The notes below the pieces were generated by a model, which was not told where the DNA came from, did no database searches, and saw only the letters and a program-made list of their open reading frames with translations. Positions 1 to 64,000 of a DNA stretch of 64,000 nucleotides are shown here, piece by piece; positions within the stretch are counted from its first letter, which is position 1, and the number at the start of each line of letters is the position of its first letter. The position numbers and the translations under genes were made by a program. Source of the stretch: Alphaproteobacteria bacterium. Lineage in GTDB: Bacteria; Pseudomonadota; Alphaproteobacteria; UBA7887. The stretch lies in contig CBDCGL010000011.1 in assembly GCA_965216755.1 (NCBI GenBank), positions 2,368,001 through 2,432,000 of the forward strand, read 5' to 3'.

Positions 1-110
1 ACAATGAGATTGTATTAAGGTTCCTCAATACGGTCCGGCGGGTGCCTGCCCCGCCACCTAGAATTCCGCTCCGGCGAACAATAGCCAGCAATACGCCGCC
101 GAACAAGCAA

Positions 111-926
111 TCAAGCGGCCGATGCCAAACCAGACGCCTGACGTATCAAGCCGCCTAGCTCGGCATGCAAATGATTATTTGCAACAAGTATATTCGCGCT
201 GGCAAGAAGATCCGCCGCACCATTCAGGTCGGTGGCATAGCCACCCGCCTCGCGGACCAACAAAACACCCGCAGCAACGTCAGCCGGCTCACACCGATCC
301 CACCAAGCGGCATCTAGTCGTCCTGCTGCAACATAAGCAAGATCCAGCGCAATACAACCCGTCACCCGCAGGTCGCCCAGCCGCTGCCCCAACCAGGTGC
401 GATCGGGCGTTGGCGGGGCCGATTCAGTTTTCTCGACACCGCCGACACCGCCATCGGCAACCAATGAATCGTTCATGGTGCGGCGCGCCGATACCCGCAG
501 GCGATAGTCATTGAGGTATGCGCCGGTGCCACGATCGGCCCAAAAAAGCTCATCGCGCAGCGGATCGTAAACGACCGCCGCAGTCACTTCGCTGCCCGAT
601 ACATGCGCAAGGCTGATCGCAAAATGGGGCATGGCATGCGCAAAGTTTGTGGTCCCGCTAACTGGATCGATCGCCCAGCAATCGGGGCTGCGATATTCCC
701 ATTGCCGGCGCGTGCCCGACAGCGCCACCGAAAAACGTGGCCGCGCATGCTTGAGCTCCCGCAACAGGGCTTGCTCCACATGTCGAACGGCTTCGCGCGC
801 AAAGCCGGCAACGCCGCGCGGGCTTGATTGGAGATTGTCAAGCTCGCCAAAATCGCGCACCAGGCCACGTGTCGCCTTGCGCGCGGCAGCGGCCATAACG
901 TTCACATCTGCCGAGCGAACCGCCAC
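111..926 (-). CDS. suhB: Inositol monophosphatase family protein (SuhB)
   Basis: WAIDPVSGTTNFAH, LDLAYVAAGRLD and DVAAGVLLVREAGG motifs; GTG start at 926 chosen from the GGAGG RBS; adjacent to efp as usual in alphaproteobacteria. Confidence 0.85.
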   Translation of the reverse strand: MAVRSADVNVMAAAARKATRGLVRDFGELDNLQSSPRGVAGFAREAVRHVEQALLRELKHARPRFSVALSGTRRQWEYRSPDCWAIDPVSGTTNFAHAMPHFAISLAHVSGSEVTAAVVYDPLRDELFWADRGTGAYLNDYRLRVSARRTMNDSLVADGGVGGVEKTESAPPTPDRTWLGQRLGDLRVTGCIALDLAYVAAGRLDAAWWDRCEPADVAAGVLLVREAGGYATDLNGAADLLASANILVANNHLHAELGGLIRQASGLASAA

Positions 927-988
927 GGCATACCCTCCAAAAATTCGTACCGGTGTCGCGCCGCGATCGGCCGACGCCAATTCAGGTC

Positions 989-1555
989 CTAGTCCTTGGC
1001 CCGCTCCACATACGCGCCATCGGCCGTCGATACCACGACCCGCGTTCCGGTATCGATATGTGGCGGCACCATTGTCCGCACGCCGTTCTCCAACACGGCC
1101 GGCTTGAAACTGGACGCCGCCGTCTGCCCCTTGACCACTGGTTCGGTCTCGGTCACTGCAAGGGTCACGCTATCTGGCAAGACCACACTGAGCGGCTGTC
1201 CTTCGTGGGATTGTACCTGAACTTCCATGCCATCCTGCAAAAATCGGCGACTATCGCCCAGCAACTGGCCATCCAACGTGATCTGCTCGAAGGTTTCGCC
1301 GTCCATGAAAGTAAGTTGGTCGCCGTCGGCGTATAAAAACTGATAGCTATGCTCATCGAGCCGCACGCGCTCAACATTTTCCGCCGCGCGAAAGCGCTCG
1401 TTGAGTTTGGTGCCGTCATGCAAATTGCGCAGTTCCACCTGGTTGTACGCGCCGCCTTTGCCGGGTTGGGTCTGCTGGATCTTTACGGCACGCCAAAGCG
1501 CGCCGCGGTGCTCGATGACCATGCCCGGACGGATTGCGTTGCCATTAATTCTCAT
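989..1555 (-). CDS. efp: Translation elongation factor P
   Basis: [25 protein letters not shown] and YVER motifs. Confidence 0.97.
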
Positions 1556-1669
1556 GGGTCATCCTGATCGCTGGTGAATGCGGCGCCGAACGAGCCCGCG
1601 ACCGCGATGCGAAGCGGCGCGGAACCTATCAGGCCGGTGGCGGCAAGGCAACGGCGCGGCCGAAACCGA

Positions 1670-2344
1670 TCAGGCACCCTGGCGACCAGGCGCCAGGGCG
1701 ACTTGTTCGTTCAAGGCCGCCACTGCCGCGGCCGGTCCGCGCTCGTTATTCCAGACACTGCTGATGACGGCCAAAAAATCCGCGCCCGCGGTCACCAGAG
1801 ATTGGCAATTTTCCGCCGTAATGCCACCAATGGCAACACAAGGTACTGTGGTCATCGTCTGCCACCAAGTCAGGACGTCGGGTGTCGCACGGGTTGGCGG
1901 GTCTTTCGTTTGGGTCGGGAAAAAGGCGCCGAAAGCAACATAATCAGCGCCCGCGTCGGCCGCCACAATTGCACGATGCCGCGAGTCGTAGCAACTGACC
2001 CCGACAATGGCGGAGTCGCCGACGCGTTGACGTGCGTCCGCGTACGCCATGTCTTCGGTCCCGATATGGACGCCGTCGGCGCCCACTTCGGCCGCGATAT
2101 CGGGGTCGTCATTCACCAAGAATGCCACGTCTTGGGCATGACAGATCGGCATAAGGACCCGTGCGGCCCGAACCACCTCGGCTCGATCGGCGTCTTTCAG
2201 CCGCAACTGCAAACAGGCGACGTCACCGCCCGTCAGCGCCGCCGCCAAATCATCCGAGAACGCCTCTGGTTCCAGCGCCGGCGGCGTAATCAGATACAGC
2301 CGGCAGCGGGCCCGACCAGGCTGACACGGCGCACAATCGCCCAT
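1670..2344 (-). CDS. thiE: Thiamine-phosphate synthase
   Basis: [35 protein letters not shown] and VAIGGIT motifs. Confidence 0.93.
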
Positions 2345-3265
2345 TCACGCAGCGTCGAGATAAATATTGATAATTTGGTCGAGCAGCTTGAGGGCGTCGT
2401 CGCGCGGTCGCTGGAACGTGTTTCGACCGATGATCGAGCCATTGCCGCCACCGTCGCGGATGGCGCGCACTTCGTCCAGCAAGCCATCGATGTCCTTTGC
2501 CGCACCACCCGAAAACACAACGATGCGCCGGCCGTTGAAGGCGGCTTGCACGATGTGATTGATGCGCGCGCTGAGCGTTGCGACGTCAATATCCTGCGCC
2601 CGATAAACTTTTGCGGCCTCATCAAGCCCCAATGCGTCCGTCGGTGGTTTGACCTTGATGATATGGGCGCCCAGAAGGGCCGCCATGTGCGCCGCATAGG
2701 CACAGATGTCGACCGCCGTTTCACCGGCCTTGGTGAGATTGCCGCCGCGCGGATAAGACCACACCACCACTGCAAGCCCATAGGCCTTGGCTTCCTCGGC
2801 CAGCTCGCGAATTTCTTCCATCATTTCAAATTGATGGTCGGATCCGGGATAAATCGTGAAGCCGATCGCGGCGCAGCCGAGCCGCAGGGCGTCGTGGATC
2901 GATGCCGTGACCGCCTGATCCTTGGAGGTCGCCAGGGAATTGGCGCTATTCATCTTTAAGATCGTCGGAATCTGACCGGCAAAACTGTCGGCGCCAGCTT
3001 CCAACATGCCGAGCGGCGCCGCATAGGCGTTGAGACCGGCGTCGACAGCCAGCTGGTAATGATAGTGGGGATCGTAGGCGGGCGGATTGGGCGCGAAACT
3101 GCGCGCCGGACCATGCTCAAATCCCTGGTCAACGGGCAAAATGACCAGTCGGCCCGTGCCACCCAGGCGCCCTTGCATCAGAATGCGCGCCAGATTGCCC
3201 TTGGTTCCCGGACAATCGCTCTCAAACCCTGCCAATATCTCCTTCACCCGTGGCGTGACTTGCAT
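2345..3265 (-). CDS. fbaB: Class I fructose-bisphosphate aldolase (DhnA type)
   Basis: ILPVDQGFEHGP, WSYPRG, HIIKVK and GSIIGRNTFQR motifs; ATG 3265 follows a GGGAGGG RBS. Confidence 0.92.
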   Translation of the reverse strand: MQVTPRVKEILAGFESDCPGTKGNLARILMQGRLGGTGRLVILPVDQGFEHGPARSFAPNPPAYDPHYHYQLAVDAGLNAYAAPLGMLEAGADSFAGQIPTILKMNSANSLATSKDQAVTASIHDALRLGCAAIGFTIYPGSDHQFEMMEEIRELAEEAKAYGLAVVVWSYPRGGNLTKAGETAVDICAYAAHMAALLGAHIIKVKPPTDALGLDEAAKVYRAQDIDVATLSARINHIVQAAFNGRRIVVFSGGAAKDIDGLLDEVRAIRDGGGNGSIIGRNTFQRPRDDALKLLDQIINIYLDAA

Positions 3266-3370
3266 AATTGAACCCTCCCAAAGCAAATCCATTCCTATCC
3301 ATCGATGTACCGCGTTGCGCCGTTTGCGCAAGAGCCGGCGACGCGAATCCCGCTATTTGGCGACCGCGCA

Positions 3371-3784
3371 CTAAGCATCTGTTTGCAGCCAGGCGCGGCA
3401 AGCCGCGTGCGGATCATCCGTCGCGGCCAGATCCAAGGCCGGCCCCGTGGGCATAGGCACAATCCGAGCACCTTGTTTGCGCGCCATATCGGCAAGCTTG
3501 GCAAAAACCGTATCCCGCCCGGAAAAGGCGATGGCCCGCCAGCCGCTGCGCAAGGCCGCCAGTGCGATGGCCGGATCGTCGCCCGCATCCAGAACGACCG
3601 CCACATCCGCGGGCCCACACGCCGCGTGTGCCATTTCGACCGCCTTCAGCAGAAAAAGAACGCCTGCATGGGCGGCCGCATCCGGCCCCGTCACAGCCAC
3701 AACCCGCCGGTTCAGCGCCCGTGCCCCGGCAAACACGATCCTCAAATCTTCCAGGTCGCGGACAATGACCGGCCCGCGGGCCAT
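3371..3784 (-). CDS. Small conserved hypothetical protein between pgk and fbaB
   Basis: ORF starts 3 nt after the pgk stop; Ala-rich with a VLDAGDDPAIALAALRSG motif. Confidence 0.6.
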   Translation of the reverse strand: MARGPVIVRDLEDLRIVFAGARALNRRVVAVTGPDAAAHAGVLFLLKAVEMAHAACGPADVAVVLDAGDDPAIALAALRSGWRAIAFSGRDTVFAKLADMARKQGARIVPMPTGPALDLAATDDPHAACRAWLQTDA

Positions 3785-3786
3785 TG

Positions 3787-4992
3787 TTAAGCTGCTTTCA
3801 AGGCCTCGACGCCCGGTAGCGGCTTGCCTTCCATCCATTCCAAGAACGCGCCGCCCGCCGTCGAAATATAACTGAACCCGGCGCTCGCCCCGGCATGTTC
3901 CAACGCCGCGACCGTATCGCCGCCGCCAGCAACGCTGATCAGCCCGCCGGCCTTGGTCATACGTGCTGTGGTCCGCGCCAACATTACGGTCGACGTATCG
4001 AACGGCGGCGTTTCAAACAACCCGACCGGGCCGTTCCACACAACCGTGCGACAAATCGGAATTTTGTTGCCGATCAGGTCGGCCGATTCCGGTCCAATGT
4101 CCAGGATCTTGGCATCGGCCGGGACCGCCTCAACACGGACCACGGCCGGCGCCGCGGCACTCTCGGCCCCCATCAAGACCACGGCATCGTGCGGCAATAT
4201 GATTTCGCACCCGGCGGCGGCCGCAGCCGCCATAATCTCGCGGGCCTGGTCGGCCATGTCGGCCTCGCACAAGGATTGGCCGACACCGTGACCTTGGGCG
4301 TACAGAAACGTATTCGCCATGCCGCCGCCGATCGCCAAAATGTCGACCTTGTGGATCAGATTACCCAGCAACGCCAACTTGGTCGAGACTTTGGCGCCGC
4401 CGACAATTGCCATAACCGGCCGTGCCGGGTTGCCGAGTGCCCGATCCAAGGCTTCGAGTTCGGCCTGCATGAGCCGCCCCGCCGCGTGCGGCAGCCGGGC
4501 CGGCAAACCGACCACCGAAGCATGGGCGCGATGCGAGGCCGAAAAGGCGTCGTTGACATAAGCATCGCCCAACGCCGCCAACGCGCCGGCGAATGCACCG
4601 TCGTTGGCTTCTTCGCCGGCGTGAAATCGCAAATTTTCCAGCAGCGCGAAATGTCCGGGCCGCAATTCGTCAACCACGGTCTGGACGCCCCTACCAATAC
4701 AGTCTTGGACCATTTGTACATCGGCGCCGCCCAATGCCTTTGAAAGCGGCAAGGCCAAAAAGGTCAGCGACAAATCGTCAACGCGCTTGCCTTTCGGCCG
4801 TCCAAAATGAGACAGGATCACCGTGCGCGCGCCGCGTTCCGCCAACTCAATCAATGTCGGCAGCAACCGGTCGATCCGCGTCGTGTCGGTGATTTCCCGC
4901 TCATTGTTGACCGGTACGTTCAAATCGGCGCGTAGTAGGACGCGACAGCCGCCAACATCCAGATCGTCTAGCGTCTTAAAGTTGGTACTCAT
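3787..4992 (-). CDS. pgk: Phosphoglycerate kinase
   Basis: RADLNVP, SHFGRPKG, LLENLRFH, GGAKVSTK and ISTAGGAFLEWMEGK motifs. Confidence 0.98.
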   Translation of the reverse strand: MSTNFKTLDDLDVGGCRVLLRADLNVPVNNEREITDTTRIDRLLPTLIELAERGARTVILSHFGRPKGKRVDDLSLTFLALPLSKALGGADVQMVQDCIGRGVQTVVDELRPGHFALLENLRFHAGEEANDGAFAGALAALGDAYVNDAFSASHRAHASVVGLPARLPHAAGRLMQAELEALDRALGNPARPVMAIVGGAKVSTKLALLGNLIHKVDILAIGGGMANTFLYAQGHGVGQSLCEADMADQAREIMAAAAAAGCEIILPHDAVVLMGAESAAAPAVVRVEAVPADAKILDIGPESADLIGNKIPICRTVVWNGPVGLFETPPFDTSTVMLARTTARMTKAGGLISVAGGGDTVAALEHAGASAGFSYISTAGGAFLEWMEGKPLPGVEALKAA

Positions 4993-5780
4993 TCGCGCGG
5001 AAATTTAGGTGGTCGCTTGGCAAAGAACGCTGAGATCCCCTCGCGCCCTTCATCGCCACGCAATGCGTCGGCAATGGCGCGGCTTTCAAATTCCATTTGA
5101 GTTTCCAGGCTTGCGGCACTGCCATCCAGAATCAGGCGCTTGGCATTTCCGAATGCGCCCAATGGCCCATCGACCAGGGCTTGCGCCATCGCCAATGCTT
5201 CCGGCAAGACGCGATCCGGCGCCACGACGCGATTGACAAGCCCCCAATCCAACGCCTCTTGCGCCGACAACACGCGATTCAACAACGTCATCTCGTGGGC
5301 CCGTCTCAGCCCGACAATCCGGGCGAGGAAAAATGTCGAACTGCCGTCGGGTGTCAGACCGGCGCGGGTATAGGCCATGGTGAATCTGGCGTTGTCGGCG
5401 GCAATGGCCAAGTCGCAGCCGCAGGCGAGGCTCAGACCGCCGCCGGCGGCCGTGCCATTCAACGCGGCAATGACTGGCGCATTCATGCGCGCAAACCGCG
5501 ACACCGCGGCATGTAAGTTGGTGGTCATCTCCTTGACCATCGCCGGCGCATCAGCGCCGGCCGCCACGAACGATGCCAAATCACCGCCGGCGCAGAACAT
5601 CTTATCCCCGGCCCCGGTCAGCACTACGGCCCGCACCTTGGGATCTTCATCGCATGCGATGGCGGCCCGCATCAATTCGACGGTCACCTGAAGGTTCAGA
5701 GCGTTGGCCGCGTCGGGACGATTGAGCGTGATTGTCGTGACACCGTCCGCGTGCGCGACCTTAAGCGTTTCGTAATTCAT
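4989..5780 (-). CDS. Enoyl-CoA hydratase/isomerase family protein
   Basis: ITLNRP..ANAL, FCAGGDL, NGTAAGGG and AFFAKRPPKF crotonase motifs. Confidence 0.9.
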   Translation of the reverse strand: MNYETLKVAHADGVTTITLNRPDAANALNLQVTVELMRAAIACDEDPKVRAVVLTGAGDKMFCAGGDLASFVAAGADAPAMVKEMTTNLHAAVSRFARMNAPVIAALNGTAAGGGLSLACGCDLAIAADNARFTMAYTRAGLTPDGSSTFFLARIVGLRRAHEMTLLNRVLSAQEALDWGLVNRVVAPDRVLPEALAMAQALVDGPLGAFGNAKRLILDGSAASLETQMEFESRAIADALRGDEGREGISAFFAKRPPKFPRE

Positions 5781-5822
5781 CGGGCCCTCCCTCACTGCAG
5801 GCGCAACCTTGCGCGGCGGCGC

Positions 5823-6827
5823 CTATAGGCCGCCAAGCAAAGCGGCGACGTCGTTCATCCGATTCGAGAACCCCCATTCATTGTCATACCATGACAAGAC
5901 GCGCACGAAACGGCCGTCAACCACTTGGGTTTGTGTCAGATCAAAAACCGAGCTGGCTTGGTTGTGGTTGAAATCGCAAGACACGAGCGGCATGTCGTTG
6001 GTCGCCAAAACACCGCTCATCGGTCCCGCCGCGGCAACGTTGATTGCGTCATTGATTTCCTCGACCGTGGTATCGCGCCCCGCCGTAAAGGTCAGGTCGA
6101 CCAGAGAAACGTTGGGCGTCGGTACGCGGATCGCGGTGCCATCGAGTTTGCCGGCAAGTTCGGGCAGCACCAAACCGACCGCACGCGCCGCGCCAGTCGA
6201 CGTGGGAATCAACGACATGGCCGCGCCCCGGGCCCGGTGCAAGTCCTTGTGCAGCGTGTCGAGCACCGGTTGATCGCCGGTGTACGAATGCACGGTGGTC
6301 ATGAAACCCCGTTCGATTCCCAGTGTGTCGTTCAACACCTTGGCCACCGGCGCCAGGCAATTGGTCGTGCAAGACGCGTTGGAAACAACTTCGTGCTCGG
6401 ACCCCAGCTGATCATGGTTGACGCCGAAAACCACGGTCAGGTCGACGCCAGTTGCCGGCGCCGATATCAGGACTTTGCGCGCGCCCGCCTCCAGATGCTT
6501 CGCCGCCGCATCACGTTTGGTAAAAATGCCGGTGCATTCCAGGGCAACGTCGATGCCGAGTGCTTTCCACGGCAAATTCGCCGGGTCACGCTCGGCGGTG
6601 ACCTTGATGCTTCCTTGGCCGACGTCGAGCTGATCGCCATTCACTTTGATATCGCCGGCAAATCGGCCGTGCACCGAGTCAAAGCGCAGCAGATGCGCAT
6701 TGGTTTCCACCGGTCCCAAATCGTTGATGCCGACCACTTGCACGTCGTTGCGACCGGCTTCCAGCGCGCTGCGCATAACCAAGCGTCCAATGCGGCCGAA
6801 ACCGTTGATCGCCAAACGAACCGCCAT
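5823..6827 (-). CDS. gap: Type I glyceraldehyde-3-phosphate dehydrogenase
   Basis: [21 protein letters not shown] and SWYDNEWG motifs. Confidence 0.98.
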
Positions 6828-6876
6828 AAACCTTTCCCTCCTTGATCGCAGTATCTGGAGCGCCCCTAACGGGCGG

Positions 6877-8883
6877 CTATAATTTCGCGCTTACGGCCGC
6901 ACTGACGGCATCCGCCGTCAAACCGAAATGGGCGTAAACATCCTTGTACGGGCCGGACACGCCAAATCCGTCAATACCAAAGAACAGGCCGTCCGCGCCG
7001 ATCCAGCGATCCCAGCCCAATCGGGCCGCGGCTTCGATGCCGACGCGCAACGTACCAACACCGAGGACTTTGCAGCGTTCCGCGGCTGGCCGTTGGGCAA
7101 ATAGCTCCCAGCACGGCATGGACACGACTCGTGCGGCGACACCACTATTTTGCAGTAAACGTTGAACCTCAACCGCCAGTGATACTTCCGATCCCGTGGC
7201 AAGTAGGCTGACTTGCGCGCTGCCCGACGCCGCCGCGATTTCATAGGCGCCGGCAGTGCAGCGGTTGCCATCGCCGCCATCGCGGCGAACCGCCGGCACG
7301 GTTTGGCGCGTCAGCGCGATCACCGTCGGACCGTCGCGGCGACGCAAGGCGATATCCCAGCATTCGGCGGTCTCGACCGCATCCGCTGGTCGCAAGACAA
7401 GCATATTCGGGATTGCGCGCAAGCTCGCCAGATGCTCGGCCGGTTGATGGGTCGGACCATCTTCGCCAAGCCCGATCGAATCGTGGGTCATCACGTAAAT
7501 GACTCGCTGGCCCATCAATGCCGACAATCGCATCGCCGGTCGCGCATAGTCACTGAACACCAGGAAGGTGCCGCCATAGGGGATAAAGCCCTTGTGTAAG
7601 GCAATACCGTTCATAGCCGCCGCCATGGCATGCTCGCGCACGCCGTAATAGATGTAGCGGCCGGTGAAATCGTCGGCCGAAACCGGCACCATGGCGTCGG
7701 TTTTGGTATTGTTCGAGCCGGTCAGATCGGCAGAGCCGCCGACCGTCATATTGAGCACGCTATTGACGTGGCCGAGCACATGCTGCGAGGCCTTGCGGGT
7801 CGCCATCGCCGGCGCCTTCGCCGTCAGCGTACGAACAAAATCCGCCAAATCGGCGGACCATGTTGGCGGCAGCGCGCCGGTTAGCGCGGTTTCAAACGCG
7901 TCACGCGTTTTCGCGGGTGCCGCCGCTTTGCGCGCCTCCCATGCGCGGCGCGCGCTGCCACCCCGCGCGCCGATTGCGCGCCAGCTGTCCAAAATGGCCG
8001 GCGGAATCTCGAACGGCGGTAAATTCCAGCCAAGCGCTTGGCGGGTGCCGGCAACCTCTTCCGCGCCAAGCGGAGCCCCGTGGGTCGCGGCAGAGCCGGC
8101 CTTGGTCGGCGCGCCAAAACCGATTGTGGTGTGGCAGGCGATCAACGACGGACGCGGATCGCGCTGGGCCGCACCAATTGCGGCCGCGATAGCATCAGGA
8201 TCGTGGCCGTCCGCCGACAGCACATGCCAACCTAGGGATTCGAAACGCATCAGTTGGTCGTCGGACACGGTCAGTGACGTTGGACCATCGATGGAAATGC
8301 CGTTGTCGTCGAACAGCACGATCAGTCGGTCGAGCTTTAGGTGCCCCGCCAGCGATGCGGCTTCGTGGCTGATGCCTTCCATCAGACAACCGTCACCCAC
8401 CAAAACGTAGGTATGATGGTCGACCAAGTCGGCCCCGAACCGCGCCGCCATCATCCGTTCCGCCAATGCCATGCCGACGGCGGTTGCCAAACCTTGCCCC
8501 AGCGGCCCAGTGGTTGTCTCAATTCCACCGACATGGCCGAATTCGGGATGCCCGGCGGTGACACTGCCGAGCTTGCGAAAATCGCGCAACGCCTGCAAAT
8601 CGACGCCCGAATAACCAGTCAAATAGAGCAATGCGTATAGCAGCATCGACCCATGACCGGCCGACAGCACAAATCGATCACGATCGGGCCACGTCGGATC
8701 CGCAGCATCGAATTTCAGAAAACGCGTTGCGAGTACAGTGGCGACGTCGGCCATACCCATTGGCATGCCGGGATGGCCTGATTGGGCCGCTTCCACGGCG
8801 TCCATTGCCAAAACCCGAATGGTGTTGGCCAACTCGCGGTGAGATAAGTCACCGTGACCTGGCCCAGGATCTATCGCTTGCAT
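6877..8883 (-). CDS. tkt: Transketolase
   Basis: [29 protein letters not shown] and [15 protein letters not shown] motifs. Confidence 0.98.
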
Positions 8884-9222
8884 CGAAGGTTACAACGTAA
8901 TCGCGGGCGTTTTCTGGTTTATGAGCGGTGCAACATGAACGCCCTTGTCGCCGCCGTCAACAAGGGCGTCCCCGCCGCCCCGACCGACGATGGCGGCGGC
9001 CAAACCATGCCGATCGTCGCATCGGCTTCTGGTAGCGCCGCCAAGTCTTGGCATCGCCGATCGACCGCGCATGTGCAGCCCGGTTGACGTCTTTATGTAG
9101 CGGGATTTATTTTTCGAAATTCGAGTACTCTGTGAACGCGAAAGACGTATAACCATTGAACCAACCGCGCTCGCGTGTATGACACGGCCGTGGGATACGG
9201 ACCGGCCGGAATCGGGGTTGTC

Positions 9223-9510
9223 TTGGAGTCATTGGATAGCGCACATATTCGACTAGAGCAGGCATTGGACCGCCTAGAAGCCGCCGCTGAACGCGCCATC
9301 TTCTCCGCCGGGCAGGCGCAACGGGCGGCGGACGCAACGACCGAGGCAATTGGCGAAGAGTTGGCGCAATTGCGCGAAGACCGCGATCGGCTGAACAACA
9401 CGCTGTTGAGCACCAAGAAGAAGTATGACGATATCCGCGCCGTTTCGGAATCGCTTGCGGGCCGGCTGGAACGGGTGATCGGTCGGCTCAGGACGCTTCT
9501 CGAAGCATGA
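9223..9510 (+). CDS. Small coiled-coil protein (DUF4164/ZapB-like) upstream of zapA
   Basis: Heptad-rich sequence at the conserved position between tkt and zapA; start uncertain (9175 or TTG 9223). Confidence 0.65.
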   Translation: MESLDSAHIRLEQALDRLEAAAERAIFSAGQAQRAADATTEAIGEELAQLREDRDRLNNTLLSTKKKYDDIRAVSESLAGRLERVIGRLRTLLEA

Positions 9511-9569
9511 CAAACAGAACATCGAAGCATAGGCGATGACGGCGCCGCGTCTGGAATTGGTGACGTGAA

Positions 9570-9944
9570 ATGGGTCAGGTAACGGTTCAGATCAACGGTC
9601 GCGGCTATCCGATCTCGTGCGAGGATGGTCAAGAGGATCATCTGTCACGCTTGGCAAGCTATCTGAACGTGCGAGTCGAAGACCTGGCGAAGCGCGTCGG
9701 CCAAATCGGCGATGCACATTTGATGGTGATCGCCAGCCTGATGGTTGCCGATGAGCTTTCCGACGCTTACGACCAGATCGAATCACTGCAACAGCAGGAT
9801 CAAAGCGGCGGCGCGAATGACGGCACCGAAGCCGCGAACGCGGCCGCCGCCGCCGCCGCCGACCAAGAAGCCCGAATCGCCTCGGTTTTGAGCGCTATCG
9901 CCGATCGGGTCGAGCATATTGCTTCTCGGCTGGAGAGTGCCTAG
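9570..9944 (+). CDS. zapA: Cell division protein ZapA
   Basis: MGQVTVQINGRGYPISCEDGQEDHL and LMVADEL motifs. Confidence 0.92.
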   Translation: MGQVTVQINGRGYPISCEDGQEDHLSRLASYLNVRVEDLAKRVGQIGDAHLMVIASLMVADELSDAYDQIESLQQQDQSGGANDGTEAANAAAAAAADQEARIASVLSAIADRVEHIASRLESA

Positions 9945-9954
9945 CTTAGACATT

Positions 9955-10114
9955 GGGCGGGCACTGCGGGTCGCGTTAGGCAGCATTAATCTCTGGGCCA
10001 ATACCGTCCACTCGGGAGCTGTTCCTGCCGGCGGTGTGCCGCCGGTACACGGCGCCCACCTGTACATACAGGTCTCAGTGGATTAACCCGCCGACGGTCA
10101 CCGTGGTCCCACCC
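9955..10114 (+). ncRNA. ssrS: 6S RNA
   Basis: Canonical position between zapA and ygfA; ~160-nt long hairpin whose 5' GGGCGGG pairs with the 3' CCCACCC; contains the alphaproteobacterial 6S-like segments GGGAGCTGT and GGCGCCCACCT; ends approximate. Confidence 0.8.
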
Positions 10115-10171
10115 GACGGATAGACAACGTGGTCCCACCCGACGGATAGACAACGTAGTCCCACCCGACGG
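10102..10171 (+). repeat. 26-bp tandem repeat (2 exact copies plus 1 partial) overlapping the 6S RNA 3' end
   Basis: CGTGGTCCCACCCGACGGATAGACAA at 10102-10127 and 10128-10153; CGTAGTCCCACCCGACGG at 10154-10171. Confidence 0.95.
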
Positions 10172-10235
10172 CAGATGAACGGGCGCGCACCTGGCGCCAA
10201 CAGGACCGATACAAGTAAGCGAGACCATCGCCACC

Positions 10236-10814
10236 ATGTCGTCGGAAAAACACGCCTTGCGTGCACGATATAGATCGCTCAGAGCAAATCGCCACGATCG
10301 CGGCAGCGACGACGACGGGCGTCGGCTCGCCGAGCAGGTTTTGGCGCACGTGGCGTTGGCGCCGGGCGCGGCGATTGCCGGCTACTGGCCAATCCAATCC
10401 GAGATCGATGTTGTGCCGCTGCTCGTCACTTTGCACGAGCGCGGCCATCACATCGCCCTGCCGACAATTGCCAAAAAGAACGAACCATTGATCTTTCGCG
10501 CCTGGACACCGGGTGACGCATTGGCCACGGCAAGCTTCGGCACGCGTGAACCACACGCTGACAAAGCTCCAATTGTTCCCGATATTATGATCATCCCCGG
10601 CCTCGCGTTCGATCGCAGTCGCTATCGCTTAGGTTATGGTGGCGGATATTATGACCGCACCCTGGCTGCCCTGGCGCCACGTCGCGTCTTGGCGCTTGGG
10701 GTTGGGTATCACGAACAGATTGTTGAGACGTTGCCGCGCGAACCTCACGACCAACCCTTGGACATGGTCATCACGGAATCCGGCCCGGCGGCGCCGGTTG
10801 GTCGCCGGTCATGA
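10236..10814 (+). CDS. ygfA: 5-formyltetrahydrofolate cyclo-ligase
   Basis: PGLAFDRSRYRLGYGGGYYDRTL and EPHDQPLD motifs. Confidence 0.95.
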   Translation: MSSEKHALRARYRSLRANRHDRGSDDDGRRLAEQVLAHVALAPGAAIAGYWPIQSEIDVVPLLVTLHERGHHIALPTIAKKNEPLIFRAWTPGDALATASFGTREPHADKAPIVPDIMIIPGLAFDRSRYRLGYGGGYYDRTLAALAPRRVLALGVGYHEQIVETLPREPHDQPLDMVITESGPAAPVGRRS

Positions 10815-11629
10815 GAGTTTTGATGTGCGGCGATGTGGTCGGTCGTTCGGGCCGCCATGTTCTGTACGACGAGCTGCCGCGTCTCCGCCGTGAATGGGCG
10901 CTCGATTTTGTTGTCGTCAATGGTGAGAACGCCGCCGGCGGTTTTGGCATCACCGCGGCCTTGTGCGGCGAATTCTACGAGGCCGGCGTCGACGTGATCA
11001 CCACCGGCAACCACGTCTGGGACCAGCGCGAGATTATTCCGTATATCGGCCGTGACACGCGCTTGCTGCGGCCGCAAAACTACCCATCTACCGCACCCGG
11101 GACAGGCACATGTGTCGCCACGACCCAGCGCGACCAACGGGTGCTGGTGATCAACGTCATGGGCCGTTTGTTCATGGAGCCGCTCGACGACCCGTTTGCC
11201 GCGCTTGATGCCGCGCTCGACGGCCACGAGCTGGGTACCACGGTGGATGCCATCATCGTCGACGTGCACGGCGAGGCGACCAGCGAAAAACAGGCGATTG
11301 GACACTATCTAGACGGTCGGGTGTCGTTGGTCGCGGGCACACACACCCATGCGCCAACCGCCGATACCTGTGTGTTGGACGGCGGTACGGGCTTTCAAAC
11401 CGACATCGGCATGTGCGGTGACTATAACTCGGTGATCGGCAGCGATCGGACGCTGTGGATTACACGCATGCGCTCAAAAATGCCGGTGGGGCGGATCCCG
11501 CCATCAGAAGGACCGGGCACATTGTCCGGCCTGTTTGCCGAGCTGCTGCCGCGCACCGGCTTGCCGAAACGGGTGGCACCTGTGATTGTCGGCGCACGGC
11601 TCGCCCAGCGACATCCGGATGCGATCTAG
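10811..11629 (+). CDS. TIGR00282/YmdB-family metallophosphoesterase
   Basis: GDVVG, NGENAAGG, TGNH, DVHGEATSEK and GTHTH motifs. Confidence 0.93.
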   Translation: MRVLMCGDVVGRSGRHVLYDELPRLRREWALDFVVVNGENAAGGFGITAALCGEFYEAGVDVITTGNHVWDQREIIPYIGRDTRLLRPQNYPSTAPGTGTCVATTQRDQRVLVINVMGRLFMEPLDDPFAALDAALDGHELGTTVDAIIVDVHGEATSEKQAIGHYLDGRVSLVAGTHTHAPTADTCVLDGGTGFQTDIGMCGDYNSVIGSDRTLWITRMRSKMPVGRIPPSEGPGTLSGLFAELLPRTGLPKRVAPVIVGARLAQRHPDAI

Positions 11630-11642
11630 GGGAGGACGCAAC

Positions 11643-13361
11643 GTGCAGCACGAGGTTGTCATTCGTAATGCCACCGTGGTCGATGGCACGGGCGCGCCGG
11701 CCCGGCGTGCCGATGTCGCGGTCGACGGTGGGCAATTCACCGCGATCATGGCCGATGCCGGTCTCGGTCGGCGCGAAATCGATGCCGAGGGCTTGCTGCT
11801 GACGCCGGGCTGGGTCGACATTCACACCCATTATGACGCCCAAGCCTTATGGGACCCCGATCTGACGCCGTCGTCATGGCACGGCGTCACAACGGCGGTC
11901 TTCGGTAATTGCGGGGTCGGGTTCGCGCCCGTGCGACCCGGGGCCGCGCGCGATCTGATCAACTTGATGGAAGGTGTCGAGGACATTCCGGAATCTGTCC
12001 TCAGCGCCGGCTTGTCGTTCGATTGGGAGAGTTTCCCGGACTACATGGACGCACTGGACGCCGCGCACAAGATCATGGATATCGGTGCCCAGGTGCCACA
12101 TGCGGCGCTCCGGGTCTACGCGATGGGCGCGCGCGGCATGGACCATGCCGAAACGCCGCGGGACGAAGAAATCGCCACGATGGGACAATTGCTGCGCGAG
12201 GCTTTGTGCGCCGGCGCGCTTGGTTTCACGACGTCGCGTACCAAGAAACATCGTGCCCATGACGGCCGACCAACGCCCAGTCTGAGTGCCGGGGACGCGG
12301 AATTGGCCGGTTTGGCGGACGGCATGAAAGCCGCGGGACGCGGCGTGATCGAGGTGAATTCAGATTTTGGCGCGGGAGAGTTTGCGCGCATGCGCGCCAT
12401 GGCGGAACGCGCCGGGCGGCCTTTGTCGGTCCTTCTGGTGCAAGTCGATAACGCGCCAAATCTGTGGCGCCAGACCTTGGCCGGGGTCGCCGAAGCCCAC
12501 GCCGCCGGTCTGGACGCGACCGCCCAAGTCGGCAGTCGGGCGATCGGCGTGATGATGGGTTTCGAGACCACGATCCACCCGTTCGTGACCCATCCGGCCT
12601 GGACGGATCTGAAGGATTTGTCGCCGGCGGATCGCTACGCGCGCCTGATCAATGACCCGGATTTGCGTCACACGCTGGTCCACAAGCGTCCTAATGACCA
12701 TCACACGACTTGGATGACGACCGCGCTAGAACGCACGTTCGCGTTGACCGACCCGCTCGACTATGAGCCGGATCCGGCGACCAGTGTCGCGGCGCGGGCC
12801 CGCGCCATGGGCCGCGACCCGTTTGATCTGTCGCTGGAGCTGCTGATGGTCGACGAAGGCCGCGCTTTGTTGCAACATCCGTTTGAAAACTACAACGCCG
12901 GTGATCTGGGCGTTGTCCATGCCATGCTGACCGACCCCAACAGTGTCGCCGGCGTCGCCGATGCGGGTGCCCATGTCGGCGTCTTGTGCGATGCCGGATC
13001 GCCCACCAGTTTGCTGACCCATTGGGTACGCGATCGCCGTCGGGGCCCACGCCTACCGTTGGAATTCGCGGTCAAGAAACAAACCTTCGACACGGCGCGG
13101 GTCTATGGCCTGCACGATCGCGGGCGGATCGCGCCCGGTTACCGCGCTGATTTCAATTTGATCGACTTCGATGGACTGCGGTTGCGCAAACCGCAAATGG
13201 TCTATGACTTACCGGCCGGTGGACGCCGCTTAATTCAGCGCGCCGACGGCTATCGCCATACCTTCGTCGCCGGCCGCGAAGTTATGCGCGATGGCGCGGC
13301 CACGGGCGAGCGGCCCGGCCAACTGATTCGCGGCGAAACAGCACCACCCAAGTTGCAATAA
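11643..13361 (+). CDS. Amidohydrolase, N-acyl-D-amino-acid deacylase family
   Basis: VVDGTG..ADVAV, PGWVDIHTHYD, GNCGVGFAP and DAGAHV motifs; GTG start after a GGGGAGGA RBS. Confidence 0.88.
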   Translation: MQHEVVIRNATVVDGTGAPARRADVAVDGGQFTAIMADAGLGRREIDAEGLLLTPGWVDIHTHYDAQALWDPDLTPSSWHGVTTAVFGNCGVGFAPVRPGAARDLINLMEGVEDIPESVLSAGLSFDWESFPDYMDALDAAHKIMDIGAQVPHAALRVYAMGARGMDHAETPRDEEIATMGQLLREALCAGALGFTTSRTKKHRAHDGRPTPSLSAGDAELAGLADGMKAAGRGVIEVNSDFGAGEFARMRAMAERAGRPLSVLLVQVDNAPNLWRQTLAGVAEAHAAGLDATAQVGSRAIGVMMGFETTIHPFVTHPAWTDLKDLSPADRYARLINDPDLRHTLVHKRPNDHHTTWMTTALERTFALTDPLDYEPDPATSVAARARAMGRDPFDLSLELLMVDEGRALLQHPFENYNAGDLGVVHAMLTDPNSVAGVADAGAHVGVLCDAGSPTSLLTHWVRDRRRGPRLPLEFAVKKQTFDTARVYGLHDRGRIAPGYRADFNLIDFDGLRLRKPQMVYDLPAGGRRLIQRADGYRHTFVAGREVMRDGAATGERPGQLIRGETAPPKLQ

Positions 13362-13506
13362 CGCCACAGTCAAAAAATCGCCACAAAGTCACGTTATGTG
13401 ACACTCGGCGAGGCCGCGAAACACCGCTATACAGATGCGGCTCCGGGGCGAGACCTGTTCTTATTTGCGCCGACTCCCAACACAAATTGCAGGTGATAGG
13501 TGCGGC

Positions 13507-14256
13507 ATGGCCGGCCATTCTCAATTCAAGAACATTATGTACCGGAAAGGCGCGCAAGACGCGAAGCGCGCCAAAATGTTCGCCAAACTTGGCCGAGAGC
13601 TGACGGTCGCGGCGCGCAGCGGGACGCCCGATCCGGCCATGAATCCCCGGCTGCGGACAGCGATCGCCGCAGCTCGTTCGGCCAACATGCCCAAGGATAA
13701 TATTGAGCGGGCAATCAAAAAAGGCGCCGGCGGCGAGGCCGACGCCAATTACGACGAAATTCGTTATGAAGGCTATGGCGTCGGCGGCGTGGCGGTTATC
13801 GTCGAGGCCCTAACAGACAATCGCAATCGCACCGCCGCGGAGGTTCGAGCCGCGTTTACCAAACATGGCGGCAATCTTGGAGAAACCGGCAGCGTCTCAT
13901 TTTCATTTCAGCGCGTCGGTGTCGTCCACCTTTCGAAGGATCGCGCCAGCGACGACGATGTCTTTGAGGCCGCCCTGGAAATCGGCGCGGACAATGTCGA
14001 ATCCGGCGACGACGGCCACCACATCAGCTGTCCGGCCGCAGCGTTTAACGATGTCCGTGAAGCGCTGGAGGCGCGCTTTGGCGCGCCCGAAAGTGCCGCG
14101 CTCGACTGGCTGCCGCAAAACACCGTGCCGATCGACGAGGATCAAGCGCGCACCCTGATGAAGATGATCGATACGCTGGAAGACAACGACGACGTGCAAA
14201 CCGTGTCGGCAAACTATGAGATCTCCGACGACATACTGGAAAAACTGAGTGCATGA
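13507..14256 (+). CDS. yebC: YebC/PmpR family regulator
   Basis: [23 protein letters not shown] and TDNRNRT motifs. Confidence 0.96.
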
Positions 14257-14275
14257 TTGACCGAACGACCGACGT

Positions 14276-14794
14276 ATGAGATTGCTCGGCCTTGATCCTG
14301 GCCTCAGACAAACCGGCTGGGGCATTGTCGACCATGACGGGTTCCGACTGCGCTACGTCGCCTGCGGCACGGTGCGGCCAAATCCTCAAACGCCGATCGC
14401 GACGCGTTTGGCTGATTTGTACGAAGCCCTGGCGGATGTCATTTCTAACTGGCAACCTCAATCGGCCGCGGTCGAGGAAACATTCGTCAACAAGAACGCG
14501 TCGTCGACGTTGAAACTGGGCTTGGCACGGGGGGTAGTCTTGCTGGTACCAGCGCTATCCGGATTGGATGTGGTCGAATACCACAACCGGTCCGTCAAAC
14601 GCACCGTGGTTGGGACCGGCCGCGCGGCCAAGGAACAGATCGCGATGATGGTGCGCAAACTATTGCCGGGCTGCGATCCGGACAGCGATGACGCGGCGGA
14701 CGCCTTGGCGGTGGCCATTTGCCATGCGCATCATCAAGGGGCACGTGCGGCGATCGCCCAGGGCACGCGCAATGCCGCCACCGTGGCGTCATGA
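14276..14794 (+). CDS. ruvC: Holliday junction resolvase RuvC
   Basis: LGLDPGL..TGWG, VEETF and DAADALAVAICH motifs. Confidence 0.96.
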   Translation: MRLLGLDPGLRQTGWGIVDHDGFRLRYVACGTVRPNPQTPIATRLADLYEALADVISNWQPQSAAVEETFVNKNASSTLKLGLARGVVLLVPALSGLDVVEYHNRSVKRTVVGTGRAAKEQIAMMVRKLLPGCDPDSDDAADALAVAICHAHHQGARAAIAQGTRNAATVAS

Positions 14795-15387
14795 TCGCCA
14801 AACTGGCGGGCCGGCTGGATTCGTACGGCGAGGATTACGCCGTGATCGACGTTGGCGGCGTTGGCTATTTGGTATCATGCTCAACGCGTACCTTGCGCGG
14901 TTTGCCGGATATCGGCGACGCGGTGGCCGTGTTAACCGAGACGCACATGCGCGAAGACCATATCCAGCTGTTTGGCTTTCGCGACAGCGAAGAGCGCCGC
15001 TGGTTTCGCTTGCTACAGAATGTGCAGGGCGTTGGCGCCCGTATGGCACTGAGCATCTTGTCGGTATTTGAACCTGACGCATTGGCGGCTGCGATTGTGG
15101 CCCAAGATCAAGCGGCCTTGGTTCGGGCGAATGGTGTCGGCCCGAAGCTTGCCCGGCGCATACTTGGTGAACTTAAGGACAAAGTCGCGACGCCGGTGAC
15201 TGAGATGTCGGCGTCGCCGTCAGTCGACGCTGGCGGCATGTCCGAAGAAGCGATTTCGGCCCTGATCAATCTCGGTTATGGGCGCAGTGAAGCGTTTACG
15301 GCGGTCAATGCGGCCGCCCGCGGTTTGGGGCCCTCGGTCGGGGTCACCGATCTGATCCGGGCCGGGCTTAAGGAATTGGCCCCGTGA
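14791..15387 (+). CDS. ruvA: Holliday junction branch migration protein RuvA
   Basis: [22 protein letters not shown] and ALINLGY motifs. Confidence 0.96.
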
Positions 15388-16493
15388 CCATTGCCACGCC
15401 TGACGCGGCCGACGCGTCCGCGCGCTTGGTGACCGGCGACGCCCGCGCCGAGGACATCGGCGAAGCCAGCGTGCGGCCGCTGAGCTTGGACGCCTTCGTC
15501 GGGCAAAACCAGGTGCGCGACAATTTGCGCGTCTTCATCCGTGCCGCGCGACAGCGCGCCGACGCCCTGGACCATGTCTTATTTTTCGGCCCGCCCGGCC
15601 TCGGCAAGACCACGCTGGCACAGATTGTCGCGCGTGAAATGGGGGTCGGGTTTCGTGCCACGTCCGGGCCGGTGATCGCCCGCCCCGGTGATCTTGCCGC
15701 GCTGCTGACCAATCTTGAAGCCCGCGATGTCTTGTTTATTGACGAGATCCATCGGCTAAATCCACAAGTCGAGGAGATCCTCTATCCGGCCATGGAGGAT
15801 TTTCAGCTTGATTTGATTATTGGCGAGGGTCCAGCCGCCCGTTCGGTGCGCTTGGACCTGATGCCGTTTACTCTGGTCGGTGCAACCACGCGCTCGGGTT
15901 TGATCGGTACGCCTTTGCGCGACCGTTTCGGGATCCCGGCGCGGCTCAACTTTTACAATAACGACGAATTGGAGGCGATCGTCACACGCGCCGGTCGCGT
16001 TCTCGGTATTGGCCTAACTGCCGACGGCGCCCAGGAAATCGCCCGCCGTGCCAGGGGCACACCACGCGTGGCGGTGCGTTTGTTGCGGCGCGTGCGCGAT
16101 TTCGCCGCGGTCGCCGGCAAAGACCTGGTTGACGTACGTGTCGCGGATAACGCGCTCGGTCGGCTCGATGTCGACCATCGCGGATTAGATGCCATGGACC
16201 GGCGCTATCTCAATTGCATCGCCACCCACTATGGCGGTGGTCCGGTCGGCGTCGAGACGCTGGCGGCCGCGTTGTCTGAGGAACGCGATGCCATCGAAGA
16301 TGTGATCGAACCATATCTACTGCAGCAGGGCCTGCTCCAGCGCAGCGCGCGCGGGCGCCTTCTAACCCAGGCCGCGTACGACCACATTAATCTCGACTTC
16401 CCCAACAACCAGGCGGCTCGATCGACGTCGGCCCAAATCGCCGATCCCGTGTCGCCGGAACTGTTCGGCGCGGACACAGCGCCCGATGGCTAG
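15384..16493 (+). CDS. ruvB: Holliday junction branch migration helicase RuvB
   Basis: [19 protein letters not shown] and GATTR motifs. Confidence 0.98.
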
Positions 16494-16932
16494 GAGGCGC
16501 CGCGATGATGACCGTGACGCACATATTCTGCCGGTGCGGGTCTACTACGAAGATACAGACGCCGCCGGATTCGTTTATCATGCCAATTATCTACGTTTCG
16601 CCGAGCGCGCGCGAACCGAGATGTTGCGTGCGGTCGGCATCGACCAGGGCAAATTGCGCGTCGGCGCGGGTGTGACGTTTGTGGTCAAGTCCTGCCATAT
16701 CGACTATGTGGCGCCGGCCCGGCTTGACGATGTGTTGCATGTCCACAGTGTCATTGCCGGAATCAGCGGCGCGCGCATCCATGCGGGCCAGACTGTGACG
16801 CGCGACGACGAGACCCTGGCACATCTGTCGCTCCAGATTGCTTGCGTGCGGGCCGACGGGCGCCCGACGCGGTTACCATCCAGCGTACGAACTGCGCTGA
16901 GTCAATATCATCACGCAGGGGGCAAAGCGTAG
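16486..16932 (+). CDS. ybgC: Tol-pal-associated acyl-CoA thioesterase
   Basis: [20 protein letters not shown] motif. Confidence 0.93.
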
Positions 16933-16935
16933 TCT

Positions 16936-17667
16936 ATGGAAACGGTGGACATGGTCAGCGCCCAAGGTCTCGGCATGGCAACCGACATGTCGATCATTGG
17001 GCTCGTGAGCCAAGCCGACATCATTGTCAAAATCGTGCTTGTGGTCTTGATTTTGGCGTCAATTTGGTGTTGGGCAATTATTATCGACAAAACCAGGCGA
17101 TTTCGCCGTTTGCGCGAACAAGCCGACCGTTTTGAGGAAGCGTTCTGGTCCGGCGGCCCGCTTGAGGAGCTCTATGAGCGGGTTGGCGGCGCGCCCGATC
17201 ATCCCTTGGCGATGCTGTTCGCGGTCGCCATGCGCGAATGGACGCTCTCGACCCAGCGCGCACGCAGCGCGGAAGACCAATTTCAAAGCAGTACGCTGCA
17301 AGCGCGTATCGAACGCGTTATGTCGGTGGCGTTGACCCGCGAAATGGAGGGCTTGGAAAAACATATGGGTTTCCTTGCCACGGTCGGCTCAACAGCGCCG
17401 TTTATCGGGTTGTTTGGCACCGTGTGGGGAATCATGAACAGTTTTCAGTCGATCGCCCTGACAAAGAATACTTCCCTGGCCGTGGTCGCTCCGGGCATCG
17501 CCGAGGCGCTGTTGGCGACTGCACTTGGGCTAATCGCGGCAATTCCGGCTGTTGTCGCTTACAATAAGCTGAGTAATGACCTGGGCCGCTATGCCGGCCG
17601 CCTGGAAACTTTCGCCGGCGAGTTTATTGCGTTGCTGTCCCGACAGTTATCCGGTGGTCGGTCATGA
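16936..17667 (+). CDS. tolQ: TolQ
   Basis: STAPFIGLFGTVWGIM and APGIAEALLATA motifs. Confidence 0.96.
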   Translation: METVDMVSAQGLGMATDMSIIGLVSQADIIVKIVLVVLILASIWCWAIIIDKTRRFRRLREQADRFEEAFWSGGPLEELYERVGGAPDHPLAMLFAVAMREWTLSTQRARSAEDQFQSSTLQARIERVMSVALTREMEGLEKHMGFLATVGSTAPFIGLFGTVWGIMNSFQSIALTKNTSLAVVAPGIAEALLATALGLIAAIPAVVAYNKLSNDLGRYAGRLETFAGEFIALLSRQLSGGRS

Positions 17668-18116
17668 TGAATACATCAAACGGCAGGTTTGGACAGGCCA
17701 AGCGCGCGCCACGATATCGGCCTATGGCCGAGATCAACGTAACACCGTTCGTCGATGTGATGTTGGTGCTGCTGGTTGTGTTCATGGTCACGGCCCCGCT
17801 GCTGACCGTCGGCGTACAGGTTGACCTTCCCGAGTCGAGTGCCGACATCATACCGGGCAACGATGAACCATTGACCGTAACGATCAACAGTGAGGGTGCA
17901 ATTTTTCTTCAAGAGAACCAAATACCGCTCGACGAATTGGTGCCCAAATTGGTTGCGATTACCGGGCAGAACCCGGAAACGCGGATTTTCGTCCGTGGCG
18001 ACAAGTCGGTCCCCTATGGGATGGTCATGGAAGTGATGGGCACGGTCAACGCAGCTGGTTTCACCAAGGTCGCCCTGATCACCGAAATGCCTTTGGAGCC
18101 GCGTCCGGCGGGGTAG
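17664..18116 (+). CDS. tolR: TolR
   Basis: EINVTPFVDVMLVLLVVFMVTAP motif. Confidence 0.95.
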   Translation: MMNTSNGRFGQAKRAPRYRPMAEINVTPFVDVMLVLLVVFMVTAPLLTVGVQVDLPESSADIIPGNDEPLTVTINSEGAIFLQENQIPLDELVPKLVAITGQNPETRIFVRGDKSVPYGMVMEVMGTVNAAGFTKVALITEMPLEPRPAG

Positions 18117-18120
18117 CAAA

Positions 18121-19167
18121 GTGACCCGGGCGACCATTTTCTCAAGCCTTTTTCACGCGATCGCCATCGCGCTCGCCTATATTGGCCTGCCGTCTTTTTT
18201 TAGTGCCGACCTCGCGGCCGATCGGGTGGTGGTGGTCGAGTTGGTGCCGGTGGCGGCCGAGCGCAATTTGCCACCGGATATCCCAGACAAACCGGAACCC
18301 CGGGACGAACCGCAAGAAATCCAAGCCGACGCCGAGGCCGAACCAGCGCCGCAGACGCGCGAACCGCGACCGAAACCAACGGCCGCGTTGCCGGCACCAC
18401 CGGTCGTGACCGATGTGCCCCCTGCGCCTGCGCCGGAAAGCCGCCCCGAACCATCCGAACCCGCGCCGGCCGCCGTCGTGCGCCAGGTCCAACGACCGGT
18501 GGCGACCCAACGACCGGCAGCCCCCATCGAAGCCGCAGCGTCGGAGCCCGAACCCGAGCCCGAGATTGCGCCGGAGCCAGCCGCGGAGCTTGTCGAATCC
18601 GTCGATCGACCATCGTCAAAACCACCACGTCCTGAGCCGCAAGCCGACTTTGAGCCGGAGCCCGAGCCCGAACCCAAACCAGAGCCAAAGGTGGATCCCT
18701 TTGCCTCGGTGCTGAAGAGCGTCGAAGCGCTGGAGCAACAACAAGAACGCGAACGACAACAGCAAGAGACCCAAAAACCGACCACGGCCGAGTCCAGTTT
18801 CGACCCGATCGAACAGGTTCTGGCGCAGTCGAACTCTCGATTTCAGGCGGACCTGCCGCTCAGCATGTCGGAGATCGACAACATCCGGTATCAAATTCAG
18901 AAAAATTGGAATGTGCCGGCGGGCGCGCGGGATGCGCAGGACATGATCGTGACTTTGCGGATTCAGCTTGCGCAGGACGGCACGGTTCGCAACGTTTCGG
19001 TTGTCAATTCGACCCGCATGGGCTCGGATCCATTCTTCCGAAGCATGGCCGAAAGCGCGGTTCGCGCGGTCAACGTGACAGGCCGGATCCGGAATCTATC
19101 GCCGGACAAGTATCACATTTGGCGTGATATGCAGATCAACTTCGACCCAAGGGAAATGTTTGGATAA
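18121..19167 (+). CDS. tolA: TolA/TonB-like cell envelope protein
   Basis: N-terminal TM segment, Pro/Glu-rich linker and C-terminal TolA-like domain; lies between tolR and tolB. Confidence 0.85.
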
Positions 19168-20528
19168 TGAACGGCAAATCGCAGTTTGCGGCCACGGGCT
19201 CTGGTTCACGCGCAAGTCTGACCTATTGGCTTTTCGGGCTGCTTTTTTTGCTGGACGTGGGTCCGGTTCAGGCCGTCACAGAAATCGATATCACGCAGGG
19301 TGTGGTTGAACCGCTGCCCATTGCTGTTTTGGATTTGGCCGGTAACAACGACAACGAGAACCGCCTGGGCGCCGACATCGCCGGCGTGGTCGGGGAAGAC
19401 TTGCGTGGATCAAGTCTTTTCAAGCCTCTCGACAAAAGAGCGTTTCTCCAACGTCCATCAGATCTGCGCAATGCGGTGCCACGGTTCGCAGATTGGCGCC
19501 AGATCAATGCACAAGCACTGATTAGCGGTAATGTCACGGTGCGCCCCGACGGTCAAATCCAGGTCGAGTTCCGACTGTGGGACGTGTTTGGTGAATCGCA
19601 AATGGTCGGCCTGGCATTGTCGACACCCGCGGACAATTGGCGCCGAATTGCTCACTTGATGTCGGACGCTGTCTACAAACGGATCACCGGCGAAGACGGC
19701 TATTTCGACACACGCATCGTTTACGTCGCGGAATCGGGCCCGCCCGATGCGCGGGTCAAGCGCTTGGCGATCATGGATCAAGATGGTGCGAACCACAGCT
19801 ATTTGACCGACGGTCGGCATTTGGTGTTGACGCCGCGTTTTTCCCCGACTCTGCAGGAAATCACCTATTTGTCCTATTTTAACGACAATCCGCGCGTCTA
19901 TGTGTACGACATCGATACGGGCAAACAAGAACTGCTTGGCGACTTCCCGGGCATGACTTTTGCGCCGCGATTTTCGCCCGACGGCAACAAGGTGATCATG
20001 TCACTGGCGAAAGACGGCAACTCCGATATTTATGTCATGGATCTGCGAACACGCCTGATCGAACAACTGACCAGGCATCCGGCCATTGAAACATCGCCGT
20101 CATATTCCCCCGACGCGTCGGAAGTTACGTTTGAATCCGATCGGTCCGGTCGCCAGCAAATTTACATCATGGATGGCGACGGCGGCCCGGCGCAGCGAAT
20201 CAGTTTTGGCGAAGGGCGCTACGCGACTCCGGTCTGGTCACCGCGCGGCGACTGGATCGCATTCACCAAATTGAACGGTGGGCGTTTCTACATCGGTGTC
20301 ATGCGGCCGGACGGATCGGGGGAACGGCTCTTGGCGGAAGGTTTTTTGGTCGAAGGTCCGACCTGGGCGCCAAATGGCCGGGTGTTGATGTTTTTTCGCG
20401 AAACACCGGGGGCTGGACAGGCCAATCGCGTGCGTCTTTTTTCTGTTGACATCACGGGCACCAATGAACGTGAAATGGCAACCCCGGGTGACGGTTCTGA
20501 CCCGGCGTGGTCCCCCTTGATTCCCTAG
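19167..20528 (+). CDS. tolB: Tol-Pal beta-propeller protein TolB
   Basis: [22 protein letters not shown] and PD40 repeats (PRFSPDG). Confidence 0.97.
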
Positions 20529-20670
20529 GAATCACAAATTACTATCTCGGCCACCGTTCGCCAGCGTCAGACATCGCCGGGACAAAGGTACGGCAATAGA
20601 ATGAGCGCGTGGAAGCGTGTCGCCGGGCGTCTGGACGGTTCTGCGAAAATCGGGAGAAAGGGTACACCAA

Positions 20671-21213
20671 ATGCGGACGAAATTCGTTGTCCTGTGCGGT
20701 ATGCTGTTGCTTATTTCGGCTTGTGAATCGACCCCAGAAGAATCGGCTAACACCGCGGGTGCCGGAACGCAGCTGAGTACGCCGCCACCGCCGGCGCAGG
20801 CTGGAGAGATTTCGGGCCCGGCCAGCGTTGAATCAGCGGCAGTCCAGCCCCAAAGAACATTGCAAGACATGCTGATTCAAGAAGTCGGTGACCGGGTGTT
20901 TTTTGACTTTGACCGCTCTTCCATTCGTGCCGACGGCGAAGCGACGTTGCGCCGTCAGGCCGAATTTCTCAAACAAAACCCGGGTGTCACGATTTCGGTG
21001 CAAGGGCATTGCGACGAGCGCGGGACCCGCGAATACAACTTGGCTTTGGGCGAACGACGGGCGACCGCGGCCAAGAATTATTTGGTATCACTCGGCGTCA
21101 ATCCGAACCGCATCAAGACGATTTCGTATGGCAAGGAAAGACCGATCGTGCTGGGCAGCAATGAGTCCGCATGGGCACAAAATCGTGTTGCGGTGACCGT
21201 GTTGGAGGGCTGA
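20671..21213 (+). CDS. pal: Peptidoglycan-associated lipoprotein Pal
   Basis: Lipobox ISAC; GHCDERGTREYNLALGERRA and SYGKERP motifs. Confidence 0.97.
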   Translation: MRTKFVVLCGMLLLISACESTPEESANTAGAGTQLSTPPPPAQAGEISGPASVESAAVQPQRTLQDMLIQEVGDRVFFDFDRSSIRADGEATLRRQAEFLKQNPGVTISVQGHCDERGTREYNLALGERRATAAKNYLVSLGVNPNRIKTISYGKERPIVLGSNESAWAQNRVAVTVLEG

Positions 21214-21254
21214 CCGTCCGCGCGCCTGATCGGCAGGCGAGTACCGTATACATC

Positions 21255-21301
21255 CCCCGGGGGTTCACCAATTTGCGAAACCGGTGAACCTCCGGGGTTT
21301 T
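21255..21301 (+). terminator. Intrinsic terminator after pal
   Basis: CCCCGGGGGTTCACC / GGTGAACCTCCGGGG 15-bp stem followed by a T run. Confidence 0.75.
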
Positions 21302-21406
21302 ATCGTTTGCGTAAAATGCCTACATGGCCTTAAGGGTCATAGACCAAGGATTCGGACGCTGATAGCAGACCAGCCCCTTTGACAAGAAAACGCAGGGCCA
21401 ATCGCC

Positions 21407-22486
21407 ATGAACTTTCGATCGCCCATGACGACCGCGACACCGCTGCTTGCGCTTGCGATGATCGCGCTGACGACGTTGCCGGCTCGTGGCCAAGATGCAA
21501 CACTTCAATCTTTGGCGGATCGGCTAAACCGACAGGAACAAGAACTGCGTGCGCTGCAACAGAACGTTTATCGCGGTGACGGCAGCGGCGCGGAGGGTTC
21601 GGCAGTCGGCGTGGGGGGGGCGGCTTATACGCCGCAGATCGAACGGCGGCTGAGCCAGCTTGAAGAGCAGCTACAAGTTCTGACCGGCCAACTCGAAGAA
21701 GCACAATATCGACTGCGCCGGTTCAATGACGATCTTGATCGGCGTCTGGGCGACCTTGAATATCGCATGGCCGGTTTGGAAGGTGGCGGCGGGCCCGGAC
21801 CAACCCAGGGTGCCCCGCTCACATCGGGCACGAATGATCAACCATACTTGACCGAGCCCCAGCCGGGCTTGGGTGAGGTGGCGGCCGAACCCGATCTGGA
21901 TCCGACAAGCGCGTCGACGCGGGTGGAACAAGACGCAAACGCGGATCAGTATGAGACGATGGGCGTGCTTGGTACCATTGACAACGAGGCGGCGGCCCCT
22001 CCGCCCGCCGGCACGGCGCGCGCCGAAGAACTGGATGCAGACACCGATACGCCGCAAGACTCGCAAGTCGTCGCCGCGCGATCGCCGTCAAACGGTGATG
22101 GAGATGCTCGTTCAACCTATGAAGCCGCCTACCAACTGCTGCGACAAGCGGATTATGACCAAGCGACGGTCGCACTTCAGACATTCATCGATCAGTATCC
22201 ACAACATGAGCTGTCGGGGAACGCCCACTATTGGCTGGGTGAAACCTATTTCGTGCGCAGCGCCTATGATCAGGCAGCCGTGGCTTTCGCGCGCGGTTAC
22301 AAGTCATTCCCGAATGGCGAAAAAGCGCCGGACAACTTGTTGAAGTTGGGGATGACGTTTGTCGCGATGGGCAAGAATCCGGAAGCGTGCGCCACATTTA
22401 GCAAGCTTGAGGCGGATCACCCCGAGATTTCCGGCGTAACCCGCGAACGGCTCGCTTACCAGCAGCAAAAGGCCCAGTGCCCCTAA
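21407..22486 (+). CDS. ybgF: Tol-pal system protein YbgF/CpoB
   Basis: Signal peptide, coiled coil and TPR region (NAHYWLGE, KAPDNLLKLG). Confidence 0.92.
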   Translation: MNFRSPMTTATPLLALAMIALTTLPARGQDATLQSLADRLNRQEQELRALQQNVYRGDGSGAEGSAVGVGGAAYTPQIERRLSQLEEQLQVLTGQLEEAQYRLRRFNDDLDRRLGDLEYRMAGLEGGGGPGPTQGAPLTSGTNDQPYLTEPQPGLGEVAAEPDLDPTSASTRVEQDANADQYETMGVLGTIDNEAAAPPPAGTARAEELDADTDTPQDSQVVAARSPSNGDGDARSTYEAAYQLLRQADYDQATVALQTFIDQYPQHELSGNAHYWLGETYFVRSAYDQAAVAFARGYKSFPNGEKAPDNLLKLGMTFVAMGKNPEACATFSKLEADHPEISGVTRERLAYQQQKAQCP

Positions 22487-22532
22487 GCGGGTGGGCGATT
22501 GACCAGGTATCGCAGGCTCCGGCTACGGCGCC

Positions 22533-23885
22533 ATGGATGGCATCACGTTTACCGCGGCCATGGTGCGTTTGGGGCCGTTTGAGACCCGACCCGATGTGGC
22601 GGTGGCCGTGTCCGGCGGCGCCGACAGCGTCGCCCTCACCTTGTTGACCGCCGATTGGGCCCGGCGACGCGGCGGCCATGCGATTGCTTTGACAGTAGAT
22701 CATGGGTTGCGCGCGGAATCCGCCCGCGAAGCACAATGTGTCGGCGCATGGATGACCACTCGCGGCATCGTCCATCACACGCTTCATTGGCGCGGCCCCA
22801 AGGCGAAGACAAATGTGCAGGCGCGTGCACGCGATGCACGATACCGCTTGTTGACCGACTGGTGTCGCAAGGCCGGAATTTTGCATTTGGCGACAGCCCA
22901 CACGCGCGACGATCAAGCGGAAACCGTATTGATGCGTTTGGCGCGCGGCAGCGGCGATGACGGCGGCGCCGGCATAGCGGCCATTGTCGAGCGCCAGGGC
23001 GTACGACTCATCAGACCGCTATTGTCCGCCGACAAAAATGGTCTGCGCGCTTATTTGCGCGGTCTCGGCCAACAATGGCTGGAAGACCCATCGAATCGTG
23101 ACCCGACCTATGACCGTACCCATACACGCGCCATCTTTGGCGGCGGGCGCGCACCAAACGATGGGGTGCGGCGTATTGCCGACGCTGCTGACGGATTTGC
23201 CGCCGCGCGGATTGCGATTGAACCTGTTGTCGCCACCCTTCTCGCAAAGGCGGTTCGCCTCTCCCCGGGCGGATATGCGCTGGTCGACCCTGGATGTCTC
23301 GAAGCCGCGCCAAGGCCCATTGCCGAGCGCGCATTGGCGCGCATTCTGACCACCGTGGGCGGTCGCCACTATGGCCCCCGCGGCGCTCGTCTCGCGCGGA
23401 CGTTCGACACCATCTTCGGTTCGTCGCCGCACGCGTGCACACTTGGCGGCTGTCGTCTGACCCCTTTCCGCGGCCGGCTTTTGGTGTCGCGTGAGTTGGC
23501 GGCGGTCGGTGCGGACGTCACCTTGTCGGCCGGCGTGTCAAGACGCTGGGATGACCGATTCGTGATCTCGATTACAGACCCGTCGGCGGTATTGAAAACC
23601 GCTGCGCGCCATTCACCGCGACCGCAAACGCAGCACGTCACAATCGCAGCCCTCGGCGCTCGTGGCCCAGCCGCGATGTACGCACAAGTGCCGCGCCGGG
23701 CATTGGCGAGGATTCCAGCACCCGCTCGCGCGTCGCTACCAGCACTCTGGGACCTTGACGGCCTTGTCGCACTGCCCCACCTATCTTATTGGCGGGATTG
23801 TTATGTGGGGTGGCGAAATGCACCGTTTACCGCGCGGTTTCGTCCGCCACATGCGCTCGCTGGTCCGGTCTTTGGCGGCCATTAG
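22533..23885 (+). CDS. tilS: tRNA(Ile)-lysidine synthetase
   Basis: VAVSGGADS, VDHGLR, AHTRDDQAET and EDPSN motifs. Confidence 0.95.
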   Translation: MDGITFTAAMVRLGPFETRPDVAVAVSGGADSVALTLLTADWARRRGGHAIALTVDHGLRAESAREAQCVGAWMTTRGIVHHTLHWRGPKAKTNVQARARDARYRLLTDWCRKAGILHLATAHTRDDQAETVLMRLARGSGDDGGAGIAAIVERQGVRLIRPLLSADKNGLRAYLRGLGQQWLEDPSNRDPTYDRTHTRAIFGGGRAPNDGVRRIADAADGFAAARIAIEPVVATLLAKAVRLSPGGYALVDPGCLEAAPRPIAERALARILTTVGGRHYGPRGARLARTFDTIFGSSPHACTLGGCRLTPFRGRLLVSRELAAVGADVTLSAGVSRRWDDRFVISITDPSAVLKTAARHSPRPQTQHVTIAALGARGPAAMYAQVPRRALARIPAPARASLPALWDLDGLVALPHLSYWRDCYVGWRNAPFTARFRPPHALAGPVFGGH

Positions 23886-24120
23886 GTGATAATTTTGTGC
23901 ACGCTTGCGATCGTGGCGCGAATCGCGCCACAATCAGCTTGAAATTCAGTTCGGAATGGCAGCGGTGTTTGGCGAAATCGTTCCCAGGCCGAGCGAGTGC
24001 GTCGATATCGGATAAACTCGGCACCATGCGCCCACATTGACGGGTGCAAAGTGTCTAAAGGGAAGGCCTATCTTGGATGCGTCGGTTCGTGCGACGCGCC
24101 ACCACGAAGGAACAGACTAC

Positions 24121-26049
<1,929 letters not shown>

Positions 26050-26080
26050 GGCGGCCTCGGCGGCCGGCTGGTCGACGCCA

Positions 26081-27205
26081 TTGCAAATCGAAACGCGCGC
26101 AACGCTGCCGAACCAAATCACGTCGGCAGCGCGCGTTTACGTGCGGCCTTCGGGATTTGTCATCGGACCGGTGGCGCGCGAGCTGATCGCTGCGCGGCGC
26201 GCCTTACCGCTGACCGGGCGCGAACGTCACGGTTTTTTGGCGTTGACGCTCTTTGTGCGCAGCGGTGATCGCGCCTGTGCGACAACCGTCAATGTGCCCG
26301 AATATCTCGCATGGGCCGCCAATCAGGCGGCAGCCACCACTGAGAGTGTACGCCGTGTGGTCGACCGCCTGAGCGCGCCGCGGGCCACGTTTGCCGGTTA
26401 CCACGCCGACCAGCCCGTAATCATGGGCGTCCTCAACGTCACCCCCGACAGCTTTTCGGATGGCGGTCAGTTTCTTGATGCTGCGGCGGCTATCGATCAC
26501 GCACGGGCGATGGCGGCCGCGGGCGCCTCGATCATCGATATTGGCGGGGAATCGACGCGGCCGGGAGCCGAACCCATCACAATCGAGGATGAATTGACGC
26601 GCGTGCTGCCGGTGTTGCGCGCGCTGCGCGACGATCCGATGACCATGTCGATCGACACGCGCAACGCCGTCACCATGTCGGCCGCGTTGGAATGCGGCGC
26701 GGCGATGGTCAATGACGTCACAGCGCTGACCCACGACCCCGCCAGCGCCGTCACTGTGGCGCAAGCCGATGCGCCGGTAATCCTGATGCACAGCCGCGGC
26801 GACCCACGCACTATGCAAGACGATCCCGTATATGCCCATGCGGCGCTGGACGTATACGACGCCCTGGCAACCCGAATTGCCCGGGCCGAGGCGGCCGGTA
26901 TTTCGCGTGCACGCATGATCGTCGACCCCGGAATCGGATTTGGCAAGACGTTGGCGCATAATCTACAGATCCTTGATGGTATCGGTTTGTTCCATGGGCT
27001 CGGCTGCCCCGTGTTGTTGGGTGCATCACGCAAGAGCTTCATCGGCCGGCTCGGATATGGCAAAGAAGCCGCCAAACGGGTCCCGGGATCGTTGGCCACC
27101 GTACTCGCCGCATTGCAGCAGGGTGTCCATATCGTTCGTGTCCACGATGTTGCGGCGACGGCGCAGGCCATTGCCGTTTGGCGTGCCATCCACGACCCGA
27201 CTTGA
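26081..27205 (+). CDS. folP: Dihydropteroate synthase
   Basis: MGVLNVTPDSFSDGG, DIGGESTRPG, DPGIGFGK and SRKS motifs; start uncertain. Confidence 0.95.
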   Translation: MQIETRATLPNQITSAARVYVRPSGFVIGPVARELIAARRALPLTGRERHGFLALTLFVRSGDRACATTVNVPEYLAWAANQAAATTESVRRVVDRLSAPRATFAGYHADQPVIMGVLNVTPDSFSDGGQFLDAAAAIDHARAMAAAGASIIDIGGESTRPGAEPITIEDELTRVLPVLRALRDDPMTMSIDTRNAVTMSAALECGAAMVNDVTALTHDPASAVTVAQADAPVILMHSRGDPRTMQDDPVYAHAALDVYDALATRIARAEAAGISRARMIVDPGIGFGKTLAHNLQILDGIGLFHGLGCPVLLGASRKSFIGRLGYGKEAAKRVPGSLATVLAALQQGVHIVRVHDVAATAQAIAVWRAIHDPT

Positions 27206-27321
27206 TGTCACGGCGTCTGTCGGACCGTGCGCGGTGTCAGGAATGGGCATTGCCGTCGGCGCGACACTGGCTTAAGTAGGCAGACATATGACCGCATCGC
27301 ACATCAGAATCCGGGGCGCAT

Positions 27322-28707
27322 ATGACGCGTAGCTTGTTCGGCACAGACGGCATTCGCGGGCGCGCGAACGCCGAACCCATGACAGCGCAAACGGCGCTCA
27401 AAGTTGGCATGGCCGCGGGGCGATTTTTCACCCGCGGCGAGCATCGGCACAGTGTCGTAATTGGCAAGGACACCCGTCTGTCGGGTTACATGATCGAGCC
27501 GGCACTGACCGCGGGGTTTACCTCGATGGGCATGAACGTCGTGCTGATCGGCCCCATGCCAACCCCGGCCGTCGCTATGCTGACCCGGTCGCTGCGCGCC
27601 GATTTGGGCGTCATGATCTCGGCGTCCCACAATCCCTATCAGGACAATGGCATAAAGTTGTTCGGTCCTGACGGATTTAAGCTTTCTGACCAGGCGGAAG
27701 CGACGATCGAATCCTTCATGGCCAATGGCGTCGAGGCACATTTGACAGTGCCTGACGCGCTCGGCCGGGCGATGCGGCTCGATGACGCGCAGGGCCGCTA
27801 CATCGAATTTGCCAAACACACATTCCCAAAGGGCCAGCGGCTCGATGGGCTGAAGGTCGTCATCGATTGTGCCCATGGCGCCGCATACAAAGTCGCGCCG
27901 ACAGTTTTGTGGGAACTAGGCGCGACGGTGGTACCGATCGGTGTTGACCCTGACGGTTTCAACATCAATCGCGGCTGTGGGTCGACCGAACCCGACCAGT
28001 TGTGTCAGCTGGTGCGAGAGCATGGCGCTGACGTCGGCGTGGCGCTTGATGGCGATGCCGACCGTGTGATTATGGTCGACGAGAATGGCGCCTTGCTCGA
28101 CGGCGACCAATTGATGGCGCTCGTGGTTGAGCACTTCCACGCTGCCGGCCATTTGCGCGGCAATGGATTGGTGGCGACACAAATGTCAAACCTCGGATTG
28201 GAACGTCATCTTGCCGCGCAGGGTTTGGAGCTTGTTCGCACCCGCGTTGGCGACCGCTATGTGGTCGAGCACATGCGCACGCACGGCTACAATGTTGGCG
28301 GCGAACAATCGGGGCATATTATCTTGAGCGACTACACAACGACCGGCGATGGCCTCTTGGCAGCGTTACAAGTCCTGGCCGCCGCGGTCGCGGCCGGTCG
28401 ACCGATCAGTGACGTCGCGCGCCGGTTCGAACCGCTGCCCCAGGTGCTGCGCAGCGTGCCGTGCGGTCAGCCGGAAGTATTGGATGACAAAGCGGTTCGC
28501 GATGCCATCGAAGCCGGCGAAAGTCAGCTGGCTGGAAATGGCCGGGTGTTGATTCGAAAATCGGGCACCGAACCGAAAGTGCGGGTGATGGCCGAGGGCG
28601 AGGACGAAGCGGTGGTCGCCAAGGTGGTCGACGACATTGCCACAACCATCGCCGCGCGAGCCGGCAGCGCGGCGCGACTACAGGGCGGCAACGGCAACGT
28701 CATATGA
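27322..28707 (+). CDS. glmM: Phosphoglucosamine mutase
   Basis: [21 protein letters not shown] and RKSGTEP motifs. Confidence 0.97.
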
Positions 28708-29507
28708 AAGGGCGTGTTCTGAGCATAGCCGGATCGGATTCCGGCGGCGGCGCGGGCATTCAAGCCGACATCAAGACCGTGACCATGCTCGACGGCTTTG
28801 CCGCCAGCGCGATCACGGCCTTGACCGCCCAAAACACGCAGGGCGTATTTGCGATCCAAGACGTCCCGACGGAATTCATCAGCCAACAAATACGGGTCGT
28901 GCTCGAGGATATTGGCGCCGACTGTGTCAAGACTGGCATGTTGCATACAGCCGCGGTGATTGAGGTCGTTGTTGACACCTACATGCGCCACGCACCAAAC
29001 GTGCCTTTGGTTGTCGATCCGGTCATGATCGCCAAGGGTGGCGCCGCCTTGCTGGCACCGGACGCGCACCAAGCCTTGGTCGAGCGCCTCGTGCCGTTCG
29101 CCACGGTATTGACCCCCAACCTGCCCGAAGCCGAAAGCCTGCTCGGCGAAAAGATCGTTGACGCGCACGCCATGTCGGACGCTGCACTGGCGTTGCGCGG
29201 CCTGGGCCCAAAGGCAGTCTTGCTCAAAGGCGGCCATTTGCCTGGCGACAGCGTCGTCGATGTTTTGGTCGCCGATGGTGTCCGCGAGACGTTTCGCGCA
29301 CCGCGTATCGACAGTCGTCACACCCACGGAACGGGATGTACCATGGCTTCGGCGATCGCGACCGGACTTGCTCAGGGTATGGATCTTGTCGCCACAGTCG
29401 AGCGGGCGCGGCGCTATGTTCGCGCCGCCATCGAAACTGCGCCCGAATTGGGCACTGGCCATGGTCCGTTGAATCACGCCCACCCACTCGAGGACGGCCG
29501 CCGATGA
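28704..29507 (+). CDS. thiD: Hydroxymethylpyrimidine/phosphomethylpyrimidine kinase
   Basis: [21 protein letters not shown] and THGTGCT motifs. Confidence 0.96.
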
Positions 29508-30160
29508 CCCTGGATGTCGACTTATATTGGTCTTTTCGCAGCCCCTACTCCTACTTGGTCACCGGCCGTCTGACACGCCTGGAGCGTGACCATGACCTGA
29601 AAGTCGCCGCGCGCGTGGTCCTGCCATTGGCAGTGCGAGACCCGACCTTTTTCACCCGTGTTGATCCATTGTTTGCGCGCTATGTGCCGCGCGACGCGCG
29701 TCGTTACGCGGAAATGCTTGGCGTTCCGTTCCGCTGGCCGCGCCCAGACCCTGTCGTCCAGGATATGGAGACTCGCGAAATAGCCGCGGACCAACCCTAT
29801 ATTTGGCGCATCAGCCGGTTGGGCATCGAAGCTGAACGGCGCGGCGCCGGTTTGGCTTTCTTGGATCGCGTTTCGCGCGTCATCTGGGATGGCAGTGTCG
29901 AAGATTGGCACAAGGGCGACCATTTGGCTCGCGCGGCCGATGCCGCCGGGCTTGAACTGGCCGCCATGGACGCAACGATCAGCGCGTCAGATGCCGACCA
30001 TGACCAGGTTTTGGACGCCAACATGGCGGCGTTGCGCGCCGCCGGTCATTGGGGCGTGCCCACCATGGTCTTTGATGGCGAGCCGTTTTTTGGTCAAGAC
30101 CGGTTCGAGCTGCTGGTTTGGCGGCTAAAACAAAAGGGGCTAGAGGCGCGCCGACGATAG
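29504..30160 (+). CDS. DsbA/2-hydroxychromene-2-carboxylate isomerase family protein
   Basis: SFRSPYSYL and WGVPTMVFDGEPFFGQDR motifs. Confidence 0.88.
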   Translation: MTLDVDLYWSFRSPYSYLVTGRLTRLERDHDLKVAARVVLPLAVRDPTFFTRVDPLFARYVPRDARRYAEMLGVPFRWPRPDPVVQDMETREIAADQPYIWRISRLGIEAERRGAGLAFLDRVSRVIWDGSVEDWHKGDHLARAADAAGLELAAMDATISASDADHDQVLDANMAALRAAGHWGVPTMVFDGEPFFGQDRFELLVWRLKQKGLEARRR

Positions 30161-30290
30161 CACACGGCGCAGACGGCTTGACTTTGGCGCCGATCGCTCC
30201 TACCACACCATCAAAATCGCGGATGCCCTTGGGTATCGCGAAGGTCGCTTTGGCGACGCAGCCCTCACACCTTGAAAAACTTGTTTGCCG

Positions 30291-31445
30291 ATGACTTTGC
30301 AGAAACCGAGCCTGCGCCCGGCTTGCGCGAACTTTTCTTCAGGACCGTGCGCGAAACGACCAGGATGGTCTTTGGCCACGTTAGACGACGCATTGGTCGG
30401 ACGGTCGCATCGGTCAAAACCCGGCAAGACCAAGCTCGCCGAAGTGCTGGCCCTGAGCCGCGCGTTGCTGGAGCTGCCGCAGGACTACAGGATTGGCATT
30501 GTTCCGGCATCAGACACCGGCGCTTTCGAAATGGCGATGTGGTCACTGCTCGGCGCGCGCCCGGTTGATATTCTCGCCTGGGAAAGCTTTGGCAGTGGCT
30601 GGCTGACGGATATCACCAAGCAATTGCGGCTCGACTCCGCGCGCACGCTGACCGCGCCCTATGGCGAGATTGTAGACCTGGCCGGCGTCAACTGTGATCA
30701 TGACGTGGTTTTCACCTGGAACGGCACAACGTCGGGCGTTTGTGTGCCAAATGGCGACTGGATCGCGGCAAATCGCGGCGGTCTCACGCTCTGTGATGCC
30801 ACGTCGGCGGCTTTTGCCATGGCCTTGCCGTGGCATAAATTGGACGTTGTTACCTACTCCTGGCAAAAAGTTTTGGGTGGTGAGGCGCAGCACGGCGTCT
30901 TAATTCTGAGCCCGCGCGCGGTGGAGCGTTTGGAAACATTTCGTCCGCCCCGGCCATTGCCGAAGATCTTTCGCATGACCAAAGGCGGCAAGTTGATCGA
31001 GGGGATCTTTCACGGCGAAACGATCAACACGCCGTCGATGCTTTGCGTCGAGGATGCTCTGGATGGGCTCAATTGGGCGCAATCGATCGGTGGGTTGACG
31101 AGTCTGATAGCCCGCTCCAAGGGCAATCTCGCCGCGATTGAGAGTTGGGTGGATCGGACACCATGGATCGATTTCTTAGCCTCCGATCCGGCGATAAGGT
31201 CATCGACCTCAGTTTGCCTTAGAATCGTCGATCGGTGGTTTCAAGCTCTGGACGACGATGCCCAGGCCGCGGCAGCCAAGCGGATTGGTGCGCTGTTGGA
31301 CGAAGAAGCGGTCGCGCATGATATTAATGCCTACCGCGACGCGCCGCCGGGTTTGCGTGTCTGGGCCGGCGCGACGGTGGAACAAAGCGATTTAGAGGCG
31401 CTGTTTCCGTGGCTCGAATGGGCCTACGCCACCGTTCGGTCCTAA
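30291..31445 (+). CDS. serC: Phosphoserine aminotransferase
   Basis: [27 protein letters not shown] and SWQK motifs. Confidence 0.94.
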
Positions 31446-31514
31446 ATCGCCAACCGCGCGTTAGCCAAGCGTATTAATGAGACGGTGCGCAATACAAGCG
31501 AGCAGAACCAAACG

Positions 31515-33089
31515 ATGCCCAAAGTCCTGATATCCGACCAAATGAGCCCATTGGCCGCAGAATGCCTTAAGCGGCGCGGCGTCCAGGCGGATGTGAACAC
31601 GGGCCTATCGGCCGATGAACTGGTTGGCGTGGTCGCGGCCTATGACGGGCTGGCGATCCGCTCCGCCACCAAAGTCACACCGGCCGTGTTCGAAGCCGCC
31701 AACAATTTGCGCGTGGTGGGGCGGGCCGGCATTGGCGTCGATAATGTCGATCTGGCGGCGGCAACCGCCCACGGCGTCGTGGTGATGAATACGCCGTTCG
31801 GCAATTCGGTGACCACGGCCGAACATACGATTGCCATGATTTTGGCCTTGGCGCGGCGCATTCCCCAGGCCGACCGGTCGACCCACGCGGGACTGTGGGA
31901 AAAATCGAAATTCATGGGCGTCGAGGTGACCGGCAAGACATTGGGACTCATTGGTTGCGGCAATATCGGTTCGATCGTCGCCGACCGCGCGCATGGCCTG
32001 AAGATGCGTGTGTTGACCTATGACCCGTTCTTATCGGCGGACCGCGCCGAAGACTTGAATGTCGAAAAGGTGGAATTGGACGAGTTGTTGGCCCGCGCCG
32101 ACTTCATCAGCTTGCACACGCCGCTGACCGATACCACGCGGGGCATTCTTGATGCCACGGCATTGAAAAAGACCAAGCCGGGGGTACGCATTGTCAACTG
32201 CGCGCGCGGCGGCCTGGTCGTCGAACAAGACCTGCGCGCGGCAATCGAGTCAGGACAGGTCGCCGGCGCCGCGTTTGATGTATTTTCGGCTGAGCCAGCC
32301 AAGGACAATCCGTTGTTTGGGCTCGAACAGGTCGTGGCGACGCCCCATCTCGGCGCCTCGACCAGTGAGGCACAAGAAAAAGTCGCCGTCGAAGTGGCCG
32401 AGCAAATTGCGGACTATCTGCTCGACGGCACCGTCACCAATGCCCTCAATATCCCCTCAGTGAATGCCGAAGAAGCGCAAAAGCTCCGCCCTTATATGGC
32501 ATTGGCCGAGCAATTGGGCCGGTTCGCCGGGCAAATCACGGAATCGGGTTTGCGCAAAGTGTCGGTCGAGTATGAGGGCCACGCGGCAACTCTCAATACC
32601 CGTCCTTTGACAGCCGTCGTTTTGCAGGGCCTGCTGAGTCCATTGATGGAATCGGTCAACATGGTCAATGCGCCGCTGGTCGCGCAAGAGCGCGATATTG
32701 ACGTGACCGATAGTAAGAGTACGCGACCGTGCGACTATCACACCCTGATCCGGCTTACGGTGACCACCGAAGCGCGCACGCGCGATGTGGCCGGGACGCT
32801 GTTTGGCAATAGGCCGCGGATCACACACATCAAAGGCATGGAGATTGAAGCCGAGCTTGGCCCGCACATGCTGTTCGTCACCAACAATGATCGCCCCGGC
32901 TTAATCGGCGATTTGGGTCACGCGCTAGGCGATGCCGGCATAAACATTGCGACGTTTCACCTGGGACGCACCGGGCGCGGCGCCGAGGCGATCGCACTGG
33001 TCGAAGTCGACCAGGTTATCGAAGACGATTTGCTTCAGAAAGTGGCGGCGCTGCCCAATGTCATCCGGGTCAAGTCACTGACGTTCTGA
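31515..33089 (+). CDS. serA: D-3-phosphoglycerate dehydrogenase
   Basis: GRAGIGVDN, GCGNIG, NCARGG and PHLGAST motifs plus a C-terminal ACT domain. Confidence 0.97.
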   Translation: MPKVLISDQMSPLAAECLKRRGVQADVNTGLSADELVGVVAAYDGLAIRSATKVTPAVFEAANNLRVVGRAGIGVDNVDLAAATAHGVVVMNTPFGNSVTTAEHTIAMILALARRIPQADRSTHAGLWEKSKFMGVEVTGKTLGLIGCGNIGSIVADRAHGLKMRVLTYDPFLSADRAEDLNVEKVELDELLARADFISLHTPLTDTTRGILDATALKKTKPGVRIVNCARGGLVVEQDLRAAIESGQVAGAAFDVFSAEPAKDNPLFGLEQVVATPHLGASTSEAQEKVAVEVAEQIADYLLDGTVTNALNIPSVNAEEAQKLRPYMALAEQLGRFAGQITESGLRKVSVEYEGHAATLNTRPLTAVVLQGLLSPLMESVNMVNAPLVAQERDIDVTDSKSTRPCDYHTLIRLTVTTEARTRDVAGTLFGNRPRITHIKGMEIEAELGPHMLFVTNNDRPGLIGDLGHALGDAGINIATFHLGRTGRGAEAIALVEVDQVIEDDLLQKVAALPNVIRVKSLTF

Positions 33090-33121
33090 GCGACACGGAT
33101 ATTCAAGCGAAACGACGCATC

Positions 33122-34270
33122 ATGGACGAAACCGCGAAACGCGCCTTGCTCCCAGCTGGTTTGGGCGACTTGCTGCCCCCCGATGGCGATCGCGAGGAAT
33201 TGCTGACCCGCCGATTGGTGGACTGCTTTCGCAGTTTTGGTTACGAACGCGTCAAGCCACCGATGGTCGAGTTCGAGGATAGTCTACTCGACGGCGTCGG
33301 CGCGATCGTGACCGAGCAGACGTTCCGTCTGATGGATCCGATCTCGCAACGGATGATGGGCTTGCGCGCCGACATTACGCCGCAGATCGCGCGCATCGCG
33401 GCCACCCGGTTGAAGAGTGCGCCACGCCCGCTCAGGCTCAGCTATGCGGGCGAAGTCATGCGGGTCAAAGGCGATCAATTGCAGCCGGAGCGTCAGTTCC
33501 GCCAGGTTGGCGTCGAACTGATCGGCGCCGCCAAGGCCGCCATGGGCGACGCCGAAGTGATATTGTTGGCGGCACGGGCGTTGGGCAGCATCGACATTGC
33601 ACCCTTGTCGGTTGATATCAATGCACCGACCCTGGCCGCCAGCGTGTGCACGGAATTGGCCGTGCCCGACCATCAGCGCGACGCACTGTTGGCGGCACTT
33701 GACCGAAAGGACGCCGCCGCATTGGCCGGTATAGACAGTCCGGCGGCGGAAAAGCTGGGCCAGTTGTTGGCCACCGTGGGCCCAGCGGCGACGGCCACTA
33801 CGGCCCTCGCAAGAATCAAGCTGCCCGGTGAATCCGCTGCCTTGGCACAGCGACTGATCGAGGTGGTTGAATTGGTCACCGATTTCGCGCCGACCCTGGG
33901 CCTCACTGTGGATCCTGTCGAAAGTCGAGGCTTCGCCTATCACACCGGGATCAGTTTTACTCTGTTGGCCCCGGGCTATCGCAACGAACTTGGATCCGGC
34001 GGCCGCTACTTGACGGCGGATGGCGAGCCGGCCACGGGGTTCACGCTTTTCATGCATAACCTGCAGCGTGCTTCGCCGGTGACGATGCTGACAAAACGCA
34101 TCTTCCTGCCCCTCGGCACAGACGGTGCCACGCGCCAACAACTTTGCGGCGACGGCTGGACTACGGTCATGGGTCTGGTCGCCGCCAGCGATGATATCGC
34201 CGAAGCCGCGCGTTTGCGCTGCAGCCATGTCTGGCAAGACGGCGTCATTGTTCCGGTTAACGACACTTAG
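33122..34270 (+). CDS. hisZ: ATP phosphoribosyltransferase regulatory subunit
   Basis: LPAGLGDLLP, LRADITPQIARIA, QVGVELIG and GGRY motifs; directly upstream of purA. Confidence 0.9.
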   Translation: MDETAKRALLPAGLGDLLPPDGDREELLTRRLVDCFRSFGYERVKPPMVEFEDSLLDGVGAIVTEQTFRLMDPISQRMMGLRADITPQIARIAATRLKSAPRPLRLSYAGEVMRVKGDQLQPERQFRQVGVELIGAAKAAMGDAEVILLAARALGSIDIAPLSVDINAPTLAASVCTELAVPDHQRDALLAALDRKDAAALAGIDSPAAEKLGQLLATVGPAATATTALARIKLPGESAALAQRLIEVVELVTDFAPTLGLTVDPVESRGFAYHTGISFTLLAPGYRNELGSGGRYLTADGEPATGFTLFMHNLQRASPVTMLTKRIFLPLGTDGATRQQLCGDGWTTVMGLVAASDDIAEAARLRCSHVWQDGVIVPVNDT

Positions 34271-34290
34271 GGTCAAAGGCCTGACACAAC

Positions 34291-35583
34291 ATGGCGAATG
34301 TCGCTGTAATTGGCGCCCAATGGGGCGACGAAGGCAAGGGAAAGATTGTCGACTGGCTGTCGCATCGGGCCGATATCGTGGTTCGTTTCCAGGGTGGCCA
34401 CAATGCCGGTCATACGCTGGTCGTTGACGGTGAGACCTACAAACTGAGCCTACTACCCTCTGGCACGGTGCGTCCTGGCAAAATGTCGATGATCGGCAAT
34501 GGCGTCGTGATTGACCCGTGGGCGCTGATCGAAGAAATAGACCGGCTGGCGGAACAAGGGGTCAAGGTCACCCCCGAGACCCTGCGGATCGCCGAAAATG
34601 CCTGTTTGATCTTGCCGTTCCACGGCGAGCTGGATCGCGCCCGCGAGGGCGCGCGAGATGGCCAGCGGATCGGCACGACAGGGCGTGGCATTGGGCCGGC
34701 CTACGAAGACAAGATCGGGCGCCGTGCAGTGAGACTGTGCGACCTGGCCGACGCCACCACGTTGCAGCACCGCGTTGCGCAAACCCTTGCCCATCACAAC
34801 CTGTTACGCGCCGGGCACGGTTTGAGCGCCGTCGATGGCGATGCGCTGTGCGCCGCTCTGACCCAGATCGCACCCCGTTTGCTGCCGCATATGGACCGCG
34901 TCTGGCAATGCCTGGACCAGGCTCGCCGCGAGGGAAAGCGTATCTTGTTCGAAGGCGCGCAGGGCGCCATGCTCGACGTCGACCACGGAACTTACCCTTA
35001 CGTCACCTCGTCGAACACCATTGCCGCCGCCGCCGCCGCGGGGTCAGGGGTCGGACCCGGCGCGGTCGGTTACGTGCTTGGGATCACCAAGGCCTACACA
35101 ACCCGGGTCGGCTCGGGTCCGTTTCCGACCGAGCAGCCCAATGATATCGGGCGCACACTTGGCGAACGCGGGCACGAGTTCGGCACGGTGACCGGGCGTC
35201 AGCGTCGCTGTGGCTGGTTCGACGCCGTCATGGTGCGTCAAGCTGTGCGCATCGGTGGCATTGATGGCATCGCGCTGACCAAGCTGGATGTGTTGGACGG
35301 CTTTGAGACCATCAATGTCTGTACCCACTATGAGTGTGATGGTGAAACGCTCGACCATCTGCCCGCCTCCGGCCGGTTGCAGGCCGGCGTGACGCCGGTA
35401 TACGAACAGTTTGAGGGCTGGCGCGACAGCACCAGAGGCGCGCGCAGCTGGGCCGAATTGCCGGCCACCGCGGTCAAGTATATCCGGCGCTTGGAGGAGC
35501 TTATCGAGACCCCGGTGGCGCTCTTGTCGACCAGCCCCGAGCGCGAGGACACGGTCTTGGTGCGCGATCCCTTCGCCGACTGA
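34291..35583 (+). CDS. purA: Adenylosuccinate synthetase
   Basis: [28 protein letters not shown] and [14 protein letters not shown] motifs. Confidence 0.98.
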
Positions 35584-35689
35584 TCCCATGGTACCATGTT
35601 ACCGCACCGCGCCGTTTGCGGCGATGTTGCGGTCAGGCAGACCGACCGCCCGATAGCCGGTTACCCACGCTGGTCGGTCAGACCGATCG

Positions 35690-35707
35690 TACTATGCTTG
35701 CATAGTA
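35690..35707. promoter_or_regulatory. Perfect inverted repeat, candidate operator upstream of the kinase-like gene
   Basis: TACTATGC-TT-GCATAGTA about 40 bp upstream of ATG 35747. Confidence 0.4.
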
Positions 35708-35746
35708 TGCACGCGCCCTTCACGCAGACGGCAACGGTCGGATTGC

Positions 35747-37774
35747 ATGGCCATAGGTGACTCCGCCCCGGTGACCGAAGACGCAGCGGCGGACGGGCCA
35801 ATTCGGCTGGAACCGAAAGGCCGATTGCCCGACCTGGATCAGCCGGACGCCTTGGGCTTTGCCATCAAGACCACGACAGAAACGCAGCGGTCAAAATTCG
35901 CACTGGTTTGCGATATGTGGGGCTTGCCGCGGGTGCGCCGTATCAACCGCGCGCACAATCTCGATCACCCGAACCTTCTCAAATTTGAGGGCGCGAGTGT
36001 GGTCACGCTGCCCGGCAGCGGCGGGCGTCGTTTCGCCCTGTTGTATCAGCGGCCAAAGGGGAAGCGGCTGGCCCTTCCCGAGAAGGGAGTCACGACGCGG
36101 CTTGACCCAACCGAAATCATCGACGATGTGATTCTCCCGGTCGCGCGGGCCCTCGGCGCGCTGCACAAGACAGGCGTTGTGCACGGTGCGGTGCGTCCTG
36201 AAAACATGTACTACCAAACCAGCCAAGGCCGCGGCGTGATCCTGGGCGATTGGCTGACTGCGCCACCCGGGCGCTATCAAACAGCGGCGGCCGTCCCAAT
36301 TGAGATGACAACCGCCGACGCCCCGGCCCGTGGCGCGGGCGGTCCGGCAGTCGATTACTACGCGCTCGGCGTTGCGGCCATGACGCTATATTTGGGCCAA
36401 GATCCTGGGCGCGGGCGAGCGCCACAAGAGCTACTGGAAGCAAAACTCGCGCGCGGATCATTCGCCGCCCTCGCCGACCATGACAAGATCCCGCGCTCGT
36501 TGGCGGCCTACCTCGAAGGGCTATTGGCGGACGATCCGAAAATGCGCTGGGAAGAAAGTGCGGTCCAGCGCGGCCAAGGCATCGCCACATTGCCCCCCAG
36601 TGGTAGCCGCGTGGTCTATCCCGCGCAGCGACCGTTCAGTTTCGCCGGCGCAAACTTTGATAACCGCCAAAAACTTGCGCACGCTTTTGCCGAGAACAAT
36701 TCGGATGCCGCTACGGAAATTCGCTCGGGCAGCGTTGCCGAATGGCTGCGCTCCGTGCTCGGCGATCGCAAGGCTGCCGAGCAGCTGGACGACGCGAGCT
36801 TTACCAACGAGCCGCGTGAATTGCGGCGCACCGCCGAACCTGAGGTCCTCGTGGCCCGCGCAATTCAGATCTTGGACCCGAAGGGCCCGATTCGTTTTCG
36901 CGGTTTGAGTCTTACCTTGGACGGCATCGGCCCGGCGCTCGCCGACGCCGTTTCACGCGAGGACAATGCCACGGCAGAGCATATCGTCGCGATGCTGGCG
37001 CGGGGCATCCATATTGCGTGGATGGACCGCAATGCCGAGGACCTGACGCGCTTTGACAAGCAGCGATTGTACTGGAAGGCGGTACAATCGAACGCCCTAC
37101 GCACCGAGCCCGGTTTTGGTATCGAACGCTGTTTGTACGATATGAACCCGACGTTATCGTGTCGCACACCAATTCTTGCCGAGCAATACATTAACAATGT
37201 GAGTGAACTGATTCCCGCATTGGAACTCCTTTATGCGGGTGGCAGCAACGCGAGCGATCCGGTCGATCGCCATTTCGCCGGATTTGTCGCCTGTCGGCTT
37301 AAGTTAGCGACAAGTTCCGACCTGTCCGACCTACAACAAAACAGCCTGCAACCAGCCCGCCGGCAATGCGCCGTTCTAAATCTCCTAGCTACGCTGCATG
37401 CCGACTTCGGCAGCCCCAAAGTGCCCAATTTGGCGAAATATGTCGCGGATCATCTGTCTGATGCGCTGGACGAATTCCATAACCGCGCCATACGGCAGGA
37501 CCTCACCGACCGGGTCAAACGCGCCGCCAAAGCCGGCAATTTGACGTTAATGGCGCGCATTTTGAATGATAAGAGTTTGCGCACCGCCGATAGTCGCGCG
37601 TTTAGACGCGCGCGCGTGCAATACGCGGCCAACAAGAACCGTCTCGACCAGTTGCGCGACCGCGGCGCCATTTACCTTGCCGCCATTCGCGCCATGGGCT
37701 ATCGCCTGTCGGAAATCATGGCTTTGAGCGTGCTTGGCGTCGCGGTCGCGCTGGCTATCGTGTCACATAGCTAA
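35747..37774 (+). CDS. Protein-kinase-fold protein (probable pseudokinase) with a C-terminal membrane anchor
   Basis: LDHPNLLK, LHKTGVVHGAVRPEN, DYYALGV and LLADDPKMRW subdomain echoes; hydrophobic C-terminus. Confidence 0.7.
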   Translation: MAIGDSAPVTEDAAADGPIRLEPKGRLPDLDQPDALGFAIKTTTETQRSKFALVCDMWGLPRVRRINRAHNLDHPNLLKFEGASVVTLPGSGGRRFALLYQRPKGKRLALPEKGVTTRLDPTEIIDDVILPVARALGALHKTGVVHGAVRPENMYYQTSQGRGVILGDWLTAPPGRYQTAAAVPIEMTTADAPARGAGGPAVDYYALGVAAMTLYLGQDPGRGRAPQELLEAKLARGSFAALADHDKIPRSLAAYLEGLLADDPKMRWEESAVQRGQGIATLPPSGSRVVYPAQRPFSFAGANFDNRQKLAHAFAENNSDAATEIRSGSVAEWLRSVLGDRKAAEQLDDASFTNEPRELRRTAEPEVLVARAIQILDPKGPIRFRGLSLTLDGIGPALADAVSREDNATAEHIVAMLARGIHIAWMDRNAEDLTRFDKQRLYWKAVQSNALRTEPGFGIERCLYDMNPTLSCRTPILAEQYINNVSELIPALELLYAGGSNASDPVDRHFAGFVACRLKLATSSDLSDLQQNSLQPARRQCAVLNLLATLHADFGSPKVPNLAKYVADHLSDALDEFHNRAIRQDLTDRVKRAAKAGNLTLMARILNDKSLRTADSRAFRRARVQYAANKNRLDQLRDRGAIYLAAIRAMGYRLSEIMALSVLGVAVALAIVSHS

Positions 37775-37969
37775 GCGTGACATGTCTGCGATCTGGCTGC
37801 GCGTTCAACCAGCATGTCGTGAAATTTCTCGAAAAATTGCACATAGCAATATTTGAGTAAGCACCTTGCCCTATTTTTTTTCAGGGTGCCCGTTTGGGCA
37901 TCCTGAAAGCGCGCGGGTGACAAGCGAGGCTGCCAGCCCCGCCCCAACGTCATTGATGGCCCTTTGACG

Positions 37970-38506
37970 ATGAGCACAGAGAAAAAGATCGACCAGTCAG
38001 AACAGTCGGTCACCAAGTTGTACGGCACGCTCGCGTTGGGCTTAACACTCATTGCCCTTGCGGCCCTGATGCTGGTCGTCATGGCGCCGGCCTTGTGCAT
38101 CATCGGCTCAATCGGGATGTTTCCAACATTGGCCGCGGCAGTCATAGACGATAGCCCCGGAATGCGACAGACCCGCATCGTGGCGATCATGAATCTGGCC
38201 GGAACGATTCCGGTGATCGCCATGTCTTGGGAACACAGCCGGTCGCTGTCCAGCGCGTTGGAGATCATGACCGATCCGTTGGTTTGGTTGATGATGTACG
38301 GGGCGGCCGCAGGCGGTTGGGCGCTTCTGCGCATCGCGCCATGGTTCGCGGAAATCATTGTCAATATGCGGGTTGCCAACGATATTCGGCTACTCGAACA
38401 GGAACAAAAAAAGCTGGTTAGCGAATGGGGACGCCACGTCACAAGCACCGCGCTCAATCATCCGGCCGATGCAATTGTGCCAAGCGACGACGGCGCCAGC
38501 GAATAG
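37970..38506 (+). CDS. Hypothetical multi-pass membrane protein
   Basis: About 4 hydrophobic segments; C-terminal EQEQKKLVSEWG. Confidence 0.7.
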   Translation: MSTEKKIDQSEQSVTKLYGTLALGLTLIALAALMLVVMAPALCIIGSIGMFPTLAAAVIDDSPGMRQTRIVAIMNLAGTIPVIAMSWEHSRSLSSALEIMTDPLVWLMMYGAAAGGWALLRIAPWFAEIIVNMRVANDIRLLEQEQKKLVSEWGRHVTSTALNHPADAIVPSDDGASE

Positions 38507-38596
38507 AGCGAAATCCGGCCATGGCGTACCGGCCCTGCCGGCGACCGTAGTCGCACCGCCGACAGCACGACCCCCGATCACCTAAAGATCAAACGA

Positions 38597-39520
38597 CTAC
38601 GGCCGATCAGCGAACGCCGCGGCGTCAGCGCGGCGTGCCGCGGCATCGGCCTCGATTTCCGTCGTCCGCGCCTGCATGGCCAGTTGCACTTTCTCGAAGG
38701 CCCGCACTTCCACTTGACGCACACGTTCACGGCTGATGCCGTAGTGCTGGCTCAATTCCTCAAGCGTCGATGGGTCTTCCTGCAGCCGGCGCGCCGACAA
38801 AATATGGCGTTCGCGCTCATTTAGATCTTCCATGGCTTCAACCAGCAGCACGCGACGTTGCTCGAGCTGTTCGACCTCGGCGTAACGGACTTCCTGGTCA
38901 ATGCCCGGATCAACCAACCAATCTTGCCATTCGCCATCGCCATCCACACGCAACGGCGCATTCAATGAATGGTCAGGCGCGGCCATGCGGCGGTTCATCG
39001 AGATGACTTCGTCCTCGGAAACGCCAAGGCGATCGGCGATCTCTCGCACAGTTTCCGGCGTCATGTCACCTTCGTCGATCGCCTGCAGTTGACCTTTCAG
39101 TTTGCGCAGATTGAAAAACAACTTCTTTTGCGCCGCCGTCGTGCCCATTTTGACCAGCGACCACGAGTGGAGAATGTATTCCTGAATGGCAGCGCGGATC
39201 CACCACATGGCATAGGTCGCGAGCCGGAAACCACGGTCCGGATCGAAGCGCCTGACCGCCTGCATCATGCCGACATTGCCTTCCGAAATCAGTTCGCTTA
39301 CCGGCATGCCATAACCCCGATAGCCCATGGCGATCTTGGCGACCAGACGCAAATGGCTGGTGACCAAACGATGGGCGGCGTCGGAGTCTTCGTGCTCGGC
39401 CCAGCGTTTCGCCAGCATGTATTCTTCCTCGGCGCTCAGCATTGGGAAGCGTCGGATCTGCTCGAGATATCCCGACAGACCGCCTTCGGAAGAAATCGTC
39501 GGAAATTTGGAAGATCTCAT
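38597..39520 (-). CDS. rpoH: RNA polymerase sigma-32 factor RpoH
   Basis: RpoH box KMGTTAAQKKLFFNLR; SHLRLV and SRERVRQ motifs. Confidence 0.97.
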   Translation of the reverse strand: MRSSKFPTISSEGGLSGYLEQIRRFPMLSAEEEYMLAKRWAEHEDSDAAHRLVTSHLRLVAKIAMGYRGYGMPVSELISEGNVGMMQAVRRFDPDRGFRLATYAMWWIRAAIQEYILHSWSLVKMGTTAAQKKLFFNLRKLKGQLQAIDEGDMTPETVREIADRLGVSEDEVISMNRRMAAPDHSLNAPLRVDGDGEWQDWLVDPGIDQEVRYAEVEQLEQRRVLLVEAMEDLNERERHILSARRLQEDPSTLEELSQHYGISRERVRQVEVRAFEKVQLAMQARTTEIEADAAARRADAAAFADRP

Positions 39521-39660
39521 AATGTGGCTCCGGCCATGTGATCAGTAATATCACGCGAATTCAGTCGACGCTGAGAGAACAACGCCATGTCGTAGAATTC
39601 ATCTTGGCCATAGTTCTTCGTCGATAATGTGAGCGAACTTGGACAATAATGTGGCGGGCT

Positions 39661-40626
39661 TCACGAGTTCTCGATCGAGTTTATTAACTTATTGATATCG
39701 TGTGGCGTTTCTGATTCAAACTGTAACCAAGTCTTACAGATTGGGTGCTCAAATCCCAACAAATAAGCGTGAAGAGCCTGCCTCGACAGGTTGAAGAGCG
39801 GTTGTCCCTGGCGATCGCGCCCCGTGCCGCGCCTCTTGCTGCCATAGACCGGGTCGCCGATCACGGGGTGGCCGATCGATGCCAAATGGACGCGAATCTG
39901 GTGGGTGCGACCGGTCCCCAAATGGCAATTGACGATGCTGGCAATACCGTTTGCCAGCACACGTGTCAGAGCATAGGTCGTCCGCGCGGGCTTGCCGCCG
40001 GACTGGCTAACCGCCATGCGCTTGCGGTTGGTCTTGCTGCGCCCAATCGGCTTGTCAATCACGCCACGGGCCGGCGCCGGCACGCCGTGGACGACGGCAC
40101 GATAGGCGCGTTCGATGCTATGCGCAGCGAATTGCGCGGCCAAACCCTGATGCGCGCGATCGGTTTTGGCAGCGATCATGACACCACTTGTGTCCTTGTC
40201 GAGCCGATGGACAATCCCCGGGCGGCGAACGCCGCCGATACCAGACAAAGCGTCACCGCAATGGGCAAGCAGTGCGTTAACCAGCGTGCGATCTGGATTG
40301 CCCGGCGCCGGATGGACCACCATCCCAGCCGGTTTCTCGATGACAATCAGATCCGGATCCTCATACAGTATGGCCAACGACAGCGCTTCAGGCTGCGGTA
40401 TGGGATCGCGCGCCGGCGGCACCGTCACCGCGATCCGCGCGCCAGCCCTGGGCCGATATGAAGCATCCCTACGGGGCACGCCGTCGACCGTGACGGCACC
40501 ATCGGCAATCAAGACTTGAAGACGGGTCCTGGACAGTGCCGCTAGGGATGCGGCCAATATGCGGTCCAAGCGGCCACCGGCATCGCCCGCGGCAACCGTC
40601 ATCGTGTAGCGACTCGCGGTCACCAT
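39661..40626 (-). CDS. rluD: RluA-family pseudouridine synthase RluD
   Basis: S4 domain, KPAGMVVHP, HRLDKDTSG and TGRTHQIRVH motifs. Confidence 0.93.
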   Translation of the reverse strand: MVTASRYTMTVAAGDAGGRLDRILAASLAALSRTRLQVLIADGAVTVDGVPRRDASYRPRAGARIAVTVPPARDPIPQPEALSLAILYEDPDLIVIEKPAGMVVHPAPGNPDRTLVNALLAHCGDALSGIGGVRRPGIVHRLDKDTSGVMIAAKTDRAHQGLAAQFAAHSIERAYRAVVHGVPAPARGVIDKPIGRSKTNRKRMAVSQSGGKPARTTYALTRVLANGIASIVNCHLGTGRTHQIRVHLASIGHPVIGDPVYGSKRRGTGRDRQGQPLFNLSRQALHAYLLGFEHPICKTWLQFESETPHDINKLINSIENS

Positions 40627-40659
40627 GCGCGGCCAAAACAAATTTGACACGGAGCTGCC

Positions 40660-40968
40660 ATGAACATTCGGGCGCTCAAGATCCTAGTCAGTGTCATGGG
40701 CGTGATGATCATCGTGGGCGTCGTTGTGATCCTGGTCACGATCGTCAATAGAATCCAAGCCAAGGTTACCGTAGCCAAAGACACGCCGGCGGCGGTCTTT
40801 GGCTCCATCGACGTACCGGTCCCGGCCGGCACGCGCCTTCTTGGCGCCTCGGGCGACGGCGAGACACTGCTGCTGCAAGTTGAAGACACGGCAGGGCAAC
40901 GCGTCATCGTCATCGATCTCGGCACCGGCAGCGCGCGCGGCGCCGTGCGATTGGTTCCGATGCCATGA
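40660..40968 (+). CDS. Small membrane-anchored hypothetical protein
   Basis: N-terminal TM helix LKILVSVMGVMIIVGVVVILVTIV; divergent from rluD. Confidence 0.7.
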   Translation: MNIRALKILVSVMGVMIIVGVVVILVTIVNRIQAKVTVAKDTPAAVFGSIDVPVPAGTRLLGASGDGETLLLQVEDTAGQRVIVIDLGTGSARGAVRLVPMP

Positions 40969-41462
40969 TCAGCGCTACAGCCGCGGCGACGGTCATGATC
41001 GACGGTGCGATGCTGCACGCCATCGTCGAGCAAGCTGAAAACGCCTATCCAAACGAATGTTGCGGTCTGTTGGTCGGCCGTCAAGAGACCCCACCCCTAT
41101 GGCGCATCACGGCGCTGCATCCAAGCCCGAACCTGGCGACGCAACCACGCAAACGCTTCGAAGTGGACCCAGCATTGCGCCTGTCATTACAAAAACAAAC
41201 ACGTGCCGGCCCGGATCAGGTGATCGGCTTGTATCATTCGCATCCTGACAGTCCGGCACAACCGTCGGAAGCCGATCTGGCTATGGCCTGGGAGCCGGCT
41301 TTGCTGTGGCTGATTACCGCGGTGGCCGATGGTCAAGCGATCCACACCACGGCCCATCGGTTGATCAAAGAAGGCCGCCAATTCGCGCAGCTGTACCTTG
41401 TCACCAGCGACTGGAAACCGTATGCACGACGAACGCCGATAACCGGCGAAGGCTTGCCGTAG
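40965..41462 (+). CDS. JAB/M67 family metallopeptidase
   Basis: YPNECCGLL and the JAMM motif YHSHP..PSEAD. Confidence 0.9.
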   Translation: MISATAAATVMIDGAMLHAIVEQAENAYPNECCGLLVGRQETPPLWRITALHPSPNLATQPRKRFEVDPALRLSLQKQTRAGPDQVIGLYHSHPDSPAQPSEADLAMAWEPALLWLITAVADGQAIHTTAHRLIKEGRQFAQLYLVTSDWKPYARRTPITGEGLP

Positions 41463-41471
41463 GGATCAGGT

Positions 41472-42527
41472 ATGATCAATTTCCGCAGCGACAACGAGGC
41501 GCCTGTGGCGCCGGAAATCTTCGACGCCTTAACGCGCGCGAACGCGGGCACGGCCCCCGCCTATGGCGCCGACGCCGTGACCGCGCGCCTGGACGCGCAG
41601 TTCAGCGAGCTGTTCGAGACCGAGGTGACCGTGTTTCCCGTTGCCACCGGGACCGCCGCCAACGCCCTGTCGATCGCCCAGCTGTGTCCGCCCTACGGCG
41701 CCGTCTATTGCCATGCCGGCGCGCATATTCACGTCGATGAGTGTGGCGCGCCGGAGTTTTTCAGCGGCGGTGCCAAGCTAATGCCGTTGGCCAGCGCCGA
41801 CGGCAAGATGCCTGTGGCGGCCCTGCGCGATGCCTTGGACAGCTTTGGCGCCCATGGCGACCACGAGTCGCTGCCGGCGGTGTTGAGCCTCACCCAAGCG
41901 ACCGAGGCCGGCACGGTCTATAGCCTGGATCATGTCCGCGATCTGACCGCGTTGGCGCGGCGTCACCGCATGAACGTGCATATGGATGGCGCGCGCTTCG
42001 CCAATGCGCTGGTTCATTTGAAATGCGCGCCGGCGGACGTGACCTGGCGCGCCGGCGTCGATGTGCTGTCATTTGGGGCGACCAAAAACGGCGCCATGGC
42101 GGCGGAGGCGGTGGTGGTGTTTCGCCCCGAGCTGGTCGACGGCTTGGGTCGCCAGCGCATGCGCGGCGGTCATTTGTTCAGCAAGATGCGCTATTTGTCG
42201 GCCCAGCTTGAGGCCTATATCGCGGACGGGGTGTGGTTGGGGTTGGCGGCGCAGGCCAACCGCTCGGCATCGCGGTTGGCCGAGGGGATTTCGGCGTTGC
42301 CCGGCTGCCGACTGGTCAACCCACCGGCGGCCAATGAAGTGTTTGCGGTGCTGCCGGCGGTCGTACGCGACGGACTTGCGGCGGACGGATTTGCCTTTCA
42401 TCCATGGGCCGGCGAGCCCGGCACCGTGCGGCTGATCTGTTCTTACGCGACGACCGACGACCAAATTGATGAATTCTTGGCCCGGGCCCGGCACCATGTG
42501 AGCGCGCCCGTGCGCACGTCAGGTTGA
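41472..42527 (+). CDS. ltaE: Low-specificity L-threonine aldolase
   Basis: FRSDN, GTAANAL, HMDGARFANA and SFGATKNG motifs. Confidence 0.92.
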   Translation: MINFRSDNEAPVAPEIFDALTRANAGTAPAYGADAVTARLDAQFSELFETEVTVFPVATGTAANALSIAQLCPPYGAVYCHAGAHIHVDECGAPEFFSGGAKLMPLASADGKMPVAALRDALDSFGAHGDHESLPAVLSLTQATEAGTVYSLDHVRDLTALARRHRMNVHMDGARFANALVHLKCAPADVTWRAGVDVLSFGATKNGAMAAEAVVVFRPELVDGLGRQRMRGGHLFSKMRYLSAQLEAYIADGVWLGLAAQANRSASRLAEGISALPGCRLVNPPAANEVFAVLPAVVRDGLAADGFAFHPWAGEPGTVRLICSYATTDDQIDEFLARARHHVSAPVRTSG

Positions 42528-42863
42528 AGAGGCTTCCGAGGCTTCGGTTTCGCGCTCCTGTGCCGCCGGTGTCTCAGTGACCAAGCGGCCTTTCTGGACA
42601 ATACCGGTGGCCTGGGCCGACATGTTTTTGCCACGTATGACCCTGACCGGCCGGGCGACACCACTTTTTCGAATGGCTTCGGCGGCAGATGTCGCCTGGA
42701 CCGGTACCGCGTTGGCGTCGTCGACGAAAACGAAATAGCGCACGTCATAGGTTTTTTCCGCCCACTCGCGCGCCGGAAAATCGACGTCGCGGAAACCGAC
42801 GCCGCGGCCGGCGCTGCGGCCGACCTTGCCCATGATGCTGATAGTTCGTTCGCCGTCGTTCAC
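42519..42863 (-). CDS. Hypothetical protein
   Basis: 114-aa ORF, GTG start preceded by AGGAG. Confidence 0.5.
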   Translation of the reverse strand: MNDGERTISIMGKVGRSAGRGVGFRDVDFPAREWAEKTYDVRYFVFVDDANAVPVQATSAAEAIRKSGVARPVRVIRGKNMSAQATGIVQKGRLVTETPAAQERETEASEASST

Positions 42864-42991
42864 GACAGGGCTCCTGCATTCTCTACAAAGATATAGCGCT
42901 GGCGGCGCACGTTGCTCGCTGGGGACGCATGGTATGTCGACGAATCCCCTTGAAGCCGCCGGCCCATACGCTTATCAATTTGGGGTGGCCC

Positions 42992-43067
42992 GTCCCCATC
43001 GTCTAGCGGCCTAGGACATCGCCCTCTCACGGCGAAAACGGGGGTTCGATTCCCCCTGGGGACGCCA
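42992..43067 (+). tRNA. tRNA-Glu (anticodon CTC)
   Basis: 76-nt cloverleaf GTCCCCA...TGGGGAC-G-CCA; anticodon arm TCGCC-CT-CTC-AC-GGCGA; GGTTCGATTCC T-arm. Confidence 0.97.
43051..43067 (+). repeat. attL core (tRNA 3' end)
   Basis: TCCCCCTGGGGACGCCA, identical to 57531-57547. Confidence 0.93.
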
Positions 43068-43085
43068 ATTTTCTAAAGCGTTATA

Positions 43086-43098
43086 AATCAACGATTTA
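43086..43098 (+). promoter_or_regulatory. IHF-binding consensus next to attL
   Basis: AATCAACGATTTA matches WATCAANNNNTTR. Confidence 0.55.
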
Positions 43099-43127
43099 GA
43101 AACCAGTTTCCTGCCAAAATCCCTCTT

Positions 43128-43153
43128 AGTCTGTGCTCCGAGTCTGTGCTCCG
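43128..43153 (+). repeat. Integrase arm-type site (13-bp tandem)
   Basis: AGTCTGTGCTCCG twice; 23 bp identical to 57444-57466. Confidence 0.8.
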
Positions 43154-43176
43154 AGAGCACTGCACAGAAGGGAGTT

Positions 43177-44691
43177 TTGGCCATCACCCAATATCTGAGT
43201 CGGCGGAACGGCGGCGGCTACTTCTATCAGCGTCGAGTGCCGAAGGACCTGCGGTATCGCCGTGACGTGTTCAAAAGCCAATTCATTGAAGTCTACTTAG
43301 GCACCTCAGACAGGGCCGTGGCCAAGCGCAAGGTGTCCGCCATCAATGAGCAGTGGGAACGGACGTTCGACGCCATGCGGCGCGGTGATGCGATCACGGC
43401 GGAAACGATAGAACGGATCAGGTTGGCCGCCCAACTCAGAGCGTACAAGGCGATGGTGGCCGATCCTATCGACGGCCCAGGCCGGATAGCCGACGACCTT
43501 GAGCGGTTCTTGCCCGATATTGAAGCCGACACGAAACGGTACCTGGTACGTGCCGGGCTCGACCCGAACGACGAACGCAATAAGGCCGCCGCCATGCGGG
43601 CGATCTATATCGGCACCATGAACGCACAGGTGTTTTTCGAGAAGGGAGTCGAGCCGCCACCGGTTCCGGCGTATGACCCGTTGGTGTTCGATACCCCGCC
43701 CGACGGCCTCACCATCATGGAAGCGGCGGAGGCATACGAGAAGGCGGCGGACGTTGCCACGTCGGAGAAGACGCGCAAACAGTTGAAACAGTCGGCTCGG
43801 CTGTTTGCCGATCACTGCGGCAAGGACAAGCCGGTGGCGGCGATCACCGGACGAAACGCGGTGGCGTTCCTCGATAGGCTGGCGAAGATCAATCCCGATT
43901 ACCGACGTGATCCCAAGTCGGCTGAATTGACGCTAACGCAGCTTGAGGAGTCGTATCCCGCTGTAGACGGAAAGGGATTGTCCGCCGCGACCTTGAACCG
44001 TCACGCCATGAACATGCGCGTGCTGATCAACTGGCTGATCCGCCGCCACGAATTACCCGAGGAGCACCGAAACCCGTTCGACCGAAAGTCGCGGAAGGTG
44101 AAGGCGGACGGATATGAGCCCATGTCCGACATCGAGATTGCCACGCTGCTACATGGTGAACCGCTGGCCCGTTCCTTTGGTCGAAATTTTGGAGAATGCA
44201 TCGGCTGGCTGGTTGCGCTCGGAGCCTACACCGGGGCCAGGGCTGGCGAGTTGTGCGCGCTGACCAAAGACGACGTGCGCAAGAAGGACGGCGTTCACTA
44301 TCTGGCGATCTGCCAGGGCAAAACCGAGGCTGCCGCGCGCGTCATTCCGATACACCCGGAGTTGGTCAAGGCGGGATTCATCGAATACGTCAAGACGTGC
44401 CAAGACTCGTTGTTCGGTATCACCGGGAAATATCTCGCGAAACGATTCCCAGACTACCGCCGAAAGCATGGTGTGGACCGACCCGGCCTAGTGTTTCATT
44501 CGTTGCGCAAGTCCTTCGTCACGTCCTTCGAAGAAGCCGAGGTGCCCAGCGATACCGTTGCGCTCCTGGTAGGCCACAAGTCCGGGCGATCCTTCACCTT
44601 CTCGGTGTACTCCCCGCATGGGCCGACGCTTAAGAAGCTGGCGGCTGCCGTGGACAAGATCATCTACAAGACCGTGAAGCTGGCGCGATAG
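43177..44691 (+). CDS. Tyrosine recombinase/integrase with a DUF6538-like N-terminus
   Basis: YFYQRRVPKDL N-terminus; catalytic R (TGARAGE), K (GKT), HxxR (FHSLR), GH and Y (VYS). Confidence 0.93.
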   Translation: MAITQYLSRRNGGGYFYQRRVPKDLRYRRDVFKSQFIEVYLGTSDRAVAKRKVSAINEQWERTFDAMRRGDAITAETIERIRLAAQLRAYKAMVADPIDGPGRIADDLERFLPDIEADTKRYLVRAGLDPNDERNKAAAMRAIYIGTMNAQVFFEKGVEPPPVPAYDPLVFDTPPDGLTIMEAAEAYEKAADVATSEKTRKQLKQSARLFADHCGKDKPVAAITGRNAVAFLDRLAKINPDYRRDPKSAELTLTQLEESYPAVDGKGLSAATLNRHAMNMRVLINWLIRRHELPEEHRNPFDRKSRKVKADGYEPMSDIEIATLLHGEPLARSFGRNFGECIGWLVALGAYTGARAGELCALTKDDVRKKDGVHYLAICQGKTEAAARVIPIHPELVKAGFIEYVKTCQDSLFGITGKYLAKRFPDYRRKHGVDRPGLVFHSLRKSFVTSFEEAEVPSDTVALLVGHKSGRSFTFSVYSPHGPTLKKLAAAVDKIIYKTVKLAR

Positions 44692-44865
44692 GTCGCCCAA
44701 CCAAGCGGACCTCCGCCCCACCGCCGCCGTGGTCATAGGTTTAATCATGTATTTCAGTTAGTTACGGCGAAAGTTACTCGAAAACACCCCGTAACCCACT
44801 GAAATCAATAGAGAAGCCCTTGACCAGAACGGCGGTCTAAGTCATTGTTTTTATTGATATTTTAC

Positions 44866-44894
44866 TTGACACCTGGCCTGGCTTGTGGTATGGT
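44866..44894 (+). promoter_or_regulatory. Strong sigma70 promoter
   Basis: TTGACA-17 bp-TATGGT with extended -10 TG and an AT-rich upstream tract. Confidence 0.75.
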
Positions 44895-44911
44895 TCGCGT
44901 ATCATTGGAAT

Positions 44912-44986
44912 CCCGATGTAGCTCAGTTGGCAGAGCACTCCCGTTCGGGGGAGAGGCCGGAGGTTCGAAACCTCCCATCGGTATCA
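44912..44986 (+). ncRNA. tRNA-like RNA / pseudo-tRNA with a 6-nt anticodon loop
   Basis: CCCGATG-TA-GCTC AGTTGGCA GAGC-A-CTCCC GTTCGG GGGAG-AGGCC-GGAGG TTCGAAA CCTCC-CATCGGT-A-TCA. Confidence 0.8.
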
Positions 44987-45131
44987 GCCTTCAATTGATG
45001 TAGCCACGGCTGAACGCTGAACAGCGTCACAGATACGGGCTGCGGATGAAGCGCATCTTGCGCCAGATATCTGCGGCCCGTTTTGCATTTGGCCGCCTCC
45101 ATTTCTGGCGCGCAGACATGGAGGAAGAACG

Positions 45132-45590
45132 ATGCAGCATGATCTTTATTCGCCACGCGAGGCAGCAGATTACTGCGGCCTTTCGCTCAGCAAGTTCAAT
45201 CAGCTTCACAGTGCTGGTACCGGGCCGCGCTATAGCAGGCTCGGAACCGAAAAGACCGCGCGTCTTGTATTTCAGCGGAAGGACCTGGATAGGTGGCTGA
45301 ATGGACGCGGCGCGGACACCGTCGCGCGGGCAAAGAGGTACCGGGAGCTGCGGCGGGCCGTTGAACGGGCGACAGCCGAGAGGAAAAAGACGCACGAGGC
45401 CGAAAGCCGTTTTCGTAAGCAGCTTTCAGAAATTATTTCAGGCGCGCCTCACTTCGGAATTGATGACCTTCGTGGCCTTATGACGCGTTCGGGTTACACG
45501 ACCATTCGCGGCATTCCCGCCGATCAGCGCGACAAGTTCCTTACGGCGCTGGTTGACGCAGCCATGTCGGGAGGGTCCGACAATGACTGA
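45132..45590 (+). CDS. AlpA/excisionase-like HTH protein with a C-terminal extension
   Basis: YSPREAADYCGLS..GTGPRYSRLG..FQRKDLDRWL; GGAGG RBS. Confidence 0.8.
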   Translation: MQHDLYSPREAADYCGLSLSKFNQLHSAGTGPRYSRLGTEKTARLVFQRKDLDRWLNGRGADTVARAKRYRELRRAVERATAERKKTHEAESRFRKQLSEIISGAPHFGIDDLRGLMTRSGYTTIRGIPADQRDKFLTALVDAAMSGGSDND

Positions 45591-47628
45591 GAACAAGTCG
45601 CGCCTCGATATGGCGCAGTGGTTCGCGGAGAAGGGCATCTCTGTCTTCATGTGCGAACCGAACAGCAAGCGGCCCCTCGACGGCTATAGTTGGTATCTCC
45701 GGCAGAGCACCGACGCAGACACGATTGCCGGATGGTTCGATCAGGTGCCGGACGCGAATTTTGGCTGTCATTGGGGTGCCAATTATGTGGCAATCGACCT
45801 GGATATCAAGCCACAGCATAACGGCGTGCGTGAGTTCGAGAAAATTTGCGCCGAGCACGGCGTTGACAACTTTCTGTTGGAACTCGACACCCTCATTGTG
45901 CAAACACCCAGCGGCGGATACCACCTCGTATTCCAGGCTCCATTCCCGTGCGCCAATACCAACAGCTTCCCGGAAGGCATCGATGTGCGCGGTGTGGTCG
46001 GATACACCGTGGGAGCAGGCAGCGAAGACAGCCGTGGCGAATGGCGGATCATCAGCGATGCAGAGATTGCGTCGTTGCCTGAGTGGCTGACAGGCTACTT
46101 GGAGGAACCGGGTCGCAAGAACCCGAACCATGACGTGCCAGTCGTCGAACTCGATCTCGACGAGAACGTAGAGTACGCGCTGGGATGGCTGCGCGACCGC
46201 GAACCCGCCTTGCAGGGACATAATGGTGACGATCACACCTACGAAACAATCCAGTTCCTTCGCGACTTTGGTTTGAGCCAGGACAAGATTTTCGAGACGT
46301 TGAACGTCGAATGGAATGGCCGTTGTGATCCGCCATGGGGTCACGAGGAGTTGTTGGCGAAGATCAAGAATGCCTGGGCCTACGGGCAGAACCGTCCGGG
46401 CGTTAAGAGCCCAACGTGGAGGATGCAGCGGATCAATCGGGCGCACGGTGGCTGGTCCGACTACATCGCCACGCACTATCCCCGGCTTGCCGTAGATAAC
46501 ACTGCGCACAATCTGGCGCTGGCCGTGGACGCTAACGATATTCCTGAAAACAATCCCGTTCCAACGCACCGTCGCAGCTTCAAGCCTCGCAGCGAAGCAG
46601 AACAGGATGCGCAGCCCGATCCAGAATGGCTGATTAAGGGCGTATTGCAGAAGGAAACGCTCGCGCTGTTTTATGGGCCGGAAAATTCCTTCAAGTCGTT
46701 TCTGGTTCTCGACATGGTGCTTTCAGCGGCGGCGGGCATACCATGGGCCAGCTTTGGCGGATGCGAAGATGCTGGAGGCTTTGCGCCTCGGAGGCCGTTG
46801 ATCACGGTTTACATTGCCGGGGAAGGATCGCACGGTATCGAGAAGCAGCGCAGGCCCGCATGGCGGCAGCATCGCGGCGTTACAGAACCTTTGCCATTCT
46901 ACACCGTGAATGAGATGCCTTTCTTCAAGAGCGCCGATGAAGTAGAGCGACTGATTTCCGAAATTAGGGAGGCCGAGATCGAGCCGGATATTATTGTGGT
47001 CGATACCGCAGCCCGCGCCATGCTCGACTTGGACGAAAACTCCGCCAAGGATACCGGCGTATTTGTTGCCGCGTGTGATCGGCTGAAGCGGGAATTTCGC
47101 TGTGCCGTGGTCGTAGTCCATCATTCAGGTAAGGACAACGCCAAGGGCTCGCGCGGCTCTACCAATCTGCCAGCTTCTTTCGATGCGCGCTTCATGGTGA
47201 CAGGCGACACCGGCTCATTGGTCGCGAAGATCAAGAATGAGAAGCAGAAGGACGGTGAACCATGGTCAATGGCGATCACCTTTCAGGGCGAGCAGGTCGC
47301 AACCAATCTCGGCAGGAACTCCCTCGTATTCAAACGCGTGACTCCGGGTGCCGCTAAGGCCAAGGAAACAGACCCCCGCCTCGATCTGGCCCTGGAGATT
47401 ATCTCAAAGTGCAAGGGCAAGATGCCGCTCAGCATGAACGCATTGGCCGAAGAAATGGCGCGCCGCTACGCCACCGAGGAATTGACCGATGGCGAGTTGG
47501 AGAGGGCCAAGGAAGGCATGAGGAACTACCTCAAGAAGGCGGTCATGGGCGAATTGGCTGCCTGCGCCCACAAGGCAGACAAGGCCAGGAACGCGCGGTG
47601 GGTATTCGAGGATCGGTCCGGGAGGTGA
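45583..47628 (+). CDS. Bifunctional primase-polymerase fused to an AAA_25 (RepA-like) helicase
   Basis: Prim-Pol motifs AIDLD, TPSGGYHLVF and IDVRG; helicase WLIKGVL, YGPENSFKS, IVVDT, VVHHSGKD and RGS. Confidence 0.9.
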   Translation: MTENKSRLDMAQWFAEKGISVFMCEPNSKRPLDGYSWYLRQSTDADTIAGWFDQVPDANFGCHWGANYVAIDLDIKPQHNGVREFEKICAEHGVDNFLLELDTLIVQTPSGGYHLVFQAPFPCANTNSFPEGIDVRGVVGYTVGAGSEDSRGEWRIISDAEIASLPEWLTGYLEEPGRKNPNHDVPVVELDLDENVEYALGWLRDREPALQGHNGDDHTYETIQFLRDFGLSQDKIFETLNVEWNGRCDPPWGHEELLAKIKNAWAYGQNRPGVKSPTWRMQRINRAHGGWSDYIATHYPRLAVDNTAHNLALAVDANDIPENNPVPTHRRSFKPRSEAEQDAQPDPEWLIKGVLQKETLALFYGPENSFKSFLVLDMVLSAAAGIPWASFGGCEDAGGFAPRRPLITVYIAGEGSHGIEKQRRPAWRQHRGVTEPLPFYTVNEMPFFKSADEVERLISEIREAEIEPDIIVVDTAARAMLDLDENSAKDTGVFVAACDRLKREFRCAVVVVHHSGKDNAKGSRGSTNLPASFDARFMVTGDTGSLVAKIKNEKQKDGEPWSMAITFQGEQVATNLGRNSLVFKRVTPGAAKAKETDPRLDLALEIISKCKGKMPLSMNALAEEMARRYATEELTDGELERAKEGMRNYLKKAVMGELAACAHKADKARNARWVFEDRSGR

Positions 47629-47673
47629 GGGACTGCATTGACCGGATTGGCGACGCATGGGTATAGGTCATAG

Positions 47674-48774
47674 ATGACAACACAAACTGTCCTCACATTG
47701 GACGCTAGGGACCACGTGATGCTCGAAGTCATGCGCGATTATTTCAACGTGCCCCCTGACCGCATGCAGCGAGAAATCCAGGGAATGCTCGCTAAGACCG
47801 TAGCTGTGTTATCTAGTAAAGGAATTAATTACAGCGACTTGAAAACCGCACTCGTGCCCGACCCGAAGAGACGGGAGATCGCACTGGTGTTTGATACGTA
47901 CGATATGAAGGAGTCATGGTATGGGCTTCCGATCCATGCCGCATTGATCCCTCTTTTCAACAAGCAGAGCAATCACAGCATACTTACCGGCGACTACACT
48001 GGTGGCAATGACCAGCAAGATCCGCTCTACGAAGCGTTTGTCGCAGATGTCCAGCTAGTTAGAAATGTTGATTGGCGACACAGCACCCAGTTCTACATCG
48101 TCTACATCAACAACCTGACTGACAAAATGGTCGAGACGTTCCACAACGGTCTGTTGAATTTCGCGCCTTACGTCGGGTTTGCGGATACGACTTTCGCGTC
48201 CCGCTTCAAATTTTATCTCTCAGCAAAGCTCGTCAATTTGTGCATCAAGCATCGGCGAATCATCTTGATGGGCCACGAGGACGATGTGGACAATAATGAA
48301 GACACAAATATGCACGGCTACCCTTGGGAAGATCACGGATATACATGCAGAAGTCTCCAGGGTATGTACTTCGGAGTTCTACTTTCCTATAAAATCGAAC
48401 GACCGGTTTTCGAGGGATTTGAAGTGGACAGCGAGTTCTCGATTAACGCAGTGCACCCCAATCCATTGCCGTTGTCTGATTTCGAGATTCGGATTGATGA
48501 GAGCAAATTCGGCTACCTAACTTCCGAAAAGGCCGGAACTCTAAAGCGAATGGGACTGCTTGACGGCGATCTCTCCGACCTGAAGAAACTCGTGGCCCAA
48601 AAAATATCGTCTAATTACATCTACAACATGACGCACGACGAAAGGCACAACACGACCAAGTTCGATATTATTCTAGAAGTGCATCCGACTGACGGTTCAT
48701 CGCCACTTCGCGTCCTAGTGGCACTTGAGTACATTCCGAAAGATAAGTGCCTTCGTCTAATAACGCTTTATTGA
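47674..48774 (+). CDS. Hypothetical cargo protein with a DUF6883-like C-terminal domain
   Basis: 366-aa ORF, visibly more AT-rich than its flanks; C-terminal IDESKFGYL...KAGTLKRMG...TKFDI...RLITLY pattern. Confidence 0.7.
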   Translation: MTTQTVLTLDARDHVMLEVMRDYFNVPPDRMQREIQGMLAKTVAVLSSKGINYSDLKTALVPDPKRREIALVFDTYDMKESWYGLPIHAALIPLFNKQSNHSILTGDYTGGNDQQDPLYEAFVADVQLVRNVDWRHSTQFYIVYINNLTDKMVETFHNGLLNFAPYVGFADTTFASRFKFYLSAKLVNLCIKHRRIILMGHEDDVDNNEDTNMHGYPWEDHGYTCRSLQGMYFGVLLSYKIERPVFEGFEVDSEFSINAVHPNPLPLSDFEIRIDESKFGYLTSEKAGTLKRMGLLDGDLSDLKKLVAQKISSNYIYNMTHDERHNTTKFDIILEVHPTDGSSPLRVLVALEYIPKDKCLRLITLY

Positions 48775-48829
48775 ATGTGCGGAGTTTACGTGGAGTCGCC
48801 CGCGTCTCATGGCAGCTATTTTTCTTGCT

Positions 48830-48993
48830 TACCAACGGTTGGTAGCCAGCAATTTACCAACGCTACCAACATTGCCATAAGTCATTGATTTCGCTGTTGG
48901 TAAGTTACCAACGAAATCTACCAACCGTGGCGTCCTGGTTGGTTGGTAGGTACCCCCTCCTATAGGGGTACCAACTACCAACGCCATACCAAG
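48830..48993. repeat. Iteron cluster, probable replication origin
   Basis: TACCAAC 7 times forward and 3 times reverse; IHF consensus on the minus strand at 48878-48890; GGTACCCC/GGGGTACC inverted repeat. Confidence 0.8.
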
Positions 48994-49106
48994 GCCAAGG
49001 GATCATCCTGGCCATAAGGATTCTCCGAAGCGGCCTGTGGCCCCGAAATTGGCCCCATGAAATTCGTCCCACGCGCGCGCGTGACTCCCCGTCATCATGA
49101 CCGTGA

Positions 49107-49823
49107 TCATGCTGCTTGAACCTTCACCGTCGCGTCGTCCAACTGAAGCCGTTCCCGTAGCCGCCGAACAGCAGTGGCCGTCCATGCCCCACCCTTCACC
49201 GACGACTCGCCGCGCCGGCTCAAAGTCCGCGCGATCTGACAGTTGCCCATACCCCTGGCCAGCATATCCGAAATCTCCCCCCTCCATGCTTCGGCCCTAG
49301 CATCAGCCGCCCTAGATTTCCCCGCCAGAGCCGCTGTGTTGCCATTGGCCCTGATATGCTCCACCAAGGCCGCTCCGCCGTCCGGGTTGCCCAGGCGTTG
49401 CCCTCTTGCCTTGGCGACCTTCAACGCGGCTTTGGTGCGCTCGCTAATAAGACCAGCCTCAAGCTCTGCCACGGCTGCCATGGACGTGAGTAGAAACTTT
49501 CCCTGCGGTCCCGAAACTTGCGGCAGATCGCAGAACCGAACTTCAACGCCGCTGTCTAGTATGGTCAGAAGAAAATGTGCGCTACGGGCCAACCTGTCGA
49601 GCTTCGCTACCACAAGCGTTGCGCCGGTACGACGACAGTGGTCCAACGCCCTGCCGAGTTCCTGCCGGTCATCACGTTTGCCGCTTTCGGTTTCAGTGTA
49701 GCTTGCAACGATATCAGCATCCGGGCCTAGGTGTTGCTTCACAGCTTCACGTTGCGCAGCCAAACCTAAACCGGACTTGCCTTGTCGGTCGGTTGAAACT
49801 CGATAGTACATGATAGCTTTCAT
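49107..49823 (-). CDS. Serine recombinase (resolvase family)
   Basis: YYRVSTDRQG, ESGK..RQEL, VAKLDRLAR and ISERTKAAL motifs; ATG 49823 after a GGAGA RBS. Confidence 0.92.
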   Translation of the reverse strand: MKAIMYYRVSTDRQGKSGLGLAAQREAVKQHLGPDADIVASYTETESGKRDDRQELGRALDHCRRTGATLVVAKLDRLARSAHFLLTILDSGVEVRFCDLPQVSGPQGKFLLTSMAAVAELEAGLISERTKAALKVAKARGQRLGNPDGGAALVEHIRANGNTAALAGKSRAADARAEAWRGEISDMLARGMGNCQIARTLSRRGESSVKGGAWTATAVRRLRERLQLDDATVKVQAA

Positions 49824-49881
49824 GGTCTGTCTCCTACTTGGATGGAAAGATTTTCTGCGGCTTGGCTGTACGCCGATCACG

Positions 49882-49916
49882 GCAGCTTCGATGTACGCAG
49901 CAGCTTCGATGTACGC
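49882..49916. repeat. 17-bp direct repeat upstream of the resolvase
   Basis: GCAGCTTCGATGTACGC at 49882-49898 and 49900-49916. Confidence 0.85.
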
Positions 49917-50576
49917 CAGCCGAGGCAGTTTGACTGCACGGCCTGAACTTTGCTGCGATGGTTGGCGTTGATGTTCTGGTCATGCCCGGTTCAATTTCGA
50001 GAGTCTTTGTGCGACTGGGCTAGGCGGCTGGCTCAGAGTCCGTTGGCGGCCAAGATCGCGAGCGCACGGCCACAGCAGAATGCCCGCCGGTGAAAAGGCC
50101 TGTGGCGCGTGACGCTGAAGCTGGCGGAAACCTGCGGTTCCATAGCCTTTTCCTTGCGAATACTTGTGTCTGTGTCGTTTTGCAAAACGAGCATTTCGTT
50201 GTCTGACACCACAAAATATAGACGAAAATCATTACCGAGTCGTTAATATCGAAGCATTGAAGAAGAAAAAAATGAGAGAAACCAAAGACTAGCGAAGATC
50301 TCCCCCTAGGTCGATCAAACTCGGAATACAACATCTGGGGCCTGGCATCCCGACATGTCCATGTATTCTCCATTTTTCTTCATTTTTATTCGACCTATCA
50401 GATTTTTTGGGGCCTATTTTACTTGTAGTCCTATGCCCCGGATCATTTTCTACTTGGATCGTTTTGTCATCCAAAATTACAGTTCATTATTTTTGGGGTT
50501 TGCTCCCGAAAAGCATAGATTCACCGCCGCCAAAGTCAAAATTCCAGTTTTGCAGTGCGGTAAACTTGGCGGCGAT

Positions 50577-50604
50577 TTGACAGATATTTGACACGTGATA
50601 CCAT
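50577..50604 (+). promoter_or_regulatory. Candidate sigma70 promoter for the terS-like operon
   Basis: TTGACA-16 bp-TACCAT with TGn; a second TTGACA at 50588. Confidence 0.45.
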
Positions 50605-50729
50605 TAACTTGGCTTCATTACATAAATCTACGCCTAGAAAGCCCTTGGAAGCCCGCACAGAGGCTCTGCCGGTGGCGGCCAAATCCTAGGCCGGGATGCC
50701 GGGCGGGCGCTCACGGGGCTCTGCAGGCC

Positions 50730-51389
50730 ATGGAGACACGAATTTTGGGAAAGCGCGGACCAGCGAAGAACAGTTTGGAAATGCCGATCACCGTGGAGCG
50801 GCGGAAGGTGTTTTTGGACGCCTTGCGGGAGACTGGCGTATGGGCGCACGCCTGCCGCGTGGCGAGCCCGCATTCGCCGTCCGACACTTCAAACCCGCCT
50901 TGTAGCTCCAGCTTCCGGGCCTTGGTTCGTAGGGACATTGAATTTGCCGCTGCCGTCGAAGACGCGATGGAAACAGCAAGGGCAAACGTCTTGCTCGAAA
51001 TTCAGCGCCGTGGGCAGGACGGCTGGGACGAAAAGGTTTTCCAGAAGGGAATGCAGGCCGTTGACGCGGATGGAAATCCAGCCGTCATTCGCAAGTATTC
51101 CGACAACCTCTTGTTGGCCCGTGCGCGTTCGATGATGCCAGAACTGTTCTCGGAAAAGCATCACCACGAACACACGGTAAAGCGTGCAATGGGTGCCCAC
51201 ACGTTCGTCTCCGAAGATATCCATTTGCTCGACCCGGATCAGCGCGCGGCTCTTACCGATATCTTGCTCACGATTCAGCGCCGCCGTGGCGAGGCCGATA
51301 GCGCCCTCGAATATCAGCCAGCGGAAACAATCGACGCCGATTTCGAGGAAGTCGAATACGCAGAATTTGATTTGGGTAGGGAGGATTAA
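50730..51389 (+). CDS. Terminase small subunit-like protein
   Basis: FLDALRETG..HACR..EFAAAVEDA..IQRRGQDG..VFQKG..RKYSDNLL..PELF pattern typical of TerS-like HTH proteins; start uncertain (50730 or 50781). Confidence 0.7.
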   Translation: METRILGKRGPAKNSLEMPITVERRKVFLDALRETGVWAHACRVASPHSPSDTSNPPCSSSFRALVRRDIEFAAAVEDAMETARANVLLEIQRRGQDGWDEKVFQKGMQAVDADGNPAVIRKYSDNLLLARARSMMPELFSEKHHHEHTVKRAMGAHTFVSEDIHLLDPDQRAALTDILLTIQRRRGEADSALEYQPAETIDADFEEVEYAEFDLGRED

Positions 51390-51394
51390 AACAA

Positions 51395-51634
51395 TTGGCT
51401 GACACGATGGATGCGACTGACCTTTTGTTGAGGGATTTGGCACTTAAGGATTCGGGATGGAGCCGGGTCGAAGGTCCGAACGGCTGTGCGTATTTCCCGG
51501 AAACGGCGAATGACGTTGATGCCTTTGACGCGCGCTGCATTGCTATGCACGAAAGCCAGAAGCCAATCGTCTTGGAGGAAAAGCCCGCCGTTACAGATTA
51601 CGCCGATTACATGCGGCTCAAGCGGGGAGATTAA
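51395..51634 (+). CDS. Small hypothetical protein
   Basis: ORF packed between terS-like and the next ORF; its stop overlaps the next ATG. Confidence 0.5.
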   Translation: MADTMDATDLLLRDLALKDSGWSRVEGPNGCAYFPETANDVDAFDARCIAMHESQKPIVLEEKPAVTDYADYMRLKRGD

Positions 51635-52131
51635 TGACGGTGCGCAGGCCAACTACATTGGCCGGTGACGCCGATTCCATTCTCGGCAATCTGCATAACG
51701 CCTCGGACATTGATGACCGGCCTATCACAGCTGAACGCCGGCTGTGGATGTCTGTGATCGCCAGGGCATGGCTGGACGCATTCGAAGCGAGCGATTGGTT
51801 CTTGAGGGCCAGCGAGTCGAAGTTGCGCCACCTCGATTTCGATCCCGCCATGGTCCGCCAGGAAGCGCGTAGGTGGCTGACCCTTGATTTCGGAGAATGG
51901 AAGTCCTACCGCGAAACCGTTTGCGATTTGGCGGGCGTTGACGAGCAGATGTTGCGGAATGCCGCTCGCTGTAGTCTCAATCTGGTGAAGGCGGACCAAC
52001 GGCCCACGGTAGAAATCGTCAATTTGGATACGATGTTCGCGGCGTTGCTGGACCGGGAAGGCGATGGAGAGGACTCCGACGAACTGGACGCGGCATTGGA
52101 GCGGCTGGCCCGTCTTGAGGTAGCAGCATAA
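51634..52131 (+). CDS. Hypothetical phage-type protein
   Basis: ERRLWMSVIARAWLD...EARRWL...VCDLAGVD pattern; GGGGAGA RBS. Confidence 0.7.
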   Translation: MTVRRPTTLAGDADSILGNLHNASDIDDRPITAERRLWMSVIARAWLDAFEASDWFLRASESKLRHLDFDPAMVRQEARRWLTLDFGEWKSYRETVCDLAGVDEQMLRNAARCSLNLVKADQRPTVEIVNLDTMFAALLDREGDGEDSDELDAALERLARLEVAA

Positions 52132-52284
52132 CTCATTGAATTTCGTTATTTTAAAGTGATATAGGTCAGTAATATTGACCAAAAACTTGACAAACTATGT
52201 AGCTGCCCGGAAAATGAAAATTCATCGTCATATTCCTCACAGCCGGGGCGCGGCGAGCGATTCAATGCTCCCGGTTTCTATCTT

Positions 52285-52453
52285 CTAGCGGTGCGATGCC
52301 GCTAGTCGTACTCGACGGCCAATGACGGCGTGATGCCAGAGGCCACCTGCGGCGGGATGCTGCGCCAATCCGACAATTGAAATCTGATCGCTTTGCCCGT
52401 GGTGGGCGGAGCTTTGTCTTGATCGCTGCCCGCGTGAGAGCGGACGGCACAGC
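52285..52453 (+). ncRNA. Structured leader with five hairpins carrying GNGR-type loops
   Basis: Loops GCGAT, GTGAT, GGGAT, GTGGT and GTGAGA, each closed by a GC-rich stem. Confidence 0.5.
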
Positions 52454-52460
52454 ATGAGGA

Positions 52461-53435
52461 ATGCAAAAAATGTCTACAGCTACATCGAAGATTCGTGCCG
52501 GACTCGACGCGCACGAACGCGCAAAGTCTGGCGGAACTTTCAATCTGTCCAATCTTGCTGGCGCACCTGCCAGTGTTTCCGACCTGAACGATCTCGCGAA
52601 CAAGGCGACCGCCAAGAGGGATCGCCTCAAGGTCCTGGCCGAGTCGATCAACGCTGCGGTCGAAAAGTACAAGACGCAGAAGACGGTGGAGTATGCCGAG
52701 CTTGGCCGCATTCGCGACGGCAATCTTGTCACCGATACTTTGGGCGAAACCCGCAGGCGGGCGATGCTCGAACGCGAAGTGGCGAAGTTCACTCGCGATG
52801 CCCGCAAGGTTTCGGCGGACGAACGTTCGCGGCTCTTGTCTGAGCTCCACGATATTACGTCAAAGATTGCCGCTGTCCGCGACTCCTGGTCGGACCCGGT
52901 TGCGGTCCTGATGCGTCGAACGCTCGCAGACGCCAAGCGCGGTGTCTATGCGCAGAACCTTGCATCCGCTGGCCCCGTGGCCGTCGAAGACGCATTGCGT
53001 GACGCGGTGATCGGCAGAAACGCAGCGTTGGCGGCGGCTGCGCTCGATAGGCTGTCGGCCATGTCAAAGGATCAGGCGAAGTCGGTTCGCTTCTCCAAGC
53101 GCGACGTAGCCGAAAGTCTGGTTGCAGAGGAGTGGACCAAGGCGCGCGCTTTAATCGCCATGGTGGACCTTGCGACCGAGGAGTCTGAACTTGCCCAGGC
53201 TCAGGCCGAAGGCAGCCGCGACACGGCCAAGATGCTTATGCGTGTTGGTCGGTTGCGTAACGAACTCAGTGCCCTCGTGCCCGAACCTGCATCCCTGCCG
53301 GATGATGCCAAGCCGAGCAACCCTAAGCCCGGCATCTTGTCGAGTGAGGATTGGGAAAAGAATCTGAACGCTCGCTACCCCGCCCTGCCGGTGCCGAACA
53401 ATGTGCAAGTGATTGGTGGAGGCGGCAATGAGTGA
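52461..53435 (+). CDS. Hypothetical alpha-helical/coiled-coil protein
   Basis: 324-aa Ala/Arg/Glu-rich ORF; no recognised motif. Confidence 0.75.
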   Translation: MQKMSTATSKIRAGLDAHERAKSGGTFNLSNLAGAPASVSDLNDLANKATAKRDRLKVLAESINAAVEKYKTQKTVEYAELGRIRDGNLVTDTLGETRRRAMLEREVAKFTRDARKVSADERSRLLSELHDITSKIAAVRDSWSDPVAVLMRRTLADAKRGVYAQNLASAGPVAVEDALRDAVIGRNAALAAAALDRLSAMSKDQAKSVRFSKRDVAESLVAEEWTKARALIAMVDLATEESELAQAQAEGSRDTAKMLMRVGRLRNELSALVPEPASLPDDAKPSNPKPGILSSEDWEKNLNARYPALPVPNNVQVIGGGGNE

Positions 53436-53658
53436 CCCCGATTTCACCCGTGATGATGTTCGGACTTGGCTCGCCCGTCGCCCCGGCACGTTCGAGCAGG
53501 ACTCGGAGCGGCGGTGCTGGCGCGCGGCGTGGGAGCATTTCAATGACGCCCACTATCCGGTGGGTCACGATGTTGAGTTCATGATGATCGTCGAGGATTT
53601 GGGATTTGGCGTGCGGCCCACAGCCTTGGGCGGATTCATTCTCGACAAGGTGACATGA
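53428..53658 (+). CDS. Small hypothetical protein
   Basis: ATG overlaps the previous stop; GGAGG RBS. Confidence 0.6.
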   Translation: MSDPDFTRDDVRTWLARRPGTFEQDSERRCWRAAWEHFNDAHYPVGHDVEFMMIVEDLGFGVRPTALGGFILDKVT

Positions 53659-54014
53659 GTTCGGCGGTGGGGATCACTAGCTCACTTCGCCGCCATGGGT
53701 GTCCGACTGGCGCTAGCGGTCGGACTCCCTCCAACTCCCCAAGTGGCGATATTGGGCGTGCTGATCGCATGGCCTACAGCGAGAGTGCGCGCAATGCTGC
53801 TGTGGCGAAGGCCGCCGACTAGACGGCTGCGCGGGCCGAACGTTTGGGAACGACTCCCGAGGCGATCCTGGAAGCGATCCAGGACGCGCATGGTTGCCGG
53901 AACAGATTGAGCGCGTGACGAGTCGCTATGTGCTGGAAGGAAGTCCGCCTCCATTGGAGGGCGTTCCGGCTTGGGTTGATAGGGAGATTGAGCGAAACGC
54001 GAGGCGATGGCGGC

Positions 54015-54884
54015 TTAGTAGTCGGGAGTCCAGTTACGTTGAATCTCGCGCAACTTCGCACGGTCAACTTTCCTTAGACCGAGACACAGCGACCAGAGTG
54101 GGAAGGACCAGTCATCTCGTATAGACCGGTTGCCTTTCTCATCATCGATGGCGAGTAGCCCCCTCGACTCCAAAGTTTCGAGAGTCTGCCAGTTCAACCC
54201 CTCCAATTCGTCCTTAGTAGTCTCCAGCTTTACCTCGACTGGTCGCCAGACTTCCGCAACAACAGCCAGTCCCTCATGCGTTGTCATCCCGGCTTGTTGC
54301 ATTGCGATGATCAGGCGAATCGCAGGTGACGTCCAATAGAAGGGCAAACGATCGATGATCGGGTGGTGCCAGTACCTTCCCGCTTCGTCGTTTCCTTCCC
54401 GAACATAGCCAACATAAAGATCGTCTTCTCTCCGCTGTGTGATGCGGTTTGGGAAAATCCAATCCACGTCTACCGGACCGTCAAGGTAATACTGCTCCCG
54501 TGCGTCATCTATGTGCCGCGTGATCTCAGCAAAGTTCGCGGGGCTCAATCCGGTAACGTCGACATAAATGCCCTTCGCTAAATGGCTGTAGAAGTAGCTT
54601 AGTGTCCGTGCTTTTTGCTTTGATTTCGCTGGTGGGCACCGCACGGCGTCAATGAGAATGAGAGCCTTAGCGGCTTCCTCCTCCGCAAGGTTGCCGATGA
54701 TCCTTGCGGCGTGGTGGTCGTCACTCTTACTTAGTTTCTGGGCTGCCGCGTCCAGGCGATTTGCGCACTCGACTATGAGAGACGTACCCTCAGCGACTTC
54801 CTTGAAAAGGTCAGCGTCCTTTAGCTGGCACAAATCCTTAATAGCGCGTTCCATCCGGCGTGATCCCAATGTGTGATTCGCCAC
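54015..54884 (-). CDS. AbiV-family (HEPN) abortive infection protein
   Basis: ANRLDAAAQKL...A...LAEEEAAK...FYSHLAK signature; start may be ATG 54854. Confidence 0.75.
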   Translation of the reverse strand: MANHTLGSRRMERAIKDLCQLKDADLFKEVAEGTSLIVECANRLDAAAQKLSKSDDHHAARIIGNLAEEEAAKALILIDAVRCPPAKSKQKARTLSYFYSHLAKGIYVDVTGLSPANFAEITRHIDDAREQYYLDGPVDVDWIFPNRITQRREDDLYVGYVREGNDEAGRYWHHPIIDRLPFYWTSPAIRLIIAMQQAGMTTHEGLAVVAEVWRPVEVKLETTKDELEGLNWQTLETLESRGLLAIDDEKGNRSIRDDWSFPLWSLCLGLRKVDRAKLREIQRNWTPDY

Positions 54885-55054
54885 GACGGCGTGCGGTCAT
54901 CTCAAGACGCCACGTCGTCAGCCCCTACATCGCAGCGATTTTGACTGGCGTCACCGCTTTGGCCTGAACTGCGTTGGCCGTTGCTTCTATACAGTCCATT
55001 CCAGGGCCCATTTAGGAAACTTGGCCCGTGTGACACTGCGCCGAAGTGATGGTC

Positions 55055-55576
55055 TCAATCTGACCATTGAAACTCCCTCGACTCATCTTCATCGACGAAA
55101 CTGTCTTTATCGAGGTTCTGGGTGTAGATGATGAGGTTTTTGCAGTCGTATCGCGCGGACGGCACAATTAAGCCGTCACAGCCCAGGTAATTTAGCGCAT
55201 CAGAAATCCCTTGGGTGCGCGAATAGTCTCGATTTTGATAGTCTGCTTGGCGTACACCGAGTTTTTCAAGGTCCTCGAAACTAAGTTCGACGACGCGCTT
55301 CAAGCGGACCTTTAGTTTCCAGTTTAGGGCCTTCCTGTCGGGCCGTTGCTCGAACAGCGACCAAAATGTTTCGAACTCTGCGTCAGCCCCTTCGGCCATG
55401 AACGACGTATTGAGGACTTCGAACTCGCTATCCGGACTATTCCAACGACCACGCTTTCCGTTACTACCTTGGAGGGGGCTCTTGTCAGCCCAGACAACTC
55501 GATTGGTGTCTCCCTCAAAGGGTCTTTGGGGGCAACTCTCTAGCTGCTCCAATAAGCCGGGATCGCGCTCCAACAT
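55055..55576 (-). CDS. RES domain toxin
   Basis: R (NRVV), GRWN, E (AEFE) and DGLIVPSAR...NLIIY motifs. Confidence 0.88.
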   Translation of the reverse strand: MLERDPGLLEQLESCPQRPFEGDTNRVVWADKSPLQGSNGKRGRWNSPDSEFEVLNTSFMAEGADAEFETFWSLFEQRPDRKALNWKLKVRLKRVVELSFEDLEKLGVRQADYQNRDYSRTQGISDALNYLGCDGLIVPSARYDCKNLIIYTQNLDKDSFVDEDESREFQWSD

Positions 55577-55594
55577 GTCCCGGTAGACCTAACG

Positions 55595-55972
55595 CTATGT
55601 GTATGTGGGATCAGCCATTGCCTGAATGGCTTCCAAGACCTCCTCAATTCGACCTTCCTGTATTAGATCAGCAGGCCGAAGGCCGTTAAAATACTTGTGC
55701 CTAGAATACAGCCAAGCGCGCGCAGTCTTTGGGTCGGAATAAAACTCTGAGAGTCGCTCCACGATGTACTCTAGATCAACAAGAAGGCTTTCCTTGTTTG
55801 GCCGGGGATAGGCACGACCTTGGTTCCACCGGGAAACAGTCTCAGGCGTGGTCCCGAGCATATTCGCGACATCGACCCCACGAATTGCCGCCCGCCTCTC
55901 TAAAAGTTCCAGTTTTTCCGCGACCACGTTTCTTTCCGTGACCGCATCCCTTTCCGCGACTGCATTTGACAT
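55595..55972 (-). CDS. Xre/MbcA/ParS-type antitoxin (HTH plus toxin-binding domain)
   Basis: DVANMLGTTPETVSRW HTH; ARAWL...FNGLRPADLI C-terminus. Confidence 0.88.
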   Translation of the reverse strand: MSNAVAERDAVTERNVVAEKLELLERRAAIRGVDVANMLGTTPETVSRWNQGRAYPRPNKESLLVDLEYIVERLSEFYSDPKTARAWLYSRHKYFNGLRPADLIQEGRIEEVLEAIQAMADPTYT

Positions 55973-56015
55973 TGTTAGCCTCCGATGGTTCCGCTTTCTA
56001 CAGGTGAGAACTCAA

Positions 56016-57299
56016 TCAACCGCGCGCCGCACGACGCTGAGGTATCTGCGAAAACGAAACTGCGCGGCTTTCTTGTACGAATTTCCCTAAGCCTACTCGA
56101 AGACGCTCCAGAACCTTCCTGTTCTCACTCATTCGCTTGGCCAAGTTTTCCTGAGCTTCGAGCGGCAGAGATTCCGAGAACACTGCCGCATCCGTTGCCG
56201 GACGAAGAGTTTCTTCCATGAAGCGCTGTGCGCGAAGCTGTTCGGGAATGGCACTAAGGCGTCGAATTTCACCCGACCGCTGGATGAGACTATGCCGAAC
56301 CGGGTTGTCCAGCATATCCTTCCAACCTTTTGGACAGCATATCTTTTCCCTACAGCCAAACCGGGATTTCGACCCATGCGCTCCAAAGAATGCTTCTGCC
56401 TCTTCCCTCTTCAGATGAATGTCCAAAGGAGCAATGTGGACCCTCGGAGCCCAAGTGAACCCATGGCTATTGGAGTTAGCGGGACGCGTCCATGAACTTG
56501 CGTTGAAACTCTCTTTTTGGGTGACGCCGTGGGAAATCCCTCCGACCGCGCCGAACGCCAATGCGCTAAGCCCGCGAAGTCCACCCATCATGTCTCCGAC
56601 GAGGGGCACACCAAGTAAATGAAACTCAGCAGCACCATTCACCAGATTTCTGACCGCAGCGTGAGTCACAGTTCCGCTCTGGGAAACTTTGATCCACAGG
56701 GAGTCGATGGGCAGCCCTCTCAACTTTTCGAGAATAATCTGACGTTCATCAACGGTTCGAAACGCTTCATACGACACGGCCAGGGAATAAAAGATCGGCA
56801 CATTCTTGGCACCCGCTCTATCCAGATACAGCCGTAGGTGCCTCGTGGATCGAACGTCAACTTCTAACCATGGGCTATTGGCGCTTTCGATAAAGTGAGT
56901 TGGGGCGAGAACTGCGGTGTAGCGCTGACCCACAACGTACTGAGCAATCGCGTCAGCAATCCGACGGGCACTTATATCATCGAAATCACCCGGCCCTTGC
57001 GGACGATCCAAGGCCCAAGGCAACGCGGACAACCGTTCATTGAAGCCGCCTATCGACCCTAGTTCCTGGGTTCGTGGATCGAGAATTGCGTCTCGGTTTC
57101 GCTCAATCATGAGATGATGCAATTCTGAGTGGCGGTCCTCATGAAGAGGATCGAAAACCACGCCATGTAGGCCAACAGAGCCACTAGCTACCGCGTCCGC
57201 AATTGCTCGATGGTCGATATAGGATGGGCGCACGTACCATCCCAGAGGTTCCGGAGCGGCCCGGACAGCCCGAGGGAACTGTGCTTGTGATGCTGACAT
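56016..57299 (-). CDS. Hypothetical TIM-barrel-like protein (beta-protein/TGT-like) with a Cys/His cluster
   Basis: 427 aa of alternating beta/alpha segments, ILDPRT, GAVGGISHG, and C-terminal GCREKICC...RH. Confidence 0.65.
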   Translation of the reverse strand: MSASQAQFPRAVRAAPEPLGWYVRPSYIDHRAIADAVASGSVGLHGVVFDPLHEDRHSELHHLMIERNRDAILDPRTQELGSIGGFNERLSALPWALDRPQGPGDFDDISARRIADAIAQYVVGQRYTAVLAPTHFIESANSPWLEVDVRSTRHLRLYLDRAGAKNVPIFYSLAVSYEAFRTVDERQIILEKLRGLPIDSLWIKVSQSGTVTHAAVRNLVNGAAEFHLLGVPLVGDMMGGLRGLSALAFGAVGGISHGVTQKESFNASSWTRPANSNSHGFTWAPRVHIAPLDIHLKREEAEAFFGAHGSKSRFGCREKICCPKGWKDMLDNPVRHSLIQRSGEIRRLSAIPEQLRAQRFMEETLRPATDAAVFSESLPLEAQENLAKRMSENRKVLERLRVGLGKFVQESRAVSFSQIPQRRAARG

Positions 57300-57343
57300 C
57301 TACGGTCTCCACGGCATTATGCCATGACATATTGATCGACAGA

Positions 57344-57377
57344 AACATAGACGAAAAGATTGACGTTGTCAATGACA
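57344..57377 (-). promoter_or_regulatory. sigma70 promoter overlapped by palindromic operators
   Basis: Minus-strand TTGACA-17 bp-TATGTT; palindromes TTGAC-GTT-GTCAA (57360-57372) and TGTCA-A-TGACA (57367-57377). Confidence 0.65.
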
Positions 57378-57443
57378 TTCTTGGTGGGGCGTAGAGACCG
57401 GTCACGTCTACGGAATGCGACGCGATAAAGGTAAACAGGGTTG

Positions 57444-57466
57444 AGTCTGTGCTCCGAGTCTGTGCT
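57444..57466 (+). repeat. Integrase arm-type site (right end)
   Basis: AGTCTGTGCTCCGAGTCTGTGCT, identical to 43128-43150. Confidence 0.8.
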
Positions 57467-57530
57467 ACCATTGGTCAAAAAGGCGCAGAAATCAGGGATT
57501 TTAGGCGTTTCAGGGTCCTACCGGGTCCCC

Positions 57531-57547
57531 TCCCCCTGGGGACGCCA
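57531..57547 (+). repeat. attR core (duplicated tRNA-Glu 3' end)
   Basis: TCCCCCTGGGGACGCCA. Confidence 0.93.
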
Positions 57548-57612
57548 GACAATTCAATTAGTTAACACTTCGGCACTCAAATCTTCGGTAATATTTCGGT
57601 ATTATCGGTCGC

Positions 57613-57969
57613 ATGGGCGTGAGAACGACGACGCGTTTGACGGCGTTAGACGCTGCCGCTTCCGACCGACCAATGGCTGCCCTGCCAACCCTCGAACGCG
57701 AACTCCACGGGTGCCTCATCGAATACGAGGCGTTGTCAGAGGCATGGCCGCGCGGCCGGACCGCGATGGAGCGCTATCGGATCGGCAAGAAAGTCGACGC
57801 GGCGTTGAAGCGGATCGCGGAGCTCGAGGCCGCTATCGCCGGCGCCAAAGCCATGACGCTCGAAGATGCCGCGGTCCAGCTGCGCCGGGTACTGGCCAGG
57901 CTGGATGACGCCTCGCTCGAGGCGCTCGTGATGTCGGCGTTGGGGGCGGTTGAGGCGGCTGGCGGGTAG
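57613..57969 (+). CDS. Hypothetical prophage-type helical protein
   Basis: 118-aa ORF with an AIAGAKAMTLEDAAVQLR motif. Confidence 0.6.
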   Translation: MGVRTTTRLTALDAAASDRPMAALPTLERELHGCLIEYEALSEAWPRGRTAMERYRIGKKVDAALKRIAELEAAIAGAKAMTLEDAAVQLRRVLARLDDASLEALVMSALGAVEAAGG

Positions 57970-58021
57970 CGCGCCAGACTGTTGTCCGGTATCTTTCGAC
58001 CTTGAAACCTGGATACGGCGT

Positions 58022-58480
58022 ATGGGCTCACCAGAAAGCGTTTATGATTCACGGGCGGTAGCTAACTATTTGATCAAGCGAGCCGTTGAGCGCGGCATAT
58101 CGGTTGATCCACTAAAACTCATGAAGCTTGTGTACCTCGCTCACAGTTGGACCCTGGGGCTTCTCGAGCGCCCGTTGCTGAGCGACGATATTGAAGCTTG
58201 GCAATACGGCCCCGTCATTAGGCGTTTGTACAGCTGCATTGCAGGAAGTCGGCAAACAATATCGGAGCCTGTCTCCGCGCACCGGGCCCGCCTATCGGAC
58301 CAAGAAGCTCATATTGTTGACCAAGTCCTTGATAAATACGGGCCGCTCAGCGGCGTGCAGCTTTCGGCTTTGACCCATCGCGCTGGCACGCCGTGGGACA
58401 TCACCTGGCGCGCCTATGGAAAAAACGCCGTGATACCGCAAGATTTGATTGAACGGCACTTTAGGTCACTGGCGAACTAG
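58022..58480 (+). CDS. Panacea (DUF4065/SocA) antitoxin-family protein
   Basis: AVANY, LKLMKLVYLAH, IEAWQYGPV and LSALTH..GTPW motifs. Confidence 0.9.
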   Translation: MGSPESVYDSRAVANYLIKRAVERGISVDPLKLMKLVYLAHSWTLGLLERPLLSDDIEAWQYGPVIRRLYSCIAGSRQTISEPVSAHRARLSDQEAHIVDQVLDKYGPLSGVQLSALTHRAGTPWDITWRAYGKNAVIPQDLIERHFRSLAN

Positions 58481-58495
58481 GCTGAGGACACATCC

Positions 58496-58897
58496 GTGGC
58501 CAAGAACCAGGGCCCTGCCAGTTTCGACAATGATAAGCCCCTGGAGGTCCCCGGACCAACTGACATTCCAAAAGGCGGCGATAAGCTGGCAGAACGGGAG
58601 CTCCAGGCCCTCTGGTCGCACGAGCATCTTGTGGCCCCGGAATATTATGCTCGTCAGAAGCGCATCATTCGCGATAGCCAGCTTGAAGATGCTGTGCATT
58701 GGGCAGTGCGCTTATTCGTTAGATTCGTCGCTATGCTGTTGGTCATCGGTATTGGCGTTTGGGCATTTCATATCCTCGGCAAAGATAGCTGGCGTTGGTT
58801 ATCGCCTGAAGACGTCGCGGCCCTGCAGTCTCTGTTGTTCAGCGGAACAATTGGCACGTTGGCGGCGACGATTGGACACAAAGTGTTTCGTCGCTAA
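58496..58897 (+). CDS. Two-TM membrane protein, putative Panacea-paired toxin
   Basis: Two hydrophobic segments; starts 15 bp after the Panacea gene. Confidence 0.65.
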   Translation: MAKNQGPASFDNDKPLEVPGPTDIPKGGDKLAERELQALWSHEHLVAPEYYARQKRIIRDSQLEDAVHWAVRLFVRFVAMLLVIGIGVWAFHILGKDSWRWLSPEDVAALQSLLFSGTIGTLAATIGHKVFRR

Positions 58898-58984
58898 CTG
58901 ATCGCATGCCCCGCCCGGAGTAGGTGCAATTTCGCGACTGGTGCTATCGGCATGTGTGAGCCAAGCATTACGGGTGAGAACGCT

Positions 58985-60406
58985 ATGACGTTTGAGGATC
59001 AGGACAGACCGCGTTTTGTCTGCCATGCCTGCATCGGTGATGCATACTTGAGGGCAGAAATCAAAGCCGAAGGATCACCACGCAAATGTATGGTCTGTGC
59101 AAAGCGCAGGAAGGCGATGGCATTCGACGAGCTGTGCGATCGCGTCCACCTTGTCGTTAGCGAAGAGTTTTGTCCGACCGCGAGCGAGCCCGATAGCTGG
59201 GCCGCATACAGCGAATTTGGGCGGGAACGCGAAGGCGATCCGATTGAGGAAATCCTCTACGAAATTGTGAATTCCAACGAAGAACTAATCCTGGCGCTGA
59301 AGAACCAATTGTCCAATTCACATTTCTCTTTCGACGATGCCGCCGCGGGTGAAGAAGATCCCTATGGCGACGAAGTTCACTACGTTTTACGCGAGCCGAA
59401 CGACTACGAGCTGCTCGATGCGTGGTCAGTATTCCAGGAAGAAATCCGAACCCGAGCGCGATTCTTCAGTCAGAACGCGCAGTCAGTACTTGACGGTATA
59501 TTCAGCGACCTGGATCGCTTCCGCACAGGAGAGCGCGCTTTGATTCGGCATGCTGGCCCGGGCACATCGACAGTGTTCTTCTATAGGGCGCGCCGCGCCT
59601 TCACTGATCATGATATTGCCCGCATCGTCGAGCATCCGGCGCGGGAACTAGGCGCGCCACCATCGCGGTCTGCAGGCAGCGGCCGCATGAATCCGCGCTG
59701 GATTCCGATGTTTTACGGTGCGCTGGATGCCGACACATGTATCGCCGAGGTCCGGGCACCGGTTGGCAGCTCAGTCGTAATCGGCAAATTCAAGATTATT
59801 CGCCCCCTGCAACTGCTCGATCTCGGCGCGCTCCGGGATCTCACCGTGGAACAAACGAGCTTTTTTGATCCAGCGTTCCGCCGTCTGCGGGACAAGGCTC
59901 TCTTTCTCAAGCGGCTCGTCTGGATCATGAGTCGCCCTGTTATGCCGCACGACGAAGACTTTCAGTATCTCCCGACGCAGGCCGCCGCCGAGTATCTCTC
60001 GGAGATGATGGAGCCCAAACTAGACGGCCTGATTTTCCCATCGTCGCAGCGAGGTGGTCCCGGAGAGAACATGGTGCTCTTCCGACGCGCCTCGATTGTT
60101 AAGCCCGATGGCTCCGACGACATGGATCTCCGTACGGATTTCGGATGGACGTCAGAGGACGATGCGGACTTGGATATCATGGTCTTCGCGAAGGAAAAGG
60201 CGAAAGAACCTACAAAAGTGGAACGGAAAGGGGTGTTTGTTTTTGACGATGACTGGACGGATCTCCCACCTAAGCCGGACGAATCGCCCGCCCTTCGGAT
60301 CGATCTCGATGCCATCCAGGTCTTGGAAATCCTAGCGGTCGAGTACCGCACTTGTCCTCGCCGCGTTCGCCGGGTCTCCGAACCAGCTGACGATTTACCT
60401 TTCTAG
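58985..60406 (+). CDS. RES domain protein with a Cys-rich N-terminal domain (HEPN_RES_NTD1-like)
   Basis: CHACIGD and CMVC; FYRAR, LGAPP..GRMN, IAEVR, YLPTQ and GLIFPSS motifs; start 58952 or 58985. Confidence 0.85.
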   Translation: MTFEDQDRPRFVCHACIGDAYLRAEIKAEGSPRKCMVCAKRRKAMAFDELCDRVHLVVSEEFCPTASEPDSWAAYSEFGREREGDPIEEILYEIVNSNEELILALKNQLSNSHFSFDDAAAGEEDPYGDEVHYVLREPNDYELLDAWSVFQEEIRTRARFFSQNAQSVLDGIFSDLDRFRTGERALIRHAGPGTSTVFFYRARRAFTDHDIARIVEHPARELGAPPSRSAGSGRMNPRWIPMFYGALDADTCIAEVRAPVGSSVVIGKFKIIRPLQLLDLGALRDLTVEQTSFFDPAFRRLRDKALFLKRLVWIMSRPVMPHDEDFQYLPTQAAAEYLSEMMEPKLDGLIFPSSQRGGPGENMVLFRRASIVKPDGSDDMDLRTDFGWTSEDDADLDIMVFAKEKAKEPTKVERKGVFVFDDDWTDLPPKPDESPALRIDLDAIQVLEILAVEYRTCPRRVRRVSEPADDLPF

Positions 60407-60484
60407 TGGATCATTGAATTGCCTCATCGATGAGAAAAGGGACGGAGGTCCTACTGCTCCGCCCCTGTCACAGCTGCCCTATGA

Positions 60485-60925
60485 TCAAACCGGCCGCCAG
60501 ATCCACCTGTCGCCGGTCCTCGTATCGATTGCCGTCAAGCGCCGAATTCGTTGCTTGCGTGGAGCTAGCCGTTTGCGGAGTGCGCGGTCCTTTGCGTTGA
60601 GCTTGTACGCGTCGCCGCCTTCCGCTTCCGGTTCCCTGCCTTCGTCCGGTTCGTCTTGCAGATCCGATTCGCGGTCGTCGGTCTCGGCGCCAACCGCGGC
60701 CAGCATGTCGATTAGGTCGGCGTCGACCGGGACCAGCATGAATGGCCCGGCCGACGTCTCAAGCAAGTCGGCTGTCTCCGCAATCTGCATCAGCGCCCGC
60801 CGTTCCGTGGGTGCCAGTGCACCAATCACGAAGGCCAGTTGGTGACTACCCATTGCCGGCAAGGTGTCGTCGGCGCCACCGCGCTTGGGGATCAGGAAGT
60901 GGCGATCTGTGTCACGCTCGGTCAT
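60485..60925 (-). CDS. Hypothetical prophage-type protein
   Basis: ORF with an acidic DDRESDLQDEPDE tract; ATG overlaps the upstream stop. Confidence 0.55.
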   Translation of the reverse strand: MTERDTDRHFLIPKRGGADDTLPAMGSHQLAFVIGALAPTERRALMQIAETADLLETSAGPFMLVPVDADLIDMLAAVGAETDDRESDLQDEPDEGREPEAEGGDAYKLNAKDRALRKRLAPRKQRIRRLTAIDTRTGDRWIWRPV

Positions 60926-61428
60926 GACCCGTCTCCCCAAGAGCGTTCGCGCAGGAACTGACCCAAATCCGGCGTCAGCGGCCGCGCGGCACCAAGCACC
61001 GCACGTGGCTTGAGATCCCTGAACGCGGACAGCGAGGCCGTATGAAAGCCGCGCTCGCCGCCGTCGAGGGTCATCGTTACCCGGTCACCCATGTGGTTCA
61101 CGCGATAAAGGCCAGGCGCGCGGCTATCCAGCTGAACACAGTACACACCGTCGCCCTGCCACCTGCCAGGTTCGCCGAGGAACGCGATCGTGTCGTGGCC
61201 GAGCGTCAGCACCGTGTTGCGGTCAGCAATCAGGAACGCGGCGACAAAGGCCGTGTTGGCCGTCGCGGGTATATGGCCGGCGAGCAAGACACTGTTGCGA
61301 TACAGGACGATCGGATGGGTGGTGAGCGCGACGACGTTATTGTCGATTTCAATCCAGCCGTCATCAAGGAGCGGCTGTAGGCCATACCAGTGTTTGGCGA
61401 TGGAGCCAAGCGCCTCACCAAGCCGGGA
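60922..61428 (-). pseudogene. Hypothetical ORF, possibly 5'-truncated
   Basis: Frame is open from 61428 but has no conventional start until TTG 61287. Confidence 0.35.
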
Positions 61429-61555
61429 TCACGGCAAGATGTGGGCGCGTCCTGGCGACTATCAACGCGCGATCGAGAGAGGCCGCGGCGAAACGATAAC
61501 TGCGCGCGGTCGGCAGGAAGGTTGGCGTACCACTCAAAATTCACCGACACAACGA

Positions 61556-62356
61556 TTACATCGGTCTCCATTCTTTTGCCAATTTCACTGCCTTAGCAAT
61601 TTGTTCTGCACTCATTATTTCGGCGACGAATTCGCGGCCTTTGATCGCGTCTTGGTCTCCTTGGCTAACCGCAAGGTTGAACCACATATGGGCTCGAACG
61701 TAATCCTGCGACACACCCCTGCCGTCGGCGTACATGATAGCGAGGTTGGCCTGGGCGCGATCGTGGCCTTGTTCGGCGGCCTTTCGGTACCACGCCGCTG
61801 CTGTGGTATCGTCCTGCGGAACGCCCCAGCCCTTGGCGAACATTATGGCAATGTTGTACTGGGCGCGGTCGTTACCCTGCGCGGCGGCCTTTCGGTACCA
61901 GGTGGCCGCCTCGGCATAGTCCTGTGGCACGCCCAGGCCTTCGAAGTAGATGACGCCGAGGTTGTACTGCGCCAGTGCGTTGCCCTGCTGGGCCGCCCTG
62001 CGGTACCACTTGACCGCCTCCACATAGTCCTGCGGCATGCCCAGGCTGACGGCGTGCATGACGCCGTAGTTATATTGGGCAAGAGCGTTGCCCTGCTCGG
62101 CAGCCATACGATACCACTTCGCGGCCTTGGCGTAATCCCGCACGACGCCCCGGCCATTGGCGTACAAAACACCGATGTTGGCCTGGGCACGGGCATCGCC
62201 CCGGTCGGCAAGCGGGCGCCAAACCCGGAAGGCGGTTGCGTCATCGCCTTTATTGTAGGCGGCAAGCCCCTCCTCGAAGGTCCCCGCGGCCACCGGCGCG
62301 GCAAACGCCCACAATAGAACAAGGGCGATAAATGCGACCTGGATGACATTTTTCAT
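61556..62356 (-). CDS. Secreted Sel1-like repeat (TPR) protein
   Basis: Signal peptide; repeated AQYNLG.MY..G.GV.QDY..A..WYRKAA.QG. Confidence 0.93.
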   Translation of the reverse strand: MKNVIQVAFIALVLLWAFAAPVAAGTFEEGLAAYNKGDDATAFRVWRPLADRGDARAQANIGVLYANGRGVVRDYAKAAKWYRMAAEQGNALAQYNYGVMHAVSLGMPQDYVEAVKWYRRAAQQGNALAQYNLGVIYFEGLGVPQDYAEAATWYRKAAAQGNDRAQYNIAIMFAKGWGVPQDDTTAAAWYRKAAEQGHDRAQANLAIMYADGRGVSQDYVRAHMWFNLAVSQGDQDAIKGREFVAEIMSAEQIAKAVKLAKEWRPM

Positions 62357-62799
62357 GGTCTCCGCCTCCTGACTTCTTTATGCGCGATAATGCCGTTGTG
62401 CAAAAATAGAAGCTCTCGTGGCCACTGCGGTGGCATGGTGGGTTGGCCGTCCCGCCCCCGACTCTTGATACCATGGGAGTTTGGCAGTCTCTCCAAATTA
62501 AGCCGTCGGCGATCCGCTCGCAACCTATCCATGGCGTAGACAATACATACCATGTGCGGCATGAAGGCCTGTAAAGCCTGATGGAGTTACGCCAATATCC
62601 GATCCAAATGAGATCCACTTCACAGGGGTACGTGAGAAATTGATCCAGGGCACTATCCGTTCGGGTGGATTCATCTTGTGGTTCAATCGAGTCGGAATGC
62701 ACTCTCGTGTTGTAGATTGGCAGTCCGCTCAGGCGCGACTGATCGATACCACGAACTTCGCTTTGGCAAAGACACGTGCCACGGGAAAGAGCGACAGAC

Positions 62800-63627
62800 A
62801 TGACCGAAAGTTACGGAACCGACCCGGTCTCGGCGATCGCAGAAAACGACGCCAGGGGCGAGGTCGCGGATATCTTCGCCGACATTCGCGCGACCATGGA
62901 TATTCCCATGCTGACTTCGATTTGGCGCACCCTTGTGGCGACCGACGGTGGCTTGCCCGCCGCATGGGCTGCCGCGAAACCGCTCTACCGAACAGGCTTG
63001 CCGGCTGCGGCATTGGCGCGCGTGATCGCGCACGCGGACCTGCCTGTGCCGGAACAAGTTGTGCCGGGGCAACTGGCTTGTGCCGGTGTTCCGCCAAGCG
63101 AGCTTTGCGCGGTGCGTGCCATTGTCGATGCCTACAATCGCTCAAACGGCATGAATATGGTCGCGCTGACCGCGCTAATCGTCGCACCGGCTGCGACACC
63201 ATGGAATGATCCGCAAGTGGCCTCGCCTTCACCTTGGCCGACCCTGCGACCGTTGTTGGCGGCCGACGACATAGACAACGAAACGTGGACATTGCTGCAG
63301 GAAATCAACGGTTTCGGTGGCGGCAAGGGGGGCTTGGCCACGTTGTGGCGACATCTGGCTCATTGGCCGGGGCTTCTGGCCGTGATTCACGCCGGATTCG
63401 CACCATTGCAGCAAAGCGGCGCATTCGCGCGTGCGATGCAAACGGTGCATGAACTTGGCCGGGCCGAAGCCGCGCGCCTCGCCCATCTGCGACCCAATCC
63501 GTTGGCTCTGCCGGACGCACCTGAACGCATGATCGTGAATTATGTGGCGACGCCGGAGGCGGTCGCGCGCATGGTCACTCTTGGCCACGTACTCGCCCGC
63601 TGGTTGGCGCCCGCGTCGTCCCGGTAA
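62800..63627 (+). CDS. DehI/AhpD-like alpha-helical protein
   Basis: ENDARGEVADIFADIRATM..IWRTL..AAWAA, with an internal echo LWRHLAHWPGLL. Confidence 0.6.
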   Translation: MTESYGTDPVSAIAENDARGEVADIFADIRATMDIPMLTSIWRTLVATDGGLPAAWAAAKPLYRTGLPAAALARVIAHADLPVPEQVVPGQLACAGVPPSELCAVRAIVDAYNRSNGMNMVALTALIVAPAATPWNDPQVASPSPWPTLRPLLAADDIDNETWTLLQEINGFGGGKGGLATLWRHLAHWPGLLAVIHAGFAPLQQSGAFARAMQTVHELGRAEAARLAHLRPNPLALPDAPERMIVNYVATPEAVARMVTLGHVLARWLAPASSR

Positions 63628-63824
63628 CACGCCAGGCCCCCACCGCGTGAGTCAGCGTCGGGTCGTTTTTCACGGTCCGAAGGCATCCGGCGTCACGTCG
63701 CGTGGCGCGGGCGTTGCCGACGAATTTGGGACGAAAGTCAGGGATCGGAGCTAGAGCGCTTTCCGACCAACCAAGGCCAGACATGCGAAGCCGCAGTTTC
63801 GATCCGAAGCCGTTCTTGTTGGGA

Positions 63825-64000
63825 CTAGAGCCCCTGCGGATTCGGGGCCAGGCGGACGGCGTCGCGAAATCCGATCAACTTTTGTCGATTCTCGTCCCAT
63901 AAAGCGAGCCGCGCGCATTTCAAACTGCTGAGAAGCGTCAACGGCCGCACATCGCCAAGACTTGGGATCTCATCAAGGCATTCCCGCAAGCGGTAGTTCG
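63825..64000 (-). CDS. Fatty acid desaturase, 3' end only (runs off the window)
   Basis: My translation NYRLRECLDEIPSLGDVRPLTLLSSLKCARLALWDENRQKLIGFRDA matches DesA-type C-termini; stop at 63825. Confidence 0.7.
   Translation of the reverse strand, partial: NYRLRECLDEIPSLGDVRPLTLLSSLKCARLALWDENRQKLIGFRDAVRLAPNPQGL

What the first reader, a model, noticed from the sequence alone, without database searches (positions are those of the whole stretch)
44866..44986. Strongly promoted tRNA mimic with a 6-nt anticodon loop heading the satellite's early operon
Seen: a near-consensus promoter (TTGACA-17-TATGGT with extended -10) fires ~12 nt before a cloverleaf. The D-arm (GCTC/GAGC), T-arm (GGAGG TTCGAAA CCTCC), 5-bp anticodon stem and 6 of 7 acceptor pairs are intact. 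The anticodon loop is only 6 nt (GTTCGG), position 1:72 is a C-T mismatch, and the end reads TCA rather than CCA. It is not a copy of the host tRNA-Glu. Intact stems with a broken decoding loop suggest selection on shape rather than decoding. Established: satellite P4 and phage P1 place RNase P-processed regulatory RNAs (CI, C4) in early operons that control immunity. Inference: this may be a tRNA-derived immunity or processing RNA, or a decoy for anticodon nucleases. The segment CGTTCGG could pair (with one G-U) with CTGAACG at 45010-45016.
Basis: partly seen in the sequence, partly recalled or inferred. Interest (0 to 1): 0.8.

Follow-up and report, generated by a model that had tools for sequence, protein, structure and literature searches.

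The report
Non-decoding tRNA-shaped gene in a satellite-like island
A small mobile island that looks like a phage satellite carries its own promoter-driven gene for an RNA with an intact tRNA shape but a shortened, unreadable anticodon loop, and because no relative of it could be found, its role (regulator, processing module or dead cargo tRNA) remains a hypothesis.

Summary
Window 44912-44983 scores 50.8 bits against Rfam tRNA, and ARAGORN calls it an undetermined tRNA with a 2-base anticodon. It has a 6-nt loop (GTTCGG), a C1:U72 mismatch and a TCA tail. A TTGACA-17-TATGGT promoter with an extended -10 lies 18 nt upstream. Logan contigs of three runs (two samples, one study) show no difference or indel there, so an assembly indel is unlikely.

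The gene lies in a 14.5-kb island at tRNA-Glu(CTC), bounded by 17-nt att repeats. The island carries an integrase, an AlpA-like regulator, a PrimPol-helicase and a TerS-like protein, so it is PICI-like.

New points:
- The scaffold is closest to metagenomic tRNA-Thr(GGU) genes (61 of 72), with three compensatory stem changes.
- A strong terminator-like hairpin and a second hairpin that buries the alpA ribosome-binding site and AUG separate the gene from alpA.
- The proposed loop/CTGAACG pairing is at chance level.
- No Rfam family other than tRNA reaches E<=0.1 there, so nothing C4/CI-like is seen.

No homologue was found in any collection searched, and no RNA run was listed. Conservation and expression are therefore untested. 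Best reading: a self-contained unit for a non-decoding tRNA-shaped RNA, insulated from alpA. A dead cargo tRNA is nearly as likely.

The parts
42992..43067 (+). Host tRNA-Glu(CTC), the integration target. Its last 17 nt (43051-43067) are the attL core.
   Evidence: ARAGORN; Rfam 60.7 bits; 17-nt direct repeat D7
43128..43150 (+). 23-nt repeat (AGTCTGTGCTCCGAGTCTGTGCT), also present at 57444-57466. Probably recombinase arm-type sites at both island ends.
   Evidence: the repeat finder D4, 100% identical copies. The role is inferred.
43177..44691 (+). Tyrosine integrase (DUF6538 plus Phage_integrase). The start codon is uncertain.
   Evidence: Pfam 5.1e-13 and 8.6e-11; phrog_1 7.5e-39
44720..44836 (.). 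Imperfect 48-nt inverted repeat (71% complementary, 21 nt between the arms) between the integrase gene and the promoter. Possibly a protein-binding or end-of-int structure.
   Evidence: the repeat finder I1. Function not tested.
44866..44894 (+). Sigma-70-type promoter: TTGACA, 17 nt, TATGGT, with an extended -10 TG. The predicted start is near 44901.
   Evidence: Promoter scan, 10 of 12 matches, the only site in 1.2 kb. The start site is inferred.
44912..44986 (+). tRNA-shaped gene with a 6-nt anticodon loop GTTCGG (44943-44948), a C1:U72 mismatch, A73 and a TCA tail.
   Evidence: Rfam tRNA 50.8 bits; ARAGORN undetermined; cloverleaf is the minimum-energy fold; identical in three run assemblies
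45010..45027 (+). Tandem CTGAAC(G) at 45010 and 45017, partly inside a small hairpin (ACGCTG-AA-CAGCGT). These are the proposed pairing partners of the loop.
   Evidence: Direct reading; the pairing is at chance level
45035..45091 (+). Terminator-like element: a 14-pair stem carrying an inner hairpin (45035-45081), then UUUGCAUUU. Two G-U pairs make it specific to the + strand.
   Evidence: Folds. The + strand gives z=-2.7 against -1.0 for the - strand. It is not picked up by the simple scan, whose loop limit is 3-8 nt.
45083..45137 (+). Second hairpin that pairs CCUCCAU (45096-45102) with AUGGAGG (the Shine-Dalgarno sequence, 45120-45124) and UGCAUU with the start-codon region. It sequesters the alpA translation start.
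   Evidence: The fold of 45030-45140 gives -54.7 kcal/mol, z=-5.97, with 0 of 200 shuffles as good; inverted repeat I3
45132..45590 (+). AlpA-like HTH_17 regulator/excisionase, 152 aa.
   Evidence: Pfam HTH_17 1.6e-5, 25.5 bits, just under the cut-off of 27; phrog_66 5.4e-7; no relative in the 5.8-billion-protein word search
45583..47628 (+). PrimPol plus AAA_25 primase-helicase. Its ATG overlaps the alpA stop (ATGACTGA).
   Evidence: Pfam 1.5e-25 and 5.2e-34; start read
50595..51389 (+). Terminase small subunit-like protein.
   Evidence: phrog_4044 2.3e-23
57531..57547 (+). attR core, a repeat of the last 17 nt of tRNA-Glu. The island therefore spans 43051-57547 (about 14.5 kb).
   Evidence: the repeat finder D7

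Best explanation
The gene is a self-contained unit (promoter, tRNA-shaped RNA, terminator) carried by a PICI-like satellite island.

The RNA is built on a tRNA-Thr(GGU)-type scaffold. It keeps the L-shape but cannot decode, because the loop has 6 nt. It has also lost the marks an aminoacyl-tRNA synthetase would need: the anticodon and the 1:72 pair.

I infer the following.
- It is transcribed constitutively from the near-consensus promoter.
- It is cut at its 5' end like any pre-tRNA by RNase P.
- It accumulates as a small stable RNA.
- Most transcription stops at the hairpin and U stretch at 45035-45091.
- Any read-through message has the alpA ribosome-binding site and AUG locked in a second hairpin, so AlpA, and with it the primase-helicase, stay off.
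- Induction would then act after initiation, by anti-termination or by opening the hairpin, using polymerases supplied by the strong promoter. The tRNA-shaped module would serve as the processing point that separates the stable RNA from the message.

Shown: the anatomy, the folds and the island's gene content.
Inferred: transcription, processing, termination, and any link to helper-phage induction.
For: - The tRNA fold is intact and far above chance: 50.8 bits, E=6e-8; the cloverleaf is the minimum-energy fold; all core nucleotides are present.
- There are three departures from a working host tRNA. The loop has 6 nt. Position 1:72 is C:U. The tail is TCA, whereas 49 of 49 host tRNAs encode CCA.
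- The loop length is not an assembly artefact.
- The nearest relatives found are metagenomic tRNA-Thr(GGU) genes, 61 of 72 identical. Three stem pairs are changed on both sides and still pair (4:69 C-G to G-C, 51:63 C-G to A-U, 52:62 A-U to G-C). The loop is rewritten from TTGGTAA to GTTCGG. Change is thus concentrated in the decoding parts and compensated in the stems.
- Only one promoter-like site lies within 1.2 kb, and it sits directly upstream.
- The leader 45030-45140 is exceptionally structured (z=-5.97). It holds a + strand-specific terminator-like hairpin and a hairpin over the Shine-Dalgarno sequence and AUG.
- The island is PICI-like, with int, an AlpA-like gene, a PrimPol-helicase, a TerS-like gene, att repeats and a size of 14.5 kb.
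Against: - There is no homologue of the RNA, the leader or the flanking proteins, so there is no conservation or covariation evidence at all.
- The comparison with tRNA-Thr is biased. The search pattern forced 23 of the 72 positions to be identical, and the true ancestor is unknown.
- The compensated stems could predate a recent inactivation.
- A promoter followed by a tRNA and a terminator is also exactly what an ordinary, or dead, cargo tRNA gene looks like.
- The U stretch after the hairpin is interrupted (UUUGCAUUU), and the simple terminator scan reported nothing.
- Among short-arm host tRNAs, every Rfam score is at least 60.7 bits. The 50.8 bits here is therefore low.
Confidence: 0.45

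Rival explanations
1. It is a dead cargo tRNA. The island once carried a working tRNA, of Thr type or retargeted. Mutations in the loop, at 1:72 and in the CCA have inactivated it. It is still transcribed but has no role. The terminator and the alpA hairpin are ordinary features unrelated to it.
For: - Base rate: undetermined and pseudo tRNAs are common on mobile elements. One other 6-nt-loop tRNA turned up among the 132 pattern matches, inside a 27-tRNA phage-like array.
- Three separate defects (loop, 1:72, CCA) are what decay looks like.
- Its Rfam score is below that of every short-arm host tRNA.
- No conservation can be shown, because the gene is an orphan.
Against: - All 20 remaining stem pairs and all core nucleotides are intact.
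- Differences from the nearest relatives are compensated in the stems and concentrated in the loop.
- The near-consensus promoter is intact.
- The loop differs from any normal 7-nt loop by more than one deletion: G32 is unusual, and TTGGTAA to GTTCGG needs several changes.
Confidence: 0.35
2. It is a P4-CI/P1-C4-like immunity RNA built on a full tRNA scaffold. The processed RNA would pair through its loop with the tandem CUGAAC sites in the nascent leader and enforce termination before alpA.
For: - The layout is the same as in P4: a promoter, a small structured RNA, then the regulator and primase operon.
- P4-like satellites use an antisense-RNA circuit involving CI/C4 and seqA/IsrK (passage read in PMC3632133).
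- The whole 6-nt loop is complementary, with one G-U, to two adjacent sites just upstream of the terminator. Two or more such sites occur in only 2% of shuffles.
- The loop contains a U-U-C-G (YUNR-type) motif, as antisense recognition loops do. That motif rule is recalled, not tested here.
Against: - The two sites are one tandem duplication, so they are not independent.
- A single 7-mer site occurs in 7.7% of shuffles, and a site for any 7-mer of the arm occurs in 28%.
- No Rfam family other than tRNA reaches E<=0.1 in 44700-45200.
- There are no homologues in which to test co-variation of loop and target.
Confidence: 0.1
3. It is a working tRNA with unusual decoding. Examples would be a frameshift-promoting or suppressor tRNA, or a tRNA switched on and off by slippage in the five-G run (five Gs give a 6-nt loop, six Gs a 7-nt loop GUUCGGG with anticodon UCG).
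For: - The body, promoter and terminator are intact.
- The loop ends in a run of five Gs, where slippage is plausible.
Against: - The 6-nt loop shows no length variant in three assemblies, although contigs hide minor variants.
- alpA and the primase gene are joined by an ordinary ATGA overlap that needs no frameshift.
- The C1:U72 mismatch, the missing CCA and C20 fit neither Thr, Pro nor Arg identity rules. Those rules are recalled from E. coli work, not tested here.
- G32 and G38 would be very unusual in the 7-nt version.
Confidence: 0.05
4. It is a decoy or antidote RNA. The tRNA shape would bind a tRNA-targeting nuclease, either of the helper or host or the island's own AbiV-like HEPN protein, without being a substrate, because the loop is altered.
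For: - The shape is kept while the loop is changed.
- The island carries an AbiV-like HEPN protein at 54015-54884 (Pfam 2e-5, 25.2 bits, under the cut-off of 27.1).
Against: - The HEPN gene lies 9 kb away on the other strand.
- No PADLOC system was recognised in the cargo; the only hit is a weak RmrA match at 2.3e-4.
- There is no evidence of any nuclease specificity.
Confidence: 0.05

Closest known systems
P4 CI RNA and P1/P7 C4 RNA, the small processed immunity RNAs of satellite P4 and phage P1
   Same: Both are small structured RNAs encoded at the start of the operon that leads to the regulator and primase genes of a satellite. P4-like prophages use CI/C4 and seqA/IsrK antisense control (passage read in PMC3632133). 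RNase P processing of CI and C4 is recalled from the older literature, not read here.
   Different: - This RNA is a complete cloverleaf that matches the tRNA model, not the C4 fold.
- No Rfam family other than tRNA reaches E<=0.1 here.
- Its complementarity to leader sites is at chance level.
- A terminator-like hairpin directly follows it.
tRNA-Other of Bacillus cereus, a pseudo-tRNA beside a genomic island
   Same: Both are tRNA-shaped genes associated with a genomic island. tRNA-Other does not function in translation yet has cellular effects when deleted (abstract of PMC3399842, seen in the listing).
   Different: - tRNA-Other flanks the island as an integration-site tRNA in a Firmicute.
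- This gene lies inside the island, between int and alpA. It has its own near-consensus promoter and a 6-nt loop.
- No phenotype is known here.
Cargo tRNA genes and tRNA arrays of phages, including occasional undetermined or pseudo tRNAs
   Same: Both are promoter-driven tRNA genes on a mobile element. A 27-tRNA phage-like metagenomic array (L111) holds one tRNA with the same anticodon stem and a 6-nt loop, GTTTGA.
   Different: - This is a single gene on a 14.5-kb satellite-like island, not an array.
- It lacks an encoded CCA and has a 1:72 mismatch.
- It sits directly in front of the locked alpA start.
Gram-negative PICI satellites such as EcCICFT073 (int-alpA-pri/rep-terS islands)
   Same: The island has the same gene order and 4 of the 5 core functions. 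[quoted passage not shown]
   Different: - No capsid-morphogenesis gene was recognised.
- The passages read in those papers mention no RNA gene between int and alpA. The word 'tRNA' has 0 occurrences in the main text of PMC10085698.
- The proteins have no close relatives in any collection searched.

Membership tests
tRNA (Rfam RF00005) | Cloverleaf that scores above the family's gathering score | tested here: met
   50.8 bits against a gathering score of 29, over the full model 1-71
tRNA (functional, decoding) | Seven-membered anticodon loop with U33, a three-base anticodon and a purine at 37 | tested here: not met
   The loop is GTTCGG, 6 nt. ARAGORN reports a two-base anticodon. The sequence is identical in three run assemblies.
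tRNA (functional, decoding) | Paired 1:72 and a 3' CCA, as in the host's own tRNA genes | tested here: not met
   Position 1:72 is C1:U72 and the tail is TCA. 49 of 49 host tRNAs encode CCA.
tRNA (functional, decoding) | Aminoacylation | not testable with these tools
   This needs acid-gel or periodate assays. The host has a PolyA_pol-family nucleotidyltransferase that could add CCA. No RNase Z reaches the family cut-off.
C4/CI and IsrK antisense RNAs of P1, P7 and P4-like elements | Match to the families' covariance models | tested here: not met
   An Rfam scan of 44700-45200 up to E=1 returns only tRNA and two weak microRNA matches. The whole window at gathering threshold returns 6S RNA and two tRNAs.
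C4/CI and IsrK antisense RNAs of P1, P7 and P4-like elements | Complementarity between the RNA's loop and target sites in the same leader | tested here: inconclusive
   Sites lie at 45010 (7 nt) and 45017 (6 nt). Shuffles give 7.7% for a 7-mer, 28% for any arm 7-mer and 2% for two 6-mers, and the two sites are a tandem duplication.
C4/CI and IsrK antisense RNAs of P1, P7 and P4-like elements | Processing by RNase P from the operon leader, and control of termination | not testable with these tools
   No RNA run was listed.
PICI-type phage satellite (five core functions as listed in PMC10085698) | Integrase and att repeats at a specific site | tested here: met
   Integrase; 17-nt repeats at 43051 and 57531
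PICI-type phage satellite | AlpA/MerR/Stl-type regulator next to int | tested here: met
   HTH_17 1.6e-5, 25.5 bits, just under the Pfam cut-off of 27; phrog_66 'excisionase and transcriptional regulator' 5.4e-7. This is a weak but consistent match.
PICI-type phage satellite | Primase-replicase | tested here: met
   Prim-Pol 1.5e-25 and AAA_25 5.2e-34
PICI-type phage satellite | Small terminase subunit | tested here: met
   phrog_4044 2.3e-23 at 50595-51389
PICI-type phage satellite | Capsid-morphogenesis gene | tested here: not met
   No head or capsid family was hit among the 10 proteins scanned with PHROGs and Pfam. Several ORFs remain unassigned.
PICI-type phage satellite | Induction and packaging by a helper phage | not testable with these tools
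   Needs experiments.
Intrinsic (Rho-independent) terminator | GC-rich hairpin directly followed by a U stretch | tested here: inconclusive
   A 14-pair stem at 45035-45081 is followed by UUUGCAUUU. The + strand gives z=-2.7 and the - strand -1.0. The simple scan found 0 sites because its loop limit is 3-8 nt. The U stretch is interrupted.
T-box leader | Match to the T-box covariance model | tested here: not met
   No T-box match at E<=1 in 44700-45200

The most novel reading that the evidence does not exclude
A phage satellite has converted a complete tRNA into its switch RNA. The abundant, RNase-P-cut, non-decoding tRNA mimic would act on the nascent leader, through its 6-nt YUNR-type loop and the tandem CUGAAC sites, to enforce termination before alpA. 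Helper infection would remove or titrate it and so turn on the satellite. This would be an immunity system that works like P4 CI but is built independently on a full tRNA scaffold in a PICI-like element.
Probability: 0.1. Interest if true: 0.75.

Novelty: new variant of a known kind. Interest (0 to 1): 0.4.

Why it matters
How Gram-negative PICI-type satellites keep their activator AlpA silent, and how a helper phage turns it on, is reported as unresolved in the passages I read (PMC6092414). This island offers a concrete, testable layout: a strong promoter, a tRNA-shaped RNA, a terminator-like hairpin and a hairpin that hides the alpA start.

If the tRNA-shaped RNA has a role, it would be a second, independent case of a satellite using a small processed RNA at the head of its replication operon. 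It would also be a rare bacterial example of a whole tRNA fold kept for something other than decoding.

If it has no role, it is one more dead cargo tRNA, and the interest shifts to the leader structures alone.

Tried and rejected
**Homologue searches. All were blank, so no covariation test was possible.**
- DNA of 44860-45131 against the 23 genomes of the family, own genome included, hit only ordinary tRNA-Pro, tRNA-Thr and tRNA-Phe genes in 6 relatives.
- The AlpA-like protein in the order (the same 23 genomes) matched only itself.
- The PrimPol-helicase in 401 genomes of the class gave 9 other genomes plus an own-genome paralogue on contig C6. All are at or below 40% identity. None of these 10 loci has a tRNA within 1.5 kb.
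- The integrase in 301 class genomes at E<=1e-40 matched only itself. That threshold was strict.
- Scans of genome contigs with the PrimPol-helicase and with the integrase found no relative.
- Scans of viral contigs with the same two proteins and with four DNA patterns found nothing.
- blastn of 44700-45600 against plasmids and phages gave no match.
- The word-based protein search with the AlpA-like protein found only itself.
- The loop GTTCGG in a generic tRNA frame across 401 class genomes gave 2 non-tRNA hits, against 4 hits for the reversed control.

**Metagenome scan.** Of the 132 matches read, 122 are tRNA-Thr(GGT), 8 are tRNA-Ile(GAT), 1 has the loop ATGGTAA, and 1 has a 6-nt loop. This gave ancestry, not homologues.

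**Expression.** No RNA holder was listed for this stretch.

**Run X5.** This run, from a second study, holds only two 151-nt pieces (44725-44875 and 45141-45291). Both are identical to the window, and neither covers the gene.

**An idea dropped.** I suspected that the host lacks tRNA-Thr(GGU) and that the island gene might be linked to this. The host gene is in fact present but split by an insertion of about 234 nt. It is also of a different sequence type from the island gene (51-56 of 75 identical to the family's tRNA-Thr).

**Other ideas rejected.**
- A T-box-like reading of the leader: no Rfam match.
- A frameshift between alpA and the primase gene that an odd tRNA might serve: the junction is an ordinary ATGA overlap.

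**Earlier notes and literature.**
- Four look-ups of this scan's earlier notes gave nothing that bears on the finding.
- Literature searches found no paper holding both 'tRNA-like' and 'phage satellite'.
- None holds any of the five '6-nt/six-nucleotide anticodon loop' phrasings searched.
- Supplementary files of the papers could not be opened, so satellite gene tables there may list RNA genes I could not see.

Full report
**1. What is there**

The window holds two tRNA-type matches: tRNA-Glu(CTC) at 42992-43067 and a second one at 44912-44983.

The second matches the whole Rfam tRNA model at 50.8 bits (gathering score 29, E=6.1e-8 for the window). ARAGORN can give it only a two-base anticodon.

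- The acceptor stem has 6 of 7 pairs, with C1 opposite U72.
- The D, anticodon and T stems are perfect.
- The anticodon loop is GTTCGG, 6 nt (44943-44948).
- A73 is followed by TCA.
- The nucleotides that build the tRNA core are all present: U8, A14, G15:C48, G18, G19, A21, G53:C61 and the T-loop UUC..A58.

The isolated RNA folds into the cloverleaf as its minimum-energy structure (-31.6 kcal/mol; 0 of 200 shuffles as good).

The promoter TTGACA-17-TATGGT, with TG before the -10, is the only sigma-70-like site in 44400-45600. It would start transcription about 10-12 nt before C1.

**2. Is the short loop an artefact?**

Logan contigs of three runs cover the gene with no different letter and no gap: X2 and X3 over 43010-47700, and X1 over 44401-45537. 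No indel is listed.

The runs come from two samples of one study and may include the source of the window, so they are not fully independent. Even so, an assembly indel in the five-G run is unlikely.

A run from a second study (X5) holds two identical 151-nt pieces on either side of the gene but not the gene itself. No RNA run was listed.

**3. Context**

The last 17 nt of tRNA-Glu recur at 57531-57547, and a 23-nt repeat lies just inside both ends. The island is therefore 43051-57547, about 14.5 kb.

It encodes:
- a tyrosine integrase;
- an AlpA-like HTH_17 protein;
- a PrimPol plus AAA_25 primase-helicase;
- a resolvase;
- a terminase small-subunit-like protein;
- an AbiV-like HEPN protein;
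- several unassigned ORFs.

That is four of the five PICI core functions listed in PMC10085698 (passages read). No capsid-morphogenesis gene was recognised. 'Satellite' is therefore a reasonable label, but it is unproven.

**4. Ancestry**

Within its own genome the gene is closest to tRNA-Pro(CGG), 59 identical positions in the alignment with that 77-nt tRNA.

The metagenome pattern scan showed that its anticodon stem and variable arm are those of a common tRNA-Thr(GGU) type (122 of 132 matches). The best of these share 61 of 72 positions with it.

Relative to them:
- Three stem pairs are changed on both sides and still pair (4:69, 51:63, 52:62).
- Pair 1:72 went from G-C to C:U.
- The loop went from TTGGTAA to GTTCGG.

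Change is thus compensated in the stems and concentrated in the parts that matter for decoding and for recognition by threonyl-tRNA synthetase. The E. coli identity rules (G1-C72, C2-G71, G35, U36) are recalled, not tested here.

Two caveats apply. The pattern forced 23 of the 72 positions to be identical, and the real ancestor is unknown.

**5. What lies between the gene and alpA**

The stretch 45030-45140 is unusually structured (-54.7 kcal/mol, z=-5.97).

It forms a 14-pair stem with an inner hairpin (45035-45081), followed by UUUGCAUUU. Two G-U pairs make this structure specific to the + strand: z is -2.7 on that strand against -1.0 on the other.

A second hairpin pairs CCUCCAU with the alpA Shine-Dalgarno sequence (GGAGG, 45120-45124) and covers the AUG at 45132.

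No other promoter-like site precedes alpA.

The tRNA-shaped gene therefore looks like a unit of its own (promoter, RNA, terminator). Any transcript that reads through has a locked alpA start. The primase gene is coupled to alpA by an ATGA overlap.

**6. The proposed pairing**

The loop is complementary, with one G-U, to CTGAACG at 45010 and to CTGAAC at 45017. The numbers are:
- If any number of G-U pairs is allowed, such sites are expected by chance.
- With at most one G-U, a 7-mer site occurs in 7.7% of 5000 shuffled leaders.
- A site for any 7-mer of the arm occurs in 28% of 2000 shuffles.
- Two 6-mer sites occur in 2%, but the two sites here are one tandem duplication.

This is not evidence for pairing. 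It does not exclude pairing either.

**7. Comparison with known systems**

Rfam gives only tRNA here; no other family reaches E<=0.1. The RNA is therefore not a member of the C4/CI or IsrK families that P4-like satellites use (passage read in PMC3632133).

The position in front of the regulator and primase genes is analogous to P4. A pseudo-tRNA with cellular effects beside an island is known in Bacillus cereus (abstract of PMC3399842).

**8. Homologues**

None was found. The searches are listed under Tried and rejected.

The island's proteins have only distant relatives, at or below 40% identity. None of the 10 distant primase loci has a tRNA nearby. The decisive comparative test could therefore not be run.

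**9. Verdict**

The best-supported reading (0.45) is a self-contained gene for a non-decoding, tRNA-Thr-derived, tRNA-shaped RNA. It is probably RNase-P-processed. A terminator-like hairpin and a start-site hairpin insulate it from alpA and keep the satellite's activator off.

An inactivated cargo tRNA is nearly as likely (0.35). The P4-CI-like antisense reading (0.10), an unusual decoding tRNA (0.05) and a nuclease decoy (0.05) remain possible.

The finding is of moderate interest. The anatomy is clean and testable, but it is a single orphan locus with no evidence of conservation or expression.

Noticed in passing
Own genome outside the window: G000:C11:4581915-4582225 (locus L152): The host's only tRNA-Thr(GGU) is split in the anticodon loop by an insertion of about 234 nt. 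Nucleotides 1-37 lie at 4582225-4582189 and nucleotides 36-75 at 4581954-4581915, on the minus strand just upstream of murA, as in relatives. The insertion gives a sub-threshold Rfam group I intron match (21.9 bits against a gathering score of 50, E=0.0022). ARAGORN and Rfam tRNA both miss the gene, although ACC makes up 43.5% of Thr codons. In the family, 17 of 22 relatives have one uninterrupted copy by the pattern used.
   Followed up: partly
L111 5289-5362 (-), metagenome contig: A phage-like array of 27 tRNA genes contains one tRNA with the same anticodon stem (CTCCC/GGGAG) and a 6-nt loop, GTTTGA. That loop matches GTTCGG at 4 of 6 positions. This tRNA has a normal acceptor stem and an encoded CCA. 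The array also holds two CUA-anticodon tRNAs, which ARAGORN labels Pyl.
   Followed up: partly
window 44720-44836: A 48-nt imperfect inverted repeat (71% complementary, 21-nt spacer) lies in an AT-richer stretch between the integrase stop and the promoter. It might be a binding region or the end of the int transcript.
   Followed up: no
window 49857-49916: Three 17-nt direct repeats (GCAGCTTCGATGTACGC type) lie at the start of the resolvase gene on the minus strand. They could be a res site or iterons of the island's origin.
   Followed up: no
window 61704-62243: Five tandem copies of a 108-nt unit (60-74% identical to the first copy) lie outside the island.
   Followed up: no
window 9958-10113: 6S/SsrS RNA gene, 61 bits, on the + strand.
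   Followed up: no
Own genome G000:C6:3885-5525 (-) and the small contigs C1-C10: A second PrimPol-helicase, 31% identical, lies on a 12.3-kb contig with no tRNA nearby. ARAGORN also makes two doubtful calls that Rfam does not confirm: an 86-nt 'tRNA' with a 2-base anticodon on C10, and a 95-nt 'Val' at C11:202542.
   Followed up: partly
window 44915-44922 and 44997-45004: The 8-mer GATGTAGC, which is part of the 5' acceptor strand and positions 8-11, is repeated 11 nt after the gene's TCA tail. In the fold of the whole leader, the 3' acceptor strand pairs with this downstream copy instead of forming the acceptor stem. Whether this alternative structure matters is unknown.
   Followed up: no

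Follow-up and report, generated by a model that had tools for sequence, protein, structure and literature searches.

A conserved three-gene variant of the RES-Xre module with an orphan (beta/alpha)8-barrel protein encoded by its first gene

In the window, the whole stretch of 64,000 nucleotides of alphaproteobacterial DNA that was analysed, we found a cassette that is apparently an undescribed tripartite variant of the RES-Xre toxin-antitoxin pair, in which the gene of a 427-aa protein, named here X427, precedes the genes of an Xre antitoxin and a RES toxin. Pairs of this type, such as MbcTA and ParST, are regarded as self-contained two-gene modules that deplete NAD+. The best overall explanation of the cassette, to which we give a probability of roughly 0.45, is a mobile three-gene operon with an Xre-gated RES toxin and with X427 as a second catalytic arm.

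Gene order, promoter region and carrier element

The three ORFs are co-oriented and tightly spaced, with 43 nt between X427 and xre and 18 nt between xre and res, and the ORF list and the sequence agree on this arrangement (Table 1). Neither a promoter-like site nor a terminator was detected between the genes in a promoter and terminator scan of the window operon, and we infer that X427, xre and res are co-transcribed. The initial annotation had described this layout, with the 427-aa gene as the first cistron of the toxin-antitoxin unit, and the same three-gene arrangement with Xre and RES is conserved elsewhere (see below).

Table 1 Features of the cassette and of its carrier element in the window
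Feature	Position	Strand	Remarks
tRNA-Glu	42992-43067		carrier-element integration site
attR, 17-nt copy of the tRNA-Glu 3' end	57531..57547	+	exact repeat; attL copy 43051-43067
23-nt arm repeat	57444-57466		exact repeat; other copy 43128-43150
X427, 427 aa, first cistron	56016..57299	-	orphan (beta/alpha)8-barrel protein, basic helical C-terminal domain
Xre/MbcA/ParS-type antitoxin, probable autorepressor, 125 aa	55595..55972	-	PF09722 and MbcA profile match
RES-domain toxin, MbcT-like, 173 aa	55055..55576	-	PF08808 and MbcT profile match
Promoter-like site TTGACA-17-TATGTT	57344..57372	-	-35 = 57372..57367, -10 = 57349..57344; upstream of X427
Operator-like overlapping inverted repeats ATGTCA-TTGACA-ACGTCAA over the -35 box	57360..57378	-	GTCA/TGAC half-sites, read from the sequence

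The promoter-like site with overlapping palindromes that had been noted upstream of X427 is present and agrees at 10/12 positions. The scan taken alone stands at about chance level (2 sites vs 1.7 ± 1.5 in shuffled sequences), but the -35 box, the -10 region, the GTCA/TGAC half-sites and a GGAG ribosome site are kept in 9/9 loci of the window clade, which lie in unrelated contexts and whose upstream similarity ends approximately 85 nt before the X427 ATG. The half-site region reads ATGTCATTGACAACGTCAA from 57378 to 57360, and an extra GTCA copy lies near 57326-57331. Repeats of the TGTCNA type, a motif picked after inspection of the sequences, average 1.24 copies in the 130 nt before X427 (62 loci) vs 0.21 in 3,920 background windows. 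By analogy with the Xre-RES pair of P. putida (PMC12204516, drawn on in part), these repeats may serve as the operator of Xre.

The identities first proposed for the second and third genes hold. The Xre protein matches PF09722 at 7.8e-6 (26.2 bits vs a cut-off of 24.5) and NF049845 at 1.1e-7, the latter under its curated cut-off, and its family profile aligns with MbcA (6fkg_C) at 5e-26 over the full length, profile residues 3-113. It combines an Xre-type HTH with the C-terminal toxin-binding domain of MbcA/ParS, and is encoded directly upstream of the toxin, as expected for an antitoxin. The RES protein matches PF08808 at 6.1e-13 (49.5 bits vs a cut-off of 23.2), and the profile of its family recovers MbcT (6fkg_A) at 1.4e-15. 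MbcT carries out phosphorolysis of NAD+ with ADP-ribose-1''-phosphate as the product (PMC6436930, in part), and by homology the RES proteins of the triads are predicted to share this chemistry.

A satellite-like element of 14.5 kb, inserted at tRNA-Glu, carries the triad at its right end, and within this element the GC content falls from ~0.61 to 0.53-0.57. Besides the flanking repeats, the element carries genes for an integrase, an AlpA-like HTH_17 protein, a PrimPol-AAA_25 primase-helicase, a resolvase and a TerS-like protein (phrog_4044 TerS at 2.3e-23); no capsid or tail genes were found among the ORFs scanned. By its gene content the element shows the features of PICI-like phage satellites, in keeping with the satellite cargo slot to which the cassette had been assigned. 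Genes for AbiV-like, SocA/Panacea and HEPN-RES proteins lie within 5 kb of the triad. X427 and RES match 0 families of PADLOC-DB 2.0.0, and Xre gives weak HTH-type matches only (RmrA, 2.3e-4).

Linkage of X427 to the pair and its repeated loss

The expectation that the 427-aa family co-occurs with RES and Xre elsewhere was borne out. Among 64 genome loci with an X427 relative, 54 extend at least 1,100 nt downstream, and in 51 of these 54 an Xre gene and then a RES gene follow directly on the same strand; the remaining three are two remnants and one spurious match. These 64 loci were chosen via X427 and speak to the company that X427 keeps, and cannot measure how often the pair stands without it. 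One locus (L021) retains X427 and Xre with a stump of RES, and another (L054) holds a decayed triad. Additionally, 10/12 plasmid records are annotated as a hypothetical protein followed by an Xre-MbcA-ParS protein (or DUF2384, or an unnamed 112-aa protein) and a RES protein, at 25-34% identity. When 401 genomes were sampled evenly across the class, X427 gave a match in 5, every one adjoining an Xre match, and the Xre profile gave a match in 16. Gaps between X427 and Xre mostly measure 3-55 nt, with several 4-nt overlaps and with 3-6 nt on most plasmids, and those between Xre and RES mostly 10-21 nt. The linkage spans Pseudomonadota, Actinomycetota, Chloroflexota and Verrucomicrobiota at 25-45% identity. 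The triad is almost certainly a real conserved tripartite unit. It has no fourth conserved gene and no other recurrent flanking family, the largest cluster of neighbours being that of 5 closely related loci, and the AbiV-like neighbour of the window is not linked to the triad elsewhere.

The dependence between X427 and the pair is one-sided. In the Xre tree, dyads that lack X427 (L087, L090, L095, L101), an orphan Xre (L086) and loci with X427 remnants (L094, L096, L097 and G018, the last in three frames) nest among the triads, and the starred branches force at least 8 changes of state for "intact". The deletion remnants of L056, L059, L062 and L094 retain the promoter-proximal N-terminal piece of X427. 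Related Xre-RES pairs exist without X427, some of them with its remnants, from which it follows that X427 is dependent on the pair and has undergone repeated loss; and since the pair is kept after these losses, X427 is not needed for neutralisation of the toxin. X427 is thus quite probably an accessory that is dependent on the toxin-antitoxin pair, and no antitoxin. The repeated loss with retention of the pair shows tripartite modules decaying to plain toxin-antitoxin pairs.

A one-way dependence and a pair that stays viable after loss of X427 are also what would be seen if X427 were a sensor or trigger, which would free RES from Xre in an inducible abortive infection, either on detecting a cue from a phage or from stress or by modifying or removing the antitoxin. 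Some triads do adjoin defence genes, namely AbiV in the window and QatA and a restriction endonuclease on plasmids, and of 145 flanking ORFs up to 10 have a match to a PADLOC model at E <= 1e-10. However, most neighbourhoods are not defence islands, a search of 50,697 phage records gave no homologue of X427, and the conserved residues at the mouth of the barrel (see below) indicate catalysis over mere recognition; we consider a sensor rather improbable. For the putative anti-phage role that had been proposed at first, the contexts elsewhere are mixed: mostly housekeeping or plasmid-backbone genes with some defence genes.

The copy in the window deserves separate consideration. Residues R27, R47 and Y58 of MbcT are essential, and its Y58A mutant is non-toxic (PMC6436930, in part). 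The positions equivalent to MbcT R27, R47 and E69 are conserved in the RES family, and the window RES keeps R26, R44 and E67, but it has Asn56 at the position of Tyr58; the essential set is thus broken at the tyrosine in the window and complete in the wider triad family. A script pattern for this position was found in 44 RES ORFs from related loci, and the residues printed, which sum to 43, are Tyr in 38, Asn in 4 and Glu in 1. The single Glu (L049) is an artefact of the pattern, and by eye the residue is Tyr (ALYLS). Asn occurs in the window, L001, L003, L007 and L059. The window RES may accordingly be weak, altered or inactive.

Within the window clade, at least L003, L004, L005 and L059 have a broken or deleted X427, and the ORF calls for X427, taken as such, look broken in L006 and L007. 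X427 being so often broken there, selection on it within this clade is weak. These pseudogenes and the Asn at the Tyr58 position could signify that the window copy has no functional coupling, being a decaying or domesticated module with a RES weakened by the substitution, and that X427 is in general a passenger on a common promoter. Non-canonical, non-toxic RES-Xre pairs such as GndRX are on record (PMC12457610, in part). Nevertheless, all three genes are intact in the window, with dN/dS values relative to L001 of 0.12 (X427) and 0.04 (Xre), and a passenger would hardly account for linkage across distant phyla at 25-45% identity. We hold this explanation to be very improbable.

Fold and conserved residues of X427

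Among 1.84 billion proteins, the family of X427 counts 655 cluster representatives at E <= 1e-3. It has zero matches in Pfam, NCBIfam, PADLOC and PHROGs, and nothing useful emerged when 36 members were scanned against Pfam at E <= 10. The best PDB match of its sequence profile, a xylose-isomerase-like barrel at E 0.16, is not useful either, and a search of the ESM Atlas returned unnamed clusters only and no usable named match. Family, profile and structure searches revealed no detectable relation to nuclease, glycosylase or transferase families. Fused or longer forms of X427 were absent among proteins of 749-2135 aa, which is weak evidence.

The AlphaFold2 model (mean pLDDT 90.7) shows eight strand-helix units that form a (beta/alpha)8 barrel, and the whole chain has at least 500 PDB matches at E <= 1e-3 in Foldseek, all of them TIM-type barrels among the matches listed; the beta/alpha pattern read at first from the sequence corresponds therefore to a TIM barrel. 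The barrel mouth presents conserved D74, H135, D148, D/E236 and E/D263, and the invariant arginines include R24, R156, R186, R341, R356 and R366. A class-I aldolase, with its lysine on strand 6, was ruled out, as K204 is not conserved. We predict that X427 represents a new family of accessory enzymes.

The C-terminal domain contains the Cys/His cluster that had been pointed out, C316-x4-C321-C322-x13-H336, which is largely invariant across the family: across 36 sequences C316, C321 and H336 do not vary and C322 reaches a conservation of at least 90%, and in 35 C-terminal fragments all four residues are invariant. The cysteine cluster is absent from one divergent plasmid subgroup (L111/L112). 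This Cys3-His cluster is predicted to bind zinc, and the domain is probably zinc-stabilised. The family has a median pI of 9.5 for the whole protein and of 10.3 for the C-terminal 125 aa, and this basic helical domain would suit the binding of nucleic acid or of phosphorylated ligands. The link of X427 to nucleic acid goes no further than its charge and its general architecture. Complex prediction for X427, Xre and RES, each supplied as an alignment, returned "no answer" with scores of 0.00 and 0.00, which speaks neither for nor against an interaction.

In tRNA-guanine transglycosylase (TGT), a Cys3-His zinc site follows the barrel. The initial annotation had likened X427 to TGT/DpdA, and a transglycosylase of this kind would swap or remove a base in tRNA or DNA, or would reverse a modification made by RES. 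TGT and DpdA, like X427, consist of a (beta/alpha)8 barrel, which is common to many superfamilies, followed by a Cys/His cluster and helices, and TGT provides the best whole-chain PDB superposition of X427 among the matches listed (TM ~0.45-0.5). The TGT chains of Z. mobilis are the sole whole-chain matches listed that align over ~400-465 columns, with TM 0.43-0.45 by the query and 0.47-0.51 by the target, and phage models named "queuine tRNA-ribosyltransferase" occur among weak BFVD matches with TMt up to 0.57. D74 and D236 may resemble motifs of TGT, whose barrel has a catalytic aspartate pair.

The likeness to TGT/DpdA did not withstand comparison at the level of sequence and of the C-terminal domain. 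PF01702 matches 0/36 X427 members at E <= 10, and hhalign of a 211-sequence X427 alignment against a shallow TGT profile (20 sequences, mostly alphaproteobacterial) gave a probability of 0.39% and an E of 0.15 over 36 columns. The C-terminal 145 residues modelled alone (pLDDT 91.3) had 0 matches to PDB structures at E <= 0.001, the best being at E 3.5, and no TGT was among the 49 weak matches. The whole-chain superpositions on TGT (TM 0.43-0.51) have an rmsd of 9-13 Å and stand amid many generic TIM barrels, and their E of ~1e-5 is equalled by glycosidases, pyruvate kinase and aldolases. Moreover, the X427 cluster has its own spacing, C-x4-CC-x13-H, and is dispensable in some members. A TGT/DpdA-like activity is the least probable of the readings weighed here. 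Likewise, neither the homocysteine-methyltransferase type of Cys/Cys-Cys zinc site nor type II phosphoribosyltransferase barrels appeared among the Foldseek matches listed.

TIM barrels commonly handle sugar phosphates, and the invariant arginines of X427 could bind phosphates. X427 could thus be a small-molecule enzyme of the NAD+/ADP-ribose network, which processes ADP-ribose-1''-phosphate, nicotinamide or a salvage intermediate, and which either limits self-damage and allows recovery or blocks the rebuilding of NAD+ by a phage. Its occurrence only beside a homologue of the RES NAD+ phosphorylase is expected if its substrate requires RES action, and the product of RES has been identified for MbcT (PMC6436930, in part). 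On the other hand, a helical domain of 125 residues with a pI of ~10.3 exceeds what a small ligand would need, and we found no similarity of X427 to NAD- or ADP-ribose-processing families. We regard such a metabolic role as unlikely.

Proposed mechanism and comparison with known systems

For the Xre-gated operon with a second catalytic arm, which we prefer, we propose the following sequence of events. The core would be an MbcA/MbcT-type RES-Xre pair in which Xre plugs the active site of RES, and Xre together with RES would repress the single promoter through the GTCA/TGAC repeats, which stand before X427 and not before xre. Upon loss of the antitoxin, caused by phage infection, loss of the element or stress, RES would be freed and would consume NAD+ by phosphorolysis; the operon would be derepressed and the level of X427 would rise simultaneously. 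X427 would then provide a second catalytic arm, with a nucleic acid or a nucleotide as its substrate. That this arm is a nucleic-acid-directed second effector is a tentative assignment, with somewhat less than an even chance. RES and KptA/Tpt1 have a common phosphate-attack chemistry (PMC9503650, in part). The more specific idea that X427 founds a new nucleic-acid-directed TIM-barrel family working in tandem with an MbcT-like NAD+ phosphorylase, for instance on phosphate ends or on ADP-ribose adducts that RES makes from NAD+, appears doubtful. If this idea is true, the triad would represent a two-enzyme, Xre-gated abortive-infection or addiction system, not yet described, disseminated by plasmids and satellites among at least five phyla.

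A sizeable and dispersed subclade of MbcTA-like pairs thus carries a conserved upstream gene for a predicted enzyme of an orphan family. X427 lies under the same promoter and repeats and was not found without the pair, which raises the question of what a second catalytic activity adds to an NAD+ phosphorylase toxin. With its confident model and a few candidate catalytic residues, X427 moreover establishes a new protein family. The window copy is perhaps not the best one for testing, given that its RES has Asn in place of the Tyr.

The closest known pairs are MbcTA (Rv1989c/Rv1990c), the Xre-RES pair of P. putida, ParST and NatRT. As in MbcTA, whose proteins align with Xre over its full length and with RES, the antitoxin gene comes first and the toxin gene follows after ~15 nt, and palindromic repeats at the promoter are likewise found in the autoregulated P. 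putida pair (PMC12204516, in part). Unlike the two-gene module of the MbcTA type, the cassette has a third, larger gene before xre, with the promoter and the repeats upstream of this third gene, and its window RES, unlike MbcT, carries Asn for the essential tyrosine. A literature search, which covered main texts outside subscription papers, yielded no description of a RES-Xre module with three genes.

By its gene content the triad resembles two-enzyme NAD+-centred anti-phage systems and the defence cargo of phage satellites, with a predicted NAD+-consuming effector on a mobile element near other defence or toxin-antitoxin genes. In contrast to such systems, the triad matches no PADLOC model and elsewhere lies mostly among housekeeping or plasmid-backbone genes.

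TAC (HigB-HigA with a SecB-like chaperone) and HipBST likewise have three co-oriented genes in one toxin-antitoxin operon, a classical pair having gained a third component (PMC9098466, in part). In the present triad, unlike in these systems, the third component is neither a SecB-like chaperone nor a split toxin, but a 427-aa TIM-barrel protein with enzyme-like residues.

Composition and recurrence of the three-gene unit

The three genes had been read from the sequence as co-oriented and tightly packed, with gaps of 43 nt (X427-Xre) and 18 nt (Xre-RES), and the ORF list and the sequence agree. X427, the 427-aa product of the first gene, found no match in Pfam, NCBIfam, PADLOC or PHROGs. The Xre protein has at its C-terminus the toxin-binding domain of the Xre/MbcA/ParS type (PF09722). 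One profile was made for each partner of the pair from 29 homologues linked to triads (alignments A2 and A3); the nearest solved structures that these retrieved were M. tuberculosis MbcA (5e-26, full length) for Xre and MbcT (1.4e-15) for RES. These matches, with PF09722 and PF08808, uphold the identities first given to the antitoxin and toxin, and because of the MbcA and MbcT matches the pair is, by sequence, an MbcTA-like RES-Xre module.

Coordinates of the triad, its carrier element and neighbouring features in the window
Feature	Position	Strand	Remark
tRNA-Glu	42992-43067		
14.5-kb integrated element at tRNA-Glu	43051-57547		bounded by 17-nt repeats
attL/attR, 17-nt exact repeat	43051-43067, 57531-57547		tRNA-Glu 3' end
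23-nt arm repeats	43128-43150, 57444-57466		just inside both ends
Tyrosine integrase	43177-44691		
tRNA-like sequence	44911-44985		ARAGORN
HTH_17 protein	45132-45590		
Prim-Pol/AAA_25 primase-helicase	45553-47628		
Serine resolvase	49107-49880	-	
Small-terminase-like (TerS-like) protein	50595-51389		phrog_4044, 2.3e-23
AbiV-like HEPN protein	54015-54884	-	TIGR04498 1.8e-6 (above cut-off), PF18728 2e-5
RES toxin	55576..55055	-	173 aa; PF08808 6.1e-13
Xre antitoxin	55972..55595	-	125 aa; PF09722 7.8e-6, NF049845 1.1e-7 (below curated cut-off)
X427	57299..56016	-	427 aa; no family match
Promoter-like site	57372..57344	-	TTGACA-17-TATGTT
SocA/Panacea antitoxin and 133-aa protein	57950-58897	+	antitoxin 176 aa; PF13274 2.3e-19, NF047745 3.1e-26 (below cut-off)
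HEPN-RES protein	58952-60406	+	484 aa; HEPN_RES_NTD1 4.8e-6, RES domain 2.2e-17
375-aa ORF	61190-62317		no Pfam match
Five tandem 108-nt repeats	61704-62243		inside the 375-aa ORF

Scanning one genome per species by pattern and tblastn turned up an X427 relative at 64 loci, of which 10 end less than 1,100 nt past the match and 54 are informative. Xre and then RES follow directly downstream on the same strand in 51 of the 54. The exceptions are one locus with X427 and Xre intact but only a stump of RES, some 57 residues long (L021), one in which all three genes are frameshifted or degenerate (L054), and a match of just 53 residues at 6e-7 (L063) that we regard as spurious. The X427-Xre gap is typically 3-55 nt, with several ATGA overlaps, and the Xre-RES gap 10-21 nt. 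As an independent check, 12 PLSDB plasmid records contain an X427 relative at 25-34% identity; ten are annotated by the depositor or PGAP as a hypothetical protein, an antitoxin of about 112 aa (labelled Xre/MbcA/ParS, DUF2384 or unnamed) and a RES family NAD+ phosphorylase, one is cut at its origin immediately past the antitoxin and one has no gene table. X427 thus stands, as proposed, as the first gene of a recurrent unit with Xre and RES. Hosts are found in Pseudomonadota, Actinomycetota, Chloroflexota, Verrucomicrobiota and Acidobacteriota, and some triad contigs are Bacteroidota-labelled MAGs with sequences identical to Burkholderiales ones. Five loci labelled Chitinophagaceae (Bacteroidota) or several Burkholderiales genera (L020, L022, L023, L024 and L027) share an identical Xre and near-identical triads, which points to recent horizontal transfer or mis-binned MAG contigs.

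MbcT requires R27, R47 and Y58, with a contribution from E69, and S126 is dispensable (available part of PMC6436930); in a profile alignment these residues map to R26, R44, Y56, E67 and S140 of the RES family. A script pattern called Tyr 38 times, Asn four times and Glu once at the Y56 position in related loci (44 ORFs matched and the printed calls sum to 43, the clade assignments being the firm part). The Glu call, in L049, is a pattern artefact, the sequence reading ALYLS. Asn occurs in L001, L003, L007 and L059 and in the window's own RES. The window clade may be drifting, and the chemistry of its RES may differ from that of MbcT. One rival reading of the first gene is as a metabolite-processing enzyme for the RES product.

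Fold and conserved residues of X427

In the 90% clusters, 334 homologues share words with X427, none with a name beyond 'hypothetical', and among 1.84 billion 50% clusters the family counts 655 representatives at E <= 1e-3 and 231 at <= 1e-30. The AlphaFold2 model from a 36-sequence alignment (pLDDT 90.7, pTM 0.89) shows eight strand-helix units to about residue 260, a beta-hairpin and five helices, in keeping with the beta/alpha pattern noticed initially. R24, D74, H135, D236, H257 and E263 are conserved at the C-terminal ends of strands; in distant members D236 is D/E, E263 is E/D and H257 is not conserved. D105, W95, D148, R156, W202 and R356 are conserved as well. The median pI is 9.5 over 211 full-length members and 10.3 for the last 125 residues; that of the barrel part of the window copy is 6.7.

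The initial annotation had also pointed to a C-terminal C-x4-CC...H cluster and likened it to the Zn site of TGT or DpdA. The cluster itself, C316-x4-CC-x13-H336, is present, and varies little or not at all in most members. Its absence from a Roseivivax/Celeribacter plasmid subgroup agrees with a metal site that is structural and not catalytic. The likeness to TGT did not hold up. A true TGT-like base exchanger is another rival reading of X427. When the whole chain was compared with the PDB by Foldseek, at least 500 matches reached E <= 1e-3. The top ones, all at about 1e-5, include glycosidases (GH18, GH10 and GH26), pyruvate kinase, class II aldolases, dehydroquinase and also Z. mobilis TGT, the last with the longest alignments (TM 0.43-0.51) but rmsd of 9-13 A. 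In BFVD eight matches passed the same threshold, and a few models of phage queuine-tRNA-ribosyltransferase ranked lower. Counter-evidence to TGT homology comes from three sides: PF01702 matched 0 of 36 family members even at E <= 10; hhalign of a 211-sequence family alignment against 20 TGT sequences from related genomes gave a probability of 0.39%; and the C-terminal 145 residues, folded alone (pLDDT 91.3), had no PDB neighbour at E <= 0.001, with TGT absent among 49 weak matches. On the model, we treat the resemblance as one of fold class only. Since the TGT tests were negative and an ESM Atlas search returned only unnamed clusters, we treat X427 as a TIM-barrel family of its own, its C-terminal domain being new as well.

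Carrier element and neighbourhoods

As had been suggested, the triad occupies a cargo position, at the right end of a satellite-like element integrated at tRNA-Glu, between whose repeats the GC content falls from about 0.61 to 0.53-0.57. By its gene make-up the element is a candidate PICI-like satellite or small integrative element; ARAGORN additionally reported in it an odd tRNA-like sequence with a two-base anticodon. The AbiV-like gene, which has the orientation of RES and follows it after 170 nt, shares this right end and is absent as a neighbour from all 64 X427 loci. Just outside attR, the SocA/Panacea antitoxin gene is followed after 15 nt by that of a 133-aa protein without a family match, and the two are a candidate TA pair of the Panacea type. 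Also past attR, the HEPN-RES protein is a second, single-gene RES protein less than 2 kb from the triad. The region past attR may be an older neighbouring island. Farther on, the 108-nt repeats, which are 60-100% identical to their first copy, indicate that the 375-aa product is, by sequence, a 36-residue repeat protein.

Of 221 selected flanking ORFs we surveyed the first 145, which come from 21 loci. The 25 most-matched of 106 Pfam families comprised three integrases, one IS21 helper, one DNA methylase, one SLOG protein and one Hypoth_Ymh, the rest being mostly metabolic enzymes. PADLOC matched up to ten systems with one ORF each at E <= 1e-10 (SduA, PD-T7-1, PD-T7-5, PD-Lambda-3, ThsB, SspF, PifA, DrmD, PDC-M50B and methyltransferases). 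Beyond five near-identical Burkholderiales loci, no additional flanking ORF family recurs. Plasmid triads adjoin RepC, ParB, recombinases or integrases, QatA once and a restriction enzyme once. Because its surroundings are mixed across loci and plasmids, the triad behaves like a mobile TA cassette, found in defence islands sometimes and not regularly. In two conjugative Roseobacteraceae plasmids whose X427 is without the Cys cluster, L112 (2662-7164) and L120 (1462-4764), a small WGR-domain gene precedes the triad by about 70 nt and is co-oriented with it; L112 also has QatA, from the Qat anti-phage system, overlapping the RES end.

Loss of X427, a probable shared promoter and a proposed function

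When 401 evenly sampled genomes from the window's class were searched, 16 matched the Xre profile and five the X427 profile, the X427 match always adjoining the Xre one. X427 is intact in two of these (the window's genome and G155); in the other genomes it is split across three frames (G018), a 50-residue remnant (G075) or interrupted by a contig end (G335). Four other loci of this clade (L087, L090, L095, L101) carry Xre-RES, and their available upstream sequence, roughly 1.5 kb, has no X427; two (L086, L092) carry Xre without a RES match and without X427. A maximum likelihood tree of Xre (69 sequences, 115 columns, many unresolved forks) nests dyads and remnants among triads, and its well-supported branches force at least eight changes of the 'intact X427' state; the loci came from two selections, by X427 and by Xre, and their proportions are not frequencies. 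We read this as showing that, as far as the sequences tell, X427 was ancestral to this MbcTA-like subclade and was repeatedly lost, never being kept without the pair. Therefore, X427 does not appear to be required to neutralise RES.

The reading of X427 as a passenger in a decaying module draws on its pseudogenes in close relatives of the cassette, mostly marine MAGs: one in-frame stop in L003 (5001-6281), two stops in L004 (5001-6281), a frameshift in L005 (1727-3009) and a large deletion in L059, with broken ORF calls also in L006 and L007. Xre is retained in L003, L004 and L005; RES is kept in L003, broken in L004 and past the contig end in L005. On the other side stand the three window genes, intact and under purifying selection relative to L001 (X427 dN/dS 0.12).

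Internal deletions tend to retain a promoter-proximal piece of X427 (residues 10-186 in L056, 1-90 in L059, 10-75 in L062 and the sole remaining 1-59 in L094; L096 and L097 are exceptions), which fits a dependence of xre-res expression on the upstream promoter. A scan of the minus strand from 54800 to 57700 gave one promoter-like site, the promoter with palindromes described initially, which lies 72 nt from a 23-nt arm repeat; it gave no terminator-like site between the triad genes. The consensus match of this promoter alone is at chance level (2 sites found versus 1.7 +/- 1.5 expected), but the site is credible because the region is conserved in eight other window-clade loci with unrelated flanks. 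Upstream of X427 this clade keeps the block (A/G)(C/T)GTCA-TTGACAAC-GTCAA, a TCTA(T/G) -10 region at fixed distance, an additional GTCA(T)G and a GGAG ribosome site, the similarity stopping about 85 nt 5' of the start codon. The conserved inverted repeats TTGAC-AAC-GTCAA and GTCA-T-TGAC overlap at the promoter; other clades and phyla have runs of ATGTCAAT or GTCTATAAT-type repeats at the equivalent position. Upstream of X427 in 62 loci, TGTCNA (either strand) has a density of 1.24 per 130 nt, versus 0.21 in 3,920 background windows from the same loci, a count that is only supportive because the motif was picked after the sequences had been inspected.

X427 could alternatively be a sensor or trigger. 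We favour an accessory enzyme, because of the one-way linkage, the presumed shared promoter/operator, a barrel mouth that looks catalytic and the strong basicity of the C-terminal domain. The RES-Xre pair would form the neutralisation and regulation core; X427 would be a co-regulated enzyme whose usefulness or tolerability depends on that core, and would most likely act on a nucleic-acid or nucleotide substrate upon derepression of the operon, with RES free.

A full-text literature search, its reach ending short of supplements and subscription journals, found neither a RES-Xre module of three genes nor the X427 family described. We rate the triad as RES-Xre in a tripartite form, organised around a new enzyme family, an earlier mention being possible. 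In P. putida, the Xre-RES complex autoregulates via a palindromic operator at its promoter (available part of PMC12204516), whereas the repeat array of the triad precedes X427 and not xre.
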